A stretch of 64,000 nucleotides of DNA from an uncultured delta proteobacterium (GTDB taxonomy: Bacteria > Myxococcota_A > Polyangia > Fen-1088), in assembly GCA_963737265.1 (NCBI GenBank), contig CAVTRY010000011.1, positions 896,001-960,000 on the forward strand, written 5' to 3'. The notes below the pieces were generated by a model. That model was not told where the DNA came from, ran no database searches, and saw only the letters and a program-made list of their open reading frames with translations. This document shows positions 1 through 64,000 of the stretch, one piece after another. Made by a program: the position numbers and the translations under genes. The number at the start of each line of letters is the position of its first letter. Positions within the stretch are counted from its first letter, which is position 1.

Positions 1-315
1 AATCTCGGCCTGTGCCCGTTCCAACACTTCCTCGTTGGAGGTGTTCTCCCACTGGACTAGGTCCTCGATTATGCGGAACAATCGCTGCCGCTCCTTCTCC
101 TGCTTTTTCTCGGTCGGGAACAGGTCGGGATGCGAAGAAGGGTCGTCGACCATCTGTGCGAAGATTACTGCTCGCGCTGCGGCTAAAGGCCGTCGCGCCC
201 ACCACAGGTGCAGCGTTGACGGATGCCCATGACGAATCGACTTCTCCCTGGCGCATGCCTTGTTGATCGCCATTAGTGGCAGCGCCACCTCGATGAGCTT
301 CTTCGTTTGCTTCAT
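1..315 (-). CDS. DUF1156-domain adenine-specific DNA methyltransferase, N-terminal part (runs off window start)
   Basis: Manual translation from ATG at 315: [60 protein letters not shown], the typical DUF1156 N-terminus. Not in the ORF track because it is truncated. Confidence 0.9.
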
Positions 316-509
316 TCGGTCTCCGTCTCGGACAGGGCATAGAACTCGTGCAGCTTGGCCTGGAGCAATTTCTTGTCCGGCAGCCGCGTCTGGTATTCCA
401 CCACGGCGCGTTCGCGCGCGTCCCGGATCAGCTCGACGACCTGGGCGAAAGCCTGTTGTTCGTGGTCTGGCGGAATCGACGGGGGTTCAGACAACTCCTT
501 CGAGGTCAC
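312..509 (-). pseudogene. Internally deleted YhcG/DUF1016-family gene remnant (65 aa)
   Basis: N-terminal [16 protein letters not shown] is joined directly to C-terminal [20 protein letters not shown]; both resemble the termini of YhcG/DUF1016 proteins. Overlaps both neighbours by 4 nt. Confidence 0.7.
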
Positions 510-3500
510 TTCGGGGCCTCCGCGCGCGCCAGCAGATCGCCAAAATCGTAGTTCACACTGGTCACGCCGAAGTCGGGCTCGCGCTGGAATGGGCAGCGCA
601 CGTAGTGAACGCGGTGGGTGCCATCCTCGTGGAATTCGACGATGGCCAGGATGAAATCGTCGGGCTTGTTAAGCGAGTAGAGGATTTCGTTCTTGGTCAC
701 GGTGATCGTTTCCGCGCCCGCGACCCGACCTTTGACCTCGATGAAGCGAAGGCTGCCGTTACCAGGAACGCGGCTTTCGATGTCGTAGCCGAGCTTGTCG
801 AACTCACGGTCGGTTGGCTCGAAACCGAGGTGACGCTCGACCTCCATCACCGCCGCGCGTGCGCGAGCGGCAGATGCCTGGGTGTCGGCGGTGCGGGCCG
901 GTGTCGGCAGCGGCTTGTTCGACATCTGCGCCAGCAGGCCCACGGGGACGATCAGCAGCCCGCCAAGCGCGACCGGAGGAAGGGGAGAGATCTGGCGCTC
1001 TTGCTGCAATTCCGCCATGCGTTTCTCCAGGCGGGCCTGGAGTCCATCCGCGCGCTTTCGAGCTTCGCCCGAATTGAGCTTGGAGTTGCGCTTGCCCGCC
1101 TGCTCCTGCGATTTCAGCTCCTCGGCGCGGTGATCCCAATAGACGATTTCCTTGGTCAGCCGCTCCTTCACCGCCGCCTCGGTCTTGGCAATGAGTTCGA
1201 GCTTGCGCTTGAGGATCTCTTGCAGGTGCTCGGGGACCACGTGCTCGACCGCGTAGCCCTGGGCCTTCTGCTCCAGGTCGCCGCCGATCCATGCGCATTC
1301 GGGTCGAGCCAGGATCGCTTCGACGCCAGGCTCGTCGGCCTTCAAGGGGCGATAGTCCAGGTAGGGGGCGTAGTGGATGTGCCGGGCGTCGCCTGACGAA
1401 GTGAGTTCCACGTAGAGCATGCGCTTGGAAACGACCCTGCGCTCTCCGGCGCGCGTGAGTCCGGCGTCCTGAATCGCGTGCTCAAGGTAGAACAGCACGC
1501 GCGGCTGGACTCCTGGATCGCGTTCATCGACCAGGATGGTGCCCCGGCGCAGGAGATCGCGGTGGCGTTCAAAGGTCAGGTCGATGGCGGCATCGAGCAA
1601 GGGATGGCCGGGGCAAACGAAAGCGGCGAGCGTCTGGCCTTGCGGCGCGACCAGATCCTTCTCGAAGGCGATGCGCTCGTAGCGCGGCAGAATTCGCTCG
1701 CCATGCCCAAGGGCGTGATCACGGGTGCGCACGGGCGCAGGAACGTGGGTGATCTCATATCGGCGCGACTCGCGCTGCTTGGCCGTCCCGCCCAGGCGCT
1801 GAAACGCTTCCAGGAAGAACGACTCGATGTAGTGCGGTTGTAGCCGCCGAGCCTCGGCGCGCTCCATGTCCTCGCGGATGCGGTGAATGCGGCCAGCGTC
1901 CATGGCATCGTGAACCAGGGCGTGGTCATCGAGCAACGACTCGATGGCCTTGCGGTCGAAAACGCTGGCCACCGTTTGGGTGAGGTGCGCGCGAACCTCC
2001 GGCCGCTCGCCGAAGCGGATCGCCTCGATCAGCAATTCACGCAGCGGTTTGCCCTCGAACTGGAGCTTGCCCAGCACGTCGAAGACTTGGCCGCCGAGGG
2101 ACTGGCGCGCTTGTTCAAGCTTTTCCAGCAACGTGCGATACACGTCGCCCTCGCGGGTTTCCTCGGCTACCAGGTTCCAGAGGTGGCAGGGCTCTTTCTG
2201 GCCGATGCGGTGGATGCGGCCGAAGCGCTGCTCGATGCGGTTCGGGTTCCAGGGCAGGTCATAATTCACCATCAGGTGGGCGCGCTGGAGGTTCACGCCT
2301 TCGCCAGCCGCATCGGTGGCGAGAAGAACCTTCACCACTGGGTCGTGCTTGAATGCTTCCTGCGCCTTTGCTCGTTCCTCGCGCCCCATGCTGCCGTGGA
2401 TAGCGACGACGGCATCCGGACCAAGAGGCGTGGAGATGCGGTCTTGCAGGTAGTTCAGGGTGTCGCGGTGCTCGGTGAAGATGATGAGCTTCTGGTGGAC
2501 AGATGGCACCGGGCGCGGAATATCGCCTGCCCCGTAGGGCGATTCAGGCTCACCAGCGCGACCGGCGGTCGCCGCCGTGGTGAAAATCTCCGAGAGCAGG
2601 CCCGACAACTCTCTCCACTTCTTGTCTTCGCCGCTGCGACGAACGGCGGAGGCCATGGATTCCAGGCGCTTGAGCGTATCGATCTCGGCTTTCAGCTCGG
2701 TGATGGTGCGAGAAGCAGTGGCTTGGTCGAGGATCTCCGCCTCGGCGACCTCGACCTCGTTCTCGGGCGCGTCCTCCAGATCCTCGACATCCTCGTCATC
2801 GAGGTCAGGCTCGGCCGTGGGGATGGTCTGGGCGAGCTTTCCACTGCGCTGGAGAAGCTCCATCTCGCGCAGTCGAGATTCGAGACGTTCGCGGCGACGG
2901 CGCAAGGATTCGCTGATGGCTGCGGGCGAGGAAGCCAGGCGGCGTTGCAGAATCGTCAAGGCGAAGCCGACGGTGCCAGCGCGTTTGTCGTTCTGGAGCT
3001 TTTCGGCTCGGTTGAACTCTTCGCGCACATACTCGGTGACGGCCTTGTAGAGAGCCGCCTCGGCGTCGGAGAGCTTGTACGGGACGGTGTAGGCGATTCG
3101 CTTCGGAAAGATTGGTGTGGCGTCGAACTTGAGCAGGCTTTCCTTGGTCATCCGGCGCATGAGATCCGATACGTCCGGCGTCTTGGAACCATCGCGAACG
3201 CGGCCCTCGAAGCGGTCGCCGTCGAGCAGGGCCATGAATAGCTGGAAGTCCTCTTCCTTACCGTTGTGCGGGGTCGCGGTCATCAGCAAAAAGTGCCGCG
3301 TGACCGTCGAGAGCAACTGCCCGAGGAGGTAGCGCTTCGTGTACTTGACCTCGCCGCCAAACATGCTGGCCGACATCTTGTGGGCCTCGTCGCAGACCAC
3401 AAGATCCCAGCGGCAGTCGGGCGCGCTGAGCTTCGCTTGCACCTCCGGGTTGCGAGAGAGCTTGTCGAGCCGGGCGATGGCCAGGTTTGTCTCCAGGAAC

Positions 3501-4084
3501 CAGTTGCCCGAGCGAGCGGCTTCGAGGTTGTCGTTGGTCAGGATGTCGAAAGGCAGGTTGAACTTCTTGTAAAGCTCGTCCTGCCACTGCTCGGCGAGGG
3601 AACCGGGGCACACGACAAGGCAGCGTTGGAGATCGCCACGGGCGATCAGCTCTTTCATCAGCAACCCGGCCATCACCGTCTTGCCCGCGCCTGGGTCATC
3701 GGCCAGTAGGAAGCGGAGCGGCATTCTCGGCAGCATGGACTCGTACACCGCCGTGATCTGGTGCGGGTAGGGATCGATCACGGAGGTGTGAACGGCGAGC
3801 ACCGGGTCAAAGAGATGGGCCAGCCTGATCCGGTGAGCCTCGGATACCAGGCGGAACAAGGCACCGTCACCGTCGAACCCCCAGGGACGGCCCGCCTGCG
3901 CGACTTCGAGCTGCGGCTCGTTGTGGCGGTAGAGGAGCTGGTTCGCCACCCGCCCGGAGGGATCTTTGTACGTCAGCTCCAAGGCCGACGAGCCAAACCA
4001 CTTCACATTCACCACGGTGACCAAGGCGTCTGGCAGGACTCCCCGCACGGCGGCGTTAGGGGCAAGGTCTTCAAGTTTGGTCAT
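506..4084 (-). CDS. SNF2-family helicase with C-terminal DUF3883 (NO VEIN-like) nuclease domain
   Basis: LADDPGAGKT, DEAH, TATPH, ATDAAGEGVNLQ and QRFGRIHRIGQ helicase motifs; C-terminal GYDIES...FIEVKG. Confidence 0.92.
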   Translation of the reverse strand: MTKLEDLAPNAAVRGVLPDALVTVVNVKWFGSSALELTYKDPSGRVANQLLYRHNEPQLEVAQAGRPWGFDGDGALFRLVSEAHRIRLAHLFDPVLAVHTSVIDPYPHQITAVYESMLPRMPLRFLLADDPGAGKTVMAGLLMKELIARGDLQRCLVVCPGSLAEQWQDELYKKFNLPFDILTNDNLEAARSGNWFLETNLAIARLDKLSRNPEVQAKLSAPDCRWDLVVCDEAHKMSASMFGGEVKYTKRYLLGQLLSTVTRHFLLMTATPHNGKEEDFQLFMALLDGDRFEGRVRDGSKTPDVSDLMRRMTKESLLKFDATPIFPKRIAYTVPYKLSDAEAALYKAVTEYVREEFNRAEKLQNDKRAGTVGFALTILQRRLASSPAAISESLRRRRERLESRLREMELLQRSGKLAQTIPTAEPDLDDEDVEDLEDAPENEVEVAEAEILDQATASRTITELKAEIDTLKRLESMASAVRRSGEDKKWRELSGLLSEIFTTAATAGRAGEPESPYGAGDIPRPVPSVHQKLIIFTEHRDTLNYLQDRISTPLGPDAVVAIHGSMGREERAKAQEAFKHDPVVKVLLATDAAGEGVNLQRAHLMVNYDLPWNPNRIEQRFGRIHRIGQKEPCHLWNLVAEETREGDVYRTLLEKLEQARQSLGGQVFDVLGKLQFEGKPLRELLIEAIRFGERPEVRAHLTQTVASVFDRKAIESLLDDHALVHDAMDAGRIHRIREDMERAEARRLQPHYIESFFLEAFQRLGGTAKQRESRRYEITHVPAPVRTRDHALGHGERILPRYERIAFEKDLVAPQGQTLAAFVCPGHPLLDAAIDLTFERHRDLLRRGTILVDERDPGVQPRVLFYLEHAIQDAGLTRAGERRVVSKRMLYVELTSSGDARHIHYAPYLDYRPLKADEPGVEAILARPECAWIGGDLEQKAQGYAVEHVVPEHLQEILKRKLELIAKTEAAVKERLTKEIVYWDHRAEELKSQEQAGKRNSKLNSGEARKRADGLQARLEKRMAELQQERQISPLPPVALGGLLIVPVGLLAQMSNKPLPTPARTADTQASAARARAAVMEVERHLGFEPTDREFDKLGYDIESRVPGNGSLRFIEVKGRVAGAETITVTKNEILYSLNKPDDFILAIVEFHEDGTHRVHYVRCPFQREPDFGVTSVNYDFGDLLARAEAPK

Positions 4085-4466
4085 TGGTTTTGTCTCGGCG
4101 AGGAGGTGAGCGGCGGTGCTCAGGTCATCTGGGAACCGACGCGCATTTTACGCGCAAGGGCGGATGCAGCGGGGAAGAATCGGCAAACCGAAGAGGCGGC
4201 GGAAGGCGTCTCTTTGACGCGACTTCTTGGGATCTGACGCGCCTTCGATCTTCACGTGTGATGGTCCATCGTAGGTCACCGATCCCTAATCAATAGAGAC
4301 AGTAGATGGACCGGGTGTGCGACTGCGCTCAGGTGTTGTTGCACGAGCGCACGGGTATTGCGCCCAATTACAGTCCGGCATTGTTCAGCGACTGGGGCTC
4401 TCAATTGCAAACCCGCCAGAGACTCAGCGCCTGACTGGTTTAATTAGTAGGGTCTGTAATACTTAG

Positions 4467-5297
4467 ATGCATGAACCGAACGATGAGGAGATGGTGTCTT
4501 GTCTGCGAGGCGGCCTGCAAAGAGAACACACTGTTCTGCTCGCCATGATGGCCTGGCGTTGTGTTGCCTGCGGTGCCTTCTACCAGGGGCATCTTCGCGT
4601 CTGCACCTCCTGTTGGCGGGATGGACAGATCGCTCCGTGCGGACATCGCCAGAGTGCAAATATCGACCACGTCCCGGCAACAAGCAATGCTCGCTCCCTC
4701 GCGCGCATGGGATGGAGCCGCCTCAAACATCCCGGCAGATATGAAGCCCTGATTCTTGGCGCCGGCGCTCTCCTGCTCGTGAGCGGTTTTCCAGGGGCGG
4801 GCAAGTCAAGCTGGGCGTGTATCTTGCTCGACGCCATCGTCGGCCCTGTGCTCTTGGTCGCCGCCGAGGAGGGCCTGGGTCCATCGCTTTCCGCGCGACT
4901 TTCACGCTGCGGAATCAAGCGCCAGGACTTCTACATCATCGCTCGGGCAAGCGTCGATGCTGTGGCGGAGTACGCAATCGCGAACAAGGTGGTCGCCATC
5001 TTGATCGACAGCGTTCAGGAGGCTTCCTGGTCCGCACAGGACCTACGCCACTTGCTCGCCGTGGTGCCAACGCTGGACCTTTTGATTGGCGTCCAACAAG
5101 TCAACAAGGAAGGCGCGCCCGCCGGACTGATGGCCCTCCAGCATGAGGCCGATGTCCAGGTGACCGTCGAAGTCATGCAATGGTCGTTGAAGAAATCTCG
5201 CTACCAAGATCTCGCCAGTGTTGGCGGTGAAGTTTTGCCGAGGCGTGATCCAGAGATCACCGCAAATGAAAGGAACCTGTCCGATGTTGACACATAG
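4467..5297 (+). CDS. RadA/Sms-like ATPase (C4 zinc finger + RecA-type ATPase, no Lon-like C-terminal domain); start probably near 4545
   Basis: CVAC..CTSC, GFPGAGKS, AEEG, ILIDSVQ, VNKEGAPAG..LQHEAD, and KSRY in place of KNRFG. Confidence 0.75.
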   Translation: MHEPNDEEMVSCLRGGLQREHTVLLAMMAWRCVACGAFYQGHLRVCTSCWRDGQIAPCGHRQSANIDHVPATSNARSLARMGWSRLKHPGRYEALILGAGALLLVSGFPGAGKSSWACILLDAIVGPVLLVAAEEGLGPSLSARLSRCGIKRQDFYIIARASVDAVAEYAIANKVVAILIDSVQEASWSAQDLRHLLAVVPTLDLLIGVQQVNKEGAPAGLMALQHEADVQVTVEVMQWSLKKSRYQDLASVGGEVLPRRDPEITANERNLSDVDT

Positions 5298-5625
5298 ATG
5301 CGTCTATTGCCTGACCAACAACAGTTCAGAAGTAAGGTTCGACAAACGAGGCAAGCCGTACACGACCTGTCGCGCATGCGGATCTCGATCCTTCTTCCAA
5401 TCCATTCACGCTTGCCGAGGCTTGGCAGTAATGCCCGACCTACTCGAAGAAGCCATGAGAAAGCGCGAGGCTGACAAAGACTACTGCAAGGAATTCGACG
5501 ACAAGATTGCAGCCATGGTCGCGCAGGTGAGCAGTGTGCTTGCAGCTCCCGCTGCGCTGCCGCAACTGCCCGTGGCTGGCGGGATGAACCGCCCACTGAT
5601 GGAACCATACCGGGAGGCAAAGTGA
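5284..5625 (+). CDS. Small zinc-ribbon protein
   Basis: CVYC...CRAC pairs; overlaps neighbours in operon fashion. Confidence 0.6.
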   Translation: MLTHRCVYCLTNNSSEVRFDKRGKPYTTCRACGSRSFFQSIHACRGLAVMPDLLEEAMRKREADKDYCKEFDDKIAAMVAQVSSVLAAPAALPQLPVAGGMNRPLMEPYREAK

Positions 5626-5978
5626 TGGCAAAGCTAACGTCGCAAGAACTCATCGCGATGGCGAGGCAAACAGACCTTTCAACCACTGCGCCTTTTCAGC
5701 AGCCACGAGGTCTATCCGTCCCGACGCCCAAACCGCCCGCCGATTCTGCTGCCACTCCGGGCGTCGAGGACTCGGCCGAAAGGGCTGCTCAGAGAGCCAT
5801 GCTTATCGCCAAGGTCCGAAAGCAACAGGAGGAGCTGCCCATCGTGGCTGCCGACCAAGCATTCCGTGGTGCCGTAGCTGGCGGCATCGCTGGACTGGGT
5901 TGCTTGCTTCTGCGGGGCCTTTTCATGGCAACGCCGCCAGCGAGCGCACCGCCGGAGGAGGAATACTACGATGAGTAG
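5622..5978 (+). CDS. Hypothetical protein with glycine-rich hydrophobic segment
   Basis: GGAGG RBS, GTGA overlap, GAVAGGIAGLGCLLL segment. Confidence 0.55.
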   Translation: MMAKLTSQELIAMARQTDLSTTAPFQQPRGLSVPTPKPPADSAATPGVEDSAERAAQRAMLIAKVRKQQEELPIVAADQAFRGAVAGGIAGLGCLLLRGLFMATPPASAPPEEEYYDE

Positions 5979-6189
5979 CCCACTCGGATTCGCGCAGTCG
6001 GCGGTGAGTGTAGTTCTTGGCCGTGACCACCTCGTAGGGCGAGATCTCGACGAGATGTCGATCCCCGAGTTGGAGGCGCGGGCGGCTGTGAACGAGGACC
6101 GACTGCGTCTCGCCCGCCAGGCCGGTTGGATCGCTGGCTTCGGCGGCGGCCTCCTCGGCACGCTCAGCGTGGCGAAGATGATGAGGTAG
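5971..6189 (+). CDS. Small hypothetical protein with C-terminal glycine-zipper-like TM segment
   Basis: GGAGG RBS; AGWIAGFGGGLLGTLSV. Confidence 0.55.
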   Translation: MSSPLGFAQSAVSVVLGRDHLVGRDLDEMSIPELEARAAVNEDRLRLARQAGWIAGFGGGLLGTLSVAKMMR

Positions 6190-6248
6190 ACTGAAGGTTG
6201 GCCACGGAACTGATTTCCACACCGGAATAATCCGTGTACCCCGAGTTA

Positions 6249-7370
6249 TCAGTCGACCTCCGCTACCTGCGAAGGCCAAACACAGCTTCCATAGCCAATG
6301 TCTTGGGCCTGGGGCGCACGCTTCTTCCCTGGGTCGTGTGGCACATACTCCACACGAGGTGCGAGCAGGAGGCGAATGAGAGAGGGATTCAGTCCAGCGG
6401 ACGAACGAGTTCTGATCTTCCACAACAACTGCGCGATTTCTTCCGTGCAATTTAGCCATCCCGCCACATCCTCTATCGTGCATGCAAAGACAGGTGGGTC
6501 AAAGTGGTTGAGGTGGTTCCGCACATATTTGAGCCTCTTTAGTGCGTTCAGCTCCTTTTCGACATTGTCGAGCGCCTTGCCTGTGATTTTGTTGACCCAC
6601 TTAATCTTGTCCAAGAATCGGCCGACTGTTGGCGGCCCCACTTTCTCTTCATCAAACCTCCAACCCATTGCAAATTTGTCGTACTTACCTTTGTAGTAGA
6701 GCTGATGAAGCGTCGTCTCCACGACCGACACTGACGAGTTCAAGTAACTGAGCAGGTCGTGCATCCAGTCGGAGTCCAACGCAAGCATTGTGTCGCTACG
6801 TTCAACCAGGCTCGTTCGGACCTTGAGAACGAGTCCCTGGAGAAACCCTTGCATAGAAGAGAAGGCGATTCCCTCGCGATCAATCTTTGGAACCAAGGGG
6901 AATTCTTTTCCATTGGAGCTTGGCAACTCAAAGACCAGTGATGGAGGCTCTGCTTGGTTGCCAAGCGCTTGGAAAGACAAAGCGATAACCACCGATGAAT
7001 CGATCCAACATTCGCGCGGCTGTGGTCCATTGGAAGGCCAACTGCGATTGGCCACAAGGTCACGTACAAGGTCGCCGAACCTCATCCGTATGACTTGCAC
7101 CTGCCCTTTCTTGTCTTCCCACTTGATGGTCATTTGCGCTTGCTTTTCCCATCTCTTTCGACTCCACGTATTGCCTGAGATCTGGTTCATGACTTCGACG
7201 GCGATCTTTGCTGCAAGATCTTCCCTTGCGTACCCTGGAGTAAAGCGCAGCGGCTTGTATCCGTTGGCGATGAACGCCGATGAATGTGACGTGTCGAAAG
7301 TTGCCGTCATCAAAGCCCTCCAATTCATGTTGGACTGCCAGCTCAACCAGCGCTGAGCGTAACATGCCAA
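6249..7370 (-). CDS. Hypothetical protein with probable HEPN-type RxxxxH motif (start probably ATG 7328)
   Basis: 373-aa, lower-GC ORF; KYVRNHLNH in a helical C-terminal region. Confidence 0.6.
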   Translation of the reverse strand: MACYAQRWLSWQSNMNWRALMTATFDTSHSSAFIANGYKPLRFTPGYAREDLAAKIAVEVMNQISGNTWSRKRWEKQAQMTIKWEDKKGQVQVIRMRFGDLVRDLVANRSWPSNGPQPRECWIDSSVVIALSFQALGNQAEPPSLVFELPSSNGKEFPLVPKIDREGIAFSSMQGFLQGLVLKVRTSLVERSDTMLALDSDWMHDLLSYLNSSVSVVETTLHQLYYKGKYDKFAMGWRFDEEKVGPPTVGRFLDKIKWVNKITGKALDNVEKELNALKRLKYVRNHLNHFDPPVFACTIEDVAGWLNCTEEIAQLLWKIRTRSSAGLNPSLIRLLLAPRVEYVPHDPGKKRAPQAQDIGYGSCVWPSQVAEVD

Positions 7371-7581
7371 TAAGTTGACGTGTGCTAGTTTCAGGGCAAT
7401 GCAGATGCTGGCGCGCTATCATGAAGTTGTGCTCCAAGGCTCCACCGGCCGCGCCTTCTTGCCTCGGAACCCGATCTGTTTCTCTGACGGAACGGGCAAC
7501 AGGTTCCAGACAACCGGGTAGAGCGACTGGATGTTGACTGCGGGCTAATGAACCGCCGCGAATTCGCTGTAGGACACCCTC

Positions 7582-8919
7582 TTAGACTTCAAGGAACTCC
7601 AGCAGGTCCGCGAGGTAGGTCTGGGACGTGTGAAGGAGTCCGCCAAGATAGACACGGCACAATCCGTTCTTGCTCGTCCACCGGTCCTGGTAGTCGAACA
7701 TCTGGTCGAACCAGGTGTCATTGTCTTCGCTCCAACCCTTGATAGCCAGGTTTTCCGGCATTCGCTCGTGACTGTGACGCATCTCTTGCCACTTATTTTC
7801 ACAGAGCAATGTTATGAGGACAACCTTACGCTTCGAGCCGTGCCAACTTGTGAGGCGATGGACTAGGTCGTTGATGTGGACATCGCCAAAGCCGTATCCG
7901 ACGACAACCAGGCGACTGTTGTCTTCCAACCACTTGCCGAAGGTGCGGTAGTAGCTTGCATACGGTTCTGCCGAGAGTACCTTGTCGGGTTTCTGCAAGC
8001 CGGTAAGCATGGGACCAACTATCAGCTCAGCTCCCGACTGGGATTTTTGAGAGGAGCCGTGGCCCCACGATTTCTGGGCCGCTTCGGGATCGTCATGCCA
8101 ATAGAGGTCGTGCCGCGAGTCTTGAAAGGCAAAGCGGTTGATGTCATGGGCACCAGACCTGTATCCCCAGTGGATGCTTCCGTGCAGATGGACCAAGTGG
8201 TTGCCCGGCTGGCGTAGTACGCAGGGCGAGAACCTCTTTGCGTTCTCGCCCGGAATAGGCTGGAATCCCTGGTTCAACTCGGGGCGTGCCATCTCGATAA
8301 GGTTGTCGTAGTTGGTGGTCGCGATGTCCAGCCGGTGCCCGCTTGCAAGGGCGTCCCAGAAATATTGGTATTTCTGCCACTCGTCCGTCATGTCACGGTT
8401 GGGATCATGGCCAGAGAAGATCGAATGGAGGCGACGGAAGAAGTAGTTTGCGGCGGTGGCTGCTGTCATGCCCTCAAAGAGCGGCAGCAATTCCGCGCGT
8501 GGTCCGCCAGTGACAAGGCTGAACATGTTTCTCATGTGGCCACTTCCAGTGGCGCGCCAGGCGTGCTGCATGGTGATGACCGTTTCCAGGCAGTGAAGAA
8601 GATGCTCGAAATTGGGCTCTGATGATGGTGCCCATTGGCCAAGTACGGCCAGCGTCTGCCGTAGCATCTGAAGCTCATCCCGCGTCAGACGCCGATCGTC
8701 ATCTCCAGGTTCTCCTTCGACAAGCCTTTTCGTGGCTTCGGCCGTGCTTGGCACGCCTAGCTCCATCGAGGCTCCGGCCCCCACCAGTACAGTCAACCGG
8801 TCTGGCGTACTCGGAGATTCCCAACCATTGGTGGTGATGCTCTCGTCCATGATGACTCGGCTGCGTTTCGGCCATCGTAGGCGCACGCCACGGGAGGTGC
8901 AACCAAGATGGATCACCAT
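7582..8919 (-). CDS. SIR2-like (SIR2_2) domain protein, putative defence NADase; start probably near 8850
   Basis: VLVGAGAS, ATTNYD, LVHLHGS, VVVGYGFGDVHIN motifs. Confidence 0.85.
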   Translation of the reverse strand: MVIHLGCTSRGVRLRWPKRSRVIMDESITTNGWESPSTPDRLTVLVGAGASMELGVPSTAEATKRLVEGEPGDDDRRLTRDELQMLRQTLAVLGQWAPSSEPNFEHLLHCLETVITMQHAWRATGSGHMRNMFSLVTGGPRAELLPLFEGMTAATAANYFFRRLHSIFSGHDPNRDMTDEWQKYQYFWDALASGHRLDIATTNYDNLIEMARPELNQGFQPIPGENAKRFSPCVLRQPGNHLVHLHGSIHWGYRSGAHDINRFAFQDSRHDLYWHDDPEAAQKSWGHGSSQKSQSGAELIVGPMLTGLQKPDKVLSAEPYASYYRTFGKWLEDNSRLVVVGYGFGDVHINDLVHRLTSWHGSKRKVVLITLLCENKWQEMRHSHERMPENLAIKGWSEDNDTWFDQMFDYQDRWTSKNGLCRVYLGGLLHTSQTYLADLLEFLEV

Positions 8920-9064
8920 GGCTGCGCCCGCAGCCTGCTCGTCCCCAGCGTTTGGCAGCTATTTCTTAGGTGTTGGAGGCCGAACCGTAGTGCCCGCAAT
9001 TCCCGGATTCTGAGGGATCGAGAAGGCGGGCAGCTTTGGTTGCTGTGAATCGCCGACTACTACT

Positions 9065-9715
9065 TTATTGGGCTGCTGGGACTTGGTCAGATCCGTTTTT
9101 TCTGCCATCGACGCACTCCACTCGCGGTTGAGGATCGAAAAACTCAAGACATCGTAGGCGCGCAGCGGGAATCCAGCAACCCCTAGAATGCTCCACCAAC
9201 TTGACAAGGCAGCCGTCATCGCCCGTCACGTATTGTTTTTCAAGGTAAAGATCCTCGGTTCCGGGTCCGGATGAGCAAGAGTCGTTGAAGTAGGCTCCGG
9301 CCACGATGGAACCGTCATCAAGGATCGCGCGCACGAGCACCGCCTCACGCTTACCGAAAAAGTAGGACCATGCCGTCGGTCCGTTTGGATTGGCTCCAAG
9401 TTTTTGTCTGAACCATTCGCCACATCTTCCATCGGAGAACCTGCCGAACAGGAAGCCGGCGGTCATCGGCCAACCCAGAAGGGCCACTACCAGACCGACC
9501 CCAAGCCACCATCTGTTTTCAGGGTGAATCAGAAGAACAAAAGCGGGAACCGCGACGGCATGAAGAAAGGCACTTGAGGTCAATATCCCGATGATCTTCT
9601 CGTTGCCCTCGCGCTTTCTTAGGTGGGTGTAGCGGTCAACGACGCTTTGAAATACGAACCCTGGGATGAGAAAGAGGATGATGTAGGCAATCGAATCGAT
9701 CTTTACGTCTGGCAT
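9065..9715 (-). CDS. DUF6338-like membrane protein
   Basis: LIPGFV N-terminal TM, three hydrophobic segments, PTAWSYFF, DLYLE. Confidence 0.65.
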   Translation of the reverse strand: MPDVKIDSIAYIILFLIPGFVFQSVVDRYTHLRKREGNEKIIGILTSSAFLHAVAVPAFVLLIHPENRWWLGVGLVVALLGWPMTAGFLFGRFSDGRCGEWFRQKLGANPNGPTAWSYFFGKREAVLVRAILDDGSIVAGAYFNDSCSSGPGTEDLYLEKQYVTGDDGCLVKLVEHSRGCWIPAARLRCLEFFDPQPRVECVDGRKNGSDQVPAAQ

Positions 9716-10012
9716 GGCGACTCCTGGTGAAGCAGCTTGTCACAAGGAACACTCCGACCACAAATTCGCGGAACGCGCGCCCATGTGCCCAAAGGGGCGA
9801 TCACCCTTGTGATGCAGCATGGACCTGCTTGATGGTCGCCGCCCGCCATGTGCAGCCGATGGCTTTCCCCGCGCTGGCAGTGCATGCGGAGCATGCAGCC
9901 ACGACGGCGATCTGAACGTGAACCAGCCGTCGGAGATACGCCGACCATGCTCACAGCGCTGGCTGAAAATCTTCTACCCGACGGGATCGTCATGTAACAT
10001 CCAGCGTCGAGG

Positions 10013-11863
10013 GTGAACAACATGACCGCCACTGGCAGTACGTTCCGCACCGACGAACCGCTACTCCACGAGCTGCTGGAGGAGGTCCACAAAGGCCACG
10101 TTCAGCTCCCCGATTTCCAGCGCGGCTGGGTATGGGACGACGAACACATCCGGGCGCTCATCGCCAGCGTGTCGCTCTCCTACCCAATCGGGGCCGTCAT
10201 GTTGCTGGAGACAGGCGGGGCGGGCGTGAAGTTCAAGCCTCGCTTGTTCGAGGGCGTGTCCGCTGCGCACGTCGAGCCGTCGAAGCTCGCGCTCGATGGG
10301 CAGCAACGCCTGACATCTTTGTACCTGTCCCTACGCAGCGGGAAGGCTGTCCCAACTCGTACGGAAAAGGGCAAGGACATCGAGCGCGTGTACTACCTCG
10401 ACATGCTTGCGTGCCTCGACAACGAGGCTGATCGATTCGACGCCGTGTGCTCGTTTCCACCCGACCGCATCTTGAGGAGCGACTTCGGCCGGAAGGTGGA
10501 CTTGGACATCAGCACGCCCGAAAAGGAGCACGCCGCCGACCTGTTTCCACTCGACATCGTATTCGATCCGACGCAATCCGCGCCCTGGCGACGTGGCTAT
10601 CGGAAATTTCACGGTAACGCCGACGAGAAGATGGACCTGCTCGAACGCTTCGAGGATCAGATCCTCATGCGTTTCCAAACCTACAAGATCCCCGTCATCG
10701 TCCTGCTCCGAGACACCCCGAAGGAAGCCGTGTGTCAGGTTTTCGAGAAGGTGAATACTGGCGGCGTTTCGCTCACGGTGTTCGAGCTGGTTACCGCCAC
10801 ATTTGCTGCCGACAATTTTCCACTCCGACAAGACTGGAAGGACCGCTCCGAACGCATCAAGGACAAGCGCCCGGTACTCGATGATGTGGATGGTGCCGCG
10901 TTTTTGACGGCCGCAACCCTGTGTTCTACCTACCGTCGCAACCTCCTCGGGAACGGTGCCATCGGGTGCAAGCGCAAGGACATCCTCAACCTCACCCTCG
11001 ACGAGTTCAAAGCCTGCGAGGCGGACGTGGACAAGGGGTTCACACGCGCCGCGCGCTTCCTCAATCGGGAACACGTCTACGACACGAAGGGGCTTCCCTA
11101 CCAGACACAGCTCGTACCGCTGTCCGTGATTTGCGCCGAGCTGGGTGACGGCTTCGAGTCCGATCACGTGCGCCAGAAGATCGCACGCTGGTACTGGTCA
11201 GGCGTGTTCGGTGAGCTGTACGGCGGCGCGAATGAGGGGCGCTTCGCCTACGACGTGCCGGAGGTGCTTGCGTGGATACGGGGCGAGGGCGGGGAGCCGC
11301 GCACCATCCAGAACGCGAACTTCGCACCGACGAGATTGCTGACCCTTCAGACCCGGTTGAGCGCCGCCTACAAAGGCTTGATGGCACGTCTCATCAGCGC
11401 CGGCAGCCATGACTTCCTCAGCGGGGACTCCATCGCGATCACCTCATACTTCGACCTGGACATCGACATTCACCACATCTTCCCACGCGCCTACTGCGAG
11501 AAGATCGGCCTCGACCGCACAAGGTGGAACAGCGTGATCAACAAAGCACCGCTTTCGGCGCGGACCAACCGCATCATCGGCGGCAACAAACCGAGCACCT
11601 ACCTCGCGACGCTGGAGAGCAAACACAACCTTGAATCTGCACGCCTCGACAAGATTCTGCGTACACACCTCATCGACCCCGAGATGCTGCGCAACGATGC
11701 ATTCGACCTGTTCATACGCGACCGCGCGATCAAACTCCTGGGCATCATTGAGGAGGCGACTGGCAAGCAAGTTACAGGGCGCGACTCCGACGAGACGGTG
11801 ATGGCGTTCGGGGTGCCGCTGATGGCGACGAGCGATGCCATTGCCAGCCGGTCGATAGCGTAG
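10013..11863 (+). CDS. DUF262 (GmrSD-like) family protein with C-terminal HNH-like motif
   Basis: LPDFQRGWVW, LDGQQRLTSL, FEKVNTGG, DIHHIFP..N. Confidence 0.9.
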   Translation: MNNMTATGSTFRTDEPLLHELLEEVHKGHVQLPDFQRGWVWDDEHIRALIASVSLSYPIGAVMLLETGGAGVKFKPRLFEGVSAAHVEPSKLALDGQQRLTSLYLSLRSGKAVPTRTEKGKDIERVYYLDMLACLDNEADRFDAVCSFPPDRILRSDFGRKVDLDISTPEKEHAADLFPLDIVFDPTQSAPWRRGYRKFHGNADEKMDLLERFEDQILMRFQTYKIPVIVLLRDTPKEAVCQVFEKVNTGGVSLTVFELVTATFAADNFPLRQDWKDRSERIKDKRPVLDDVDGAAFLTAATLCSTYRRNLLGNGAIGCKRKDILNLTLDEFKACEADVDKGFTRAARFLNREHVYDTKGLPYQTQLVPLSVICAELGDGFESDHVRQKIARWYWSGVFGELYGGANEGRFAYDVPEVLAWIRGEGGEPRTIQNANFAPTRLLTLQTRLSAAYKGLMARLISAGSHDFLSGDSIAITSYFDLDIDIHHIFPRAYCEKIGLDRTRWNSVINKAPLSARTNRIIGGNKPSTYLATLESKHNLESARLDKILRTHLIDPEMLRNDAFDLFIRDRAIKLLGIIEEATGKQVTGRDSDETVMAFGVPLMATSDAIASRSIA

Positions 11864-11864
11864 G

Positions 11865-12842
11865 TCACCGTCGCGCGTTGACCTTCACCTGCTCGCCATC
11901 GGATGCTCGAAAAGTGCGAAATCGTTTCGACGGCAGTTCGAGCACGCCGAACGTGGCCGACCGGTAGCCATCGGGTACCGCAAGCGAGCCCACTAGCTTG
12001 TGGGCGAAGGTCTTCGAGCAACACGCGCCAGGATTCACAATCCGGCTCTTGCCCGCGACCAGCGCAAAGGCGTCGTGGGTGTGCCCGACGATCAACACAT
12101 CAGCACCGGCGGAGTCGAGCAGTCGTCGCCGCAGAACCGGGCTGGTGGCCTCGGCTCGGATTCCTTCCATGTCTGAACCGGGCCGTGCGTGCCACATCGC
12201 CACACGCACGCCCGCCAACTCGGCGGACCAGTGGGAGGGCAGTGTGGCGAGCCAGACCAGGGCCTCGCGCGATAGCTCGGCGCCGCCGGTGAAGAGATCG
12301 GCCGCTTCGACGATGGACGGGCCGGACTTGCGCAGATCGGGTTGCCGTCGACGACGTTCGAGCGCCCACCTTTCGTGATTGCCTCGGATGCAGACGATCT
12401 TCTCGGCCTTGATTCGCAAGACGACCTCCTCGCCGAAGGGCTCGATGTCGAGCAGGTCGCCTGCACAGATGATCGGGTCGCAGCCCATCACGCGGAGGCG
12501 TGACAGAGCCGCGTCGAGGGCGACGATGTCGCCGTGGATGTCGGACACGATGCCGACCTTCACCGGCGCGAGGCCAAGCCGCTTGAACATCTCGTCGTGT
12601 GTGACCGTGGCGACGCCCGCGTGGATCTCGTCCAGGGCCTTGTCGGCTAGGCGAACGTCTTCCGCGTCCTCGGCGGCCTGGCCGGCGTCGTACTCGGCGA
12701 GCAAAGCCAAGGCTTCGCGCAAGTCGGCCTCGGCGGCCTCGCGAGTTGGCCCTAGGCCGTAAGCGCCTGGCACTTTCGGATCGTGAGCCGACCAAGTGCC
12801 GTCTTCCTCGGTGAAGACGAGCTTGATCTTCAACAGCTTCAA
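11865..12842 (-). CDS. HicB-like antitoxin domain fused to calcineurin-like metallophosphoesterase
   Basis: N-terminal EEDGTWSAHDPKVPGAYGLGPTREAA; C-terminal SDIHG, GD, GNHE, GHTH, NPG. Confidence 0.8.
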   Translation of the reverse strand: MKLLKIKLVFTEEDGTWSAHDPKVPGAYGLGPTREAAEADLREALALLAEYDAGQAAEDAEDVRLADKALDEIHAGVATVTHDEMFKRLGLAPVKVGIVSDIHGDIVALDAALSRLRVMGCDPIICAGDLLDIEPFGEEVVLRIKAEKIVCIRGNHERWALERRRRQPDLRKSGPSIVEAADLFTGGAELSREALVWLATLPSHWSAELAGVRVAMWHARPGSDMEGIRAEATSPVLRRRLLDSAGADVLIVGHTHDAFALVAGKSRIVNPGACCSKTFAHKLVGSLAVPDGYRSATFGVLELPSKRFRTFRASDGEQVKVNARR

Positions 12843-13231
12843 CGTACCCCTTCAATCGCTCGGCTCCAGGTATCGAAGACGGCTTGCGGATCGTTTCCTC
12901 GACCCGTGTGGATGTTCCACTTTCCGCTGTGGGGATTGACTCCAAGGATCGGAACTTTTTCGGAACGCTCGAAGCGGCCAAAAATCGCTCCACTCCACGG
13001 ACCATAGTGGGTTCGGAAGACACCTCCGACGGTGACGACGTGATAGACCATCCCAAAGGCGGTGTCGGGATGCCCAGTACCAACGCCGTCGCACCAGACG
13101 TGAAAGAGGGCTCCGAGCTTCTCTCTGTCCTTGGCGGACATGTTGGACTCGACGAGGGCTCGTCCGTAGTCGCGCTCTTTTGCTAGTCGCTGCTCGCGAA
13201 CAGCACGCAGAGCCTCGTGATAGTTGGTCAT
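12839..13231 (-). CDS. Hypothetical protein
   Basis: ATG at 13231 (MTNYHEAL); 4-nt overlaps with both neighbours. Confidence 0.55.
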   Translation of the reverse strand: MTNYHEALRAVREQRLAKERDYGRALVESNMSAKDREKLGALFHVWCDGVGTGHPDTAFGMVYHVVTVGGVFRTHYGPWSGAIFGRFERSEKVPILGVNPHSGKWNIHTGRGNDPQAVFDTWSRAIEGVR

Positions 13232-13551
13232 CGGGTCGCACACACCAAGAACGAAACCGCGAGCAGGACGACGGCGGCCAGCACCCGCCAACCGACGTGT
13301 CTCCACCAAGAGGGCGCCGACCACTTTCGTAGGCTTGGCGCACCGCTATGCCTACGTTTCTGGCTATCAGAACTTCCCTCCGAGGCAGACGCGGCCAGCC
13401 GCCAGCAACCAAAGAAGATGGTCACGGCATAGGGTCCGTAGGTCTCGCAACCGAACGCCACGTGGATCGCCAGGGCCAGGACGGCAACCTTGACCACAAA
13501 CCACGGCTCCACCTCGTCACGGTCGTTGGTGTTTGCGGGTGAGTCGCTCAT
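13228..13551 (-). CDS. Hypothetical membrane protein
   Basis: ATG at 13551 overlaps the upstream TGA; several hydrophobic segments. Confidence 0.45.
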   Translation of the reverse strand: MSDSPANTNDRDEVEPWFVVKVAVLALAIHVAFGCETYGPYAVTIFFGCWRLAASASEGSSDSQKRRHSGAPSLRKWSAPSWWRHVGWRVLAAVVLLAVSFLVCATR

Positions 13552-14415
13552 TGAAGAGCCTTCGCCAAGGCCGGAACCTCGTCGAGGATGAAGTTCCAGA
13601 CCTCGACCGCGCTCATGGTCGGTGCTCCGCTCACACCCGTCATGGCTCGAAACGAGATCTAGTCGATCCCAGTCGATGCCAGGTAACTGTAACCGCGCCC
13701 TGCGCTCCGGCGACTGGTGCCTCGCGGCTTCGCCGAGGTGTAGGAGATGAAATCTGGCAGCGTCCAGGCGGTTCTCGGTGGCGGCAAAAGTGGCCAGGTC
13801 CAAGCCTTCTGCGCACCTCGCGAGGTGGCGGCAAGCCTCCTCCACGTCGTCGAGCCAAGCGCATGGCTCACAGCGCACGCTCCACCACCCACGCAACCGC
13901 GCTTCGTGCTTGCCGGGATCGCCGCATACCTCGCAGGTACAAGAGGACTCCTCGCGGGCGGCAATGCGTTCGGCATAAAGTCGCGCGTCGAGCGCGAGGT
14001 CTGATTCTGGTGGTTCGTCGACGGCATCGACGTAGAACTTCAGCACGCCCATCTTTTCTTTGACTTGGGCCGCGATCAATTTCGGATCTGCGACGAGTTT
14101 TGTCGAAAGTCGGTCGATGATCGAATACCAGCCGTCGCCGCACTCAAAGCCTCCTCGGGCAAAGGACTCGCTCGACGGCACGGGCTTGTTGTCAGCGTAG
14201 CGGTACAGGCCGGGGTAGCGCTCGATCAGTTCGCGCGTGTGCGCGGGAGTCATCGACCTACGACTCGGCGGCAAACCGTAGGACGAGAGCCCCTGAGCGG
14301 CGCATTCGCGCACCGTTGGTGGGACGGGCAGGGAATGCTTGTCCACGTACTCGCGCGTTCTCTCGAAGCCGGGCGCGGGGCCTAGGATGAAACTGCCGCC
14401 TTTCTTTTTGATCAT
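13548..14415 (-). CDS. Phage-type Cys-containing domain fused to HepT/DUF86-like domain; frameshift near 13650
   Basis: ECGDGW..QVKEKMGVLKFY..CEVCG, then LDDVEEA..LGEAARH..IDW. The alternative frame continues VEVWNFILDEVPALAKALQ*. Confidence 0.55.
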
Positions 14416-14867
14416 CGCTTCGCCTTTCGATTCGCCTTTCGCTTCTCCTTTTCGACGTAGATCAGCGTTTCGAGCAGCACGCACGCGATGTCAGATGAAA
14501 TACCGGATACCGAAAACGTCACCTGATCGCCGAACGCCTCGGCGAAGCCCTCGACACCGGGCAAGCGCTTTGAGCGTGCGAAGCTCACCCGCCACGACGA
14601 TCCGTTGTATTCGGCGCCGACAAACTTGGCGATTTTCGTTGCGGCCTCTCTCGACTTCGCACTCAGGCCAACAAACTTTTGTAGGGGGCGCTGGGGACGT
14701 GTGCCGTGCAGACTCCAGCTCTTTCGGCCGCCGGCCCGCCGCACCACCCAGACATCGCCCAGATCGATTGCGTCCATCATTCGGGCGATGGTCCGCGCGA
14801 CATTGGGCTGTTCGAGCGCCTTCCCCCGCGAAGCAGACCGTTTGCCTGTCTTGGGTTTCTTGGTCAT
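14412..14867 (-). CDS. Hypothetical basic protein
   Basis: ATG at 14867 overlaps the upstream stop (ATGA). Confidence 0.5.
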   Translation of the reverse strand: MTKKPKTGKRSASRGKALEQPNVARTIARMMDAIDLGDVWVVRRAGGRKSWSLHGTRPQRPLQKFVGLSAKSREAATKIAKFVGAEYNGSSWRVSFARSKRLPGVEGFAEAFGDQVTFSVSGISSDIACVLLETLIYVEKEKRKANRKAKR

Positions 14868-16693
14868 CGGCGCACCGTCATCAATGCTATCCGAACGCTG
14901 GTTCCCTGCTCGGCGAAAGTGCCCTCGGGTAGCTCTTCCCAGGTGGTGGCCAGCGGTCGCAGCTCCGCTTGCTGGCGCGGGCCGTTCGCGCACAAGGCGA
15001 CGAGGACACCGTCGCGCCCAAGAAAGCGCAGGGCGTGCTTGACGTGCTCGATGTCGGCGCCGTTCGCAAAGGGCGGGTTCATCAAGATACGTTCGTACTG
15101 GCCCATGAAATCCGTCACTCCGAGAAAGTCTTTGCAGCGTACTTGGAGCTTCCAGCTCGGAAAAGTGCGCTCTAGCAGCGAACAAAGGTCGCGGTTGATC
15201 TCGTAGGCCAGCACCTCGGTATCTACAGCGTCCAGCACGGCGCGCACGATATTCCCCGTGCCCGCACTCGGTTCGAGCACGCACAGACCTGGCCGCAGGT
15301 CGGCCAGCTCCACCATGCGGGCGACGAACGCTGGCGGGGTTGGAAAGAGCTGCGGCGCGGTCACGACCTGGACGCCGGTCTTGAGCGCGGTCTTGAGCGC
15401 ATCAAAAGGCGCGGCCTCGTGTGCAGCCTGCTCGCGCGCCGGCCCTCGCGCCTCGCTGGCCAGCAACCGCTCGCGGGCTTCGTCCCTCTTCCTGGCCAAC
15501 AAGGACTCGCGTGCGGCTTCGTTCTTCTCGGCATGAGCCTTCATGGTCGCGGCGTCGGGTCGAGCGTGCTGTTTGGCGTCGGTCAAATAGACAATAGACA
15601 GGCCGGTCATGTGACCCGACCGGTGGAGCATCGCCGTGCGCAGCCGATGGGTTCCGTCCGACGAAACACAGGTGCCCTTGTAGTCAGCGTGTATCTTCGC
15701 CCACTCGGCTTTCGTAATGCCGACCAACTCAGTCTCGACATCATCCTCCGCGTTTCTCCGGTAGTCGCGGGTCTTCACTTTTCCGGAGTAGTTCAGCAAA
15801 GGCAACGCTGCCTTGGTCGGCTTCTTGGGCGGCGGCTGATACCCGCTGCCGGCGAGTAGGGCGCGCTCGTAGGTCAGTCGGTTGTCCAGGTGGGAGATCC
15901 AGCGGTTGGACTCGGCGATGATCCGTTCGTGGTTCGCGGAGTAGCGTGCTTGCGCTTCGGCGGGAATCATCTTGCCGCTCTCGATCTCCGACCACAGGCC
16001 GGCCATGGAGCGGTCGAGGTTCGCGATGTGGGCGGCTCGCTCCTGGAACGTACTGGGCTCGCCGCTCGTCTTGCGGATGCTGCCGTCCTGATCGAGCTTC
16101 TTCCACAAGGCGAGGAACGCCGTACTCGCCTTGAGGTCGCGCTCGTGGCTGCGCTTGGCGGCCTCCAGCGTCTTGATCCTTCTGGCGCGCACGGCGGGCA
16201 GCTCCTTGTACCTGGCGTGCCGAATGGCTCCGGCGGCGCGGTCCTGCCAATACTGGCTCGTCTCCCACAGCTTCACCGCCCGGCGCATGCCGCTCTCGAT
16301 CTTGTCGGCGTCGCGGCGGGCGTGGCGCTCGGAATGGTGGCCAACGAGAATTGGCTGGCCGAAGGGTATGCCGTCCGCGACCGACGCGACCGCCTTGCGG
16401 GCGTGTTCGGCGTCGGCCGCGCGCTTACCCCGATATGTGGTGAACCGCTCGGCTCGCTGAGCGGCGCGCTCTTCGAGGGTTGTCGCCTCGTCGTCTATAT
16501 CGCCAGCCAGCTCCACGAGCAGGTCTTCGCGAGACGGCGTCCAGACCGCATAGAAGAGGTCTTGCTTCGGTGCCCACCCGAACCCGGCCGCCTTCACCCG
16601 CGCGTAGGTTTCGTCGTCGAGGCGCGAACTGACGCGCAGGCGAAGCTTGTCGTCGGCGGCGTCGTAGGTGGCGTCGAAGGTCGTCGCGGTCAC
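14864..16693 (-). CDS. DUF3560-domain protein with C-terminal N6-adenine methyltransferase domain
   Basis: IPFGQPILVGHHSE (DUF3560); LFPTP, VLEPSAGTG, MNPPF. GTG start inferred. Confidence 0.88.
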   Translation of the reverse strand: MTATTFDATYDAADDKLRLRVSSRLDDETYARVKAAGFGWAPKQDLFYAVWTPSREDLLVELAGDIDDEATTLEERAAQRAERFTTYRGKRAADAEHARKAVASVADGIPFGQPILVGHHSERHARRDADKIESGMRRAVKLWETSQYWQDRAAGAIRHARYKELPAVRARRIKTLEAAKRSHERDLKASTAFLALWKKLDQDGSIRKTSGEPSTFQERAAHIANLDRSMAGLWSEIESGKMIPAEAQARYSANHERIIAESNRWISHLDNRLTYERALLAGSGYQPPPKKPTKAALPLLNYSGKVKTRDYRRNAEDDVETELVGITKAEWAKIHADYKGTCVSSDGTHRLRTAMLHRSGHMTGLSIVYLTDAKQHARPDAATMKAHAEKNEAARESLLARKRDEARERLLASEARGPAREQAAHEAAPFDALKTALKTGVQVVTAPQLFPTPPAFVARMVELADLRPGLCVLEPSAGTGNIVRAVLDAVDTEVLAYEINRDLCSLLERTFPSWKLQVRCKDFLGVTDFMGQYERILMNPPFANGADIEHVKHALRFLGRDGVLVALCANGPRQQAELRPLATTWEELPEGTFAEQGTSVRIALMTVRR

Positions 16694-16888
16694 GAGGCAC
16701 CGCCAAGGGAAAAGACAATCGAACGGACAGGAACGAGCGACGTATTTACCATTTGACTCCTCGTTCTCTAGTGTCGTCAATTGCCGTCAAGCTGTCAAGT
16801 GACAGCATGGCGGCAACGACGGGCGGAGGGCAACATGCCGTCATCTAACGATTTGCTGGCCGGGCATCGTTTGGGGTATCGTCACGAG

Positions 16889-17059
16889 ATGCCCGCTAAG
16901 AAGCAGGTCAAGCGCTCCGACCACCAGAAACTTACGATCTACCTCCCACCCAAGATTATCGAGGAGACGAAGCTACTGGCCGTGGTGCGACGCCAGACCT
17001 ATAGCGCCGTGATCGAAGGCTTCGTCGTCGACGGACTTGCCTCTGCCAAGGAAAAGTAA
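16889..17059 (+). CDS. Small ribbon-helix-helix-like regulator
   Basis: 56 aa; KLTIYLP beta strand followed by two helices. Confidence 0.55.
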   Translation: MPAKKQVKRSDHQKLTIYLPPKIIEETKLLAVVRRQTYSAVIEGFVVDGLASAKEK

Positions 17060-17636
17060 GGTGGTTCCAACCGACCTCGTCGTTGGGAAGGTGGAGCGCG
17101 CGATCATCGTCCTGCGCGGACGCCGGGTCATCCTCGATTCCGAGCTTGCCGCCCTGTACGACGTGACCGTCAGCGTCTTCAACCAGGCCGTAAAGCGAAA
17201 CATGGAGCGCTTCCCGGCCGACTTCGCTTTCCAACTCACCCGCGAGGAGTACGAATCTCTAAGATCACAAATTGTGATCTTAAAGGCCGGACGAGGCGCT
17301 CATCGAAAGTACCTGCCTTACGTGTTCACCGAGCACGGCGCGGTTATGGCCGCATCCGTTTTGAACTCGCCAAAGGCAGTCGAGATGAGCGTCGAGGTGG
17401 TCCGGGCCTTCGTGCGCCTTCGGCAGATCTTGGCCTCGAACCGCCAGCTCGCCGCCAGGGTCGATGCCTTGGAACAGAAAATGAACCAGTCGAATGCGGC
17501 CCACAGCAAGAACATCGGTTCCTTGTTCGACGCCGTCCGCAGCTTGATGACAGTGCCGGAGAAGCCCAAGCGTCAGATCGGTTTCCAGACAAAGGGCAAG
17601 GGCCGTGGTTTGCCGCCCACGAGCCCGTCTTCATAG
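17037..17636 (+). CDS. ORF6N-domain DNA-binding protein
   Basis: RGRRVILDSELAALYDV, NQAVKRNMERFPADFAFQLT, LPYVFTEHG, KRQIGF. Confidence 0.92.
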   Translation: MPLPRKSKVVPTDLVVGKVERAIIVLRGRRVILDSELAALYDVTVSVFNQAVKRNMERFPADFAFQLTREEYESLRSQIVILKAGRGAHRKYLPYVFTEHGAVMAASVLNSPKAVEMSVEVVRAFVRLRQILASNRQLAARVDALEQKMNQSNAAHSKNIGSLFDAVRSLMTVPEKPKRQIGFQTKGKGRGLPPTSPSS

Positions 17637-17936
17637 ACACGAAGCCATGCCGGGGCTTTCACTATGACCGATCATCCATGAAGTCGGTTGCGCCGGTTGC
17701 TGACACGAACCGCAATCCTTCGGCCGTTGGCGTCGTTCTTGGCCGCGAAGATCTCGCGCGGCGTGATCCGGATGGGTGTAGACAACGGCAACGGTGCCCT
17801 CCATGCCGCCACGGTCTATTGATAGACAGCTTTTGGCGTCCTATACTAGTCTTCTGTTCAGGTATAAATCGGCCTCACCCACCCATCATGGGCAGCGAGA
17901 CATCGGCGGTTCAAAGGGCCACATGAGTAGGGGCGA

Positions 17937-18707
17937 ATGCACGAGTCGCGAGTAGAAACGCTCATCGAATTCATCCTGCTCGCTGCCGGGAGGCAGGACA
18001 GCTTCGAGAGCCGTGAACTTGGTCCGATCCACGTCTTGAAGTACCTCTACCTGGCGGACTTGGCATACGCCCGCGCCAAGGGGGAGCCCTTCGCAGGCAT
18101 CTCGTGGCGATTCCACCACTACGGGCCTTGGGCGCAGGAGGCGTTTGCGCTCATTGCGCCCACGGCCGCCCGCATCGGCGCGCGAGAACGCCGGGTGTCT
18201 TCACCACGGTTCGCGGACGACATCATCAGGTGGTCCTTGACCGATGACGCGCGCTTCGATGTTCTTGAGCATGATCTTCCGGTTTCCATCACCTCGGCCA
18301 TACGTCGCCAGATTCGAGACCACGGAAACGATACCTCCGGGCTGCTGCATTACGTGTATCGGACGCCCCCAATGCTTCGGGCAGCGCCGGAAGAGGTCCT
18401 TTCATTCTCAGATCTCGGCGAGACGCCGATGCCGCCGCCAGCGCCAGTAGTGTCGTTGACAGCGCGCCAAGAGAAGAAGCGCCGAGAAGCCATGCAAGCT
18501 CTGAGAGACGTGGTGCGTGCGAAACTCGCGGCCGGAACGCCGAAGGCCGTGGCTCCCCTGCCCCCTCCTCGATACGACGATGTATTCGAGGAAGGGACGA
18601 GCTGGCTTGATGACCAGGCCGTCGCAAGCCCAATCGTCGAAGGGGAAATCCAGTTTGCCCCGGAGGTTTGGAAGGGAAAGGGCCGCAGTGACCCCGGCGT
18701 ACCCTGA
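17937..18707 (+). CDS. Panacea/SocA (DUF4065)-like antitoxin with C-terminal extension
   Basis: LKYLYLAD...WRFHHYGPW motif. Confidence 0.7.
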   Translation: MHESRVETLIEFILLAAGRQDSFESRELGPIHVLKYLYLADLAYARAKGEPFAGISWRFHHYGPWAQEAFALIAPTAARIGARERRVSSPRFADDIIRWSLTDDARFDVLEHDLPVSITSAIRRQIRDHGNDTSGLLHYVYRTPPMLRAAPEEVLSFSDLGETPMPPPAPVVSLTARQEKKRREAMQALRDVVRAKLAAGTPKAVAPLPPPRYDDVFEEGTSWLDDQAVASPIVEGEIQFAPEVWKGKGRSDPGVP

Positions 18708-19392
18708 GGACTCCATCCAGGGCTTGGTGGGTCGGTGGTGGGAGGAGACGCCGGAGCCCAGGATTCGGAGAGGACGGCTGCTGCGCGCCTTCGTGCCGCA
18801 CGTTGATCAAGAGCTTCAAGAACTCGTTGTCGAGGGCCGGAGCGAGCCGACCGAGCACACGAGAGCATTGTTCAAGATGCAGCCACTACGCTTGACCCAA
18901 GCTCCGAAGGCTCCGCGACTACCAGTAGCGGCACTTCCCAGCATCCCCGGAGAACGGCGGGTGTCCATGCGAGGCAAGGTGCGCCCTGTGATCGTTCTCT
19001 CCACGGGCGGTGACGAGGTGAGGAAGGAACATCGAACTGGTGCAGCTCGGTGGCAGAGCAATCCCACGCTTCTTGTGGCTCCGTTCTACGGAGCCGACCA
19101 GGACGGCTCTCGCGGCGGATGGCGGCCCGAATTCGTCCAGCGCATTCGTCGATGCGAGTACCCGCAGTATGTCTGGGATCAACTCCCGCTGGCGAACGTG
19201 AGCGAGTCCATCCTGCGCCTCGATCACATCCAGCCCATCGGGCACCACGAGAATGCGTTCATTTGGACCCCGCACTGCTTGTCGGACGAAGCGCTCCGAG
19301 TCGTGGATGAGTGGCTCTACTGGCTGGGCACCGGCACGATGCTCGACAGCTTCCTCCTGCCTGGCATCAGGTCCGAGCTGCTGAAGCTCTGA
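18688..19392 (+). CDS. Putative PemK/MazF-fold toxin
   Basis: KVRPVIVLS, LLVAP, SILRLDHIQPI; overlaps the Panacea-like gene. GTG start inferred. Confidence 0.5.
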   Translation: MTPAYPEDSIQGLVGRWWEETPEPRIRRGRLLRAFVPHVDQELQELVVEGRSEPTEHTRALFKMQPLRLTQAPKAPRLPVAALPSIPGERRVSMRGKVRPVIVLSTGGDEVRKEHRTGAARWQSNPTLLVAPFYGADQDGSRGGWRPEFVQRIRRCEYPQYVWDQLPLANVSESILRLDHIQPIGHHENAFIWTPHCLSDEALRVVDEWLYWLGTGTMLDSFLLPGIRSELLKL

Positions 19393-19548
19393 CCGCTACG
19401 TCGGGCCGACGGGTAGTCTACCAGCGTCAATCTCATCACCACCTCCATCACCACCTGAGCGGGACCGGGGTGGACGGCCTGAGACTCCCTGTGACGGTAA
19501 GTCCCGATCCCGCTCAGATCTCCGACGGAGATTTGAGGCTTTTTCCTT

Positions 19549-19591
19549 TTCACACGGTGGAAGCCGCAGGTTCAATCCCTGCAACGCCCAC
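19549..19591 (+). repeat. 3' half of tRNA-Val(CAC); probable att site of the left island
   Basis: TTCACAC anticodon loop, GCAGG-TTCAATC-CCTGC T-arm, AACGCCC-A acceptor strand; no 5' half upstream. Confidence 0.75.
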
Positions 19592-19839
19592 AGTTCGAGG
19601 ACGCCTTGGAGACCACGACTCGGTCGCTCCCTGGCCAGCATACGCTGCTGGCGGTTTATCCCGGCCGCAGGAACCCAGTTGAGGCTGAAGCGGCGGCGAC
19701 GGTAGCCAAGCAGGTGCTCAACAAAGCGCGCGAGAAGCACGAGCCTCCAAACTATTTAGGTTTCGTGCCCCGTCTTCCCGCCCCGCCTCAGCCGCAACCG
19801 TTCCGGCAAATCCAGCATGGATTGCAGATGGTCTGCTGA

Positions 19840-20208
19840 CCCCAAAGCCAGACGTTCAGCGAAAAGCGCCTGCAAGAGGCCCACCGCATCCGCTACCAGC
19901 GGGCGCTGGTCGAAGTCATTTCGATGGTCAAGCACGCCGCCAACGACGGCCAGCCGCTCTTGACCGCCGACGAGCGCGTGACGCGCGCCCCCGCCCGCCT
20001 GACCGCCGGCCAGACCTTCACGCCCGACCAGCAAGCCTGGCTGAATCGCATCGGCCAAGCCCTGCGCGAGAACCTTTCGCTAGAGCCGGATGACTTCGGC
20101 ATCCTGCCCATACTCGACCGCGCCGGTGGCCTCGCCGCCGCCCGCAGCGCCTTCGGCAAGAACTTCGACCACTTGATCCGTGACCTGAACGGCGCCGTGG
20201 CGGCGTGA
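19840..20208 (+). pseudogene. C-terminal fragment of type I restriction subunit (EcoEI R-like)
   Basis: KRLQEAHRIRYQRALVEVISMVKHAA...FTPDQQAWLNRI...GGLAAA; no N-terminal part. Confidence 0.65.
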
Positions 20209-20267
20209 CGGGCGTGACGGCGTGACGGCGACACACGTGGCGGACGTGACGGCGACACGTGACGGCG
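20204..20267 (+). repeat. Short CGTGACGG-type tandem repeats
   Basis: Five CGTGACGG units just after the hsdR-fragment stop. Confidence 0.7.
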
Positions 20268-20348
20268 GGTGCCTCCCTGAAACGGGGGCCCCAGCCGGGG
20301 GCTCGGTGAGGTAGCAACTTCTAGCGGAGTGCCGCCGAAAACGCAGAT

Positions 20349-20750
20349 ATGGAACAGCGAGGAACGGAGAAACAGAGACAGGATGACTTTACTGGGCAAA
20401 TTATCGCCGCCTGCATCGAAGTCCACCGTCACCTCGGTCCCGGGCTGCTTGAGTCGGCCTACGAGCACTGCCTGGCGCGCGAGCTAGGCCTGCGTGGATT
20501 TCGCACGCAACGTCAGGTCGCGATTCCTCTGCAGTACAAAGGCATTGACCTCGACTGCGGCTATCGCCTCGACCTCATGGTGGAAGGCCGTTTGGTCGTC
20601 GAAGTCAAGGCGGTAGAGCAGTTGCTTCCTGTCCACTTGGCACAGTCATTACCTATCTCAAGCTCCTACGACTGCCGGTGGGCCTGCTCGTCAATTTCCA
20701 CGTCCCCGTACTTCGCGAGGGTCTCCGCCGCCTCTCAACCCAACCCGTGA
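20349..20750 (+). CDS. GxxExxY family protein (frameshift near 20645) flanked by 25-bp inverted repeats
   Basis: LGPGLLESAYE, YRLDLMVE..VVEVKA. The shifted frame gives YLKL..GLLVNF. IRs at 20353-20377 and 20754-20778. Confidence 0.85.
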   Translation: MEQRGTEKQRQDDFTGQIIAACIEVHRHLGPGLLESAYEHCLARELGLRGFRTQRQVAIPLQYKGIDLDCGYRLDLMVEGRLVVEVKAVEQLLPVHLAQSLPISSSYDCRWACSSISTSPYFARVSAASQPNP

Positions 20751-20796
20751 TCCCTCTGGTCCTCCGTTCCTCCCTGTTTTTCCCTCCGATCCCATT

Positions 20797-20990
20797 CCGG
20801 TTGCCGAGCTGGTGCCGGTGGGCAGCGACTCGCCAGGCGATGCCGACGCTGGCGAGCTGCGCGAGCTGGAGCGCTCCGGGCTCGTACGCCGCGGTCGCGG
20901 AAAGCTTCCGGACGCAATTTTCAAGCCGGGCCCCGCAGTTCGAGGCAAGGGGCGCGATGGCCGCGTTGCTCGACGAGAGATAGTCTGGCC
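20797..20990 (+). pseudogene. Truncated Phd/VapB-like antitoxin
   Basis: PVAELVPV...LRELERSGLVRRG immediately upstream of a PIN gene; no start. Confidence 0.5.
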
Positions 20991-20995
20991 GCTAG

Positions 20996-21376
20996 ATGCG
21001 CTTCTGGGACTCGTCGGCCATCGTCCCCTTGATCGTCGAGGAGGCGACCAGCTCGGCCTGCCGGGCTCTCTTGCGGGCCGACCGGGCCATCGCGGTCTGG
21101 GCGCTGTCGCGCGTCGAGGTACTGTCGGCCATCTGGCGCGAGGTGCGGGCCGGGACGATGGATCGGGCCGCAGCGGTGCAAGCGGGAAGACGCCTGGATG
21201 CCCTGTCCACCGCTTGGACCGAGGTCGACGGGCTTACCACAGTGCGAGCCCGCGCCGAGCGAATCGTGGCCGTGCATCCCTTGCGCGCGGCGGATGCCTT
21301 GCAAATGGCGGCTGCCCTGGTTCTGTCAAAGGAGCGGCCACGCGTACGCAAAGTCCGCAGATGTAAAATCTATTGA
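20996..21376 (+). CDS. VapC/PIN toxin, C-terminus probably truncated
   Basis: FWDSSAIVPL..E, LRAADALQMAAA; the final FxxxD motif is missing. Confidence 0.8.
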   Translation: MRFWDSSAIVPLIVEEATSSACRALLRADRAIAVWALSRVEVLSAIWREVRAGTMDRAAAVQAGRRLDALSTAWTEVDGLTTVRARAERIVAVHPLRAADALQMAAALVLSKERPRVRKVRRCKIY

Positions 21377-21459
21377 ACTCACCCTCGGATAGCATCTCGT
21401 GGGCATTGCTTCGCATGACGGGAGGTTTTGAGAATTCCCCCGAAAGCAACTTTCTCGGT

Positions 21460-21905
21460 TTCTCAACCGCGCCGAACGTCGGGCACGCCTTCGTTTACGT
21501 CTGCACCATCGAGCGCATGGCCATCAACGTGCTCGGCCGCGACGCCATCTTTGGCGTGGGCGACGAAGCCTTCGATACCGATGTGGATCGCCTCGAAATC
21601 CCCATCCACGCCTTCGACCTTATCGTCGCCGACGAATGCCAACGCGGCTACACCTCGGCCGAGGTGTCCGCCTGGCGCGGCACCCTCGATCACTTCGACG
21701 CCATCAAGATCGGGCTCACTGCCACGCCCGCCAAGCACACCACTGGCTACTTCGGCGCGCCCGTGTTCCACTACAGCTACGAGCAGGCGGTGGGCGAGGG
21801 CCACCTGGTCGACTACGACCTGATCTCGATCCGCTCCGACGTGCGCATGACCGGCGTGTTCTTGAAAGAGGGCGAGCAGGTCGAGCGCGTGGATCCCGAG
21901 ACTGT
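21460..21905 (+). pseudogene. Internal fragment of type I restriction HsdR helicase
   Basis: FDLIVADECQRGY, KIGLTATP, YSYEQAVGEGHLVDY. Confidence 0.8.
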
Positions 21906-22160
21906 CCGGGTCGATGGGCCCCAACTGCGCCACTTTCGCTTGTTCTGCCTGCTCGAACGTCACGGAGCCGCGGTGGGGCTCGCAGGTTCCGGCATCGTCA
22001 TCCTTGCCGGCAAGTCCAAGCCCTTTCGGACCGAGTTCTCCGACGAGGACTACAAGAAGGTTCGCGCAGTCGGGGACGAATACATCGCATTACACAAGCT
22101 GAAGCCGGGTGGCGCTGCGCCCGCGACGCGCGCGGGGAAAGACGAAACGAATACGCAGGA

Positions 22161-22183
22161 TTGTGACCCCATCGGGACTTGAA
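22161..22183 (-). repeat. att site (duplicated tRNA-Glu 3' end)
   Basis: Exact match to 42548-42570. Confidence 0.9.
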
Positions 22184-22438
22184 ACGCCTGTAAGCCATTC
22201 AGAAAAAACCCAGGCGCGACGCGGCCTTGCGCTACTTTTCTGAGTGGTTTTCAGGTGTTCGACTCGATGGGGTCGTTCCGTTTCGAGCCGCGTCTATCCG
22301 CAGAAAACCGCCCCAAAGTCGGATTTCATGGCAAAAGCGTGGCAAAAATTTCGGGCGTGGCAAACGACCCGATGGGGTCAGCATTCGCGGTGGACATGAC
22401 CTCGCCGCCCATCTCCGGACCGTGTCAGAATAGGCGCC

Positions 22439-22681
22439 ATGACCACGGCGGAACTGCGCTCTAGCGTGCTGAGCCTCCCCACCGAAGAGCGAGCAGCGCT
22501 GGCCCGTGACCTCATCGCCAGCCTGGACGCCGAAGCCGCCGATCTCAACGCCGACTCCCTTTGGGCCACCGAGATCGATCACCGTGCGCGCGAAGTGGCG
22601 GATGGCAAGGTGGCCTTGGTCGATGCCGATGAAGTCCACGCCGAGGCCGCCAGACGTCTTCGCGCGCTGGCTGGTCGGTGA
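22439..22681 (+). CDS. Putative addiction module antitoxin (TIGR02574-like)
   Basis: LSLPTEERAALARDLIASLD..W..EIDHR; followed only by a few codons of a probable toxin gene. Confidence 0.8.
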   Translation: MTTAELRSSVLSLPTEERAALARDLIASLDAEAADLNADSLWATEIDHRAREVADGKVALVDADEVHAEAARRLRALAGR

Positions 22682-22750
22682 AGGTTCGATCCCCCTGATA
22701 CCCGCAACGAAACGCAAGATGCGCAGTCGTGGTAGGCTTGTCGCAAGCTC

Positions 22751-23002
22751 ATGGTCACGGTTCAAGTGCAACTCCCCGAGGAAACCTTCTCGGCGCTTCG
22801 TCGGTCTCCCGACGAAATGGCCGGCGATCTGCGTCTTGCTGCCGCCGTGCACTGGTACTCGCGCGGCCTCATCTCGCAAGAGCGCGCTGCACAGCTGGCC
22901 GGGCTTGACCGCACGGATTTCATCCTGGCCCTCGCCCGCGAGGGTGTGGACGCCTTCGCAGTGGACATGAACTCGCTCAGGCGAGAACTGGCCGATGGCT
23001 GA
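22751..23002 (+). CDS. UPF0175 family antitoxin
   Basis: LRLAAAVHWY..ISQERAAQLAGLDRTDF. Confidence 0.88.
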   Translation: MVTVQVQLPEETFSALRRSPDEMAGDLRLAAAVHWYSRGLISQERAAQLAGLDRTDFILALAREGVDAFAVDMNSLRRELADG

Positions 23003-23480
23003 CCAGGCCGTTGTCAACGCATCACCGCTCATCTGCCTGAGTCGCGCCGGTCTGGTAGATCTGCTTCGGCAGGCGGCGAAGACGATCATCGTGCCGGCGG
23101 CGGTGGCACGCGAGATCCTAGCGCGCGGCCCGAGCGACGTGACGGCCAACGCAGTGGCCACGGCCACGTGGATGAAGCAGGCCGATGACATCGCCATACC
23201 GTCCAACGTCCTGGCGTGGGATCTCGGCGCCGGTGAATCGTCCGTGTTGGCGTGGGCGCTTTCCCACCCGGGAACGCCTGCCATCATTGACGACCTTCAA
23301 GGCCGCCGTTGTGCAGAATCCTTGGGCATCACCTTGCGCGGCACCGTAGGCCTCGTCTTGCGCGCCCGCCGCTCCGGACTGATCGATTCGGCCCGCGCCG
23401 CCCTCGAACGTCTGCGCCGAGGTGGAATGTACCTCTCGGATCGCCTCTGCGTCGAAGTGCTGAAAGAAGTAGGCGAATAG
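22995..23480 (+). CDS. DUF3368 PIN-domain protein
   Basis: VVNASPLI, LGAGE, IIDD, GTVGLV. Confidence 0.88.
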   Translation: MADQAVVNASPLICLSRAGLVDLLRQAAKTIIVPAAVAREILARGPSDVTANAVATATWMKQADDIAIPSNVLAWDLGAGESSVLAWALSHPGTPAIIDDLQGRRCAESLGITLRGTVGLVLRARRSGLIDSARAALERLRRGGMYLSDRLCVEVLKEVGE

Positions 23481-23584
23481 CAGGAGGCAAACCACGCGGC
23501 CGAGGTCGTCAGAGGTAGCGACTCGTTCTAGTCTGTCTTCCGCGTGTCTGGCAGGCATCCGTCACTAGAGATGCCGCGCGCTGA

Positions 23585-24142
23585 CAGACGCGCGCAGCGT
23601 GCCGACGATGCGGGAAACCGCGCTCTTCGACAGCGGGGCATCCTTGAGCAATGGCCGAAGCGCCCCGCGAATTCGACGACTATTGCCACCAGCCAAGTAC
23701 ACGCCAGCGATGGCCTCGTTGATCTCTGGCATGCGGCGCTGGTAGCGCGGAACGATGCTCGAACGCCACTCCTCGTTGCCACCGTCGTCTCGCAGCAGGC
23801 GCCCGCGTGGCAGTGTCAATTCCACCGGCCCGGTCGGGCACGTGAGCGTCCTGGACTTGCTCCCGTTTCGATAGCCACTGCGTTCGGCGCCGCGCTCGTA
23901 CGCGGCTACGCCCAACACGGCCTGCAATTCCTCTTCGACAGCCTGCTCGATGGTCCTGCGAACCGCTTGATGGATCAGTGAACCAAGCGAGACTTCATCA
24001 GCCCCAACTGGACGTAGATTCCTGGTAAATTTCTTCACGGCGCATTCCTTTCCTTGGTTGCGTCCGGCATGGTGCCGGACTGCGTTTCACACCCAGGAGA
24101 ATGCGCCTCCTTTCAAATTTCCACACGACTCGGGACGGAACC
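23585..24142 (-). mobile_element. Truncated IS256-family element (transposase N-terminus and one end)
   Basis: ORF 23565-24038 has YER...GYRNG..RTL..TGPVELTLPRGR and LSKSAVSRI. Probable IR GGTTCCGTCCCGAGTCGTGTGG ends at 24142. Confidence 0.8.
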
Positions 24143-24216
24143 TGGCTTTACGTAAGGCGTCCCTTCATGTATACGTTTCCACGCAGTTCGGTTGGCCTGG
24201 ACGCGGAGAAACTCCA

Positions 24217-25235
24217 TGAATCGCATGTTCCCTACGAAGTTCAGACTGGCTTCTGCATCGGTGGTTTCAGCCATGGCTATTCTTGCGTCCTTGTGCCCAA
24301 GAACCAGCGCCGCTGAAAAGCGAACGCACGAGCTATTCGCCGTATTGACTGACGCGGAAACGAATACGCCCGTCCCGTCAGTCAGGATAATGCTGGCGCC
24401 CCAAAAAGGTAATCACGAATGCACGATTGATACCAGACTCACGGGGATCAGCAACGAAAAGGGTGAAGTTCTGATTCCAAATGTCAAACCTGGCGAATAC
24501 ATCGTTTTCCAAAGTCCATCAGGGTCTCTCAACCCGGAACTGAACGGAAAGGTGGTGACCTGGATGCCTTCTTCAGGTGGCTACGGCTTCTCGTTCGGTG
24601 CCGTGAGGGCCACCAAGGGCAACATGGTGATCACTTCCGAAGGCGATCTCGGGATCGCCAATGGATACATGGAAGCGCAAGTAGCCGCTGGGGACGACGG
24701 CATACTAGGCATCAGCACAACTGCCAAAGGAAGCTTGTCAACGGTGCGGACGCCTTGGACTAAAGGAGACCACCTAATCATCGTGACTAAGGCTGCCCAC
24801 ACGGACCTGCGTGCGCCATCACCGCCGAAAGAGAAATCGCCCGTGCCCTCTGCGCCTATGACTTCCTCGGTTCGGACATCGGTGTCTGCATCCGCGTCGC
24901 ACCTGGCCGGAGCGGCTGAGAACCCCGGTGAGACGTTCAAAGCGGTTGGGCTCGTCTGGCAGAAACAGCCACGCGATATGAACTGGAACGACGCCGCAGC
25001 ATACTGTGCGAGGCTGTCTGGGGGCCACTGGCGGTTACCGTCGCTCGAAGAACTCTCGGCGCTGGCGAAAAGCCACTCCATCGCGGCGGAGCCCCAGGGG
25101 ACGTCGCATGGGTGGTACTGGTCCTCTTCGGCGAAAGGGGACGTCGCGTGGTACGTGAGCTTCATCGAGCGTTACGAGGGGTCCAGTATGTCCTATACGG
25201 CATACGGCGTGCTGTCCGTCCGATGTGTCCGTTAA
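24217..25235 (+). CDS. Secreted protein with C-terminal DUF1566 (Lcl/CLec-like) domain
   Basis: Signal-like N-terminus; GLVWQ, MNWNDAAAYC, WRLPSLEEL, YWSSS, VRCVR. Confidence 0.85.
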
Positions 25236-25576
25236 GCGTCGATTTCGCTCGACGTGTGAGAGTCTGGGTTGGCGATACAACGTACTTGCCTGTGATCGGT
25301 GGTTTCATCTTCCTGGTCGTGTTCATCGACCTCTTCTCACGCAAGGTGGTTGGTTGGTCGCTGGGTGACCGCCTTGATGCCGATTTGTCGAGAGAGGCAC
25401 TTCTTCATCGCCGGTGGTCCCGAAAATGGGGATGGCGGCTTGGTGCCGAAATTCGGGCGGGCGGCGGAGCAGCGATGGTGGGCGGGCCATCGCGGTTTAA
25501 GAGGCCGAAATGGAAAGGGCACGGGAAGTCGCGCCTGGGCGACTTCCCGTGCTCTTGGGACAGATTGGGCTGACGA

Positions 25577-26362
25577 CTAATCGTCGAGGGGAGCGCCGAC
25601 GATCTCCTTTGGGGCGCGGCAGCTTTTGCCTGTGAAGCGAAGGATGGTAGCGCGGTCGACCAGGCGGTCGACGGTGGAGACGGCGGAGGCTTCGGAGGGA
25701 AAGGCGTTCTTCCATTGCTGAAAGCCGGTATTGGCGGTGAGCACGATCGAGCCCTGGCCGTGTCTGGCACCGACGACGCGGAACAGGTAGTTGGTGGTGT
25801 GGGTGTCAAAGGCCTGGTAGGCGAATTCGTCGATGAGCAGCAGCGCCGGCTTGACGTAGCGGCGCAGGGCCCGGCGGAAGGTGCCGTCGGCCTGCGAGGC
25901 GTGGAGGTCTTCAAGCATGTCGGCGCAGAGGACGCAGAGGGTGGAGTGACCAGCGATGCAGGCTGCGTGGGCCAGGGCCTTGGCGATGCGGGTCTTGCCG
26001 GTGCCGGGTTTGCCGAGACAGAGGACGTTGCGGCGCTCCTCGACGAATCGGCAGTTGACCAGCTCGTTGACCACGCGGGGCTCGAGTTGTGGCCGAATCT
26101 GAAAGTCGAATCCGTCGAGTCCCTCGACCGTGCCGAGGCGCGATCGACGCAAGCTGCGCTCAAGACGGCGCTCGCGGCGGGCATCGGTCTCGGCACGAAG
26201 CAAGGCACCGGCAAAGGCCGTGAAGGCCATGCCCTCCTGTTCAGCACGGCGAAGCATGCTGGGCAAGGCTGCGGACAGTGTGGTCAGGTCCAGGTCGATG
26301 GCGAGTTGGACCAGCTCATCGACGGGATCTGGAGCCGGTGGGCGGTGGCGACTACGAGCCAT
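25577..26362 (-). CDS. istB: IstB-like AAA+ ATPase
   Basis: FDF, GKPGTGKT, LLLIDEFAY, DRLVD. Confidence 0.92.
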   Translation of the reverse strand: MARSRHRPPAPDPVDELVQLAIDLDLTTLSAALPSMLRRAEQEGMAFTAFAGALLRAETDARRERRLERSLRRSRLGTVEGLDGFDFQIRPQLEPRVVNELVNCRFVEERRNVLCLGKPGTGKTRIAKALAHAACIAGHSTLCVLCADMLEDLHASQADGTFRRALRRYVKPALLLIDEFAYQAFDTHTTNYLFRVVGARHGQGSIVLTANTGFQQWKNAFPSEASAVSTVDRLVDRATILRFTGKSCRAPKEIVGAPLDD

Positions 26363-28052
26363 GATTGTCCTCCTCAGGGAGCGCGACTGACAAGGTGGCG
26401 TTCCCGTGGCTCGCTTCTTGGTGGCCAGGCTGGGCGTCGAGGTCGGCAAATGCGTCGAGAGAGGGCGCCTCGATCTCGCCAAGGATGGTGGGACCGCATC
26501 CGAAAAGTGGCGAGACAGCGTCGATGTCGGGCAGCGGCTCGGCCTGCTGGTCGAGGATGCGTTCGACGGCGGTGGCATCGAAACGGCGAAAGTGCTGGAC
26601 CCTGGTGGCGGCGACACGAAAAGCGTCTTCGCCGAAGCGGTCGCACAAACGCAGCAGGGCGCGGATGTGGATGGGCGCGAGGGTCTTCATGCGGCACTTG
26701 AGGCCATCGACCAAAGGAGCGAGGTCGGGAAAGCGACGTAGGAAGGCCTCGTCGAGGCGGTCGCCACCGTCGACCAGGCCCCGACCAAATCCGCGTCGTG
26801 GGAGATTGGCGTAGTGGGTCTCGTCGATGACGAGACGGCCCTTCTGCTCGTCGGGGACGTAGATGCGGGAAAAGGCGACGCAGCCGTGCGGGTCGAGGAC
26901 GTCGAAGTGCTCGGCAAAGAGCCGTACGGCGACTGAACGGCCCGCCAGTGCGGCGGGCACCGTGTACCTGGTCCCGTGGATCGAGAGAGTGGAGTCGCGA
27001 TCGACGATCCGTGGGGCGCTCTCGTGGACCGGGAAGCGGTCTCGGGGTAAGCGGATGAGCAGGGCGTGTTCCTCGCTGTCCCAGACCTCGTTGGGGACGC
27101 GCCGGGTGGTTCCGTGGACGCGGAGGTTGCCGAGAGTTGGAGTTTCGTCGAGCCAGCGGCGACAGCGCGCGTGCAGGTCGTCCCAGGAGGCGAATTCGGT
27201 GCCCTTGACGAAATCGTCCCAGACGAGGCGGAAGGACTTCTCCTTCTTGCCCTTGCGATCTGGGTCGCGGACTTTGCAGGCGAAGGCATCCATGCCGTAG
27301 TGGCGGACGAAGTCAGCGAAGCGGTCATGCCACAGGGGCTTGCGCCCAGAGCCTATGCGGCCGAGGACCGCAGTCGACATGTTGTCCAGGACCAGCCGAT
27401 GTGCGACGCCGTCAAAGTACTCGAAGGCGCTGGCAAGCCCCTCAAGTAGAGTCGACTGGCGCTCGTCACGGTAGAAGTGGAGGAAGAGTTTGCGCGAGTA
27501 GCACAGGAGGCAGCCGAGGACATGTACCTTCACCGGTCGGCCCGCTATCAGGATTTCGTAGGGGCTCCAGTCGATCTGCATCTCGACCGCGGGACCAGTC
27601 TCGAAACGGCGCTTGGTGGTTGGCTTCCGTGGTAGCACCGTCATCTCGGCGCGGAGCTTGCGGAGGTGTTCGGCCAAGATCGTCCGGCCGCCCGAGTACC
27701 CCATTCCCGTGATCTCGCGCAGGATGCGGGTGGCCGTCAGGTCTTTCTGTACTCGATCGGCAATGGGCTCGTAGAATGGCTGAAGCTTGCTGTGAGCCAG
27801 CAGGGGCGTGTGCAGCGTCGCCAGCAGCCCTCGCTCTCGCAAGACCCGCTCGACCATCTGTCGAGTCAAGTTCGTGCGTTTGGCAATCTTCCGACTGCCG
27901 TAGAATGGGTGCAACTCCACAATTTTCTCGAGTTGCTCCAGGGTGAGCGTGCGCCGCGGCCGGCCCCGTTTGAGTTGCGGTGGCGCCGCCGGGGGTGGAT
28001 TCACAGGCGGTGAGCGGAGGGCTTCCGGCGGGTCTTTCGTGTCCATGTTCAT
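26352..28052 (-). CDS. istA: IS21-family DDE transposase
   Basis: RFETGPAVEMQIDW, LVLDNM, KGKKE, RVHGTT; AAAGGA RBS. Confidence 0.92.
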   Translation of the reverse strand: MNMDTKDPPEALRSPPVNPPPAAPPQLKRGRPRRTLTLEQLEKIVELHPFYGSRKIAKRTNLTRQMVERVLRERGLLATLHTPLLAHSKLQPFYEPIADRVQKDLTATRILREITGMGYSGGRTILAEHLRKLRAEMTVLPRKPTTKRRFETGPAVEMQIDWSPYEILIAGRPVKVHVLGCLLCYSRKLFLHFYRDERQSTLLEGLASAFEYFDGVAHRLVLDNMSTAVLGRIGSGRKPLWHDRFADFVRHYGMDAFACKVRDPDRKGKKEKSFRLVWDDFVKGTEFASWDDLHARCRRWLDETPTLGNLRVHGTTRRVPNEVWDSEEHALLIRLPRDRFPVHESAPRIVDRDSTLSIHGTRYTVPAALAGRSVAVRLFAEHFDVLDPHGCVAFSRIYVPDEQKGRLVIDETHYANLPRRGFGRGLVDGGDRLDEAFLRRFPDLAPLVDGLKCRMKTLAPIHIRALLRLCDRFGEDAFRVAATRVQHFRRFDATAVERILDQQAEPLPDIDAVSPLFGCGPTILGEIEAPSLDAFADLDAQPGHQEASHGNATLSVALPEEDNHGS

Positions 28053-30420
28053 AGGGGTCCTTTCTCGTGGTGGATGGCCGAGGCCAAAGCTTGGCGTCGG
28101 CACTCAGGGTGGTCGCGGTCCGTCCAAGGTCGTCGAGGACGGCGCGGAAGAGCGCTTCCAGGCGTCGCCGCTCCGGTGGCGCCAGATCGCTCGGCAGATG
28201 GAAATTCGCGAGCTCGTGTAGCGTCTTGCGAAAGTGGGCCAGCGTGTCCGTCAGGACCGACGCTCGCGTCGAAAGCGAGGCTGACGTCGTAGCCGGTGCC
28301 AGTTGCCCGAGCGGATCATCAATCAGGCAGCGGCGATCCGCGGGATCGGCGGCCCGGTAGGCGGCGACCAGTGCGAGCGCTCTTCGGGTGGGTACATGGT
28401 GGTGTGTGATGGCGGCAAGCACCGTGGCCTGGTCCTGTCGCCCGAGCGGAGCCAGCGCTTCGGCGAGCGATGGGCCAATACGCCCTTGCGCCAGCGCCGC
28501 GCTCGCCTCCGCGCCGAGTGAAGTGGACCCCTTTGGTAGGACCAGAAATGGCCCGAGCTAAGAGAGAGTCCGCGTGGGTTTGTTTGTAGATCCGGGTGAG
28601 CCTCGCCGGCAAGGAAATTGTTGAGAGCGGAGGCATGCTGATGGCTGCTGTCCACGGATGCAATGCGCGCACGGCCCCACAGAAGCAGGTGAACGCGTTG
28701 CAGTTGTGGGCAGCGTGCCATCAGCATGATGCAGCGGCGATTTAGGCGGCCTCTTTCATCGCCGACTTCTTTAGTTCGAATTCGTAAAACGCTACGGGTG
28801 TCTGAAATCCAAGGGTTTGGTGAGGCCGCCTGTGGTTGTACTTGTCCAGGTAGATCGCGATGCCACTGCGGGCGTCGGCCACGTCTCGGTAGTCGTTCAA
28901 GTAGACCTCCTCGCATTTGACAGACCGCCATAGACGCTCGAACGAAGATGTTGTCCATGAATCGGCCGCGACCGTCCATGCTGACCTTTACGCCCTTGTC
29001 CAGCAAAACCGATGTGAAGTTGTCGTCGGTAAACTGCGACCCCTGGTCGGTGTTGAAGATCTCCGGCAAGCCGAAGTTCGCAAGAGCTTCTTCCACGACC
29101 TCGATGCAAAAACGGCTGTCCATCGTGTTTGAAATGCGCCAGGACAGAACCCGGCGCGTGTACCAATCCATCACGGCGACCAGGTAGCAATGCCCCTGTC
29201 TCGTCGGGATGTACGTGATATCCGAGGCCCACACCTGATTGGGCCGAATGATCGCGAGATGGCGCAGCAAGTACGGGAATTTCGTATGTTCCGGCGCGGG
29301 CACGGTCGTCCGTGGTTTGGGCGCCAGCGCTTCGATGCCCATGATTCGCATCAGTCTCTGCACCCGTTTGCGATTCACCGTCTGCCCCTGTGCCTTTAGC
29401 AACCGTGACAGCTTCCGGCTGCCGAATGCTGGCAATTCGAGATGCAGCTTGTCCAGCTCCTTGCAGATGGCCAGATCTTCCTCTGCCATCGGCATCGGCT
29501 CCCAGTAGATGCCCGATCTCGCAAGATTCAGCAGCTCGCACTGCCGACGGACAGATAGGTCGTTGTGGGGCTCGATCATGGCGCGCTTCTCCGTCAGCGA
29601 ATGCGCGCGAGCCCGCGTGCTAAAAAATCATTCTCCAGCGTCAGCTGCCCCACCTTGCGCAGCAATTCCGATTCGCGTTCGGCGTTCGCCGATTCCTCTG
29701 CATTTGCATGGCCTGGTTCGAAAACCATGGCCAGCCGTGTGACGGCTTCCTTCTTCCACTTGTGAACCAGGTTCGGGTTGATCTTGTATCGGCGCCCGAT
29801 CTCCACAACCGTTGCCTGCTCCCGCATGGCTTCGAGAGCTACCTGCGCCTTGAAGAGTGCTGTGTGCTTTTGGCGGTTCGTTTTCATCGTGTCCTGCCTC
29901 GTTGTTGAGGCGGACTACACCTTAGCTCCTGGTCCCATTTTTGGGGTCCACTTCAGAGATGTCTGGCCAATAGCAGCCGCCGCTCTACCCAGTCAGTCTT
30001 GCGTCCGCAAAGAAGCGCCACTGCCCGCGCTGACAGCTCGTCCTCGTCGACCAAGGAGGCGACGACCCGTGCCTCGTCGAGCGCGGTCAAGGAGCGCGGT
30101 GGGGCATTGGCGGCCAGCATGGTGCGCTTGTGGTCGATGCGCGAGGCCGATATCTCCAGCATCACTGGCACGTGACTGTGGCCTTGCGCCCGCCAGCGAC
30201 TGAGACGCTTGAACCCGTCAAGCACCTCGTAATGGCCATCTTCCGTCTGCGCCACCCGTACCGGCAGCTCTGCCGTGAGCATTTCCGTGGGTGCAAGACA
30301 GCCGGGACGGAGGTGCGCATAGCTTGTCCGTAGATTGGACACGGGCAGAAAGCACACTGCCCCAGCCACCTCGTCCGGCACACGCGCTTGTGGCGCAGGC
30401 AGGTCGACCGGGGCGTTCAC
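28053..30420 (-). pseudogene. ParB-like (ParB/Srx N-domain + HTH) gene interrupted by an IS3 element
   Basis: YEVLDGFKR, LTALDEA, HTH. After removing the IS the frame reads LARHL|GAEARAALAQGRI. The 3' end is uncertain because the frame stays open into istA. Confidence 0.8.
28519..29955 (-). mobile_element. IS3-family element, copy 1 (orfA 29594-29887, orfB from 29579)
   Basis: TGAAGTGGACCCC IRs, 3-bp TSD GAG, WASDITY and NTDQGSQF motifs. Confidence 0.93.
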
Positions 30421-30794
30421 CGCAACCTTTCGAAAAGCAACAGCTGGCGGAGATCTCGGTAATCACCCATACCCCGAAGCTGGTCCGCCTGGCGCGGTGG
30501 CCGGCGGGCCTCGACCACGTCGACCGTGTAAAGGGGCGTCCGCTCGTGCTCGGCGTCGAGTGTGGCACACAGACTCGACCCGTATGGACTGCCCCCTGAT
30601 CCCGCAAAAACTACACCGTGGACCTTCTGCTTCTGCCACAGCGCCAGCGCTTCTAATAGCGTTGGCAATGCACGTGCGTGCCAGGGCGTTCGCTCCAGCC
30701 GGGCCTTCAGTATCGTCTCGCCCGCATCCCCGGTCACCAGGACTCGTGTCGATCCCCGCCCCGGGTGGATTGCCACCAGGATTCGCTCTTCCAT
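30417..30794 (-). CDS. Hypothetical protein of the IS21/ParB element
   Basis: AAGGAGG RBS; 4-nt overlap with the parB-like start. Confidence 0.6.
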   Translation of the reverse strand: MEERILVAIHPGRGSTRVLVTGDAGETILKARLERTPWHARALPTLLEALALWQKQKVHGVVFAGSGGSPYGSSLCATLDAEHERTPLYTVDVVEARRPPRQADQLRGMGDYRDLRQLLLFERLR

Positions 30795-31170
30795 CGCATT
30801 CCTCCTTGCCGCCTGAATCCAGCGACAAGGGGATCTGTACCGGCAACGCAAATTCTTGGTGAGACCTATGAGTCACTTTCTGTCGGCACACGCGCTGCCG
30901 CCTGGCATGTGCACGCCGGCCCCCACGGGTCGATTGCCGAAGGCGGCTGGCCTTACGCCACGATGCGAGCAGGGCCAGTCGGCTGCAGGTGGCCGTGCAG
31001 TAGCGATTGCCGTGGTCGCAGCGAGAGCAGACGAAAAACACCTGCCCACAGCCGGGCAGGCTACATATCGCTATCCGAATCGAGTCCAATCGCGCGTCCC
31101 GTCCTGCGGCGCCCAAAAACTGGACATCTGCCTCGGAACCTGCGACGACTCGGTCGTCGACGCGTCCCAA
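30463..31170 (-). CDS. Cys-rich zinc-finger-like protein of the IS21/ParB element (boundaries uncertain)
   Basis: CSLPGC..CSRC..RYC..C cluster and an Arg-rich helix. Confidence 0.5.
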   Translation of the reverse strand: MGRVDDRVVAGSEADVQFLGAAGRDARLDSIRIAICSLPGCGQVFFVCSRCDHGNRYCTATCSRLALLASWRKASRLRQSTRGGRRAHARRQRVCRQKVTHRSHQEFALPVQIPLSLDSGGKEECDGRANPGGNPPGAGIDTSPGDRGCGRDDTEGPAGANALARTCIANAIRSAGAVAEAEGPRCSFCGIRGQSIRVESVCHTRRRARADAPLHGRRGRGPPATAPGGPASGYG

Positions 31171-31728
31171 CGTACCGACACGAGGGGCCCGGGTGTTGTG
31201 ACCCGTGCCCCTCCTCCTTCGGGAGCCGCAGCCCCCTGCTTACGCCACCTCCACCGCTGCCGCGAATTTCCTGACCAGGCCGGCGCCGTGGTCCCGTCAG
31301 CCAGCCGTCCCCGTAGGCTTCACACCGCGGAAGTCACGCCACCATGCACGCTGCTCGCCCAGCCAACGCCCCATCTCCGATTTTCGGGCCACCGCCGCTA
31401 CGGAATTTCGGAGCCACCGTCACTGAAGACTTCAGCGGGCTTTGGCGAGACGTTGCCCGGGGCCTGGCCTGATTTGCCATTCTGACCGCGGCTCCGAGTT
31501 CGCAGCCACAAGCTTCCGCGATCTCCTCAAGCAAGCGCAGGCGCTGCAGAGCATGAGCCGCAAGGGCAATTGCTGGGACAACGCCGTGGCCGAGAGCTTC
31601 TTCTCTACACTCGAATTCGAGGGACCCAATACGTCAACCTGGCGCTACGTCTGCGATGGCGAGCCCGAGATGTTCACTTTCATCGAGAGCTACTACAACC
31701 AAACCAGGCTACATTCATACAACCGTTA

Positions 31729-33018
31729 GGTGCCGTCAAGAAATAAACTTTACATGAGCGTCTGCCGCAGTACCATTTGAGCCGATTGGACCCGACACAA
31801 AGTCTCAAAGGGAAGTTCCGTCTGGTGTGGCCACACTTGAGTGAGCGTGCTCGGCGTATGCTTGCGGCGGCGGAGGCCACCAATATTGGCTATGGCGGCG
31901 TGAGTCTCGTGAGTCGCGCATGCGGCCTGTCACGGGTGACCATTACGAAGGGCGTGAAGGAACTGCGACAGAAACCTCTGCATGGAGAGCGAGTTCGACG
32001 GAAGGGAGCCGGACGCCCGAAACTGGTGACATACGATCCCGAGCTGCCGCGGCTGCTTGAGTCGCTGGTGGAGCCGCTTACCCTCGGCGATCCGGAATCG
32101 CCGCTTCGGTGGACATGCAAGAGCACTCGGGCCCTCGCTCTGGAGTTGACTGCGCGCCGCCACCCAATAAGCCACGAGAAGGTTGCCCAACTTCTACGAG
32201 ACATGGACTATAGCTTGCAGGGGAACAGGAAGACCGAAGAGGGGGAGGATCATCCGGATCGCGATGCCCAGTTTCGGCACATCAATCGAGAGGTGCGACG
32301 TACGATGGCGGAGATGTGCCCTGTGATTTCGGTGGACACCAAGAAGAAAGAACTCGTCGGAAACTATCGAAACGCCGGACAGCAGTGGCGACTCAACGGG
32401 ACTGCCGACGTGGTGAACGGCCACGACTTCCCGGATCCGTCAGTGCCCCGCGCGTACCCATATGGCATCTACGACATGGCACGCAACACGGGATTCGTGA
32501 ATGTCGGAACCGACCACGACACGGCGGCGTTCGCGGTAGCGTCGATACGCGGATGGTGGCAGCACGAAGGAAGGCACTTGTATCCTCAGTCCACCCAGCT
32601 GCTGGTCACGGCTGACTCTGGCGGCAGCAACGGCTACAGGCTGCGCTTGTGGAAGGTCGAACTGCAGCGACTTTCCGATCAGACCGGTCTATCGATCAAG
32701 GTGTGCCACTTTCCGCCAGGAACGAGCAAATGGAACAAGGTCGAGCACCGGCTCTTTTCATTCATCTCGTCGAACTGGCGGGGTGAGCCGTTACGTGACT
32801 ACGAGACAATCGTGGGCCTGATTGCAGGAACGACCACAGCAAAGGGACTCGCAGTCCAGTGTCGTCTCGATCGGCGCAAGTACCCAGTCGGCCGACGGAT
32901 CACTGACGAGGAATTGGCGGAACTCAGTATCACCCGGTTGCCGTTCCACGGTGAATGGAACTACACAATCCATCCCAGGCGAGCACGTAAGCTGTAAATG
33001 TTAATTCTTGACGGCGCC
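31729..33018 (+). mobile_element. ISAzo13-family IS (transposase 31777-32997)
   Basis: IRs GGTGCCGTCAAGAA / GGCGCCGTCAAGAA, TSD TTA; SVDTKKKE, ADSGGSNG, PPGTSKWNKVEHRLF. Confidence 0.93.
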
Positions 33019-33236
33019 TTACCGAACCCCGAACGAAGTCGAGGCCGACCTGCGCAATGGTGTGCTGGCCGCTTAAACCAAGTGTCCACGGAATCGGGGC
33101 AAGCTCAACCGGCGGCGGGAACGAATCTTCAGGTCGTGCGATGATCCCCATCTTCGGCGTGGGCGACGACGCCTCCGATGCCGATGTGGATCGACTGGAC
33201 ATCCCCACCCTTCTACTGGCAAGGCAGGGCGAAGCG

Positions 33237-33425
33237 GTGACGCGCAAAACGCCTGACCTGCCCGACACCGCCCGCCTGGAGCAAATCCAGTACCACATCT
33301 ACGTCCGCGGAAAGATCGAGCGCGGCCAGCGTGACGTAGAAGCCGGACGCGTGGTCAACCAAGACGAGGCCAAGCGACGGATGGCCAAGTGGCTCGGCGG
33401 CAGCGTCAACGCGCAGGCGTGGTAG
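33237..33425 (+). pseudogene. Antitoxin-like fragment
   Basis: LPDTARLEQIQYHIYVRGKIERGQRDVEAGRVV..EAKRRMAKW. Confidence 0.6.
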
Positions 33426-33440
33426 GTTTGTCGCAAGCTC

Positions 33441-33692
33441 ATGGTCACGGTCCAAGTGCAGATCCCCGAGGAGACCTTCTCGGCGCTTCGCCGATCTCCC
33501 GACGAGATAGCCGGCGAGCTACGTCTTGCTGCCGCCGTCCACTGGTACTCGCGCGGCCTCATCTCGCAAGAGCGCGCTGCACAGCTGGCTGGGCTTGACC
33601 GAACGGATTTCATCCTGGTTCTCGCCCGCGAGGGTATGGACGTCTTCGCGGTGGACATGAACTCGCTCAGGCGAGAACTGGCTGATGGCTGA
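33441..33692 (+). CDS. UPF0175 family antitoxin (near-identical to 22751-23002); partner PIN gene truncated
   Basis: Near-identical protein; DNA similarity spans about 33411-33710 vs 22721-23020. Confidence 0.85.
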   Translation: MVTVQVQIPEETFSALRRSPDEIAGELRLAAAVHWYSRGLISQERAAQLAGLDRTDFILVLAREGMDVFAVDMNSLRRELADG

Positions 33693-33951
33693 CCAGGCCC
33701 TCGTCAACGCCTCCCTGTATACGATCGCCCGGAAAGACGGCGCGACGATCGTGACGAGCGCGGGCCCGAGATGCTCCAACCGCTTGGAATCCAAAGCGCA
33801 TGTCGAAACCAGCGATCTAGCTCAGCGCGATCGTGTCCGAGCCCTCTGACGTGATCGTTTCCATATTGGACCGTCGATAGGCGCACCACGCGCGTGAAAC
33901 GCGTGGCAAAGAAGCCATCCTCCCGGAATCAGACTGGGTTATCCTCCTGCT

Positions 33952-34473
33952 ATGGGGTTCTTTTCGGGAGCATTTGAACCAAGCCAGGCGGCGGTGGATT
34001 TCGCCAACGCGATCGAACACTTTCGATACAAATCCGGCTCGGCGGAGATTAGGTTTCGCGATGCGCTTCTGCACCATCTTGCCGAAGAACTGGCGATATC
34101 ACCAAAGGGCGAGGGTGGACTCCCTTTTCAAGGCACACGTCTTGACCTTTGCTTTCGCTACCTAGATGAGGACTTCATTGTTTCAATCAAGCAAGGCCTC
34201 AACGAGCAGAAGGTGAAGAACGTCCTCGGAGAAAGTGTCGTAGTCGCATCTACCCTGGCCGACAACCAGCACCAACGCCGAGTAAACCTTGTCATCCTGG
34301 TCATGCAAGACGAACGCTGGGACTCAGCCAGAGTGCATGGGGATGCGAAAGCCCTTCACACCGGGCTTCAGTTTCTTGCAGAGTCGATCAAGGGATTTCC
34401 ACGCCTATCGATCCTTGTCTACCTCGCGATTTGCAATCCCGACGGGGCGGATGTTCTATGCATTAGCGCCTAA
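33952..34473 (+). CDS. Hypothetical protein, possible degenerate PD-(D/E)XK fold
   Basis: E..F..., RLDL, IVSIK pattern; lower GC. Confidence 0.5.
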   Translation: MGFFSGAFEPSQAAVDFANAIEHFRYKSGSAEIRFRDALLHHLAEELAISPKGEGGLPFQGTRLDLCFRYLDEDFIVSIKQGLNEQKVKNVLGESVVVASTLADNQHQRRVNLVILVMQDERWDSARVHGDAKALHTGLQFLAESIKGFPRLSILVYLAICNPDGADVLCISA

Positions 34474-34593
34474 ACCGACAGCACCCTACGAAGCCTACCC
34501 ACTGTCTGAATACGTCAGCCTTGACGTGGGGAACCGACGGGGTGATGATCGGGCGGTCTACCGTCTCGCGTGCGACTCGCAAATGGAGGGACC

Positions 34594-36336
34594 ATGAAAC
34601 TTAGTCTGGCTGCTGTGCTTCTGGGATCGATGGCGATGGCTTCCTGTACCGGCAGTTCGGGCGGAGGCGGAAGAGCGACGCCCGATGCCGGTACGCCATC
34701 CGCAGACGCGGTTACCTCGGCTGATGCCACCGTTCCAGACATCGCGATTCCCGACGCAGTGATGCCCGACTCGGTGATTCCAGATATCGCGCTTCCCGAT
34801 GCTGCTGGATCTGACGCAGCAGTTCCCGACATCGCAATGCCCGATGCTGTGATGCCCGACGTGGTAGTTCCCGACGTCTCGGTTCCCGATGCTGCCGGGC
34901 CTGACGTCATTCGAGATCTAGCGAATCCCGATTTGTCTGTTCCTGGCGATGCATCCATGCCGACGCCGGATGCAGGAAGCGGAGCCATGCCCCGATTTGT
35001 CGACCCTCCAGACGCGGGCGGATCCAAACAACTGCTCACGTGCATCGCGCATCTCTATGGAAAGACCATTGCGGGCGTGCCACTGCATCCCATCGCAGCG
35101 GTGAGCGTGACCAACCCTGGTTCGGCTCCGGCTGACGTGATCGTTACCGCCCAACTCCAAAACTACTCGGACAAGTCGTCGGTAGGGCTTCACGTCCCTG
35201 CGAGCGGAACCGCTTCGACTCCGCCCATCGATCTCAGTCTTCACCTTTCCGACCTCTACACCATAAGCGCTCCGGTAACCGCAAACGTCACGCTAGAACT
35301 CGCCCTCGCGGGAAACGCGGCCCTTCTCGACGCGCACTCGAAAAGCATTGCGATACTTCCCAAGAACACGATCTACTGGTCGATGCCCGACTCCACCGGG
35401 AACCAGGTAGACACCAGATTCTTCATAGGGGCCTTTGTCACGCCTCACGACCAGGCGCTTTCCGTCGACCAGTTGCTCAAAGACGCTGCGTCGTACAGCA
35501 GGTTCAACCAGATGATCGGCTACCAGTACACCTCCATACTCAATCAAAGCAGTGTGTCCTCCTTGTCAGCCGTTGCGCCAGGCCAGTGCTCTACAAAGAG
35601 CCTGGCCTTGCATGCCGGCCCGCTGTCCATCAGCGCTGCCGCCTCGTGTTCCTCGCTGTGTGCATCTTCCAACGCCTACGTCCAGATCTACACGCAGGCC
35701 GCACTGGCCGGCTCCGGGGCACCACTTGGCGAGATAGACGGATTGGGTTCGTGGAGCGGCACATTGAACGTGCCAGCCGACGACACCTATGTCTTCGCCG
35801 GGTGTAACCCGTCGGCCAACTCAACCAACCGCGATTTCACTATCACCTTGGCCCCGACTGCCGCCACAGGGGCATTTGATCAGATGGGAGCGATTTTCTT
35901 AGCTCTCAAGGCGCGTGGCTTGCAGTACGTGACTGTTGCGCAGGACTTTTTCGCAAGTGCCCAGAACGTGAAGTACCCAGTGGAATCACTGGCTACGACG
36001 AGTGCAAACTGCATCGACGGAACGCTCGTGTTCGCCAGCGCCCTTGAATCGATGGGAATGCGACCCGGCATCATCATGTTTTCAGATCATGCGACCATCG
36101 CCGTGCTCGCCGATCCCAGCGCCGATCCTTGTACCATCGCCAACTGGTTTCCCATGGAAACGACGATGGTTTCGAGCAACACGCCGATGGAGGCCGTCAC
36201 CTACGACGTCAAGAACCATATGTCCGATGTGGTCCAAGTCTTCGCGTCAGAATGTTCGGGTGTCACGCCAAATGTCCCGACCATCTTCGACGTGAAGTCT
36301 CTACGGGACCTCGGCATCACGCCAGCCTCGATGTAG
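34594..36336 (+). CDS. Lipoprotein with Pro-Asp repeat stalk and C-terminal transglutaminase/cysteine-protease-like domain
   Basis: GGAGG RBS, lipobox MASC, PD(x3) repeats, ANCIDG..FASALE..DHA..ETT. Confidence 0.75.
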   Translation: MKLSLAAVLLGSMAMASCTGSSGGGGRATPDAGTPSADAVTSADATVPDIAIPDAVMPDSVIPDIALPDAAGSDAAVPDIAMPDAVMPDVVVPDVSVPDAAGPDVIRDLANPDLSVPGDASMPTPDAGSGAMPRFVDPPDAGGSKQLLTCIAHLYGKTIAGVPLHPIAAVSVTNPGSAPADVIVTAQLQNYSDKSSVGLHVPASGTASTPPIDLSLHLSDLYTISAPVTANVTLELALAGNAALLDAHSKSIAILPKNTIYWSMPDSTGNQVDTRFFIGAFVTPHDQALSVDQLLKDAASYSRFNQMIGYQYTSILNQSSVSSLSAVAPGQCSTKSLALHAGPLSISAAASCSSLCASSNAYVQIYTQAALAGSGAPLGEIDGLGSWSGTLNVPADDTYVFAGCNPSANSTNRDFTITLAPTAATGAFDQMGAIFLALKARGLQYVTVAQDFFASAQNVKYPVESLATTSANCIDGTLVFASALESMGMRPGIIMFSDHATIAVLADPSADPCTIANWFPMETTMVSSNTPMEAVTYDVKNHMSDVVQVFASECSGVTPNVPTIFDVKSLRDLGITPASM

Positions 36337-36346
36337 CAGTGGCGCC

Positions 36347-36847
36347 CTATGCCCGTCCCCGCCACAACGAAGCGAGGTCGCCGAAAAACCAGCGATCGAA
36401 CCGCTTGAGCGTTCCCATTTTTCGCGCCTTTGCCGGCGTCTGAAGCGCTTGCGCATGCCTTTCAGATGCTTGCGCTAGCGCTAGCACTCCGGCGGTTTCG
36501 GCGCTTGCAGCCTGCTCGATCGCGCGCTCGCAAGCGCTTTCCGGCGCATCCATCTCAGCGCTTGCGCATGCCGTTGCCGGTTCGTCTAGCAGCGCCGCAT
36601 CCAGCGCGGTCGCGCCTATGCCCACGGCCGGCACCGCGAATCCATCGCCCATACAAGCGCTGTCGCCGGGCACTACCGTCTGAACATCTGTGAGCGCCTC
36701 CAGGCGCGCTCGCGCCGCCGTCATTGCGGCGCCCTTGTCCGCGATCCCTGTCCTCCAGACGCGCCTGCGCCCGTCTGAAAGCCACATCTCCGCATCCCAG
36801 ACCTCGCGCCCGGCCTTGCGATACAGGTACAGACGCGGTTCAGACAC
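36347..36847 (-). CDS. Hypothetical protein with N-terminal integrase-arm-like DNA-binding domain
   Basis: LYRKAGREVW..W..DGRRRVWRTG..DKGAA; GTG start after AAGGA. Confidence 0.5.
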   Translation of the reverse strand: MSEPRLYLYRKAGREVWDAEMWLSDGRRRVWRTGIADKGAAMTAARARLEALTDVQTVVPGDSACMGDGFAVPAVGIGATALDAALLDEPATACASAEMDAPESACERAIEQAASAETAGVLALAQASERHAQALQTPAKARKMGTLKRFDRWFFGDLASLWRGRA

Positions 36848-36932
36848 TGGATTCCTTCCGGGCCTTGCCGATCTCATTGCCGAGAAGGATTCCGATCATC
36901 AACACAACAAGGAGCAGGGACAACGCGCGCAT
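36840..36932 (-). CDS. 30-aa single-TM peptide MRALSLLLVVLMIGILLGNEIGKARKESSV
   Basis: GGAG RBS; stop overlaps the next gene start; below the ORF track cutoff. Confidence 0.5.
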   Translation of the reverse strand: MRALSLLLVVLMIGILLGNEIGKARKESSV

Positions 36933-36977
36933 GACTCCAGTTTTCCAGACCGATTTTCAGACGTCCAGCATGAAGAA

Positions 36978-38415
36978 TGAAGTGGACCCCAAAAATGGGA
37001 CCAGGAGCTAAGGTGTAGTCCGCCTCAACAACGAGGCAGGACACGATGAAAACGAACCGCCAAAAGCACACAGCACTCTTCAAGGCGCAGGTAGCTCTCG
37101 AAGCCATGCGGGAGCAGGCAACGGTTGTGGAGATCGGGCGCCGATATAAGATCAACCCGAACCTGGTTCACAAGTGGAAGAAGGAAGCCGTCACACGGCT
37201 GGCCATGGTTTTCGAACCAGGCCATGCAAATGCAGAGGAATCGGCGAACGCCGAACGCGAATCGGAATTGCTGCGCAAGGTGGGGCAGCTGACGCTGGAG
37301 AATGATTTTTTAGCACGCGGGCTCGCGCGCATTCGCTGACGGAGAAGCGCGCCATGATCGAGCCCCACAACGACCTATCTGTCCGTCGGCAGTGCGAGCT
37401 GCTGAATCTTGCGAGATCGGGCATCTACTGGGAGCCGATGCCGATGGCAGAGGAAGATCTGGCCATCTGCAAGGAGCTGGACAAGCTGCATCTCGAATTG
37501 CCAGCATTCGGCAGCCGGAAGCTGTCACGGTTGCTAAAGGCACAGGGGCAGACGGTGAATCGCAAACGGGTGCAGAGACTGATGCGAATCATGGGCATCG
37601 AAGCGCTGGCGCCCAAACCACGGACGACCGTGCCCGCGCCGGAACATACGAAATTCCCGGTACTTGCTGCGCCATCTCGCGATCATTCGGCCCAATCAGG
37701 TGTGGGCCTCGGATATCACGTACATCCCGACGAGACAGGGGCATTGCTACCTGGTCGCCGTGATGGATTGGTACACGCGCCGGGTTCTGTCCTGGCGCAT
37801 TTCAAACACGATGGACAGCCGTTTTTGCATCGAGGTCGTGGAAGAAGCTCTTGCGAACTTCGGCTTGCCGGAGATCTTCAACACCGACCAGGGGTCGCAG
37901 TTTACCGACGACAACTTCACATCGGTTTTGCTGGACAAGGGCGTAAAGGTCAGCATGGACGGTCGCGGCCGATTCATGGACAACATCTTCGTTCGAGCGT
38001 CTATGGCGGTCTGTCAAATGCGAGGAGGTCTACTTGAACGACTACCGAGACGTGGCCGACGCCCGCAGTGGCATCGCGATCTACCTGGACAAGTACAACC
38101 ACAGGCGGCCTCACCAAACCCTTGGATTTCAGACACCCGTAGCGTTTTACGAATTCGAACTAAAGAAGTCGGCGATGAAAGAGGCCGCCTAAATCGCCGC
38201 TGCATCATGCTGATGGCACGCTGCCCACAACTGCAACGCGTTCACCTGCTTCTGTGGGGCCGTGCGCGCATTGCATCCGTGGACAGCAGCCATCAGCATG
38301 CCTCCGCTCTCAACAATTTCCTTGCCGGCGAGGCTCACCCGGATCTACAAACAAACCCACGCGGACTCTCTCTTAGCTCGGGCCATTTCTGGTCCTACCA
38401 AAGGGGTCCACTTCA
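36978..38415 (+). mobile_element. IS3-family element, copy 2
   Basis: Near-identical to 28519-29955 (inverted); TSD GAA; one extra base near 37659. Confidence 0.93.
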
Positions 38416-38424
38416 GAACGCTTC

Positions 38425-39249
38425 GTGCCGTTCCCTTCCTCCAGGTTCCACGAGGAACGAATCAAACATATACTCGCAGGCATGTACGAGGGCTTTTTGC
38501 TAAATCCAGACGGGCCGCAAGGTGACAAGATCCGATCGGAAATCGGAAACTCTAGCTACGCCTTCCTCCCCAACCCTGAGGAGTTCTTCTTCTGTCCCTG
38601 GCACAACCTAGAAAAGGCGGAGCTCACGGCCGAGACGCTTCCACCAACGGCAAACGTCGTTTGTAGTTTTACCGCTGGCGAGGACTGTTACATCCCTTGT
38701 CCGGAGCGCAGTGGCAGGCTCCCCATCGAGAACCTGCCCTGTGAGGGATACTTCTCACCTTCGCCAGAGGGCATTGGGGTCGATGTGCTCATGAACCAGG
38801 GCTTTCACCTGGAAGCACTCCCCGATGGGCGACAGGTCTTCTTCATCCCCAATCACACCGCGATAAAGCAGCTTGGACCTTTCACCCCTACGGTCTGGAA
38901 GCGACTCGTTGACAACATCAATGATTCACGGGCGAAGGTAATTCGGCATGCGTACCAGGTCACGCTAGGCGTGCTCCAGATCTGGCGAAGGATCGGCCCG
39001 TCGATGGCGCGCGTGCGCGAGTGCAACAAAGATACGGAGGAAGGCCGTGAAGCATTCTTCGCCGTCCTTCAGCAAATTGATCCCAGCGGCAGAAACAGAA
39101 AACTGGAGGAATGGATTTCTTACTGGGCCGAAGATCTCCACAATGAGCCCGCGAAGGAATTCAAGCCGCACCTGGAAGCCCGCAAAGTGCTTGCCCGCGC
39201 AACCGGTCTCGGGGCAGCGAATATCGGAACAATCGTCGGGCGCGGCTAG
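38425..39249 (+). CDS. Hypothetical protein (5' region abuts the IS insertion)
   Basis: 274-aa ORF directly upstream of the replication module. Confidence 0.6.
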   Translation: MPFPSSRFHEERIKHILAGMYEGFLLNPDGPQGDKIRSEIGNSSYAFLPNPEEFFFCPWHNLEKAELTAETLPPTANVVCSFTAGEDCYIPCPERSGRLPIENLPCEGYFSPSPEGIGVDVLMNQGFHLEALPDGRQVFFIPNHTAIKQLGPFTPTVWKRLVDNINDSRAKVIRHAYQVTLGVLQIWRRIGPSMARVRECNKDTEEGREAFFAVLQQIDPSGRNRKLEEWISYWAEDLHNEPAKEFKPHLEARKVLARATGLGAANIGTIVGRG

Positions 39250-39432
39250 CGGCCACTCGCGCTCAAAATCTGTTTGTCACCGTTCCGTTGGTTCTGCATT
39301 TCCAGCGGCGCAAACCTCTGGAATTCCAGCCATCTGGATAGCGTTTGTCAGATCGGCGCCCAAATCCTAATTTGTCAATTCAGGGGTCAAATCCAAAGAG
39401 CGCCGCCGACGGCAATCCTGTATTCGTGAATC

Positions 39433-40722
39433 ATGTCAATGGTTCACGAAGAAACGCCTCGCAACGAGGATCCAAAAGGCGATGTGGTCGCGCCCATCGC
39501 CGCGCTGACGGGTAAACCGATAGCGGGGGCGGAGCGCTCGGCAACGAGCGCATCGTCTTTTGGGTCCTTGGGCGAGCCCGCGACCATCGGGAACCCCGAA
39601 GCGCCCAGCGCGGGGGTGAGCGCAAGCGAGGGGCGCGTAGCCCCTTCCGCAGGTGCCGGCGACGCCGGCGCCCCTAACCTTGATACGTATGGATCATCTG
39701 CCTCCGGCGTGCCGTCCCGTGCCGCCATCTTCCGGCCACTCTTCCTCAGCCTTGCGGAATACCGAAGGCGTCTTGCCGACGAACTGAAATCGCTGGCCAG
39801 ATTCTATTTTCCAAAGGGCAAGAATCGCCGCGGCTTCCAGCGCAAGGCCCTGGCCGTTCAGCTTTGCGGGAAGGTGGCACGGGTGCAGAAGTGCAGCGCT
39901 TGTGGCGCCATGGATCCCGCGACGGCTCTGATCGAATCATCCTGCGATCTCCGAACTTGCCCGACGTGCGCGCGCAGACGCGCGAACGTTCTGCGCGAGC
40001 GACTGGATACCAGTTATGCCGGGGGACCGCACCCACACGACATGAGCCTCTACCTGCTCACGTTCACACTCCGATACGATCCAAGCGATCCCAACGACCT
40101 ATCCGTCGAGGGGCTGAGGCGTCGGAAGAAGATCGTGCGCGACGCGGTGGGCTTCGTCTGGAAGAAGTATCTCAAGCCCAGAGGACGGGCGCTAGCGCTG
40201 GGTCTGGAGACATCCCCGCGCGGCGCGGTCCACATCCACGCGCTCTATCACGGGCGACGCCCAGACGTCGGCAAGCTGCGCGATACATACATGTTCGCCG
40301 CAGGCGACTCGCCCTTCGTGAACTGCAAATACGTGCATAAGCCGGCCAAGGCGATTCGCGAGCTGGCGAAATACGTGGTGAAGGCCGCTTCGACTAGGAA
40401 CCCGCGCCTCCTTCGCGGTGGGCGCGGCGAATTCATCGACCCGGTGCTGGCCGCGCGCACCGAAGTCGCGTTTTCGGGCGCTCGCCTCTACGAAACATTC
40501 GGAGCCTGGCGCGGGGCGAACGACGAGAAGGACCTTCCCGAGCAGGCGACGCGAGATTGCCCCTGCTGCGGCGCGAGCGAATGGACGCAGGAGACGCTCA
40601 CCCTTCGGTCGCTGATTTCGATGCTTCCAGACGATTGGACCCCGCGGTTTGGGCGCGCGGGGCCTCAGTCGAAAAAGCAAAACCAAATCGCCCAAGCCAA
40701 AGGAGAGGCCCATGCCGAATGA
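39433..40722 (+). CDS. rep: HUH rolling-circle replication initiator (Rep_1-like); real start probably after 39690
   Basis: C..CPTC, motif 1 LLTFTL, motif 2 VHIHALY, motif 3 AKYVVK. Confidence 0.85.
   Translation: MSMVHEETPRNEDPKGDVVAPIAALTGKPIAGAERSATSASSFGSLGEPATIGNPEAPSAGVSASEGRVAPSAGAGDAGAPNLDTYGSSASGVPSRAAIFRPLFLSLAEYRRRLADELKSLARFYFPKGKNRRGFQRKALAVQLCGKVARVQKCSACGAMDPATALIESSCDLRTCPTCARRRANVLRERLDTSYAGGPHPHDMSLYLLTFTLRYDPSDPNDLSVEGLRRRKKIVRDAVGFVWKKYLKPRGRALALGLETSPRGAVHIHALYHGRRPDVGKLRDTYMFAAGDSPFVNCKYVHKPAKAIRELAKYVVKAASTRNPRLLRGGRGEFIDPVLAARTEVAFSGARLYETFGAWRGANDEKDLPEQATRDCPCCGASEWTQETLTLRSLISMLPDDWTPRFGRAGPQSKKQNQIAQAKGEAHAE
39652..39690 (+). other. Putative double-strand origin (nick site CTTGATA at 39679-39685 with adjacent hairpin)
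   Basis: GGTGCCGGC-GAC-GCCGGCGCC hairpin then AACCTTGATA; CTTGATA is the conserved pC194/phiX174-type nick sequence. Confidence 0.7.
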
Positions 40723-41209
40723 ATCGAAGACCGCAGTTGAACCGCAAACACGAATCGCAAACGAAGAGGAGAAACACACCATGAGCACCCCGCAAAAACC
40801 AGACTGGATCCAAAACGCAGCCCGCGTTGATCGGCCCGAAATCGAACGATGGTACAAGCCCGAGAAGGAAGGCGCCCTGGACGGCGTGCTCATCTGGCGC
40901 GGCCAGGAAGAGCACCGCCAGTCCGGCGACGTCTACAACGTCTACGCCATCAGGCAGAACGAGACGAACGCCATCATTGGCGTCTCGGAGCGCTTTGGCC
41001 TGCGCGGTTTGCGCAGGGTCAAGCTGAACAGCAAGGTGTTCATCGAGCCCACCGGCGAGAAGGAGCTGGAGAGCGGGCGGAAGATGCAGCAGTTCCAGAT
41101 TCACGCGGAGCACCTCGAAGCGCTGCCCGAGCCAACACGCGCCAAACCGAAAGGGACTCAAAGCCCGACAGACGGAGCGACGGCCGGTTCCGAAGAAGTT
41201 CCCTTTTAG
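40712..41209 (+). CDS. Putative single-stranded DNA-binding protein
   Basis: Beta-rich, follows rep, acidic tail ending EEVPF. Confidence 0.6.
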   Translation: MPNESKTAVEPQTRIANEEEKHTMSTPQKPDWIQNAARVDRPEIERWYKPEKEGALDGVLIWRGQEEHRQSGDVYNVYAIRQNETNAIIGVSERFGLRGLRRVKLNSKVFIEPTGEKELESGRKMQQFQIHAEHLEALPEPTRAKPKGTQSPTDGATAGSEEVPF

Positions 41210-41227
41210 CCATCTGGAGGTCGCCCC

Positions 41228-41452
41228 ATGTCCCTACAACTGCCAGACCGCCCCGTGCTCACCGTGAAGGAGGCTGCCGCGATCCTCGGCGTGAACGTGA
41301 AAACGCTTTACGCCGAGATCGAAGCCGGCGCCTTCCCGGCGCTCCGGGTCGGGAGAGTGATCCGAATCGCGACCAACGTGCTAGCCTCGTTCCTTCAGCA
41401 AGGCCGCGTCGCGCCGGTTGGAGGAATCCATGCCAGCAAGACGCGATCGTAG
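41228..41452 (+). CDS. Excisionase-like HTH protein
   Basis: LTVKEAAAILGVNVKTLY..I..G.FPALRVGRVIRI. Confidence 0.88.
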   Translation: MSLQLPDRPVLTVKEAAAILGVNVKTLYAEIEAGAFPALRVGRVIRIATNVLASFLQQGRVAPVGGIHASKTRS

Positions 41453-42542
41453 TGGACGATGGCGATACAGAAAAACAGTCAGACTCCCCGACGGGAGCAA
41501 ACGCCGCATCGACGGAACGCCAACGTCGAACACGAAACTGGCGGCCGAGGCTGCGGAGCGAGACCACATCAACCGTGTGGTCTCGCCCCCGGCCGCTATC
41601 GAAGAGAAGAAGGAGGTGCCCACCTTTCAGAAGTTCGTGGACGTGGTTTGGTGGCCAACGTATCCAAGCTCGGTCAACAACCGGCCGAGCACCTGCCAAG
41701 AGAAAGAGATCCATCTTCGGATTCACCTCAAGCCCACGCTTGGCGCCCTGCCCTTGGACAAGATCCGCGGCGAGGTGGTCAACGTCCTGATGGCGAAGCT
41801 GAAGGTGGAATCGAAGCTCTGCCCAAAGTCGATCAAGAACATCATCGGGACGCTGAGGCGCGTGCTGGCCTCGGCAGTCGAGTGGGAGTATCTGGGGGCG
41901 ATGCCTCCCCTACCCCGCATCAAGGTGGCGCAGCCGGAGTGGGATTTCCTCACGCCGGAGGAATCCGCCAAGGTGCTGGAGGCAGCGCGGGCGCGCTCCG
42001 AGGAGGTCTACGCCTCGATTCTGTTCGCGCTGCACACAGGGGCGCGAGCGGGCGAGGAGATCGCTTTGGAATGGGGCGACGTGGACTACCACAGCCACAT
42101 GCTGGTCTTCCGCCGCAGCTCTACCAAGGGCTACGTCGGACCGACCAAGAGCGGGAAAGAACGGCGGGTGCCCCTCACGGCTTCACTGGAAGCCGCACTG
42201 AAGGCGATCCGTCACCTGCGGGGCAAGCGGGTCTTCTGCAAGGAAGACGGCTCTGCGCTGCTGATAGGGCAGCTTCACGAGCGACTGTGGGGCGCGTGTC
42301 GACGGGCGGGCCTTCGGGAGATCCGGTGGCACGACTTGCGACACACGTTCGCTTCGCAGCTAGCCTCCCAGGGCGTTCCCATTCCGCAGATCCAGCAGTG
42401 GATGGGACACTCCACCATCACCATGACCATGCGCTATGCCCACCTGGCTCCGGGCAGCGGAGCCGACCTGATCCGATCACTCGACGCCAATTCCGTGGCA
42501 AATCCGTGGCAAAAACACGCGTCCCCGGCCCTAAGTACCTAG
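41430..42542 (+). CDS. int: Tyrosine recombinase/phage-type integrase
   Basis: TGARAGE, TKSG, HDLRH, MGH, MRYAH; ends next to the att site. Confidence 0.95.
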   Translation: MPARRDRSGRWRYRKTVRLPDGSKRRIDGTPTSNTKLAAEAAERDHINRVVSPPAAIEEKKEVPTFQKFVDVVWWPTYPSSVNNRPSTCQEKEIHLRIHLKPTLGALPLDKIRGEVVNVLMAKLKVESKLCPKSIKNIIGTLRRVLASAVEWEYLGAMPPLPRIKVAQPEWDFLTPEESAKVLEAARARSEEVYASILFALHTGARAGEEIALEWGDVDYHSHMLVFRRSSTKGYVGPTKSGKERRVPLTASLEAALKAIRHLRGKRVFCKEDGSALLIGQLHERLWGACRRAGLREIRWHDLRHTFASQLASQGVPIPQIQQWMGHSTITMTMRYAHLAPGSGADLIRSLDANSVANPWQKHASPALST

Positions 42543-42550
42543 AATCCTTG

Positions 42551-42622
42551 TGACCCCATCGGGACTTGAACCCGAGATTACGCCGTGAGAGGGCGCCGTC
42601 CTAACCACTAGACCATGGGGCC
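42551..42622 (-). tRNA. tRNA-Glu(CTC)
   Basis: GGCCCCATGGTCTAGTGGTTAGGACGGCGCCCTCTCACGGCG..GTTCAAGTCCCGATGGGGTCA cloverleaf. Confidence 0.95.
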
Positions 42623-42651
42623 GTTGCGCGGGCGCAACTATTGGAAGCTAG

Positions 42652-42722
42652 TTCGGGGATAAGGATTCGAACCTTAATAGCCAGATCCAGAGTCTGGCGT
42701 CCTGCCATTAGACGATCCCCGA
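42652..42722 (-). tRNA. tRNA-Gln(CTG)
   Basis: TCGGGGATCGTCTAATGGCAGGACGCCAGACTCTGGATCTGG..GTTCGAATCCTTATCCCCGAA. Confidence 0.95.
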
Positions 42723-42891
42723 ATACGTTCGCGGCGGGCTTTCCCGCCGCGGATGACATTTGTAGCAATCGGCTCATCGGTGTCAAGAACTGCGTGCAAT
42801 CCGTCGCGAAATGGCTAACTTGCCCGGGGGCGAAATGGGTGTAGTTTACAAGTCTTGCAAGCGGCCAGAGGCCGCGCGGTGAGTAAGTAAT

Positions 42892-44175
42892 ATGGAGCTG
42901 AGCTTCTGGGCTGCAACGGACATTGGTCGCAAGCGCGTCCACAACGAGGATAACTTCCTCGTCGACCAAAAACTGTCTCTGTTCGTCGTGGCGGACGGCA
43001 TGGGCGGGCACGCCTCGGGCGAGGTTGCATCGCAGATCGCGGTCACCGAATTCCGCGGCGCGGTGGACAGCCGGCGCGACATCTTGGAAGCCTACGCGCG
43101 TCACGAAACCGGGGTCACGACGCACGACGTGCTCGGCGCGCTGGAGTATGCGGTGCAGACGGCCGGCTTGGCGATTTTCGAACGCGGCCAGAAGGAACCC
43201 GAGAAGCGCGGCATGGGCACCACCCTGTCCGCCTTGCTGCTCATCGGCGAGCGCGGCTTCATCGCCCATGTGGGCGACAGCCGCGTCTACATGGTTCGTT
43301 CCGGCCAGACCGTGCAGCTTACCGAGGATCACTCCCTCATCAACGAGCTCATCCGCCACGGCAAGGTCACGCGCGAGACGCTGGCGAAGTCGCCGTACGC
43401 CTCATACAAGAATGCGGTCACGCGCGCGCTCGGCGTCTACGAAACCGTGCAGGTCGATACCATCGACTTGGAAGTCATCCCGGGCGACCAGTTTCTGCTG
43501 TGCTCTGATGGGCTGCACAGCTATCTCGACGAGAAGGAAATTTCCCGCCAGCTGGCCGAGGAAAGTATCACGGCCATCCCAGGCAAGCTGGTCGAGCTGG
43601 CCAACAAGGGCGGCGGGCACGACAACATCACCGCCGTCGTCCTGCGCGTGCATGCGGACGCCACCGCGGGCGCGAATGCGCGCACCCAAGAGCTCAACCG
43701 CAAGGTCGAGGTCTTAAAGCAGATGCCGCTCTTCCGGCACCTCACCTACAAGGAGATTCTGCGCGTTCTGTCGCTGACCGAGGTGACGGACTACAAACCT
43801 GGCGACGAAATCATCACCGAAGACGAGCCCGGCAGCGAGCTCTTCATCATCTTGTCCGGCAAGGTGCGCCTGCACAAAGAGGGCGCGCTGGTGACCTACC
43901 TTGGCCAGGGCGCGCACCTTGGCGAGATGGCCTTGGTCGACAACGGCCCGCGCTCGGTGAGCGCAACCACCGAGGAGCCGTCGCGCGTGCTGGTCTTGCG
44001 TCGGCGCGACTTCAACGACCTCATTCGCAACTACCCGCGCATGTCGGTCAAGCTGCTGTGGAGCTTCGTCCAGGTGCTCGGACAACGCCTACGCAAAACC
44101 AACGCCGACCTCGCAGGCGCCCGCAACGAAGCCGCCACGGCCGACCTGTCCGACCAGGTGCTGTTCGACGAATAA
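42892..44175 (+). CDS. PP2C Ser/Thr phosphatase with C-terminal cNMP-binding domain
   Basis: NEDN, VADGMGGH, CSDGL, GHDNIT; GEMAL..PRS. Confidence 0.93.
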   Translation: MELSFWAATDIGRKRVHNEDNFLVDQKLSLFVVADGMGGHASGEVASQIAVTEFRGAVDSRRDILEAYARHETGVTTHDVLGALEYAVQTAGLAIFERGQKEPEKRGMGTTLSALLLIGERGFIAHVGDSRVYMVRSGQTVQLTEDHSLINELIRHGKVTRETLAKSPYASYKNAVTRALGVYETVQVDTIDLEVIPGDQFLLCSDGLHSYLDEKEISRQLAEESITAIPGKLVELANKGGGHDNITAVVLRVHADATAGANARTQELNRKVEVLKQMPLFRHLTYKEILRVLSLTEVTDYKPGDEIITEDEPGSELFIILSGKVRLHKEGALVTYLGQGAHLGEMALVDNGPRSVSATTEEPSRVLVLRRRDFNDLIRNYPRMSVKLLWSFVQVLGQRLRKTNADLAGARNEAATADLSDQVLFDE

Positions 44176-44196
44176 GATCGAGACCCCGATCTACTA

Positions 44197-45450
44197 CTAC
44201 TGATACAGGAACACCACCTCGACGCGGTGGTTGCTGGCGCGGCCGGCTGCGGTGCGACCGTCGGCAATGGGCTCGGAACCGCCCTGCCCGCTCGCCATCA
44301 TGCGCTTGACGTCCACACCGCGGGTGACCAGGGCGTTGAAGACCGACTGTGCCCGCGCCGCAGACAGGGCCAGGAGAGAGGTTACGCCGCCGCGGCTGTC
44401 GGTGTGCCCGATGACCTGTACCGGGAACGACTCGTAGTCCTTCTTCTTGATGAGGGCCGCGATGGGGTCGAGCACGGCGTCCTTACCCGGCGCGATGACG
44501 GTCTGCTTTTTCACGAACAGCATGTCCGCAGGAATCGCCAGGATCACGCGCTGAAGCGAACCACGCACGTCGCGGCGGGCCTTGATGCCCGGTATGGCGC
44601 TCGCGTCGGCGAACAGTGCATCGGCCTTCTTGTGGTTTTCCGCCGCTTGCGAATCACGCTCGTAGCTGGGCTTGGCCGCCGCCGCGGCATCGCCAGCAGT
44701 CTTCTTGGCGATGGCGGCGCTGGTCTGCGCTTGCTGCATTTGACCGGTCTGCAGTTCAGTCTGAGCCCGGGCCAAGGTTTCGGCGGCCGACTTGTAGAGC
44801 TCGGGCGCGTACTTCGGCGCGTTCAGCGTCTCGGCCGTCTTCATGGCCAGCTCTGCTTCCGAAACCTTGTCGCTCGTCTCGGCCTTCAGCTTCTCCTGCG
44901 CCAGCTTCTCCTCGTTGGCCTTCTTGTCCGCGGCCATCTGCGCCTCGAGCGCCTTCATCTCTTCGTTCTTCTGGCCTTCCTCGACCTGGCGCAACGTCTG
45001 TTCGTGGCGGAGCTTGTTGAGCAGGGCAATTTTCTCGTTGGTATCGTCAAGCTCCTTCTGGACCTTTTCCTGCTCTTCCGCCGTGGCCGAAAGAGCGTCC
45101 TCGGCGTTCGCGATGCGCGCGTTGGACTTGTCCTGATCGGCCAGCGAAAGCGCGTGCCGGTAGAAGATTTGTCCCATCAAGGCGGCGTTGACCGACTCGT
45201 TCAGGTCGTTGCTCTGCCACTTGTTGGTTGCAACTTCGAAGGACTTGTCGCCCTTCTTGCACAGGTCGGGGGCACGCTTGCGCGCCGCCGGCATGTCCGG
45301 ATCGATGCGCAGTCTCTCAAGGGTGTCGAGCTCGCGCGGCTTGGGCGGTGTGGCGCATCCGATGGCGAGCAGCCCGGCGGCAACGAGGCAAAGACAGGAC
45401 GCACGAAACACGAAGCTCATGGTGGATCTCCCGACAACAGCAGTTTTCAT
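44197..45450 (-). CDS. OmpA-family lipoprotein with coiled coil
   Basis: Lipobox AIGC; GHTDSRG, LSAARA, NHRVE. Confidence 0.88.
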   Translation of the reverse strand: MKTAVVGRSTMSFVFRASCLCLVAAGLLAIGCATPPKPRELDTLERLRIDPDMPAARKRAPDLCKKGDKSFEVATNKWQSNDLNESVNAALMGQIFYRHALSLADQDKSNARIANAEDALSATAEEQEKVQKELDDTNEKIALLNKLRHEQTLRQVEEGQKNEEMKALEAQMAADKKANEEKLAQEKLKAETSDKVSEAELAMKTAETLNAPKYAPELYKSAAETLARAQTELQTGQMQQAQTSAAIAKKTAGDAAAAAKPSYERDSQAAENHKKADALFADASAIPGIKARRDVRGSLQRVILAIPADMLFVKKQTVIAPGKDAVLDPIAALIKKKDYESFPVQVIGHTDSRGGVTSLLALSAARAQSVFNALVTRGVDVKRMMASGQGGSEPIADGRTAAGRASNHRVEVVFLYQ

Positions 45451-45866
45451 ACCTTGCCCTCCAGACGCGCCTTTTGAATCTTGGCGTTCTCGAGAGCCTG
45501 CTTGGTGTGGGCCAACTGCGCTCGGGCTCGCTTGACCTCGTCTTCTTTGGCCGCGGCCTGCGCCGACAGCTTGGCCGCGGTCAGCTTCTGCCGAACCATG
45601 TTGGCTTGGGCTTCACAGCGATCGAGCGCGATGCGCACCTCGTCGTATTTTTCTTGAGATCGTAGCGTCCAAGCAGTGTCGAGCCATGACCGCATCATGG
45701 TGATTTCGGTGTTGACGGCCTTCTGGTCGTCCTGCCGCTCGAGATCGGTGGTGGTCTGCTTGAGATAGTCGATCTGCCGTTGCAAATCGTCGGCCTCGCC
45801 GGCACGTGCCAGAGCGGGCACGGTCAGGACGCCAAGAAACAGGAACATGGTCGCGTATCTGGTCAT
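45447..45866 (-). CDS. Secreted coiled-coil hypothetical protein
   Basis: GAGG RBS, signal peptide, ATGA overlap with the ompA-like gene. Confidence 0.7.
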   Translation of the reverse strand: MTRYATMFLFLGVLTVPALARAGEADDLQRQIDYLKQTTTDLERQDDQKAVNTEITMMRSWLDTAWTLRSQEKYDEVRIALDRCEAQANMVRQKLTAAKLSAQAAAKEDEVKRARAQLAHTKQALENAKIQKARLEGKV

Positions 45867-46014
45867 GTTTTCCTCGCCTGGTTGCGATGCGGCCCTATGT
45901 TCGGGGTTCGGTGCTAGCTTCGTCAACCTGAAAACGCCTTCGCCCTGCAGTTCTGCGCAGGTTCTGGATTGCCCCCTTGACTCGGGCCCCAGGCCCACGG
46001 CCTTACCCATTGCC

Positions 46015-46503
46015 CTACCCTTCGCCCGCCAAAGCTAAGATGTGATCGCGAAGGTCCCAGGAAACGCGAAGCCGGAGCTCTAGGAGGCGATCCAGAATCG
46101 GGCGCACCGCTGGCACGTGGCCGAGCTGTTTGGCGACAAGAACCACGTTCAGGGTGCCGGTGATCTTCACGCCGAGTCGCGCGGCCACCCGGCGTCCGGG
46201 CAATTCGTCGATGATGGCCACCGCGCCAGGATTCGCCATCGCAAGGGTCAAGACCGCGCGTTCGCCTGCCCCGAGAAAGCCGAACGGTTCCAACTCGGGG
46301 GACAGAAGCGCGACTGGCCGCACGTCCGCCCAAGGCAGGTTAAGCGGCTCGGGAAGATCGTAACCGCGCGCACGTCCGGCGCTCAATTCGGCCACCACCT
46401 GGCCGGGAACGATGACGCGGCCGAGGACGGCGGGCAAGACTTGCAGAATGCCCGCGCGGTGCAGGTAGCACAGAGGCGACGTGTTGACGATGTGGTCAGC
46501 CAA
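46015..46503 (-). CDS. DUF3368 PIN-domain protein
   Basis: VNTSPL, LGAGE, IIDE, ITGTL. Confidence 0.88.
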   Translation of the reverse strand: MADHIVNTSPLCYLHRAGILQVLPAVLGRVIVPGQVVAELSAGRARGYDLPEPLNLPWADVRPVALLSPELEPFGFLGAGERAVLTLAMANPGAVAIIDELPGRRVAARLGVKITGTLNVVLVAKQLGHVPAVRPILDRLLELRLRVSWDLRDHILALAGEG

Positions 46504-46759
46504 GCGACCGGCGCAGCGTATCGTGTTCTAGGTCGAATTCGTCTGGTGTCACGCGAAACGCCTCAACGCCGAAATCTGCCAGCTTATGCAGAAACTCGAC
46601 CTTGGGGATCCCCGCCAAGTCAGCCGCGGCACCGGCCGACAAGTGCCCCAACTCGTGCAACTTCATCGCCGCCGCAAGCCGCACCTTGCCCTCTGCCTCG
46701 GAAAGCGAAGGCCCCAGCGCCCGCACGGTCGCCGCTGGTATCTCGACGGACAGGGTCAC
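46496..46759 (-). CDS. UPF0175 family antitoxin
   Basis: LAAAMKLHELGHLSAGAAADLAGIPKVEF. Confidence 0.85.
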   Translation of the reverse strand: MTLSVEIPAATVRALGPSLSEAEGKVRLAAAMKLHELGHLSAGAAADLAGIPKVEFLHKLADFGVEAFRVTPDEFDLEHDTLRRSLG

Positions 46760-46905
46760 AGCCAGAGTGTACCAGGTTTCGGCTTGAAGGAAGGGCCACC
46801 ACGCAAGGTTGGGGCACACCCTCTAAAGGCAGGCCATCTCTCGATCGCGGTGGATCGCCGGCCGCAAATTTTGGATCCTGGATCCGACCGCGCGATCATC
46901 GGCGA

Positions 46906-47253
46906 ATGCGCCGACCATTCTTGGGGACGATATCAATGGTTCTGGCTGTGTCCGTGATCGGGTGTGCCACCAATGGCTTTCAGACATACTACCAGCCCAA
47001 CCGCGAGAACGTCGCCAATCGGCTTCTGCCGTGGTCGGGTCGGGTGCGTATCCTCGAACCAGCCGATATTCGCGAGAGTGGTGATGATTTCTATCGACTT
47101 GGGTACCTCCCACTTGGCTCTTCGTCCTTCTCATCAGGTGAAAGCGTGACGATGGACCAACTGCTAGAAACGGCGACACTCGTGCGGGCTGACATTGTTC
47201 TCTACTACTCCGAGCACCTCGGCTCCAGGACAGTTTCCTCGACCAGGAGGTGA
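46906..47253 (+). CDS. Putative lipoprotein, probably truncated
   Basis: Lipobox VIGC; GYLPLGSSSF. Confidence 0.5.
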   Translation: MRRPFLGTISMVLAVSVIGCATNGFQTYYQPNRENVANRLLPWSGRVRILEPADIRESGDDFYRLGYLPLGSSSFSSGESVTMDQLLETATLVRADIVLYYSEHLGSRTVSSTRR

Positions 47254-47390
47254 GGGTCGACCTTTCCAAACCGAGGGGGAACGTGGTATCCCTTCCCCGT
47301 TCTTCCAGGCCGAATGAGTACACTATGAGAACACGCAGCAAGACACCGCAGAAGAACGGATAGCCTAAGTCACGAAAACTAAATGATTCT

Positions 47391-47463
47391 GGTGGGCGTA
47401 GCTCAATGGTAGAGCATCGGATTGTGGATCCGACGGTTGGGGGTTCGATACCCCTCGCTCACC
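47391..47463 (+). tRNA. tRNA-His(GTG)
   Basis: G-1; GGTGGGCGTAGCTCAATGGTAGAGC..TTGTGGA..GTTCGATACCCCTCGCTCACC. Confidence 0.95.
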
Positions 47464-47494
47464 CTAGAAATGTCCGGCTTGAGACCATTCTAAG

Positions 47495-48694
47495 GTGGCC
47501 AGTTTTTTCGGTGTGACCCTTCCTGACGGGGCGGAAGCTAGACTGCGCGCGGGTGCGCCGGTCCTGCCGCTCGATGGCCTTTCCGCAGCGAATGGCTGCG
47601 AAGCCGGCCGCGCGGTGAAGCTGCTCGACCAGCACGGCGAGCTGGTCGCGTGCGGAATCGCGGATCCCGAGAACGGGGTCATCCAGGTCATGAGCCTGGA
47701 AGCGGTTCGCGGCTTCGACGCCCAGTTCTTCGGCGACCGCCTGGCGCGCGCCCTCGTTCTTCGCCGCATGGTCGGGTTGGCCGCCGGAGAATCGTCCTAT
47801 CGCTTGCTCAATGCCGAGGGCGATGGCCTGCCCGGCTTCTCGGTCGACAGGTTTGGCGCCTACGCCGTGGTGTGCGCGCCCAGCCGGCCTTTGCTTCCCT
47901 TTGCCCGACTGCTGGCGGAAGCAACGCTTGCCATCGGCGGCGAAATCGGGGTGCGCGGCGTGGTCATCAAGGTACGGGGCAAGGATCCCCAGGATCGCTC
48001 GCACAAGGACGAAATTCTCGGCGAGCAGCCGCCCGAAAAATACGTCGCCAGCGAGCTCGGCGCTCCTTATGAGCTTCACCTGCGCGGGGCGCTCAACGTG
48101 GGCCTGTTCCCGGATATGCGCGAGCAGCGCCGAAACATAGCCCGCTTCGTCGTCGGCCGCCGCGTGCTCAACACCTTCGCGTACACCGGGGCGCTTTCGC
48201 TCGCGTCGGCGCGCGCCGGGGCCGCTGCGGTCACCAGCGTCGATCTTTCTTCCGGCGTGCTGGCCTGGGCGCACGAAAACTTTCGCTTGTCGGGTTTTGC
48301 CAGCGACGATCCGCGCTTCCGTTTCGAGGTGTCCGACGTGCGCCGCTTCATGCAGAAGGAAGTGGAGCGCGGCACGCTCTACGACACGGTCATCTTGGAC
48401 CCACCCACGGTCTCGGCCGCCCGCGCATCGCAGTGGTCGATGAAGCGCGACTACCCGCAGCTCATCGCTCTCGCGGCCAAGCTGCTGCCGCCGTCGGGCG
48501 GGATTCTGTGGGTCTCGGCCAATACCCGCCGCGGTCCCTCGGTGCTACGCCACGTCGAGGAAGGAATCCAACTCTCCGGTCGCCACGGCGCTCTACTAGA
48601 AACCGGCGGCTTGCCGTCCGATTTTCCCACCCCGCCTGGCTGGCCAGACTCCCGCTACTTGGAAACCTGTCAAGTCTTCGTCGCGAGCGAGTAA
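47495..48694 (+). CDS. RlmI/RlmK-like SAM-dependent rRNA methyltransferase
   Basis: EGDGLPG, GLFPDMR, VLNTFAYTG, ILDPP. Confidence 0.88.
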   Translation: MASFFGVTLPDGAEARLRAGAPVLPLDGLSAANGCEAGRAVKLLDQHGELVACGIADPENGVIQVMSLEAVRGFDAQFFGDRLARALVLRRMVGLAAGESSYRLLNAEGDGLPGFSVDRFGAYAVVCAPSRPLLPFARLLAEATLAIGGEIGVRGVVIKVRGKDPQDRSHKDEILGEQPPEKYVASELGAPYELHLRGALNVGLFPDMREQRRNIARFVVGRRVLNTFAYTGALSLASARAGAAAVTSVDLSSGVLAWAHENFRLSGFASDDPRFRFEVSDVRRFMQKEVERGTLYDTVILDPPTVSAARASQWSMKRDYPQLIALAAKLLPPSGGILWVSANTRRGPSVLRHVEEGIQLSGRHGALLETGGLPSDFPTPPGWPDSRYLETCQVFVASE

Positions 48695-48716
48695 CATCGG
48701 CGCCAGGATCGGACAG

Positions 48717-49848
48717 ATGAGACGCGTCCTGCTAGCCACGCTGGCCTTCGCCGCCTGCACCAAGGCCGACGTCCCCCCGCTTGATGCGGGAACGGACGGA
48801 GGCTCGCCTGAGGTTACGCCGGTGCCTCTCGACGCCGAGTTGTCGCTGTCCGTGGATTTTACCGTCGAAGATTGTCCGTCGTTCGATCCCCAGGCACCGG
48901 CTTGCACGGGAAAAGTGCCGTTGACCCTGCTGTTCGTGCCGCTCGCAACGACCGCGGTCACGCAGTACATCTGGGATTTTGGCGACACCACGCCCTTCGA
49001 CTCCGAAACCACGCCAAGCCACACCTACACGATGCCGGGCGTCTACACAGTGAAAGTCCTGGCCGCCGGAGCGGCCGGTGGCGTGATGACCAAGATCCAC
49101 TCGCAGTTCGTGATCGCGGCGGCCGACGGTGCGGGTGATGCCTGCACCTCGAATCCCCAGTGCGGAGGTGGCCTTTACTGCCTGTGCTCGGCGAGCGCGC
49201 CGTGCGCGACCGGCCCGGCGCTGGGAATGTGCGCTTCCTCTTGCCAAACCAGCGCCTGCGATAGCGACCAAGTCTGCGCCGGCCTACTGACCGCCACGCC
49301 TCCTTCAGGCGAAGCGGCGCCTTGGCAGACGTCCTTGTGCCTGCTGGGATGTTCAGTGGACGCGGACTGCGCCACCGGCCTCCGTTGTCGAACCCTGCCG
49401 CCAGGCCCAACCGGAAGCGCATGGGTCCGGGGTTGTTTTACCGACCTTCCGGGAGATGTGGGAGATCCCTGCTCCGACGCCAGCGGAGCCCATCGCAACG
49501 ACCTCTGTGCCAGCGGCTTCTGCGCCGATCTCGGGGCGAAAGGTCTGTGTAGCATGGACTGCTCGGTCGCGTCCTGTCCGCCCGGTTCGGATTGCGGGGT
49601 ACTTGGCGACGGCAGAAAGCTGTGCCTGCGCCCGTGCGGACCTTTCACCTGTTCCGCGGACCCGCTGCTGACCTGCGTGGTGCCCGGTCCCGGCGATTCT
49701 CGGATATCACCTGGCCAGTCCCGCGAGCCCAACCGCGGCTTCCAGCTACTGCGTGCCCAAGCCCTGCGTGTCCAACGACTCCTGCACGCCGACCGGCACC
49801 TGCGCCACTGCATCCGGCAACGGACACTGCGTAGCGCGCGGCAGCTGA
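48717..49848 (+). CDS. PKD-domain Cys-rich lipoprotein (frameshift near 49700)
   Basis: WDFGD..PSHTY..PGVYTV and many Cys repeats; the alternative frame continues CVPKPCVSNDSC..*. Confidence 0.75.
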
Positions 49849-49956
49849 GCGCCCTACGCCTTTGCCCAGCCCACCGCTGACGGGTACCGGCGACGTCGAC
49901 GGGAGCTTCTTGGACAATGCCGATCTCGACGTAGAGGCCCTTGTAAATCCGGTCGA

Positions 49957-50706
49957 TTGCACCTGGCCGCATCGAAGAGATCGAGGGACATGGGGTTGTC
50001 GATGGTCCCGGGCGGTCGTGCTATTGTCCATCGGGTGGCGCTGCTCGCACGCACATCGGGAACCGGTATCCCCGCACCCTGGGGCGGCGGGGAGCTTTCA
50101 GCGGAGGCGGAGGCCCGCTTCGTCGAGGGAGTTGACTACTGCGGGAGGTTCTTCATGGGACAAGCAGAAGCGCAGCTCGCGCTCTGCCGGCTGGCTGCCA
50201 TCCTGGAAGCGGAGGGTTTGCCGTACGCCATCATCGGCGCATTTGCGCTCAACGAATACGGCCACAAGCGGGTCACGGTCGATGTCGACCTCGTCATGCG
50301 TGAGGAGCATCTTACCGAATTCAAGCGCAGGCACCTCGGCAACGGCTATGCAGAACGTGTTCCCGGGACGGGCAAGCTCCTGGATACGTTGCACGGCGTG
50401 AACATCGACGTGCTCAGCGCGGGTCGCTTTCCCGGCGATGACAAGCCGAAGCCCATCGCCTTTCCCGACCCGGCGACGGTAGCCCTGCGCGGGCAGCGCT
50501 TCTCGCTGTTGCCCATGGCGCGTTTCATTGAGCTGAAGCTGGCCTCGGGCATGGTTGCCACCCACCGAGGAAAGGATCTCGTGGACGTCCAGGAGCTTAT
50601 CAAGAGCGCGGGCCTGCCGGAGAGCGCGGCGAATGACCTTCACCCGTGGGTGCGTGGAAAGTTCCTTGAGCTGTGGCACCTTGCTCAGGTTGTCGATCCC
50701 TTCTGA
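49957..50706 (+). CDS. Nucleotidyltransferase-fold protein (start uncertain, possibly 50155)
   Basis: YAIIGAFAL..G..R.T.DVD, IELKL, KDLVDV. Confidence 0.75.
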   Translation: MHLAASKRSRDMGLSMVPGGRAIVHRVALLARTSGTGIPAPWGGGELSAEAEARFVEGVDYCGRFFMGQAEAQLALCRLAAILEAEGLPYAIIGAFALNEYGHKRVTVDVDLVMREEHLTEFKRRHLGNGYAERVPGTGKLLDTLHGVNIDVLSAGRFPGDDKPKPIAFPDPATVALRGQRFSLLPMARFIELKLASGMVATHRGKDLVDVQELIKSAGLPESAANDLHPWVRGKFLELWHLAQVVDPF

Positions 50707-50782
50707 GAGAGTGCATTCCCATTCGCGGGTATTGGTACCATCGGAGGGGATTCCGATGATGATGAAAGCCGCGGACAAAGCC

Positions 50783-52057
<1,275 letters not shown>

Positions 52058-52158
52058 GACTTCCACGTTAGTCGACGGGCACCCCTTCGCCAAACAACTT
52101 TGCCGCCGCTCGCGCCGACTCGATACCAAGAGCCGTCCATGGGGGTATATTGAGGCGC

Positions 52159-52560
52159 ATGTTTGCCCTTGCCGACAGTTTGGTCGCGACCGTTTCAGAC
52201 CGGGTGCCTGGTCTGGCGGCCGTGTACCTGTTCGGCTCGCAGGCCCGGGGAGACGCCACGCCAGGTTCTGACATCGACCTGGCCGTTCTGCCCCTGGGCG
52301 ACCTGGATCCGGTAGAGCGATGGAAGTTGCAAGAGGATCTGGCGGCGCAAGCCCACCGCAATGTCGATCTGGTCGATTTGCGCCGGGCATCCACGGTCAT
52401 GCGCGTGCAGGTCTTGCGCGATGGCCGCTTGCTTGCAGACCTTCAACCGCTGGCGCGCGCCACCTTCGAGGCCAGGGCGTTGTCCGCCTACGCGCGCCTC
52501 AACGAGGAGCGCCGTGAGATTCTGAACGACATCGCCGCCAGGGGATGCATCTATGGATGA
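52159..52560 (+). CDS. mntA: MntA-type minimal nucleotidyltransferase antitoxin
   Basis: [21 protein letters not shown]. Confidence 0.9.
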
Positions 52561-52969
52561 TGTCGTCCTTAACAGGGCCGCTGCCATCGAGCGCTGCCTT
52601 CATCGCGTGCGCGAGGTCTACGCTGGCGACGATCGCAATCTACGCGAAGACCTGACCCGCCAGGACTCGATCATCCTGAACCTCCAGCGCGCCTGCGAGG
52701 CGGCCATTGACCTTGCGATGCACATGGTTCGCGAGCACCGCCTTGGTATCCCGCAGGACAGCCGCGAGGCCTTCGACCTGCTTTCCAACGCTGGCCTTTT
52801 TCCGCGCGAATCGGCCGAAAGACTGCGCCGCATGGTCGGATTTCGCAACGTGGCCGTGCACGACTACCAGACCCTGAATCTGGACATTGTGCGCGAGATC
52901 ATCGGCTCGCACGCGGATGATCTGGCCGCCTTCGCCAGATGGGCGATGGCGAAGCGCGCGACGAAGTAG
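52553..52969 (+). CDS. hepT: HepT/DUF86 HEPN toxin
   Basis: LNLQRACE, GFRNVAVHDY. Confidence 0.9.
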   Translation: MDDVVLNRAAAIERCLHRVREVYAGDDRNLREDLTRQDSIILNLQRACEAAIDLAMHMVREHRLGIPQDSREAFDLLSNAGLFPRESAERLRRMVGFRNVAVHDYQTLNLDIVREIIGSHADDLAAFARWAMAKRATK

Positions 52970-53079
52970 GTCCGACCCGGGCACCGAGTCCTTCCCACGA
53001 GGTTTTCGCGCCTCCAGCACCCTGCCGCCATGAAGTTCGCCATTTCCTTCGGCCCGAGCGCTGCTAGCATCAACCTGTC

Positions 53080-54478
53080 ATGACCACACCAGCCACTCGC
53101 ATCGAAAAAGACACCTTCGGTCCCGTGGCGGTCCCCGCCGACCGCCTGTGGGGCGCCCAGACCCAGCGCTCGCTGCAGAACTTCAAGATCTCCGGCGAAC
53201 GCATGCCGGACGCGCTCGTCTACGCGCTGGCGCTCGTGAAGAAGGCGGCGGCCCTGGTCAACCTCGATCTCGGAACGCTCGACGCCAAGAAGGCGGGCGC
53301 CATCGTGGCCGCAGCCGACGAAGTGCTGGGCGGCAAGCACGACGGCGAGTTTCCCCTGGTGGTGTGGCAGACCGGCAGCGGAACGCAGACCAACATGAAC
53401 ATGAACGAGGTGCTCGCCAACCGCGCTAGCGAGTTGCTCGGCGGCGAGCGCGGCGAGGCGCGCCTGGTCCACCCCAACGACGACGTGAACCGAGGCCAGT
53501 CGTCGAACGACGTCTTCCCCACCGCCATGAGCGTCGCCGCGGTACAGTCGATGCGCGAAAAGCTGCTGCCGAGCGTGCAGCGCCTGCGCGACGTCCCTCC
53601 ACGGCAAGGCGGTCGCCTTTCGCGACATCGTCAAAATCGGCCGCACCCACCTGCAGGACGCCGTGCCGCTCACCCTCGGGCAGGAATTCTCCGGCTACGT
53701 CGCCCAGCTCGACCAAGGCCGGGCGCACGCCGAGGCCGCCATGCCCCATCTGTGCGAGCTCGCCCTGGGCGGCACCGCCGTAGGGACCGGGCTCAACGCC
53801 CATCCCGAATACGCCGTGCGCGTGGCCCGCAAGCTGGCCGAGCTGACCGGCCATCCCTTCGTCACCGCACCCAACAAGTTCGAGGCCCTCGCCGGCAACG
53901 ACGCCCTCGTACACGCCCACGGCGCGCTCAAGACCCTCGCCGCCTCGCTCAACAAGATCGCCAACGACGTGCGCTGGCTGGCATCCGGCCCGCGCTGCGG
54001 GATTGGCGAGCTGGCCATTCCCGAGAACGAGCCCGGCAGCTCCATCATGCCCGGCAAGGTGAACCCCACGCAGAGCGAAGCCATGACCATGCTGGCCGCG
54101 CAGGTCATGGGCAACGACGTGGCGGTCAACATCGGCGGCATGTCGGGCAACTTCGAGCTCAATGTGTTCAAGCCGCTCATCGCCCACAACTTCTTCCACA
54201 GCGTCCGCCTGCTGGCCGACGGCTGCGACAGTTTCCGCGAACACTGCGTGGACGGCATCGAGGCCCGCCGCGAGCGCATCGCCGAAAACCTCGACCGGTC
54301 GCTCATGCTGGTGACAGCCCTCAATCCGCACATCGGCTACGACAACGCCGCCAAGATCGCCAAACATGCGCACAAGCAAGGGCTCACCCTGCGCGCCGCT
54401 GCCATCGCGCTTGGCCTGGTAACCGCCGAGCAGTTCGACGCCTGGGTCAAACCGGAAGAGATGATCGGCGCACGCTAA
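53080..54478 (+). CDS. fumC: Class II fumarate hydratase (frameshift near 53600, probably a sequencing error)
   Basis: [18 protein letters not shown]; second frame [11 protein letters not shown]. Confidence 0.95.
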
Positions 54479-54558
54479 CTAGTTAGAGCTCGTCGGGAAA
54501 TTGCGTGCCGACCGAAGGGCCGACACGCGGCTGGCGAACCGGGTGAGCGAGAGAAGGG

Positions 54559-55761
54559 CTAGCCGAGCTTGGCGAGGGCATCGGTCATGCGCGCGAGCCC
54601 TTTCTCGATGTTGGTTTGTGACGTGGCGTAGGACAGGCGAACGAAGCCCGGCGCGAAAAACGCGGAGCCCGGCACCACGGCGACCCTGGCCTCTTCGATA
54701 AGGTACTCACACAAGGCCGCGTCGCCGTCGATGAATCGTCCGCCTGAGGTCGTCTTGCCGACCAAAGCCGACACATCCGGAAAGGCGTAGAAGGCGCCTT
54801 TCGGCTCGACGCAGGTGACGCCCGGCATGGCGCGCAAGGAACGCAACATATAGACGCGGCGCTTGTCGAATTCCGCGCGCATGCGGTCGAGATCGTCGCT
54901 TGGGCCTTCGATAGCCGCTAGCGCCGCGGCCTGGCTGACCGCCGCCGCGTTCGTGGTCGACTGCCCCTGCAAGGTCGCCATGCCCGCGATGACCTCGGGC
55001 GGGGCCAGACAGAAACCGATGCGCCAGCCGGTCATGGCGTAAGACTTGGAAACGCCATCCACGATGATGGTCCGCTTGCGCATCTCGGAACCAAAGGTGG
55101 CGGGTTGCACGGCGCGCGCACCGCCATAGCAAAGCCCTCGGTAGATGTCGTCGGTGAGGATCCACAGGTCGTGCCCGACCGCCAGATCCGCGATGGCCCG
55201 CATGGTCTCTTGGCTATACACCGCACCGGTCGGATTCGACGGCGAGACCAGCACGATCATTCGGGTCGCGGGTGTGATGGCCTTGGCGATGGCGTCCGGG
55301 TTCGCTTCAAATTCGTCCTGCGCGCGCGACAGCACCGGGACCGCCTTGGCGCCCGCTAGCTTGGCGATGTCGGCGTAGCTGACCCAGCACGGAGCGGGCA
55401 GGATGACCTCGTCGCCCGGATCGAGCAGCGTATGGAAGGCATTGTAGATGGCCTGCTTGGCGCCCGAGCTGACCATCACTTCCCTGGGGGAGACCGCAAA
55501 GCCGTGCGCCTTGGCAAACCAAGCAGCCACAGACTTGCGCAACTCCGGTGTGCCCTCGACAGCCGTGTACTTCGTGGCCCCGGCATCGAGCGCACGCTTG
55601 GCCGCTTCCTTTATATGAGCGGGGGTATCGAAGTCGGGCTCGCCTGCGCCAAAGCTGACCACGTCGATTCCCGCCGCCCGCATCTCCGCTGCCCTTGCAG
55701 TCACCTTCAGGGTCATCGATGGCTCAACAACTGAAAGACGTTTTGCCAGTCTTATCGACAT
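54559..55761 (-). CDS. PLP-dependent class I/II (aspartate) aminotransferase
   Basis: GEPDF, SPSNPTG, SKSYAMTGWRIG. Confidence 0.93.
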   Translation of the reverse strand: MSIRLAKRLSVVEPSMTLKVTARAAEMRAAGIDVVSFGAGEPDFDTPAHIKEAAKRALDAGATKYTAVEGTPELRKSVAAWFAKAHGFAVSPREVMVSSGAKQAIYNAFHTLLDPGDEVILPAPCWVSYADIAKLAGAKAVPVLSRAQDEFEANPDAIAKAITPATRMIVLVSPSNPTGAVYSQETMRAIADLAVGHDLWILTDDIYRGLCYGGARAVQPATFGSEMRKRTIIVDGVSKSYAMTGWRIGFCLAPPEVIAGMATLQGQSTTNAAAVSQAAALAAIEGPSDDLDRMRAEFDKRRVYMLRSLRAMPGVTCVEPKGAFYAFPDVSALVGKTTSGGRFIDGDAALCEYLIEEARVAVVPGSAFFAPGFVRLSYATSQTNIEKGLARMTDALAKLG

Positions 55762-55762
55762 C

Positions 55763-56263
55763 TTAAAACTTTTTCTTAAACTTTTTCTTTAATGCAGCCA
55801 GGGTCGACTCAGGGACCAGGCGCGAAACGTCGCCTCCCATCGCCGCGACCTCTCGCACGAGCGACGACGAGACGTAGAAGTTCTCCTCGTTGGTGGGCAA
55901 GAAAATGGTTTCGATGTCGGGTGCAAGCTGCCGATTCATATGGGCAAATTGAAACTCGTATTCGAAATCCGCGACCGCGCGCAGACCGCGGATGAGAAAG
56001 CGCGCTCCGCGCGAGCGGGCATAGTCGACAAGCAGTCCCTGGAACGCGTCGACCTCGGCGCCCGGGCTGCTTGCCACGGCGTCGCGGATCAGGCGCATGC
56101 GCGCGGCCAGCGGGAAGAGCGGTCGCTTGTTCACGTTCACCGCAAGCCCGACGATGACTCGGTCGAACAGCCCCAAGGCTCGCCTAATGATGTCGCGGTG
56201 CCCGTTGGTGATGGGATCGAACGTGCCCGGATAGATGGCAACCAGGGGACGCCGGGCAGCCAC
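55763..56263 (-). CDS. coaD: Pantetheine-phosphate adenylyltransferase
   Basis: YPGTFDPITNGH, RGLR..DFEYE, SSS. Confidence 0.96.
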   Translation of the reverse strand: MAARRPLVAIYPGTFDPITNGHRDIIRRALGLFDRVIVGLAVNVNKRPLFPLAARMRLIRDAVASSPGAEVDAFQGLLVDYARSRGARFLIRGLRAVADFEYEFQFAHMNRQLAPDIETIFLPTNEENFYVSSSLVREVAAMGGDVSRLVPESTLAALKKKFKKKF

Positions 56264-56826
56264 TAGGTCAGCTCCCGCTGGCAGCGGTAGAACGACAGTC
56301 CGGTGTCGCCATAGAAGCGCCGGTCCACCAACTCCAGCGCACCCACGCTGTCGGGAGGAATGTTGTGACGGTCGTGCTCGACTATGACCACGGCGCCGTT
56401 GGCCAACACCGTGCCACCCGAGAGCAATCCGAGCACGGACTCGACCTCGCCCGCAGCGTAGGGAGGATCCACGAATACCCAGTTGAATCGCCCGCCTTTT
56501 TCCACCGACAGGCGCTGTAAGGCTGTCGCCACACCCGTGTCGAGGACGCGAGCGCGTGCGGTCAAATCGAATGCGCGCAGGTTGCGATGCAGGGCCGAAA
56601 GCGCCCGTGCATCGCGTTCAACGAAGGTCGCGTGGCTGGCCCCACGACAAAGCGCCTCGATGCCGAGCGCGCCGGTTCCCGCGAACAGATCGAGCACGGG
56701 ATTGGGCGGCAAGGGACCCAGGATATTAAAAATGGCCGCGCGCACCTTGGCCCCGGTGGGTCGTGTCGTCGTGCCACGCGGCGCTCGCAGTTTACGCCCG
56801 CGCTCGGCACCAGCAGTAACCCGCAT
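56263..56826 (-). CDS. rsmD: 16S rRNA m2G966 methyltransferase
   Basis: RPT, DLFAGTGALG, DPPY; next to coaD. Confidence 0.93.
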   Translation of the reverse strand: MRVTAGAERGRKLRAPRGTTTRPTGAKVRAAIFNILGPLPPNPVLDLFAGTGALGIEALCRGASHATFVERDARALSALHRNLRAFDLTARARVLDTGVATALQRLSVEKGGRFNWVFVDPPYAAGEVESVLGLLSGGTVLANGAVVIVEHDRHNIPPDSVGALELVDRRFYGDTGLSFYRCQRELT

Positions 56827-57025
56827 TGGCGTTCTACCTACCGCGGACCTCCCCGCGAGTCAACGAGGCGTGCTTTCCCTGATCCCGCGACAGCCTCAAA
56901 AGTCGTGGTAGTGGTCGCGGTCGTGGTCGTGGCCGACTATGAAGGGGCTTTGATCTGGAAAGGCCGGATGCTGGCCGGCGCGCGAACAGTCGACGGTTGG
57001 CGGGCGGTCGAGCTATTCTCCGCCC

Positions 57026-57904
57026 ATGCTCGATCCGCTTCTCGACACACCTGCGCTCCGCCGGCTCATCGAACTCGCGCTTGAGGAGGATCTCGGCCGC
57101 GGCGACATCACGACCCAGGCTGTGATCGACCGCTCGGCCATGGCGACCGCGCACCTGGTCGCGCGCGAGCCCATGGTGCTCGCTGGCATGGGCGTGTGCA
57201 CGGCCGTGTTCCAGCGCGTGGACGCCACCATCGTGGCGAACGAATTGTCGAGCGACGGCGATCGACTTGCCGCAGGCTCGCGGGCGGCTTCCTACCATGG
57301 TCCCGCCGCCTCGCTGCTGGCCGCTGAACGAACGGCGCTCAACTTCGTTCAGCGGCTGTCCGGCACGGCTACCCTGGCGCGAGCCTTCGTCGACGCCGCC
57401 GCTGGTACCACGCTGCGCATCGCCGACACGCGCAAGACCACGCCCGGCTTCCGCTTGCTGGAAAAGTATGCGGTGCGAATGGGCGGCGCCAGCAACCACC
57501 GTTTCGATCTCGGCTCGGGCGTTCTCATCAAGGACAACCACGTTGCCGTGGCTGGCGGCGTCGCAGCAGCGGTGCGACGCGTGCGCGGAAAGGTCCCGCA
57601 CGGGCTGAAAATCGAGGTCGAGGTCGACTCGCTCGCCCAACTCGAAGAGGCACTCGCCGCCAACGCTGACACCATCCTTCTCGACAACTTCAGCTTCGCC
57701 GACATCGAGAAAGCCGTGGCCCGAGCGCGGACGGCGATTCCGCGACCCATGCTCGAAGTTTCGGGCGGCGTGACCCTGGAAAAGATTTGCGCTCTGGCTC
57801 TAACGGGGGTCGACATCGTCTCGGCCGGTGCCCTAACCCATTCCGCCCCGGCCGCGGATCTTTCGCTCGACATCGCCGTCGAGGACACGGGAACGCGGCC
57901 TTGA
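57026..57904 (+). CDS. nadC: Nicotinate-nucleotide diphosphorylase
   Basis: DTRKTTPG, HRFDL, IKDNH, LLDN, SGG. Confidence 0.96.
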   Translation: MLDPLLDTPALRRLIELALEEDLGRGDITTQAVIDRSAMATAHLVAREPMVLAGMGVCTAVFQRVDATIVANELSSDGDRLAAGSRAASYHGPAASLLAAERTALNFVQRLSGTATLARAFVDAAAGTTLRIADTRKTTPGFRLLEKYAVRMGGASNHRFDLGSGVLIKDNHVAVAGGVAAAVRRVRGKVPHGLKIEVEVDSLAQLEEALAANADTILLDNFSFADIEKAVARARTAIPRPMLEVSGGVTLEKICALALTGVDIVSAGALTHSAPAADLSLDIAVEDTGTRP

Positions 57905-58788
57905 ACGGTTCCCATGTGTCCGACCTTGCCGATCTCGCGCCGCCGCTGATTCTTTCGGCGCTCACGACGCGTCGACTTGGTCGACGGTATGAGCTGTTGT
58001 CGTCGTGTAAGTCGACCAACGATGAGGTCGCGCTGCGGGCCGCGCATGGCGCCGAGGAAGGACTGCTCGTGGTGACCGAGGCCCAGACCGGGGGTCGCGG
58101 CCGACGCGGGCGGGCCTGGCACTCTCCCACCGGCGAGAACCTTTCTTTCTCGCTCCTCTTGCGCCCTGCGATTGCGGCGTCCGCGGCATCGCCTCTGACG
58201 CTGCTCGCGGGAGCGGCGCTCGGACGGGCACTCTTTTCGCTTGGATTTTCGCCCCGACTCAAGTGGCCCAACGATGTCCTGCTCGACGCAGGCGATGGAT
58301 TGCGCAAAGTCGCCGGCATTCTTACAGAGTTGGCAAGCGAAGGCGGTCGTATCCGCCACATCGTTGTGGGCGTCGGGGTCAACGTCAATGGCCAGGAATT
58401 TCCCGCCCATCTCGCGGCGCTGGCGACGTCGCTGCGCCTGGTGCGCGGCGCAGCCTTGGATCGCGGTTCAGCCCTGGCCGCGTTCATCAACGCCTTCGAG
58501 CCCATCTACGAGGATTTCGTCGCGCATGGGCCCGCCGCGGGCTTGGCCGAATGGCGCCGCTTCGCCCTGCTCGGCCAACCTTGCTCGGTCGAACGCGAGT
58601 CCACGCGGGTCGAAGGCGTCGCCGAGGATGTGGATGGCTCGGGCGCTCTATTGATCAGGTTGGCGGAGGGCGAGCGAATTTCCGTGCACTCAGGCCAGGT
58701 CAATTGGCCTCAAGACGTGTCCATAAATCGCGCCGTCTTGAAGATCGTTGAGAGGAGGGCCGCGGCCCTCCCCTCGTCCGCGAAGTAA
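57901..58788 (+). CDS. birA: Biotin--protein ligase
   Basis: STN, QTGGRGRRGRAW, KWPND, KVAGIL. Confidence 0.93.
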   Translation: MNGSHVSDLADLAPPLILSALTTRRLGRRYELLSSCKSTNDEVALRAAHGAEEGLLVVTEAQTGGRGRRGRAWHSPTGENLSFSLLLRPAIAASAASPLTLLAGAALGRALFSLGFSPRLKWPNDVLLDAGDGLRKVAGILTELASEGGRIRHIVVGVGVNVNGQEFPAHLAALATSLRLVRGAALDRGSALAAFINAFEPIYEDFVAHGPAAGLAEWRRFALLGQPCSVERESTRVEGVAEDVDGSGALLIRLAEGERISVHSGQVNWPQDVSINRAVLKIVERRAAALPSSAK

Positions 58789-58832
58789 ATTCGCAGACTT
58801 CACCCCACTTGCGGATGTAAAGTGCCGCCGCT

Positions 58833-59636
58833 TTGACAATCCTTCAAGCTGCCATTCTCGGCCTCGTCCAGGGGATCACCGAGTTCCTTCCCATCTCATC
58901 CACCGCGCACCTGCGCCTGGTTCCCGCGGTCCTGTCCTGGCCCGACAGCGGGGCGGCCTTCACGGCGGTCCTTCAACTCGGCACCTTGCTTGCCGTCGTC
59001 GGCTTCTTTCTGCGCGATCTGGTGCGCATGATCGCCGCCGCGGCGAACCCCGCCACCCGCAAGAGTCTCGACGCGCGCATGTTGCTCTATATCGTCGCGG
59101 GCACCGTCCCCATCGGCATCGTCGGCCTGCTCGCCAAGCACGCCATCGAAGGACCGCTCCGTTCGATTCTGGTCATCGCCACCGCGATGGTTGTGGTCGC
59201 CATCGTCATGGCCATCGTGGAAAAGACCGCGCGCCACGAGCGTCCGGTCGAGTCCTTCACCTTGCGCGACGCCATGATCGTCGGTCTCGCCCAATGTCTC
59301 GCACTCGTGCCGGGCACCTCGCGTTCGGGAATCACCTTGATCGCGGCGATGATTCTGGGCTACCGGCGCGACACGGCCGCCCGGTTTTCATTTCTGCTTT
59401 CCATTCCGGCGGTGGCTGCGGCCGGGGTCTTCGAGCTCCCCAAGTTGCTGCATGGCCACGAAGTTGGGACGACCGCGCTCGTCGTCGGATTGGCGACCGC
59501 AGCGGTGTCGGGCTACCTCAGCGTCGCTTGGCTGCTGCGCTTTCTGCGCACGCGCACCACCTACGGCTTCGTTGTTTATCGCGTGGTGGTGGGACTCGCG
59601 CTGGTTGCCGCCGTGCTCGCCGGAAAAATTCACTAG
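58833..59636 (+). CDS. uppP: Undecaprenyl-diphosphate phosphatase
   Basis: QGITEFLPISSTAH, PGTSRSG. Confidence 0.95.
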   Translation: MTILQAAILGLVQGITEFLPISSTAHLRLVPAVLSWPDSGAAFTAVLQLGTLLAVVGFFLRDLVRMIAAAANPATRKSLDARMLLYIVAGTVPIGIVGLLAKHAIEGPLRSILVIATAMVVVAIVMAIVEKTARHERPVESFTLRDAMIVGLAQCLALVPGTSRSGITLIAAMILGYRRDTAARFSFLLSIPAVAAAGVFELPKLLHGHEVGTTALVVGLATAAVSGYLSVAWLLRFLRTRTTYGFVVYRVVVGLALVAAVLAGKIH

Positions 59637-59773
59637 CGCGATTCGAGTTTCGTTTCGCGCCTGTAGCACATGACTCGGTCCGAACCAGTGCTTTTTGTCC
59701 CCGCGATCCTGGACACCGACATGCATGCTGAGTATGATTCGCCGGCTTGTTCACGGAAATCCTAAGCAAGGCT

Positions 59774-59846
59774 GGGCCCATAGCTCAGCGGTCAGAGCTG
59801 GCGGCTCATAACCGCTCGGTCCCTGGTTCGAATCCAGGTGGGCCCA
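59774..59846 (+). tRNA. tRNA with CAT anticodon, probably tRNA-Ile2 (lysidine)
   Basis: GGGCCCATAGCTCAGCGGTCAGAGC..CTCATAA..GGTTCGAATCCAGGTGGGCCCA. Confidence 0.9.
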
Positions 59847-59921
59847 CTCCACTAGCGCCTGCCGGATTGCCCTTCGTCTCTCGTCGGAAATGTGGCCTGC
59901 AAGAAAGCCCAGGAGGAAAAG

Positions 59922-60668
59922 TTGCGCGATCAGCTTAAGCGTCTCGAGGAATTGCAACGATACGACGCTCAGATCCAAGAACTGACCAACGCACTTAAGG
60001 GGATACCGGCCAAGCTCGAAGCATCCCAAAGCGACTTTTCCAGAGTCGAAACGCTGTTGGAAAACGAGCGAGCTCAGCTGGCCGAGTCGCAGCGCTACTA
60101 CAGCGAGCAGAAGAGCCAGCTGCAAACGGACGAAACCTCGGCGACCGGCGCGAAGCACAAGCTTTCGCTGGCCAAGAATTCGAAAGAGTACGTGGCCGCC
60201 CAACGCGAGATGGAGCAGACGCGCGACAGCGTGCAGACGCGCGAGGAAGAGATCGCGAAGCTGATCGAAGCAGTGCAAGCCAAGGAGAAGCTGCTGGCCG
60301 AGCGGGCGGCTGAGCTCGAGGTGCTGCGCAAGTCCATCGACAAGGACGCCGAGGTGGCGCGCAAGAAGATGGCCGAGATTGAGGGCAAGATCGCCGAGAT
60401 CAAGGTCGGCCGCGACAAGGTCGCCGCCGCGGTCCGCCCCGAGGTGCTCAAACGCTACGGCGCCATTCGCATGCGCCGCGGGTTGGCCGTCACCACGGTT
60501 CGCAACGGCACCTGTCAGGGCTGCAACATGAACGTGCCGCCACAGCTTTTCAACGTGCTCCAGCGCGGCAACTCCATCGAGACCTGCCCCTACTGCCATC
60601 GCATCGTCTACTGGGAGGATCTGATGAAGGACGATCCTGCCGCCCAGCCCCAAGCCAAGGCGACCTAG
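59922..60668 (+). CDS. Coiled-coil C4 zinc-ribbon protein (DUF164/CT398-like)
   Basis: AGGAGG RBS, TTG start, CQGC..CPYC. Confidence 0.88.
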   Translation: MRDQLKRLEELQRYDAQIQELTNALKGIPAKLEASQSDFSRVETLLENERAQLAESQRYYSEQKSQLQTDETSATGAKHKLSLAKNSKEYVAAQREMEQTRDSVQTREEEIAKLIEAVQAKEKLLAERAAELEVLRKSIDKDAEVARKKMAEIEGKIAEIKVGRDKVAAAVRPEVLKRYGAIRMRRGLAVTTVRNGTCQGCNMNVPPQLFNVLQRGNSIETCPYCHRIVYWEDLMKDDPAAQPQAKAT

Positions 60669-60723
60669 CACGTAGGTCGCCCCGGCGGGCGTCTATCGCG
60701 CTATACTGTCCCCGCTTCCCGCT

Positions 60724-61118
<395 letters not shown>

Positions 61119-61163
61119 AACGGGAAGCATTTTAGTCGGAAAGCTCGGCACGACGGGGAAAGA

Positions 61164-61283
61164 AACACAGAGGCGCAGAGGTCACAGCGGAACAGGAAGT
61201 GGACAAGAGGGAGGGGTTATTCGGAGCCGAATCCGAACCCTTTCCCGCTCCGTCCGTCTCTGCGTTCTCCGAGCCTCTGTGTT
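61164..61283. repeat. Imperfect inverted repeat between the convergent rnpB and uvrA (possible bidirectional terminator)
   Basis: AACACAGAGGCGCAGAG ... CTCCGAGCCTCTGTGTT. Confidence 0.6.
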
Positions 61284-61297
61284 CTATCCGGCACTTC

Positions 61298-64000
<2,703 letters not shown>

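Follow-up and report, generated by a model that had tools for sequence, protein, structure and literature searches.

IS21-family elements carrying a ParB/Noc-type gene directly upstream of the transposase gene istA

A deep and widespread branch of the IS21 family carries a gene for a ParB/Noc-type protein directly upstream of istA, and the linkage is near-obligate. The branch is apparently undescribed, and a full-text literature search returned no description of ParB-carrying IS21 elements. It is represented at 25403..31428 of the window (the whole stretch of 64,000 nucleotides that was analysed) by a genuine, recently active IS21-family jumping gene, which interrupts an IS3-type transposase gene and was itself later broken by a second jumping gene. 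The features of the element are listed in Table 1.

Table 1 Features of the IS21-type element and of the insertion nested in it (window coordinates)
Feature	Position	Strand	Description
Target-site duplication, left copy	25399..25402		ACTT
istB-side terminal inverted repeat	25403..25513	+	Starts CTTCATCGCCGGTGG; end common to the C21 copy and contigs of two runs
Terminator-like hairpin just after istB	25519..25552	-	14-bp stem, 6-nt loop; consensus match only
istB	25577..26362	-	AAA+ helper ATPase, 261 aa; Pfam IstB_IS21 and NCBIfam IS21_help_AAA
istA	26352..28103	-	DDE transposase, up to 583 aa; NCBIfam transpos_IS21, rve, Mu-transpos_C_2
ParB-like gene, 3' part	27850..28518	-	Residues ~154-376; tail overlaps istA in another frame
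Nested IS3-family insertion sequence	28519..29955	-	orfA and orfB; ends TGAAGTGG...CCACTTCA
ParB-like gene, 5' part	29956..30420	-	Residues 1 to ~155, including DGFKR
Small ORF	30417..30794	-	125 aa from ATG; RNase H-like fold (structure model and Foldseek)
Zinc-ribbon ORF	30796..31170	-	Conserved first 125 codons
Upstream terminal inverted repeat	31263..31428	-	CTTCAGTGACGGTGG reading inward
Target-site duplication, right copy	31429..31432		ACTT

The outer boundaries proposed in the first-pass annotation hold. ACTT lies on both sides, a second, intact copy in the same genome (contig C21) has identical end bases, and contigs from two other metagenome runs break off exactly at the terminal bases of the element, with different flanks beyond. 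The restored IS3 frame claimed for the insertion site is also borne out, since the two halves of the host orfB align to adjoining segments of IS3 OrfB (residues 112-162, then from about 161 onwards, the latter start being extrapolated from a match at 174-224). The same annotation had described one five-gene element of 6,026 bp, but 28519-29955 is a foreign IS3-family insertion of 1,437 bp, flanked by a 3-bp GAG duplication (28516-28518 and 29956-29958) and present in the genome as 19 more full-length and 4 partial copies. The intact IS21-type element is 4,586 bp long, the 6,026 bp in the window including the nested insertion. As this insertion splits the ParB-like gene in two, the window copy is uninformative on whether the protein is needed. 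Five co-oriented ORFs, as first annotated, are present in the intact copy, where they form a tightly packed operon in the order zinc-ribbon ORF, small RNase H-fold ORF, ParB-like gene, istA and istB.

Target-site duplications in the IS21 family are short (4-8 bp), and a short duplication is present here too. The ACTT first noted is correct for the window copy, but 4 bp is not a fixed length: the C21 copy has a 5-bp duplication, and the four copies found in a Terriglobia MAG have duplications of 4, 4, 6 and 5 bp, so that the length varies between 4 and 6 bp. Neither the duplications (ACTT, AGCTG for C21, ATGG, AAGA, CAATTA and TCTCG) nor the flanks show site specificity. For IS5376, a duplication of 5 bp is given in PMC10122671. 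Duplications were absent from 52 metagenome contigs, mostly short, which we ascribe by assumption to chimeric flanks around a repeat; the loose regular expression used for the ends yielded some false sites. On C21, two of four copies are separated by 10 kb, but four copies are too few to argue for local hopping. IS debris abounds in the region (IS256-type, IS3-type and ISAzo13-type genes), and the extra genes could in principle be neighbours caught between unrelated IS ends, or be brought together by an assembly artefact, rather than belong to the mobile unit. This is extremely unlikely, considering that a second site carries the identical 4,586 bp, with unchanged ends and a duplication of its own, that the element is found in other samples with other flanks, and that each of the four Terriglobia copies moves as a unit of ~4.7 kb, ParB gene included.

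Both an IstA-type DDE transposase and an overlapping IstB helper are encoded. IstA matches NF033546 (transpos_IS21; 206.8, cut-off 160) as well as rve and Mu-transpos_C_2, and its DDE triad (D178, D240 and E288) is invariant; the true start of istA is probably the ATG at codon 18 or 20. The istB gene follows directly downstream with an 11-nt overlap, and its product scores 191.1 bits with PF01695 (IstB_IS21; cut-off 24.1) and 199 with NF038214 (IS21_help_AAA), just below the cut-off of 200. In this gene order, in the short duplications and in terminal inverted repeats that each contain at least two direct repeats, the element resembles canonical IS21/IS5376. It departs from the two-gene organization of the family, the intact copy having five ORFs; of the three extra genes, the ParB-like one is constant in the branch. 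It is also larger (4.6 kb) than four two-gene plasmid IS21s (~2.1-2.3 kb), and its IstA is 25-37% identical to the IstA proteins of plasmids and of the host phylum.

The termini, earlier reported to be CTTCA on both sides, read CTTCA...TGAAG in all copies, and the ends of relatives are C(T/C/G)TCA. Whereas canonical IS21 elements end in 5'-TG and CA-3', this trait is absent here, the ends being 5'-C(T/C/G) and ...(A/G/C)G-3'. TG...CA ends at other boundaries were not seen either, as copies and relatives retain CTTCA-type ends. The four plasmid IS21s begin with TGT(C/T)A, and positions 3-12 are similar between the two groups (plasmid TGTCAnnGCCGG vs CTTCAnnGnCGG here). IS21 ends are defined in PMC10122671 as inverted repeats built from direct repeats, and this trait (L1/L2, R1/R2) is present. 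The istB-side end has inward direct repeats at ~25413-25427, 25441-25455 and 25502-25513, and the upstream end has repeats at 31404-31418 and 31380-31393, with a weaker third one at ~31263-31276. The inward motif C[CG]GAAA[AT] is found 18 and 42 from one end and 18, 44 and 103 from the other, with just two further sites in the 4,586 bp and an expectation of 0.09 sites per 260 nt. The repeats claimed in the first-pass annotation are real. Their literal pattern, GGTGGNNCCGAAA, has two exact matches, one per end at equal distance; window-wide with at most one mismatch it gives 3 matches against 1.56 expected, which is not above chance. A promoter scan found no sigma-70-like promoter in the upstream end. 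The hairpin next to istB was placed by mapping positions 5452-5485 of L001 onto the window.

By profile and by fold, the additional protein is a true ParB/Noc-type protein. Its profile matches Noc (E 6.6e-21) and Spo0J (9e-19) in the PDB, and a Foldseek search with its model returned CTP/CDP-bound ParB and Noc at E 2.5e-10, with KorB chains also matched; identity to the ParB/Noc fold matches is 17-22%. As in chromosomal ParB/Spo0J and Noc, an N-terminal ParB/Srx domain with box II is followed by an HTH domain, for which PF17762 is weak (18.3 bits, cut-off 22.6) while the PDB profile matches span the HTH; the model has a pLDDT >90 across 110-220. The first-pass equation of DGFKR with GxxR is confirmed by its alignment with GERR of Noc/ParB at the box II position, where this branch has DGF(K/R)R. 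Across 26 diverse ParB-like members, residues D68, G69, R72, E116, W144 and R148 do not vary; the arginine of GxxR is conserved, as are Asn and Arg of box III. The glutamates of the two boxes, which act in CTP hydrolysis, are replaced. In box II the residue is Phe70; the corresponding motif is GARR in PDB 7o0n, a chain with the E93A mutation, and on this basis we equate the position of Phe70 with M. xanthus E93. In box III, ENLQR in other ParBs corresponds to (A/S)N(A/S)PxR, with Ala or Ser in place of Glu. Judging from the residues, and because the box II Glu is a Phe, CTP hydrolysis by this protein is doubtful. It also differs from the chromosomal proteins in that no ParA, no parS/NBS and no membrane helix were found, and apparently in its C-terminus: where a dimerisation domain closes the clamp in this protein family, a different helical hairpin (238-296) is predicted. 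No parS-like palindrome conserved in position was found among 12 elements.

In a search seeded with IstA and blind to ParB, a ParB-like gene lies directly upstream in 69 of the 70 loci having enough upstream DNA, the sole exception being a truncated copy, and in a ParB-seeded search IstA is directly downstream in 35/36, the samples being metagenomic and interrelated and the locus counts not independent. Linkage among IstA homologs is therefore not sporadic. Within the host phylum, ParB linkage holds for 15 of 29 distant IstA loci, all 8 top scorers among them. On an IstA tree of 93 rows (73 with ParB, 12 with none, 8 unknown; labels set by domain ends, not ORF ends), the ParB label takes 2 changes. 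Eleven of the 12 rows without ParB fall inside one 15-row clade shared with the four plain plasmid IS21s, and a single loss is seen (L104), which argues for a role of ParB in the element's own spread. The IstA scan was seeded with a 7-row alignment, a 15-row alignment being too diverse; a single-protein IstA scan of genome contigs found no relative. With the ParB profile, 514 protein clusters were retrieved at E<=1e-30, and the loci are spread over many phyla; 40 relatives of the host contained no close ParB-like homologue (best non-self match 33% identical). Taken with the shared CTTCA-type ends, the near-obligate linkage strongly supports the distinct transposon subfamily suggested in the first-pass annotation.

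The distribution also bears on whether the ParB-like gene might be cargo, unrelated to transposition, that aids the host replicon or the element's carrier by way of plasmid stability, partition or anti-defence. Plasmids, phages and islands often encode ParB-fold proteins, and the finding of neither a ParA gene nor parS leaves room for such a free-standing role. Cargo, however, varies among related elements, whereas the position and orientation of this gene, and usually its overlap with istA, are constant across many phyla. ParB and IstA diverge in step (ParB 30-35% identical where IstA is 28-31% identical), and the 72,556 PLSDB plasmid records contain no ParB-like homologue at E<=1e-6, which makes the cargo reading improbable. 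The ParB frame extends beyond the position of IstA residue 46 in 113/113 measured loci; the excess is a mere 3 nt in five low-GC elements, where the genes are adjacent without overlap. In 20 of 48 non-redundant elements the frame stays open longer than synonymous istA shuffles allow (P<=0.05); in the present element the overlap is no longer than chance by the same shuffles (P 0.31). A ParB-IstA frameshift fusion was considered and rejected, since istA is read in frame +1 with respect to ParB. One fused ParB-IstA protein call (P0006) is a deletion derivative, and its reading as a fusion was likewise rejected.

The genes upstream of ParB behave differently. The three extra genes had been taken as one module, but the ParB-like gene alone is constant, and the slot upstream of it is variable, being occupied by at least five unrelated ORF families, of which the commonest in relatives is an unrelated ~140-aa family (67 loci). 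The zinc-ribbon (zinc-finger) and small ORFs recur in few relatives (L115 and L029; zinc finger only in L129). Both are carried by a ParB-less IS21 clade (L092, L097 and L016), which indicates that accessory genes can come and go. Pfam gave no significant family for either ORF or for six upstream ORF families of relatives, and in the Atlas the zinc finger falls only in unnamed clusters. The zinc-ribbon frame stays open to 30463, across the small ORF, whose stop overlaps the start of the ParB-like gene. The model of the small ORF (pLDDT 76, pTM 0.73) has an RNase H-like fold, with YqgF/RuvX (1nu0, TM 0.64) as best Foldseek match and RuvC chains at TM 0.42-0.48. Its catalytic carboxylates are not conserved: the first-strand position is His or Ser, and the strand-4 Asp is found in 3/5 homologues (the family includes L115, L097, L029 and L092) and is missing in this element. 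The Atlas gives a sub-threshold lead from the small ORF to DEDD_Tnp_IS110 (0.89).

Considering this variability, it is quite unlikely that the three genes together form a target-selection or immunity module driven by CTP hydrolysis, as first read. The GxxR position is conserved, and there is precedent in other systems of transposase and AAA+ protein, such as Tn7/Tn5053 with TniQ, where a third protein is employed for target choice. Against this, conservation does not extend to the zinc-finger and small ORFs as partners, boxes II and III have other residues in place of their glutamates, and duplications and flanks lack site specificity.

As for the function of the ParB-like protein, we infer, with about even confidence, an IS21-type element in which it acts as a third component steering IstA-IstB assembly. 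Transposition itself would proceed as in IS21, with IstA binding two direct repeats per end and synapsing the ends, and IstB delivering the target DNA. The ParB-like protein would be an obligate third component and not cargo, co-expressed with IstA, binding DNA via its HTH and retaining, in its conserved GxxR pocket, a nucleotide that it hydrolyses hardly or not at all. Its most likely place of action would be the DNA of the element or close by, where it would govern when and where IstA and IstB assemble, possibly through end synapsis, target choice or self-immunity. More tentatively, it may be a nucleotide-gated clamp of the ParB type that serves as obligate third subunit and guides IstB's target delivery or bridges the ends, in which case these elements would form a three-component IS21-like class with non-CA termini. 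Mu and Tn7/Tn5053 (TniQ) are three-component transposons of transposase, AAA+ regulator and DNA-binding selector. The present element is like them in its Mu/IS21-kind DDE transposase, AAA+ helper and one further obligate protein; it is unlike them in that the third protein is of ParB type, not TniQ/TnsD, and that it shows neither an attachment site nor site specificity.

The protein could instead be purely a silencer similar to KorB, which loads at a site within the element, slides and represses the operon promoter, so keeping transposase levels low while staying outside the transposition reaction. The KorB chains among the fold matches are in line with this, as is the position of the ParB-like gene as first or second in the operon, the usual autoregulator layout. 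In PMC11790492, KorB is described as a ParB-family CTPase clamp repressing promoters with a small partner, KorA. The KorB-KorA pair of plasmid RK2 likewise comprises a ParB-fold protein without ParA partner on a mobile element and a small DNA-binding-type protein encoded nearby, and a zinc-ribbon protein of that type is often found upstream here. A pure brake, however, would be expected to be lost often under size pressure, while this gene is retained in 69/70 loci and several deep clades. Furthermore, a search of 12 elements yielded no operator-like palindrome, the catalytic Glu positions of KorB-type CTPases are Phe and Ala/Ser, and the gene sits in a transposon, whereas KorB belongs to a plasmid regulon. 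We therefore consider a silencer rather unlikely, and a role in steering IstA-IstB assembly the preferred reading.

ParB-family CTP switches are a young field, and every further role to emerge, such as those in partition, nucleoid occlusion and gene silencing, has proved informative. A large IS21 branch with a ParB-type gene joined to istA would connect this field with that of IS21, which is treated in PMC10122671 and PMC11208146 as a structural model for AAA+ ATPase control of a transposase. ParB-IstA-IstB is a compact three-protein system open to testing. With a terminal 3' G where CA is near-universal, the otherwise homologous ends are a natural variant for studying the reading of the cleavage site by IstA. 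Annotation pipelines will label such elements 'IS21 plus a chromosome-partition protein', which leads to misleading counts of both IS and partition systems in soil and sediment genomes. RNA-library contigs from two studies, which are blind to strand and may include DNA carry-over and are therefore not counted as proof of expression, match parts of the zinc-finger, ParB-like, istA and istB regions with 93-99% identity.

An uninterrupted, IS21-type copy of the element was found on contig C21 of the same genome (349715-354300) when the whole stretch was compared with the genome by BLASTN. This copy is 4,586 bp long and 99.8-100% identical, and its first and last bases are those of the window copy, the former being flanked by AGCTG and the latter by ACTT on both sides. 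In two further metagenome runs, contigs that are 95-99% alike span the element exactly from end to end before entering unrelated sequence, with zero depth outside the element, and the two halves of the host ORF it interrupts match adjoining parts of an IS3 OrfB. The exact boundaries claimed in the first-pass annotation are therefore confirmed, and what moves is a unit of 4.6 kb. BLASTN also detected a 983-bp end fragment on C21, 10 kb from the intact copy, and 2,879 bp of the element at a terminus of contig C8. The window copy had been taken as a single five-gene unit, which overlooked a nested IS3-family insertion splitting the ParB-like gene. The orfA and orfB of this insertion match HTH_Tnp_1, HTH_21 and rve, its ends read TGAAGTGG...CCACTTCA with a GAG duplication, and 19 further full-length, near-identical copies and 4 partial ones are present in the genome (BLASTN). 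Its orfB frame extends beyond the end of the insertion, and the C-terminus usual for OrfB is encoded in a different frame (28742-28900), which points to either a second frameshift or a systematic error of assembly.

Features of the element and of its surroundings (window coordinates)
Feature	Position	Strand	Remark
UPF0175 antitoxin-like gene, two copies	22751-23480 and 33441-33849		
IS256/Mutator-type transposase fragment	23565-24035		
IS3-type orfB receiving the element	25112-25402 and 31433-31729		
istB	25577-26362	minus	
istA	26352-28103	minus	
ParB/istA overlap	27850-28103		
ParB-like gene, two pieces	27850-28518 and 29956-30420	minus	
Nested IS3-family element	28519-29955		1,437 bp, separates the two ParB-like pieces
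Small ORF	30417-30794	minus	
Zinc-ribbon ORF, conserved part	30796-31170	minus	
ISAzo13-type transposase gene	31777-32997		PF07592, E 1.8e-135

The linkage between the ParB-like gene and istA was assessed from both genes. A ParB-seeded scan of genome_contigs returned 61 loci from many phyla (Actinomycetota, Acidobacteriota, Planctomycetota, Chloroflexota, Myxococcota, Bacillota, Bacteroidota and others). Among loci with a match of 150 aa or more and 1,500 nt or more of downstream DNA, 35 of 36 have IstA directly downstream of the ParB-like gene, as do 17 of the other 25. The exception, L027, is on a 1.45-Mb MAG contig and is the sole locus of the 36 to carry a full-length ParB-like gene and the usual upstream ORF with no IstA within 7 kb downstream. 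When metagenome_contigs were scanned with IstA, blind to ParB, and the best 80 of 335 relatives were kept (49-66% identity), a ParB-like ORF was present upstream in 69 of the 70 loci with at least 900 bp of upstream DNA; the remaining one (L121) is a 5'-truncated, near-identical copy of a locus which has the gene (L120). Seven of the 10 loci with short upstream DNA have the 3' end of a ParB-like gene at the contig edge. The ParB linkage pointed out in the first-pass annotation is thus not sporadic among close IstA homologs. Within the host phylum, IstA is matched at E<=1e-20 in 76 of 401 genomes (host genome included), with a highest non-self identity of 37%, and a ParB-like ORF is directly upstream in 15 of the 29 loci fetched, including the eight best-scoring. 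On a tree of 93 IstA cores (85% de-duplication, quick search with SH-aLRT support only), the presence or absence of ParB needs two changes, in a sample biased by the many rows found via ParB itself. Eleven of the 12 rows lacking ParB fall with four plasmid IS21s in one 15-row clade (support 93), and the remaining one, L104, is surrounded by ParB-linked rows. The host genome also holds a second, distant ParB-IstA element (L019, C10:2350-4487; ParB 34% and IstA 30% identical), which groups with an Acidobacteriaceae copy on this tree. Searching 1.84 billion cluster representatives with the ParB profile gave 514 matches at E<=1e-30; at E<=1e-10 the number rises to 9,504, which surely includes other ParB proteins. 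At least 5,000 PLSDB records carry an IstA homologue, the best among the matches listed being 24-35% identical, and no homologue of this element's ParB-like protein was found in PLSDB plasmid records at E<=1e-6.

The slot upstream of ParB varies among the relatives, being occupied by an unrelated family of about 140 aa in 67 loci, a winged-helix-like family in 14, and several zinc-ribbon families in 8-10 loci each. The first of these, the commonest gene upstream of ParB, carries the motif PDPGFY...RFRxS..GNRML (for example in L023, L024, L026, L027, L032, L033, L053 and L123), has no Pfam match and is absent from the window element. The window element's own pair of zinc-ribbon and small ORFs recurs in only two relatives (L115 and L029), and L129 has the zinc finger without the small ORF; there are also ParB-less IS21 relatives that carry a zinc finger plus a small ORF (L092, L097 and L016). 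The earlier proposal that the three extra genes form one module is not supported, ParB alone being constant, and the five-gene arrangement is specific to the window element's lineage, around a conserved ParB-IstA-IstB core. The small ORF is modelled as an RNase H-like domain (pLDDT 76, pTM 0.73) with YqgF/RuvX as best structural match (TM 0.64) and RuvC also matching; the catalytic carboxylates of the fold are not conserved. For the zinc-ribbon ORF, Pfam and Atlas searches found no named relatives.

The product of the intact ParB-like gene is 376 aa long. Over the N-terminal and HTH domains, a profile built from 26 members of the family matches Noc (E 6.6e-21), Spo0J (9e-19) and Myxococcus xanthus ParB (4e-16). 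In the AlphaFold model (pLDDT 77.6), residues 20-300 are folded and 304-376 disordered. Residues D68, G69, R72, E116, W144, R148 and Q184 are invariant among the 26 members, and F70, K71 and N105 almost so. In ParB-type CTPases, hydrolysis is driven by the box II and box III glutamates. DGFKR of the ParB-like protein aligns to GERR and, since GARR stands at the aligned position in the chain from the M. xanthus E93A mutant (7o0n), the box II glutamate is by this alignment a phenylalanine. In box III (ENLQR), Asn and Arg are retained and Glu is replaced by Ala or Ser. With both glutamates replaced, the protein is predicted to bind nucleotide and expected to hydrolyse little of it. The model matches CTP/CDP-bound ParB and Noc (E 2.5e-10), and KorB too. 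The chief alternative for the protein's role is a KorB-like brake that would act on transcription alone. We favour an obligate, DNA-bound accessory subunit that would gate IstA-IstB assembly, the transposition chemistry presumably being that of IS21. Four observations favour such a subunit: even deeply diverged elements nearly always keep the gene, its position is constant and it is coupled to istA, its nucleotide-pocket and HTH residues are conserved, and it is absent as free cargo on plasmids. A search of 12 elements found no palindrome conserved in position as a loading site. No description of the ParB-linked IS21 group was found in full-text searches of main article texts, and the hits PMC8813620 and PMC13139386 are unrelated to it.

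The genes are tightly packed: the ParB-like start overlaps the small-ORF stop, and istB overlaps istA. In each of the 113 loci measured, the ParB frame is still open beyond the position of IstA residue 46, with a median overhang of 376 nt (118 nt in the window element), and in the overlap the third-codon positions of istA come first. In low-GC members, the ParB frame ends just before istA. Out of 48 non-redundant elements, 20 have a ParB frame that stays open longer than synonymous istA shuffles predict (P<=0.05); the window element is not one of these (P 0.31). The ParB-like tail is predicted to be disordered. The overlap, in relatives L022-L192 as in the window, may truly encode protein in both frames, or may serve to couple translation.

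Membership of the IS21 family is indicated by IstA, which passes the NCBI IS21 transposase model (206.8 bits, cut-off 160), has rve and Mu-transposase C-terminal domains, and carries D178, D240 and E288, invariant in a 15-row alignment. IstB matches Pfam IstB_IS21 (191 bits) and falls one bit short of the NCBI IstB model (199, cut-off 200). Each end contains inward-reading repeats, CGGTGG then CCGAAA(A/T), at positions 18 and 42 counted from one end and 18, 44 and 103 counted from the other; elsewhere in the element there are two occurrences of the motif, and 0.09 sites are expected per 260 nt. This layout matches the L1/L2 and R1/R2 direct repeats of IS5376, which are required by its IstA according to PMC10122671. 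As the first-pass annotation had claimed, both ends start with CTTCA, and the C21 copy has the same terminal bases. By a loose regex, which made some false picks among the relatives, the gene-upstream end begins with CTTCA at 56 loci and with CTTCG at 8, and the istB-side end with CCTCA at 24, CTTCA at 21 and CGTCA at 11. In one Terriglobia MAG, four copies have CTTCGG... and CGTCAT... ends in common, and their duplications measure 4, 4, 6 and 5 bp. Plain two-gene plasmid IS21 elements (n=4) differ in starting with TGT(C/T)A, then nnGCCG(G), and more distant ParB-linked clades also begin with TGTCA. These comparisons indicate that the ends are homologous to canonical IS21 ends and differ in the terminal two bases. 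The 3' end that is transferred would accordingly read ...TGA(A/G/C)G, as opposed to ...TGACA, 3' CA being the signature donor end according to PMC10122671. A distant, 4.4-kb ParB-linked element in a Planctomycetota MAG (L074-L079) has 6-bp duplications and TGTCAG ends in three of four copies checked, and at least two near-identical copies (L074 and L077) with an in-frame istA stop.

The whole 22-34 kb stretch of the window is an IS graveyard. The IS3-type orfB which received the element has no other copy in the genome (BLASTN), and the DNA from about 31723 on matches other places in the genome as a repeat carrying the ISAzo13-type transposase gene. A DUF3368 gene follows the first copy of the UPF0175 antitoxin-like gene, and a shortened version of that DUF3368 gene follows the second.

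Follow-up and report, generated by a model that had tools for sequence, protein, structure and literature searches.

In the part of the literature considered here, the nick consensus of the pC194 family of rolling-circle initiators is given as 5'-CTTGAT-3', and pSAM2, which carries a rep-xis-int operon, is assigned to this family (PMC2440964). Furthermore, passages on streptococcal integrative mobilizable elements (IMEs) with tyrosine integrases describe relaxases related to rolling-circle initiators (PMC5357655), and the Rep_1 proteins of pC194, pUB110, and pTA1060 are described in excerpts from two sources as supporting ICEBs1 mobilization (PMC5357655, PMC5714925). In this study, we closely examined a locus within a 64-kb stretch of DNA (here named the window). 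The element is probably an integrative rolling-circle replicon, with a backbone of a divergent open reading frame (ORF), a variable ORF, rep, an SSB-like gene, xis, int, and attP.

RESULTS

An exact 23-bp direct repeat, TTGTGACCCCATCGGGACTTGAA, was found twice in the window (Table 1) with a spacing of 20387 bp, where 0 such pairs are expected by chance; beyond these two, no further copies were present with up to 3 mismatches allowed. The 3' end of a tRNA-Glu(CTC) gene lies within the right copy. The original prediction of att repeats 20.4 kb apart and of integration at a tRNA-Glu gene was thereby confirmed. (A/G)TGGCAAA repeats, among them GTGGCAAA, lie at both ends and may be arm-type sites. 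The related locus L001 harbors GTGGCAAA pairs beside both of its ends as well, at 6836 and 6847 (left equivalent) and at 13000 and 13011 (right).

Insertion-sequence debris and cargo make up about 17 kb of the 20.4-kb element, a point that the original prediction had overlooked. One IS3-family copy is 99.86% identical to an inverted copy at 28519-29955 and is flanked by its own 3-bp target duplication, GAA. Lying between the divergent ORF and the ORF next to rep, it breaks up the element without belonging to it; it occupies the presumed control region, which counts against our main explanation. As had been claimed, Pfam and PHROGs revealed no virion, relaxase, or T4SS genes in the ORFs scanned between the repeats; FtsK-like genes were not detected in them either, and no conjugative system was visible in the 64-kb window. 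The element may be regarded as a small genomic island whose host is Polyangia/Myxococcales-like, and the IS-ridden copy could be active at present.

Four co-directional, tightly packed genes, rep, ORFX, xis, and int, were found at the right end of the element, all of them as predicted and identified at the family or fold level. ORFX is coupled to rep, its ATG following AAGGAG and overlapping the rep stop codon. Xis scored 37.9 bits against TIGR01764 "excise" (cut-off, 28.8). The integrase reading frame is the ORF at 41418-42542, with GGAGG 5 nt ahead of the ATG at 41430; a longer-looking ATG ORF at 41459-42553 has no Pfam match and was ruled out as the integrase.

Upstream of rep, neither the 176-aa divergent ORF nor the 274-aa ORF has a family match. 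Homologues of the former occur upstream of rep at the same place and on the same strand in L002 (170 aa aligned, 46% identity) and L004 (52 aa aligned, 56% identity), while the position of the latter holds a different ORF in L001 (246 aa) and L002 (241 aa), these two being mutually 52% identical. The TTTGTCA copies at 39273, 39344, and 39371 make up three of the five in the window within 105 bp, and the last two head a 27-nt tandem repeat at 39344-39397. All three repeats of the original prediction (about 39283-39378) are thus present, although the first lies 10 nt further left. Arrays with a 26- to 30-bp period and differing sequence are located at the same position in L001, L002, L004, and L005. 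The TTTGTCA motif itself is not conserved, a point missed in the original prediction; what the loci share at this place is a repeat array, which may provide operator or iteron sites.

Table 1. Positions of the genes, repeats, and candidate sites of the element in the window
Feature	Position	Strand	Details
attL: left copy of 23-bp direct repeat, duplicating tRNA-Glu 3' end	22161..22183	.	Exact repeat
Left-end (A/G)TGGCAAA repeat cluster, candidate integrase arm-type sites	22329..22364	+	GTGGCAAA at 22339 and 22357; ATGGCAAA at 22329
Divergent ORF, 176 aa, possible regulator	36347..36877	-	Conserved in L002 and L004
IS3-family insertion (copy 2)	36978..38415	.	1438 bp; HTH_Tnp_1, HTH_21, and rve matches
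ORF, 274 aa, directly upstream of rep	38425..39249	+	Varies between elements
Repeat array, candidate operator or iteron sites	39272..39397	+	GTTTGTCA x3, last two head 27-nt tandem
rep: HUH rolling-circle initiator, eight conserved Cys	39433..40722	+	HUH H267/H269; Y314 within ELAKYVVK
Conserved structured DNA, candidate double-strand origin, possibly with single-strand origin	39484..39700	+	Inside 5' end of rep ORF
CTTGATA, candidate nick site (presumably cut as CTTG/ATA)	39679..39685	+	CTTGAT invariant in 6/6 aligned loci
ORFX: OB-fold protein, SSB-like	40712..41209	+	Structure model and tail; Gly/Pro-rich linker, acidic C-terminal tip ...SEEVPF
xis: excisionase-type helix-turn-helix protein	41228..41452	+	HTH_17 E 2.8e-12; PHROG excisionase families
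int: tyrosine integrase	41430..42542	+	Phage_integrase E 9.7e-29; R...HxxR...Y motifs
Right-end GTGGCAAA x2 inside int 3' end, candidate arm-type sites	42495..42513	+	Same pair in L001
attR: right copy of 23-bp repeat, overlapping tRNA 3' end	42548..42570	.	Exact repeat
tRNA-Glu(CTC), target of integration	42550..42622	-	ARAGORN; Rfam tRNA 62.9 bits

The HUH and Tyr motifs of Rep are invariant or nearly so across homologues, and only one Tyr is invariant. The extra Cys pairs noted originally proved to be a hallmark of the family: across 45 sequences (22-46% identity), C145, C154, C157, C171, C176, C179, C376, and C379 do not vary. Against Rep_1, the window's Rep reached an E value of 3.9e-4 and 20.4 bits, which is below the Pfam cut-off of 33.2; among the 28 family members, Rep_1 is matched by 21 (best E 1.7e-13) and REP_ORF2-G2P by 23 (best E 3.3e-7). 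The structure model has a pLDDT of >90 for most of residues 100-420, while residues 1-93, which overlap the conserved DNA element, are predicted to be disordered (pLDDT of that peptide, 33-41). HUH Rep domains came out best in a fold search of the PDB, headed by a circovirus Rep nuclease domain (TM 0.60 on the target, E 4.9e-3), and SIRV1 ORF119, geminivirus Reps, MVM NS1, Helitron, and RepB were among the 49 matches listed, with E values of >1e-3 in every case for both Rep and ORFX. No sequence match of Rep or ORFX to a solved Rep or SSB was obtained, nor was there a sequence match to plasmid or phage records, including 50,697 phage records. Judging from its motifs, Rep may act as a nicking HUH initiator with a single Tyr (Y314).

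ORFX remained without a sequence-family match in Pfam, PHROGs, NCBIfam, and PDB sequence searches, so that its designation as an SSB has no support at this level. What upholds the designation is an OB-like model in which residues 41-130 have a pLDDT of about 90, PDB fold matches that include RPA, ribosomal OB, and SSB structures, and a PF ending after a Gly-rich linker and acidic tip in 19 of 22 homologues. Among viral models, 16 matched at E <= 1e-3, and the 50 listed include 9 named SSB. An acidic ...VPF tip is typical of cellular-type SSBs and not of gene V proteins. ORFX may coat single-stranded DNA.

The strongest of the new evidence comes from a stretch of ~220 bp at the 5' end of rep. 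This stretch is constrained at the DNA level, its third codon positions being as conserved as the first and second: identity at positions 1/2/3 is 0.75/0.80/0.74 here versus 0.76/0.80/0.47 over the remainder of rep. Within it lie a long imperfect hairpin (~39491-39618) and two further ones (~39630-39648 and 39652-39672). The hairpins covary. In the six related sequences on which the origin evidence is based, 90% of the cells of 64 predicted pairs are paired, a percentage inflated by prediction of the structure from the same sequences, versus 44-53% with partners slid by 1-3 columns. Compensatory changes affect 8 pairs versus 1-5 when slid, and none of 500 shuffles reached the covariation score. 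For the window copy itself, the gain in folding over shuffled sequences is only modest (z -1.98), with 7 of 200 shuffles doing equally well. At all six loci, the plus strand gives a better fold than does the minus strand.

The predicted nick motif beside a GC hairpin was located 6 nt past the last hairpin, which has a 9-bp stem and a 3-nt loop. The window has three copies of CTTGATA where 1.8 would be expected, and at least as many turn up in 23 of 100 shuffles; since this count is at chance level, the weight of the motif comes from its conservation in relatives. The original prediction had regarded loss of the motif in homologues as evidence against it; CTTGAT is invariant in all six loci, including a 44%-identical Rep remnant, with one locus reading CTTGATC instead of CTTGATA, and the truncated rep remnant of L005 retains it. 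The conserved stretch keeps the reading frame of rep, with gap lengths in the alignment divisible by 3 and an in-frame LD[T/P/K/N] at the nick motif in 22 of 28 predicted proteins. It is therefore probably also translated, and the constraint could partly be on RNA or protein. Overall, the comparison is consistent with a double-strand origin, to which a single-strand origin may be joined.

Of five related genome loci, four keep the Rep-ORFX-Xis-Int module. The module is conserved at three kinds of site, tRNA-Glu(CTC), tRNA-Glu(TTC), and tmRNA, with one locus cut by a contig end. L001 occupies the same tRNA-Glu/tRNA-Gln site, bounded by two copies of the same 22-nt repeat with a spacing of 6383 bp, and this 6.4-kb copy contains no virion, morphogenesis, or conjugation genes. 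Between the window and L001, identity is 65% for Rep, 78% for Int, and 84% for Xis, compared with 73% for the flanking chromosomal PP2C gene. The element genes are thus about as diverged as the PP2C gene, and long vertical residence fits as well as mobility.

DISCUSSION

As an integrative rolling-circle replicon, the element would work as follows. Transcription of rep-orfX-xis-int would start in the region holding the short repeat array, and Xis and Int would recombine the 23-bp cores to release a circle with 42547 joined to 22184. Rep, through Y314, would bind the hairpin region that lies within the 5' end of rep and nick the plus strand at CTTG/AT, the plus-strand sequence CCCTAACCTTGATAC being the expected substrate of the cut. 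Host helicase and polymerase would extend the 3'-OH, and the displaced plus strand would be coated by the OB-fold protein, whose acidic ...VPF tip may recruit host replisome partners. Displacement would end with the long conserved hairpin that immediately precedes the nick on its 5' side; this hairpin might bind Rep, serve as a lagging-strand origin, or do both. Finally, the circle would re-enter the tRNA 3' end via Int. Since the backbone has no transfer or packaging genes, spread between cells, if any, would need a helper.

The main rival, which overlaps with this explanation and which we consider unlikely, is an integrative mobilizable element in which Rep is mainly a conjugative relaxase, the oriT is formed by the hairpin-CTTGAT region, the Rep-bound single strand leaves through a co-resident conjugative system, and replication after excision is a side function. 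The small size, tyrosine integrase, and direct repeats would suit such an element, as would the absence of transfer genes from the window and the five loci, and Rep-like relaxases of streptococcal IMEs and ICEBs1-mobilized Rep_1 plasmids offer precedents in the excerpts cited (PMC5357655, PMC5714925). However, the portion of PMC5357655 drawn on here usually pairs an IME Rep-like relaxase with a TcpA/FtsK-like coupling protein, of which none was seen here, and its mobilization examples all come from firmicutes. Nor does the window hold a visible conjugative system, and an element-encoded SSB and a long hairpin upstream of the nick suit vegetative rolling-circle replication at least equally. Clearly less probable is a derivation from a filamentous (inovirus-like) phage, as its satellite or remnant, with Rep and the OB-fold protein as gene II and gene V counterparts and single strands packaged in the coat of a helper phage. 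RS1 and TLC are Vibrio satellites, and Pf prophages carry int and xis at tRNA genes. The divergent upstream ORF, the small OB-fold gene directly after Rep, and the family's matches to REP_ORF2-G2P, an inovirus/plectrovirus Rep domain, would agree with such an origin, but Zot/pI ATPase, coat, and secretin families did not turn up in the window element or the five loci, L001 leaves no room for morphogenesis genes, the ORFX tip is unlike gene V proteins, the phage records gave no match, and no packaging signal or helper is known. Decay from a complete inovirus, a possibility raised originally, also finds no counterpart among the five related loci, none of which is an inovirus.

It is similarly improbable that the 220-bp stretch is an RNA element (a leader or antisense target controlling rep translation) or encodes an N-terminal peptide, with CTTGAT being coincidental. 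Rolling-circle plasmids often control rep via countertranscripts, the stretch is on the sense strand, in frame, at the 5' end of the ORF, and its helices contain G-U type pairs; an mRNA, too, would fold better on the plus strand. Yet the stretch has no Rfam family match at E <= 1, equal conservation at all three codon positions and the predicted disorder argue against a peptide, and the invariant hexamer, kept even in the L005 remnant, equals the nick consensus of the Rep family resembled and follows within a few bases on the 3' side of a covarying hairpin. An IS91-like or Helitron-like rolling-circle transposon with Rep as its transposase is hardly credible. Zn_Tnp_IS91 matches 15 of 28 members weakly (best E 1.3e-6) and the Helitron transposase ranks 44 among the weak fold matches, but the catalytic Y2_Tnp domain was found in none of 28 family members or 36 wider relatives scanned, the invariant Tyr is single rather than double, and the gene always sits in a fixed xis-int operon beside a tRNA or tmRNA with att repeats. 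Rep and IS91 transposases have only the N-terminal zinc-ribbon domain in common, which contradicts an IS91-type identity, and the grouping with IS91 transposases that the original prediction had named as a counterargument was not found.

With the IS91 grouping, the loss of the nick motif, and inoviruses among the five related loci all failing to appear, our results support an integrative ssDNA replicon. The FtsK-like transfer gene that defines pSAM2-type elements is absent from this element, but the rep-xis-int operon of pSAM2, an actinomycete integrative element of Streptomyces, is the closest known layout; the originally proposed likeness to filamentous prophages and integrative plasmids therefore holds best for integrative elements and less closely for filamentous phage.

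A four-gene Rep module in an island bounded by direct repeats at a tRNA-Glu gene

Sequence search of the window revealed an exact 23-bp direct repeat at 22161-22183 and 42548-42570 (spacing, 20387 bp), the right copy of which covers the 3' end of a tRNA-Glu(CTC) gene. No third copy with up to three mismatches was found in the window, including the part left of 22161, and none is expected by chance. Directly inside the right repeat lie four genes in the same direction, namely rep, ORFX, xis and int, whose positions are collected with the other features of the island in the table below. The integrase frame is the ORF at 41418-42542; an ORF starting with ATG at 41459-42553 is without a Pfam match.

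Features of the island and of its compact relative L001 (window positions unless a locus is named; in the strand column, a dash means that no strand is given)
Feature	Position	Strand	Remarks
tRNA-Glu(CTC)	42550-42622	minus	ARAGORN; tRNA-Gln comes next
rep	39433-40722	+	429 aa
ORFX	40712-41209	+	ATG preceded by AAGGAG, overlaps rep stop
xis	41228-41452	+	HTH_17, E 2.8e-12; TIGR01764 'excise' above cut-off
int	41430-42542	+	Phage_integrase, E 9.7e-29
CTTGATA (candidate nick motif)	39679-39685	+	6 nt past a 9-bp GC stem (39652-39672)
GTGGCAAA clusters	window 22329-22364, 42495-42513; L001 6836-6854, 13000-13018	-	adjoin both att repeats
IS256/Mutator-type fragment	23565-24038	-	inside island
IS21 istA/istB	26352-28103 and 25577-26617	-	inside island
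ISAzo13-type DDE transposase	31777-32997	-	inside island; side listing spans 31442-32997 including an rve fragment
IS3-family element, two inverted copies	28519-29955 and 36978-38415	-	1438 bp, 99.86% identical
UPF0175/DUF3368 pair, toxin-antitoxin-like, two copies inside island	22721-23023 and 33411-33713	-	92% identity over 303 bp
588-aa ORF	34570-36336	-	45-nt (15-aa) tandem repeats; no Pfam match

A homologue search with Rep residues 95-429 as the query, in which 8000 candidates were scored, yielded 56 proteins at E <= 1e-3. All were derived from metagenomes or metagenome-assembled genomes (MAGs), and the single named source was a Polyangia bacterium. Twenty-seven of these homologues were aligned with the window Rep, and a scan of species-representative genomes with the resulting 28-sequence alignment matched 43 stretches, five of which were confirmed as related loci (L001 to L005). 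All five are located in MAGs titled delta proteobacterium, Myxococcales, Pseudomonadota or proteobacterium. The gene order Rep-ORFX-Xis-Int is kept in 4/5 loci, L001 to L004, as judged by tblastn, while L005 harbors rep alone, cut off after the Tyr motif and fused to foreign ORFs.

Identity of the module proteins to those of the window at the four loci that keep the gene order
Locus	Site	Rep	Xis	Int	ORFX
L001	tRNA-Glu(CTC)/tRNA-Gln	65%	84%	78%	43% (partial)
L002	contig ends inside int	66%	80%	77%	47% (partial)
L003	tRNA-Glu(TTC)	60%	73%	59%	60% over 131 aa
L004	tmRNA	62%	59%	45%	64% over 92 aa

L001 occupies the chromosomal site of the window element, with a downstream PP2C/cNMP gene that is 73% identical, and is bounded by the same repeat (22 nt), the copies of which are only 6383 bp apart. 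This compact copy is made up of a gene for a Kelch-repeat protein, a 246-aa ORF and the rep-ORFX-xis-int module; no other gene of appreciable length is present. At L003 and L004, no att repeats were found in the flanking sequence examined. The L004 copy beside the tmRNA gene carries two tandem HTH_17 (Xis-like) genes between ORFX and int (11651-11893 and 11921-12262). The truncated rep of L005 (9203-11392) is fused in frame to unrelated upstream sequence and retains the conserved hairpin-CTTGATAC region; no integrase was found within 10 kb of this remnant.

Pairs of GTGGCAAA are present ~170 bp inward of the left repeat and ~45 bp inward of the right one, and the arrangement is the same in the window and in L001. 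The sites of these end pairs account for 4/5 copies of the motif in the window and likewise for 4/5 in L001, and the repeats are plausible candidates for arm-type sites of the integrase. The GTGGCAAA pairs at matching ends show that the left end of the window element is a genuine element end despite the bloated interior.

Rep is a divergent Rep_1-like protein with eight invariant cysteines

Pfam matches of the window Rep are weak (Rep_1, E 3.9e-4; Zn_Tnp_IS91, E 2.2e-3; REP_ORF2-G2P, E 0.033), and the protein stays under the curated cut-off of Rep_1 (PF01446) with 20.4 versus 33.2 bits. Across the 28 aligned family members, Rep_1 was matched at E <= 0.01 in 21 (best E, 1.7e-13), REP_ORF2-G2P in 23 and Zn_Tnp_IS91 in 15, and a weak RepSA match (E 0.0023) was obtained for a single member. 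Among the residues invariant in this alignment are H267 and H269 (VHIHALY), E310, K313, Y314 and K317 (ELAKYVVK) and six Cys.

When 1.84 billion cluster representatives were searched with a Rep profile, 3465 matched at E <= 1e-3; 891 of them passed E <= 1e-10, and 168 passed E <= 1e-30. Pfam scans of 36 wider relatives, drawn from 150 listed matches among the 3465, found Rep_1 at E <= 1e-3 in 22/36 (three above the cut-off), no domain match at all in 9/36 and HTH_17 at the C terminus in 1/36. The C-terminal HTH_17 match of this last relative, P0109, has an E value of 7.6e-4, and the protein may be Rep fused to Xis or the product of a gene call with read-through. We also aligned the window Rep with 44 of the 150 listed relatives, at 22-46% identity (n = 45). 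Cys 145, 154, 157, 171, 176, 179, 376 and 379, Y314, G264 and G357 are invariant, and H267, H269, K313 and K317 are conserved in at least 90% of the sequences. Since eight Cys are invariant in all 45 sequences, the Cys pairs noted in the original prediction are a hallmark of the family; by number, they would be enough for two Cys4 metal sites.

The AlphaFold model of Rep has a mean pLDDT of 77.5, with residues 5-93 below 50 and most of residues 100-420 above 90. In a Foldseek search against the PDB, the nuclease domain of a circovirus Rep ranked first (E 4.9e-3; TM score on the target, 0.60), and the 49 listed fold matches also include SIRV1 ORF119, geminivirus and circovirus Reps, MVM NS1, a Helitron transposase and pMV158 RepB; none reached E <= 1e-3. 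The Rep profile gave chance-level matches only against PDB sequences, and tblastn found no match to Rep in 72,556 plasmid records or in the phage collection. From these patterns, we read Rep as a diverged, Rep_1-like HUH initiator whose N-terminal domain is a zinc ribbon. The alternative of an IS91-type transposase draws on the zinc-ribbon domain match only, which is weak, and is ruled out by the single invariant Tyr and by Y2_Tnp, which was matched in 0/28 family members and 0/36 wider relatives.

ORFX encodes a predicted OB-fold protein with an acidic tip

No Pfam, PHROG or NCBIfam match was obtained for ORFX, no SSB was among its PDB-sequence matches, which were at chance level, and tblastn against phages found no match. 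Among 79 candidates, 36 were ORFX homologues, none of them named, and 22 were aligned. They have a conserved core of ~110 aa, followed by a Gly/Pro-rich stretch and an acidic end; 19/22 terminate in PF, and the window protein ends in ...AGSEEVPF. We take this tip to resemble the acidic ...IPF tip of bacterial (E. coli) SSBs.

The structural model of ORFX shows five strands, with a pLDDT of ~90 for residues 41-130. Its PDB matches are OB folds, comprising RPA1 (E 1.4e-3), ribosomal OB proteins and an archaeal OB domain, and mitochondrial and bacterial SSB structures were matched at E 0.012-0.021; no PDB fold match was found at E <= 1e-3. Against viral models, 16 matches were obtained at E <= 1e-3, and 9 of the 50 listed matches are named single-stranded DNA-binding protein. 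Protein Atlas look-alikes were discarded: all were viral clusters without a name, recognised at a level under the stated reliability limit. The original prediction had called ORFX an SSB. The OB-fold model and the acidic PF tip speak for this, the lack of an SSB sequence-family match against it, and judging from the model ORFX appears to be SSB-like and not a member of the SSB family (PF00436).

A candidate double-strand origin is overprinted on the 5' end of rep

Alignment of window positions 39200-39800 with L001 to L005 (six sequences) showed that the loci are unrelated before ~39470, strongly conserved from ~39484 to 39700 and follow a coding pattern beyond 39700. In the rep frame, mean pairwise identity at codon positions 1/2/3 was 0.72/0.74/0.73 for 39484-39700 and 0.57/0.58/0.46 for 39700-39800 in the six sequences. 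Over the whole gene in five sequences, the values were 0.75/0.80/0.74 in 39484-39700 versus 0.76/0.80/0.47 in 39709-40722. By this measure, selection on 39484-39700 appears to target the nucleic acid and not the encoded peptide. The stretch is probably translated, as a disordered N-terminal tail, because it is in frame with rep, its alignment gaps are multiples of three and an in-frame LD[T/P/K/N] is found at the nick motif in 22/28 predicted proteins (FNT in two; region absent in four).

The CTTGATA heptamer alone is at chance level, with three occurrences in the window versus 1.8 expected. When its conservation in relatives was checked, CTTGAT proved invariant in 6/6 loci, L005 with its 44%-identical Rep remnant among them; in L002, the seventh base is C (CTTGATC). 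Cleavage at motifs of this kind takes place between G and A, single-strand origins are typically found immediately ahead of the nick, and pT181 and phiX174 are known to have their origins within the initiator gene. Passages of PMC2440964 give 5'-CTTGAT-3' as the nick consensus of the pC194 family, place pSAM2 in that family and describe rolling-circle origins as consisting of a binding region and a hairpin-bearing nick site.

For the conserved stretch, RNAalifold predicted 64 pairs forming a long imperfect hairpin (~39491-39618) with a GC-rich inner hairpin, a second hairpin and a nick-adjacent hairpin. Within the predicted pairs, 90.1% of cells were paired versus 43.6-53.0% with partners slid by 1-3 columns, and compensatory change was seen in eight pairs versus 1-5 after sliding. 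The paired percentage or covariation score was matched by 0/500 column shuffles; both values come from six related sequences, from which the structure itself had been predicted. For the window copy, the gain in folding over shuffled sequences is only modest (z -1.98; 7/200 fold as well). The plus strand is more stable than the minus strand in 6/6 loci, by 0.8-6.6 kcal/mol, which would fit a structure used single-stranded. Rfam searches of 38800-42800 at E <= 1 found two tRNAs and chance matches only.

The region upstream of rep varies between elements

Three of the five window copies of TTTGTCA are located at 39273, 39344 and 39371, of which the second and third head the units of a 27-nt tandem. 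In the window, L001, L002, L004 and L005, the DNA 100-150 bp ahead of the conserved stretch contains short repeats arrayed at a period of 26-30 bp. Their sequences differ: the window has TTTGTCA...CAAATCC, L004 a GGGATC-type array and L005 a 16-mer, and the arrays of L001 and L002 consist of GTACAATG palindromes. L001 and L002 also have a homologous rep-proximal ORF (52% identity) along with their common array motif, whereas the window combines a different motif with an unrelated 274-aa rep-proximal ORF. Since array motif and rep-proximal ORF vary together, we infer that the arrays might be element-specific operator or iteron sites. A sigma-70 promoter scan of 36200-42700 returned 0 sites.

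Further upstream, on the minus strand, lies a conserved divergent ORF (36347-36877). Its homologues in L002 and L004 occupy the equivalent position, and Pfam, PHROGs and NCBIfam assigned the ORF to no family. In the window, an IS3 copy is inserted between this ORF and the rep-proximal ORF. An integrase-like arm-binding domain was considered for the divergent ORF and rejected, as BLASTP against Int gave E 3.8-4.0 and Pfam at E <= 5 chance matches only.

The island interior and its chromosomal neighbourhood

The interior of the island is mostly insertion debris and cargo. Each of the two IS3 copies has its own 3-bp target duplication (GAG and GAA); therefore, both are simple insertions, and an inversion between them is ruled out. 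These copies point to recent transposition within the island. The island also encodes an Lcl_C-domain protein. A third DUF3368 gene is located outside the island at 46015-46503, right of the tRNAs. The 588-aa ORF matches the NCBIfam anti-phage ProA model locally (83 aa, E 4e-18), with a score far under the cut-off. For a 155-aa ORF beside IS3 copy 1 (29953-30420, minus strand), PHROG searches gave weak hits to partition proteins of the ParB kind (E 6e-5 to 9e-3). Among the scanned island ORFs, Pfam and PHROGs detected no virion, relaxase, T4SS, FtsK-like or Zot families, and the scanned ORFs of the window element and L001 to L005 gave no Pfam or PHROG match to FtsK/SpoIIIE-like Tra or spread genes.

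Left of the left repeat, window positions 506-21376 encode an SNF2 helicase with NOV_C, SIR2-like, GmrSD and metallophosphatase proteins, DUF3560, ORF6N, a PD-(D/E)XK nuclease and a PIN protein. This DNA looks like a defence island, and the tRNA-Glu site may be an accretion hotspot with its outer edge beyond the window. Type I restriction-modification genes are located left of the Rep module in L001 (828-3962), L002 (2212-6356) and L004 (2463-8301), and the window has only out-of-order HsdR fragments at 19843-20215 and 21373-22182, one of which ends at the left att repeat. The restriction-modification genes could be element cargo or belong to an older neighbouring island.

Implications

Based on its genes and predicted origin, the element is best described as an integrative replicon with a rolling-circle initiator. 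The original prediction, an integrative single-stranded DNA (ssDNA) replicon or phage satellite of a possibly undescribed family, had picked out a real arrangement and interpreted it largely correctly. A more far-reaching scenario, which we regard as improbable, would make these elements integrative, ssDNA-producing satellites of Myxococcota and a class that has so far gone unrecognised. Once excised, they would form SSB-coated ssDNA circles from the origin in rep, spread via a helper (a filamentous phage, a conjugative system or another DNA exporter) and carry defence cargo, e.g., type I restriction-modification, between tRNA and tmRNA hotspots.

Taken as an integrative replicon, the element would add a Zn-ribbon Rep_1-like clade, an SSB-like gene without a family and an origin overprinted on rep, the last being a clean example of a replication origin within the reading frame of its own initiator. 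Very few mobile elements have been described in myxobacteria and their relatives, and we found no paper describing this family among the open-access full texts searched. According to parts of a preprint (10.64898/2026.09.14.751636), a screen of 3,229 myxobacterial genomes with standard tools identified only 10 ICEs/IMEs. The family would escape such screens because Rep lies under the Pfam thresholds, the SSB-like protein has no family and there is no relaxase or T4SS. With 168 representatives at E <= 1e-30 and 3465 at E <= 1e-3, it is thus no rarity among environmental sequences. With this element, the rep-xis-int layout of actinomycetes extends to a Gram-negative phylum, and integrase, att site, origin and Rep offer a compact natural vector backbone for the genetically difficult Polyangia.

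Comparison with known systems

Filamentous-phage replication modules and their satellites (gene II-gene V; RS1, TLC and Pf prophages) live integrated and place a small protein of the ssDNA-binding type after Rep, with a divergent gene upstream. The element shares this plan, with an SSB-like protein behind Rep. A complete or decayed inovirus is improbable, as no Zot/pI assembly ATPase, coat or other morphogenesis family was found in the window or in the five related loci. In further contrast to filamentous phage, the SSB-like protein has a cellular-type acidic tip, and the element uses its own tyrosine integrase at tRNA or tmRNA genes.

The likeness to plasmids of the pC194/pUB110 (Rep_1) type lies in the HUH motif, the single Tyr with a Glu four residues before it (ELAKY), CTTGAT(A) close to a hairpin and a stretch rich in hairpins ahead of the nick motif; a Glu-Tyr pairing is known from pC194 RepA. 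These are free plasmids, whereas the element described here is integrative, and its Rep differs by eight invariant Cys, a disordered N-terminal extension and a score under the Rep_1 cut-off. Passages of PMC5714925 define Rep_1 by pC194 and pUB110 and, together with parts of PMC5357655, state that Rep_1 proteins of firmicute plasmids serve both replication and mobilisation; by analogy, Rep could act as a relaxase.

An integrase, direct repeats at the ends and no T4SS, the hallmarks of integrative mobilizable elements (IMEs), were all found for the window element. As portrayed in parts of PMC5357655, streptococcal IMEs are likewise small, with direct repeats, a tyrosine integrase, a relative of rolling-circle initiators and no T4SS. 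They belong to firmicutes and use PF02486, PF01719, PHA00330 or PF02407, usually with a TcpA coupling protein (passages of PMC5357655), whereas the present element has a Zn-ribbon Rep_1-like Rep, no coupling protein and an SSB-like gene.

[quoted passage not shown] Passages of PMC2440964 describe for the pSAM2 type further traits seen here: insertion at a 3' tRNA end with short direct repeats; a rolling-circle Rep with pC194-type CTTGAT, encoded directly upstream of xis and int in one operon; and a divergent upstream gene plus a rep-proximal gene (cf. korSA and pra). The overlapping or closely spaced rep-orfX-xis-int genes match this operon order with one extra gene between rep and xis. That gene, SSB-like, and the origin inside the 5' end of rep set the element apart from the AICE layout; the AICEs pMEA100 and pSE222 encode an SSB, and AICE transfer depends on conjugation genes (parts of PMC2440964). 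Unlike in AICEs, no FtsK/SpoIIIE-type Tra, Spd genes, GntR-type Kor or Nudix Pif were detected here, Rep is not of the RepSA/RepAM type (RepSA in 1/28, weak) and the host is Myxococcota-like instead of an actinomycete. Transfer protein and Rep family thus keep the element out of the AICEs, and by sequence its layout appears closest to pSAM2-type AICEs and its gene content closest to IMEs.
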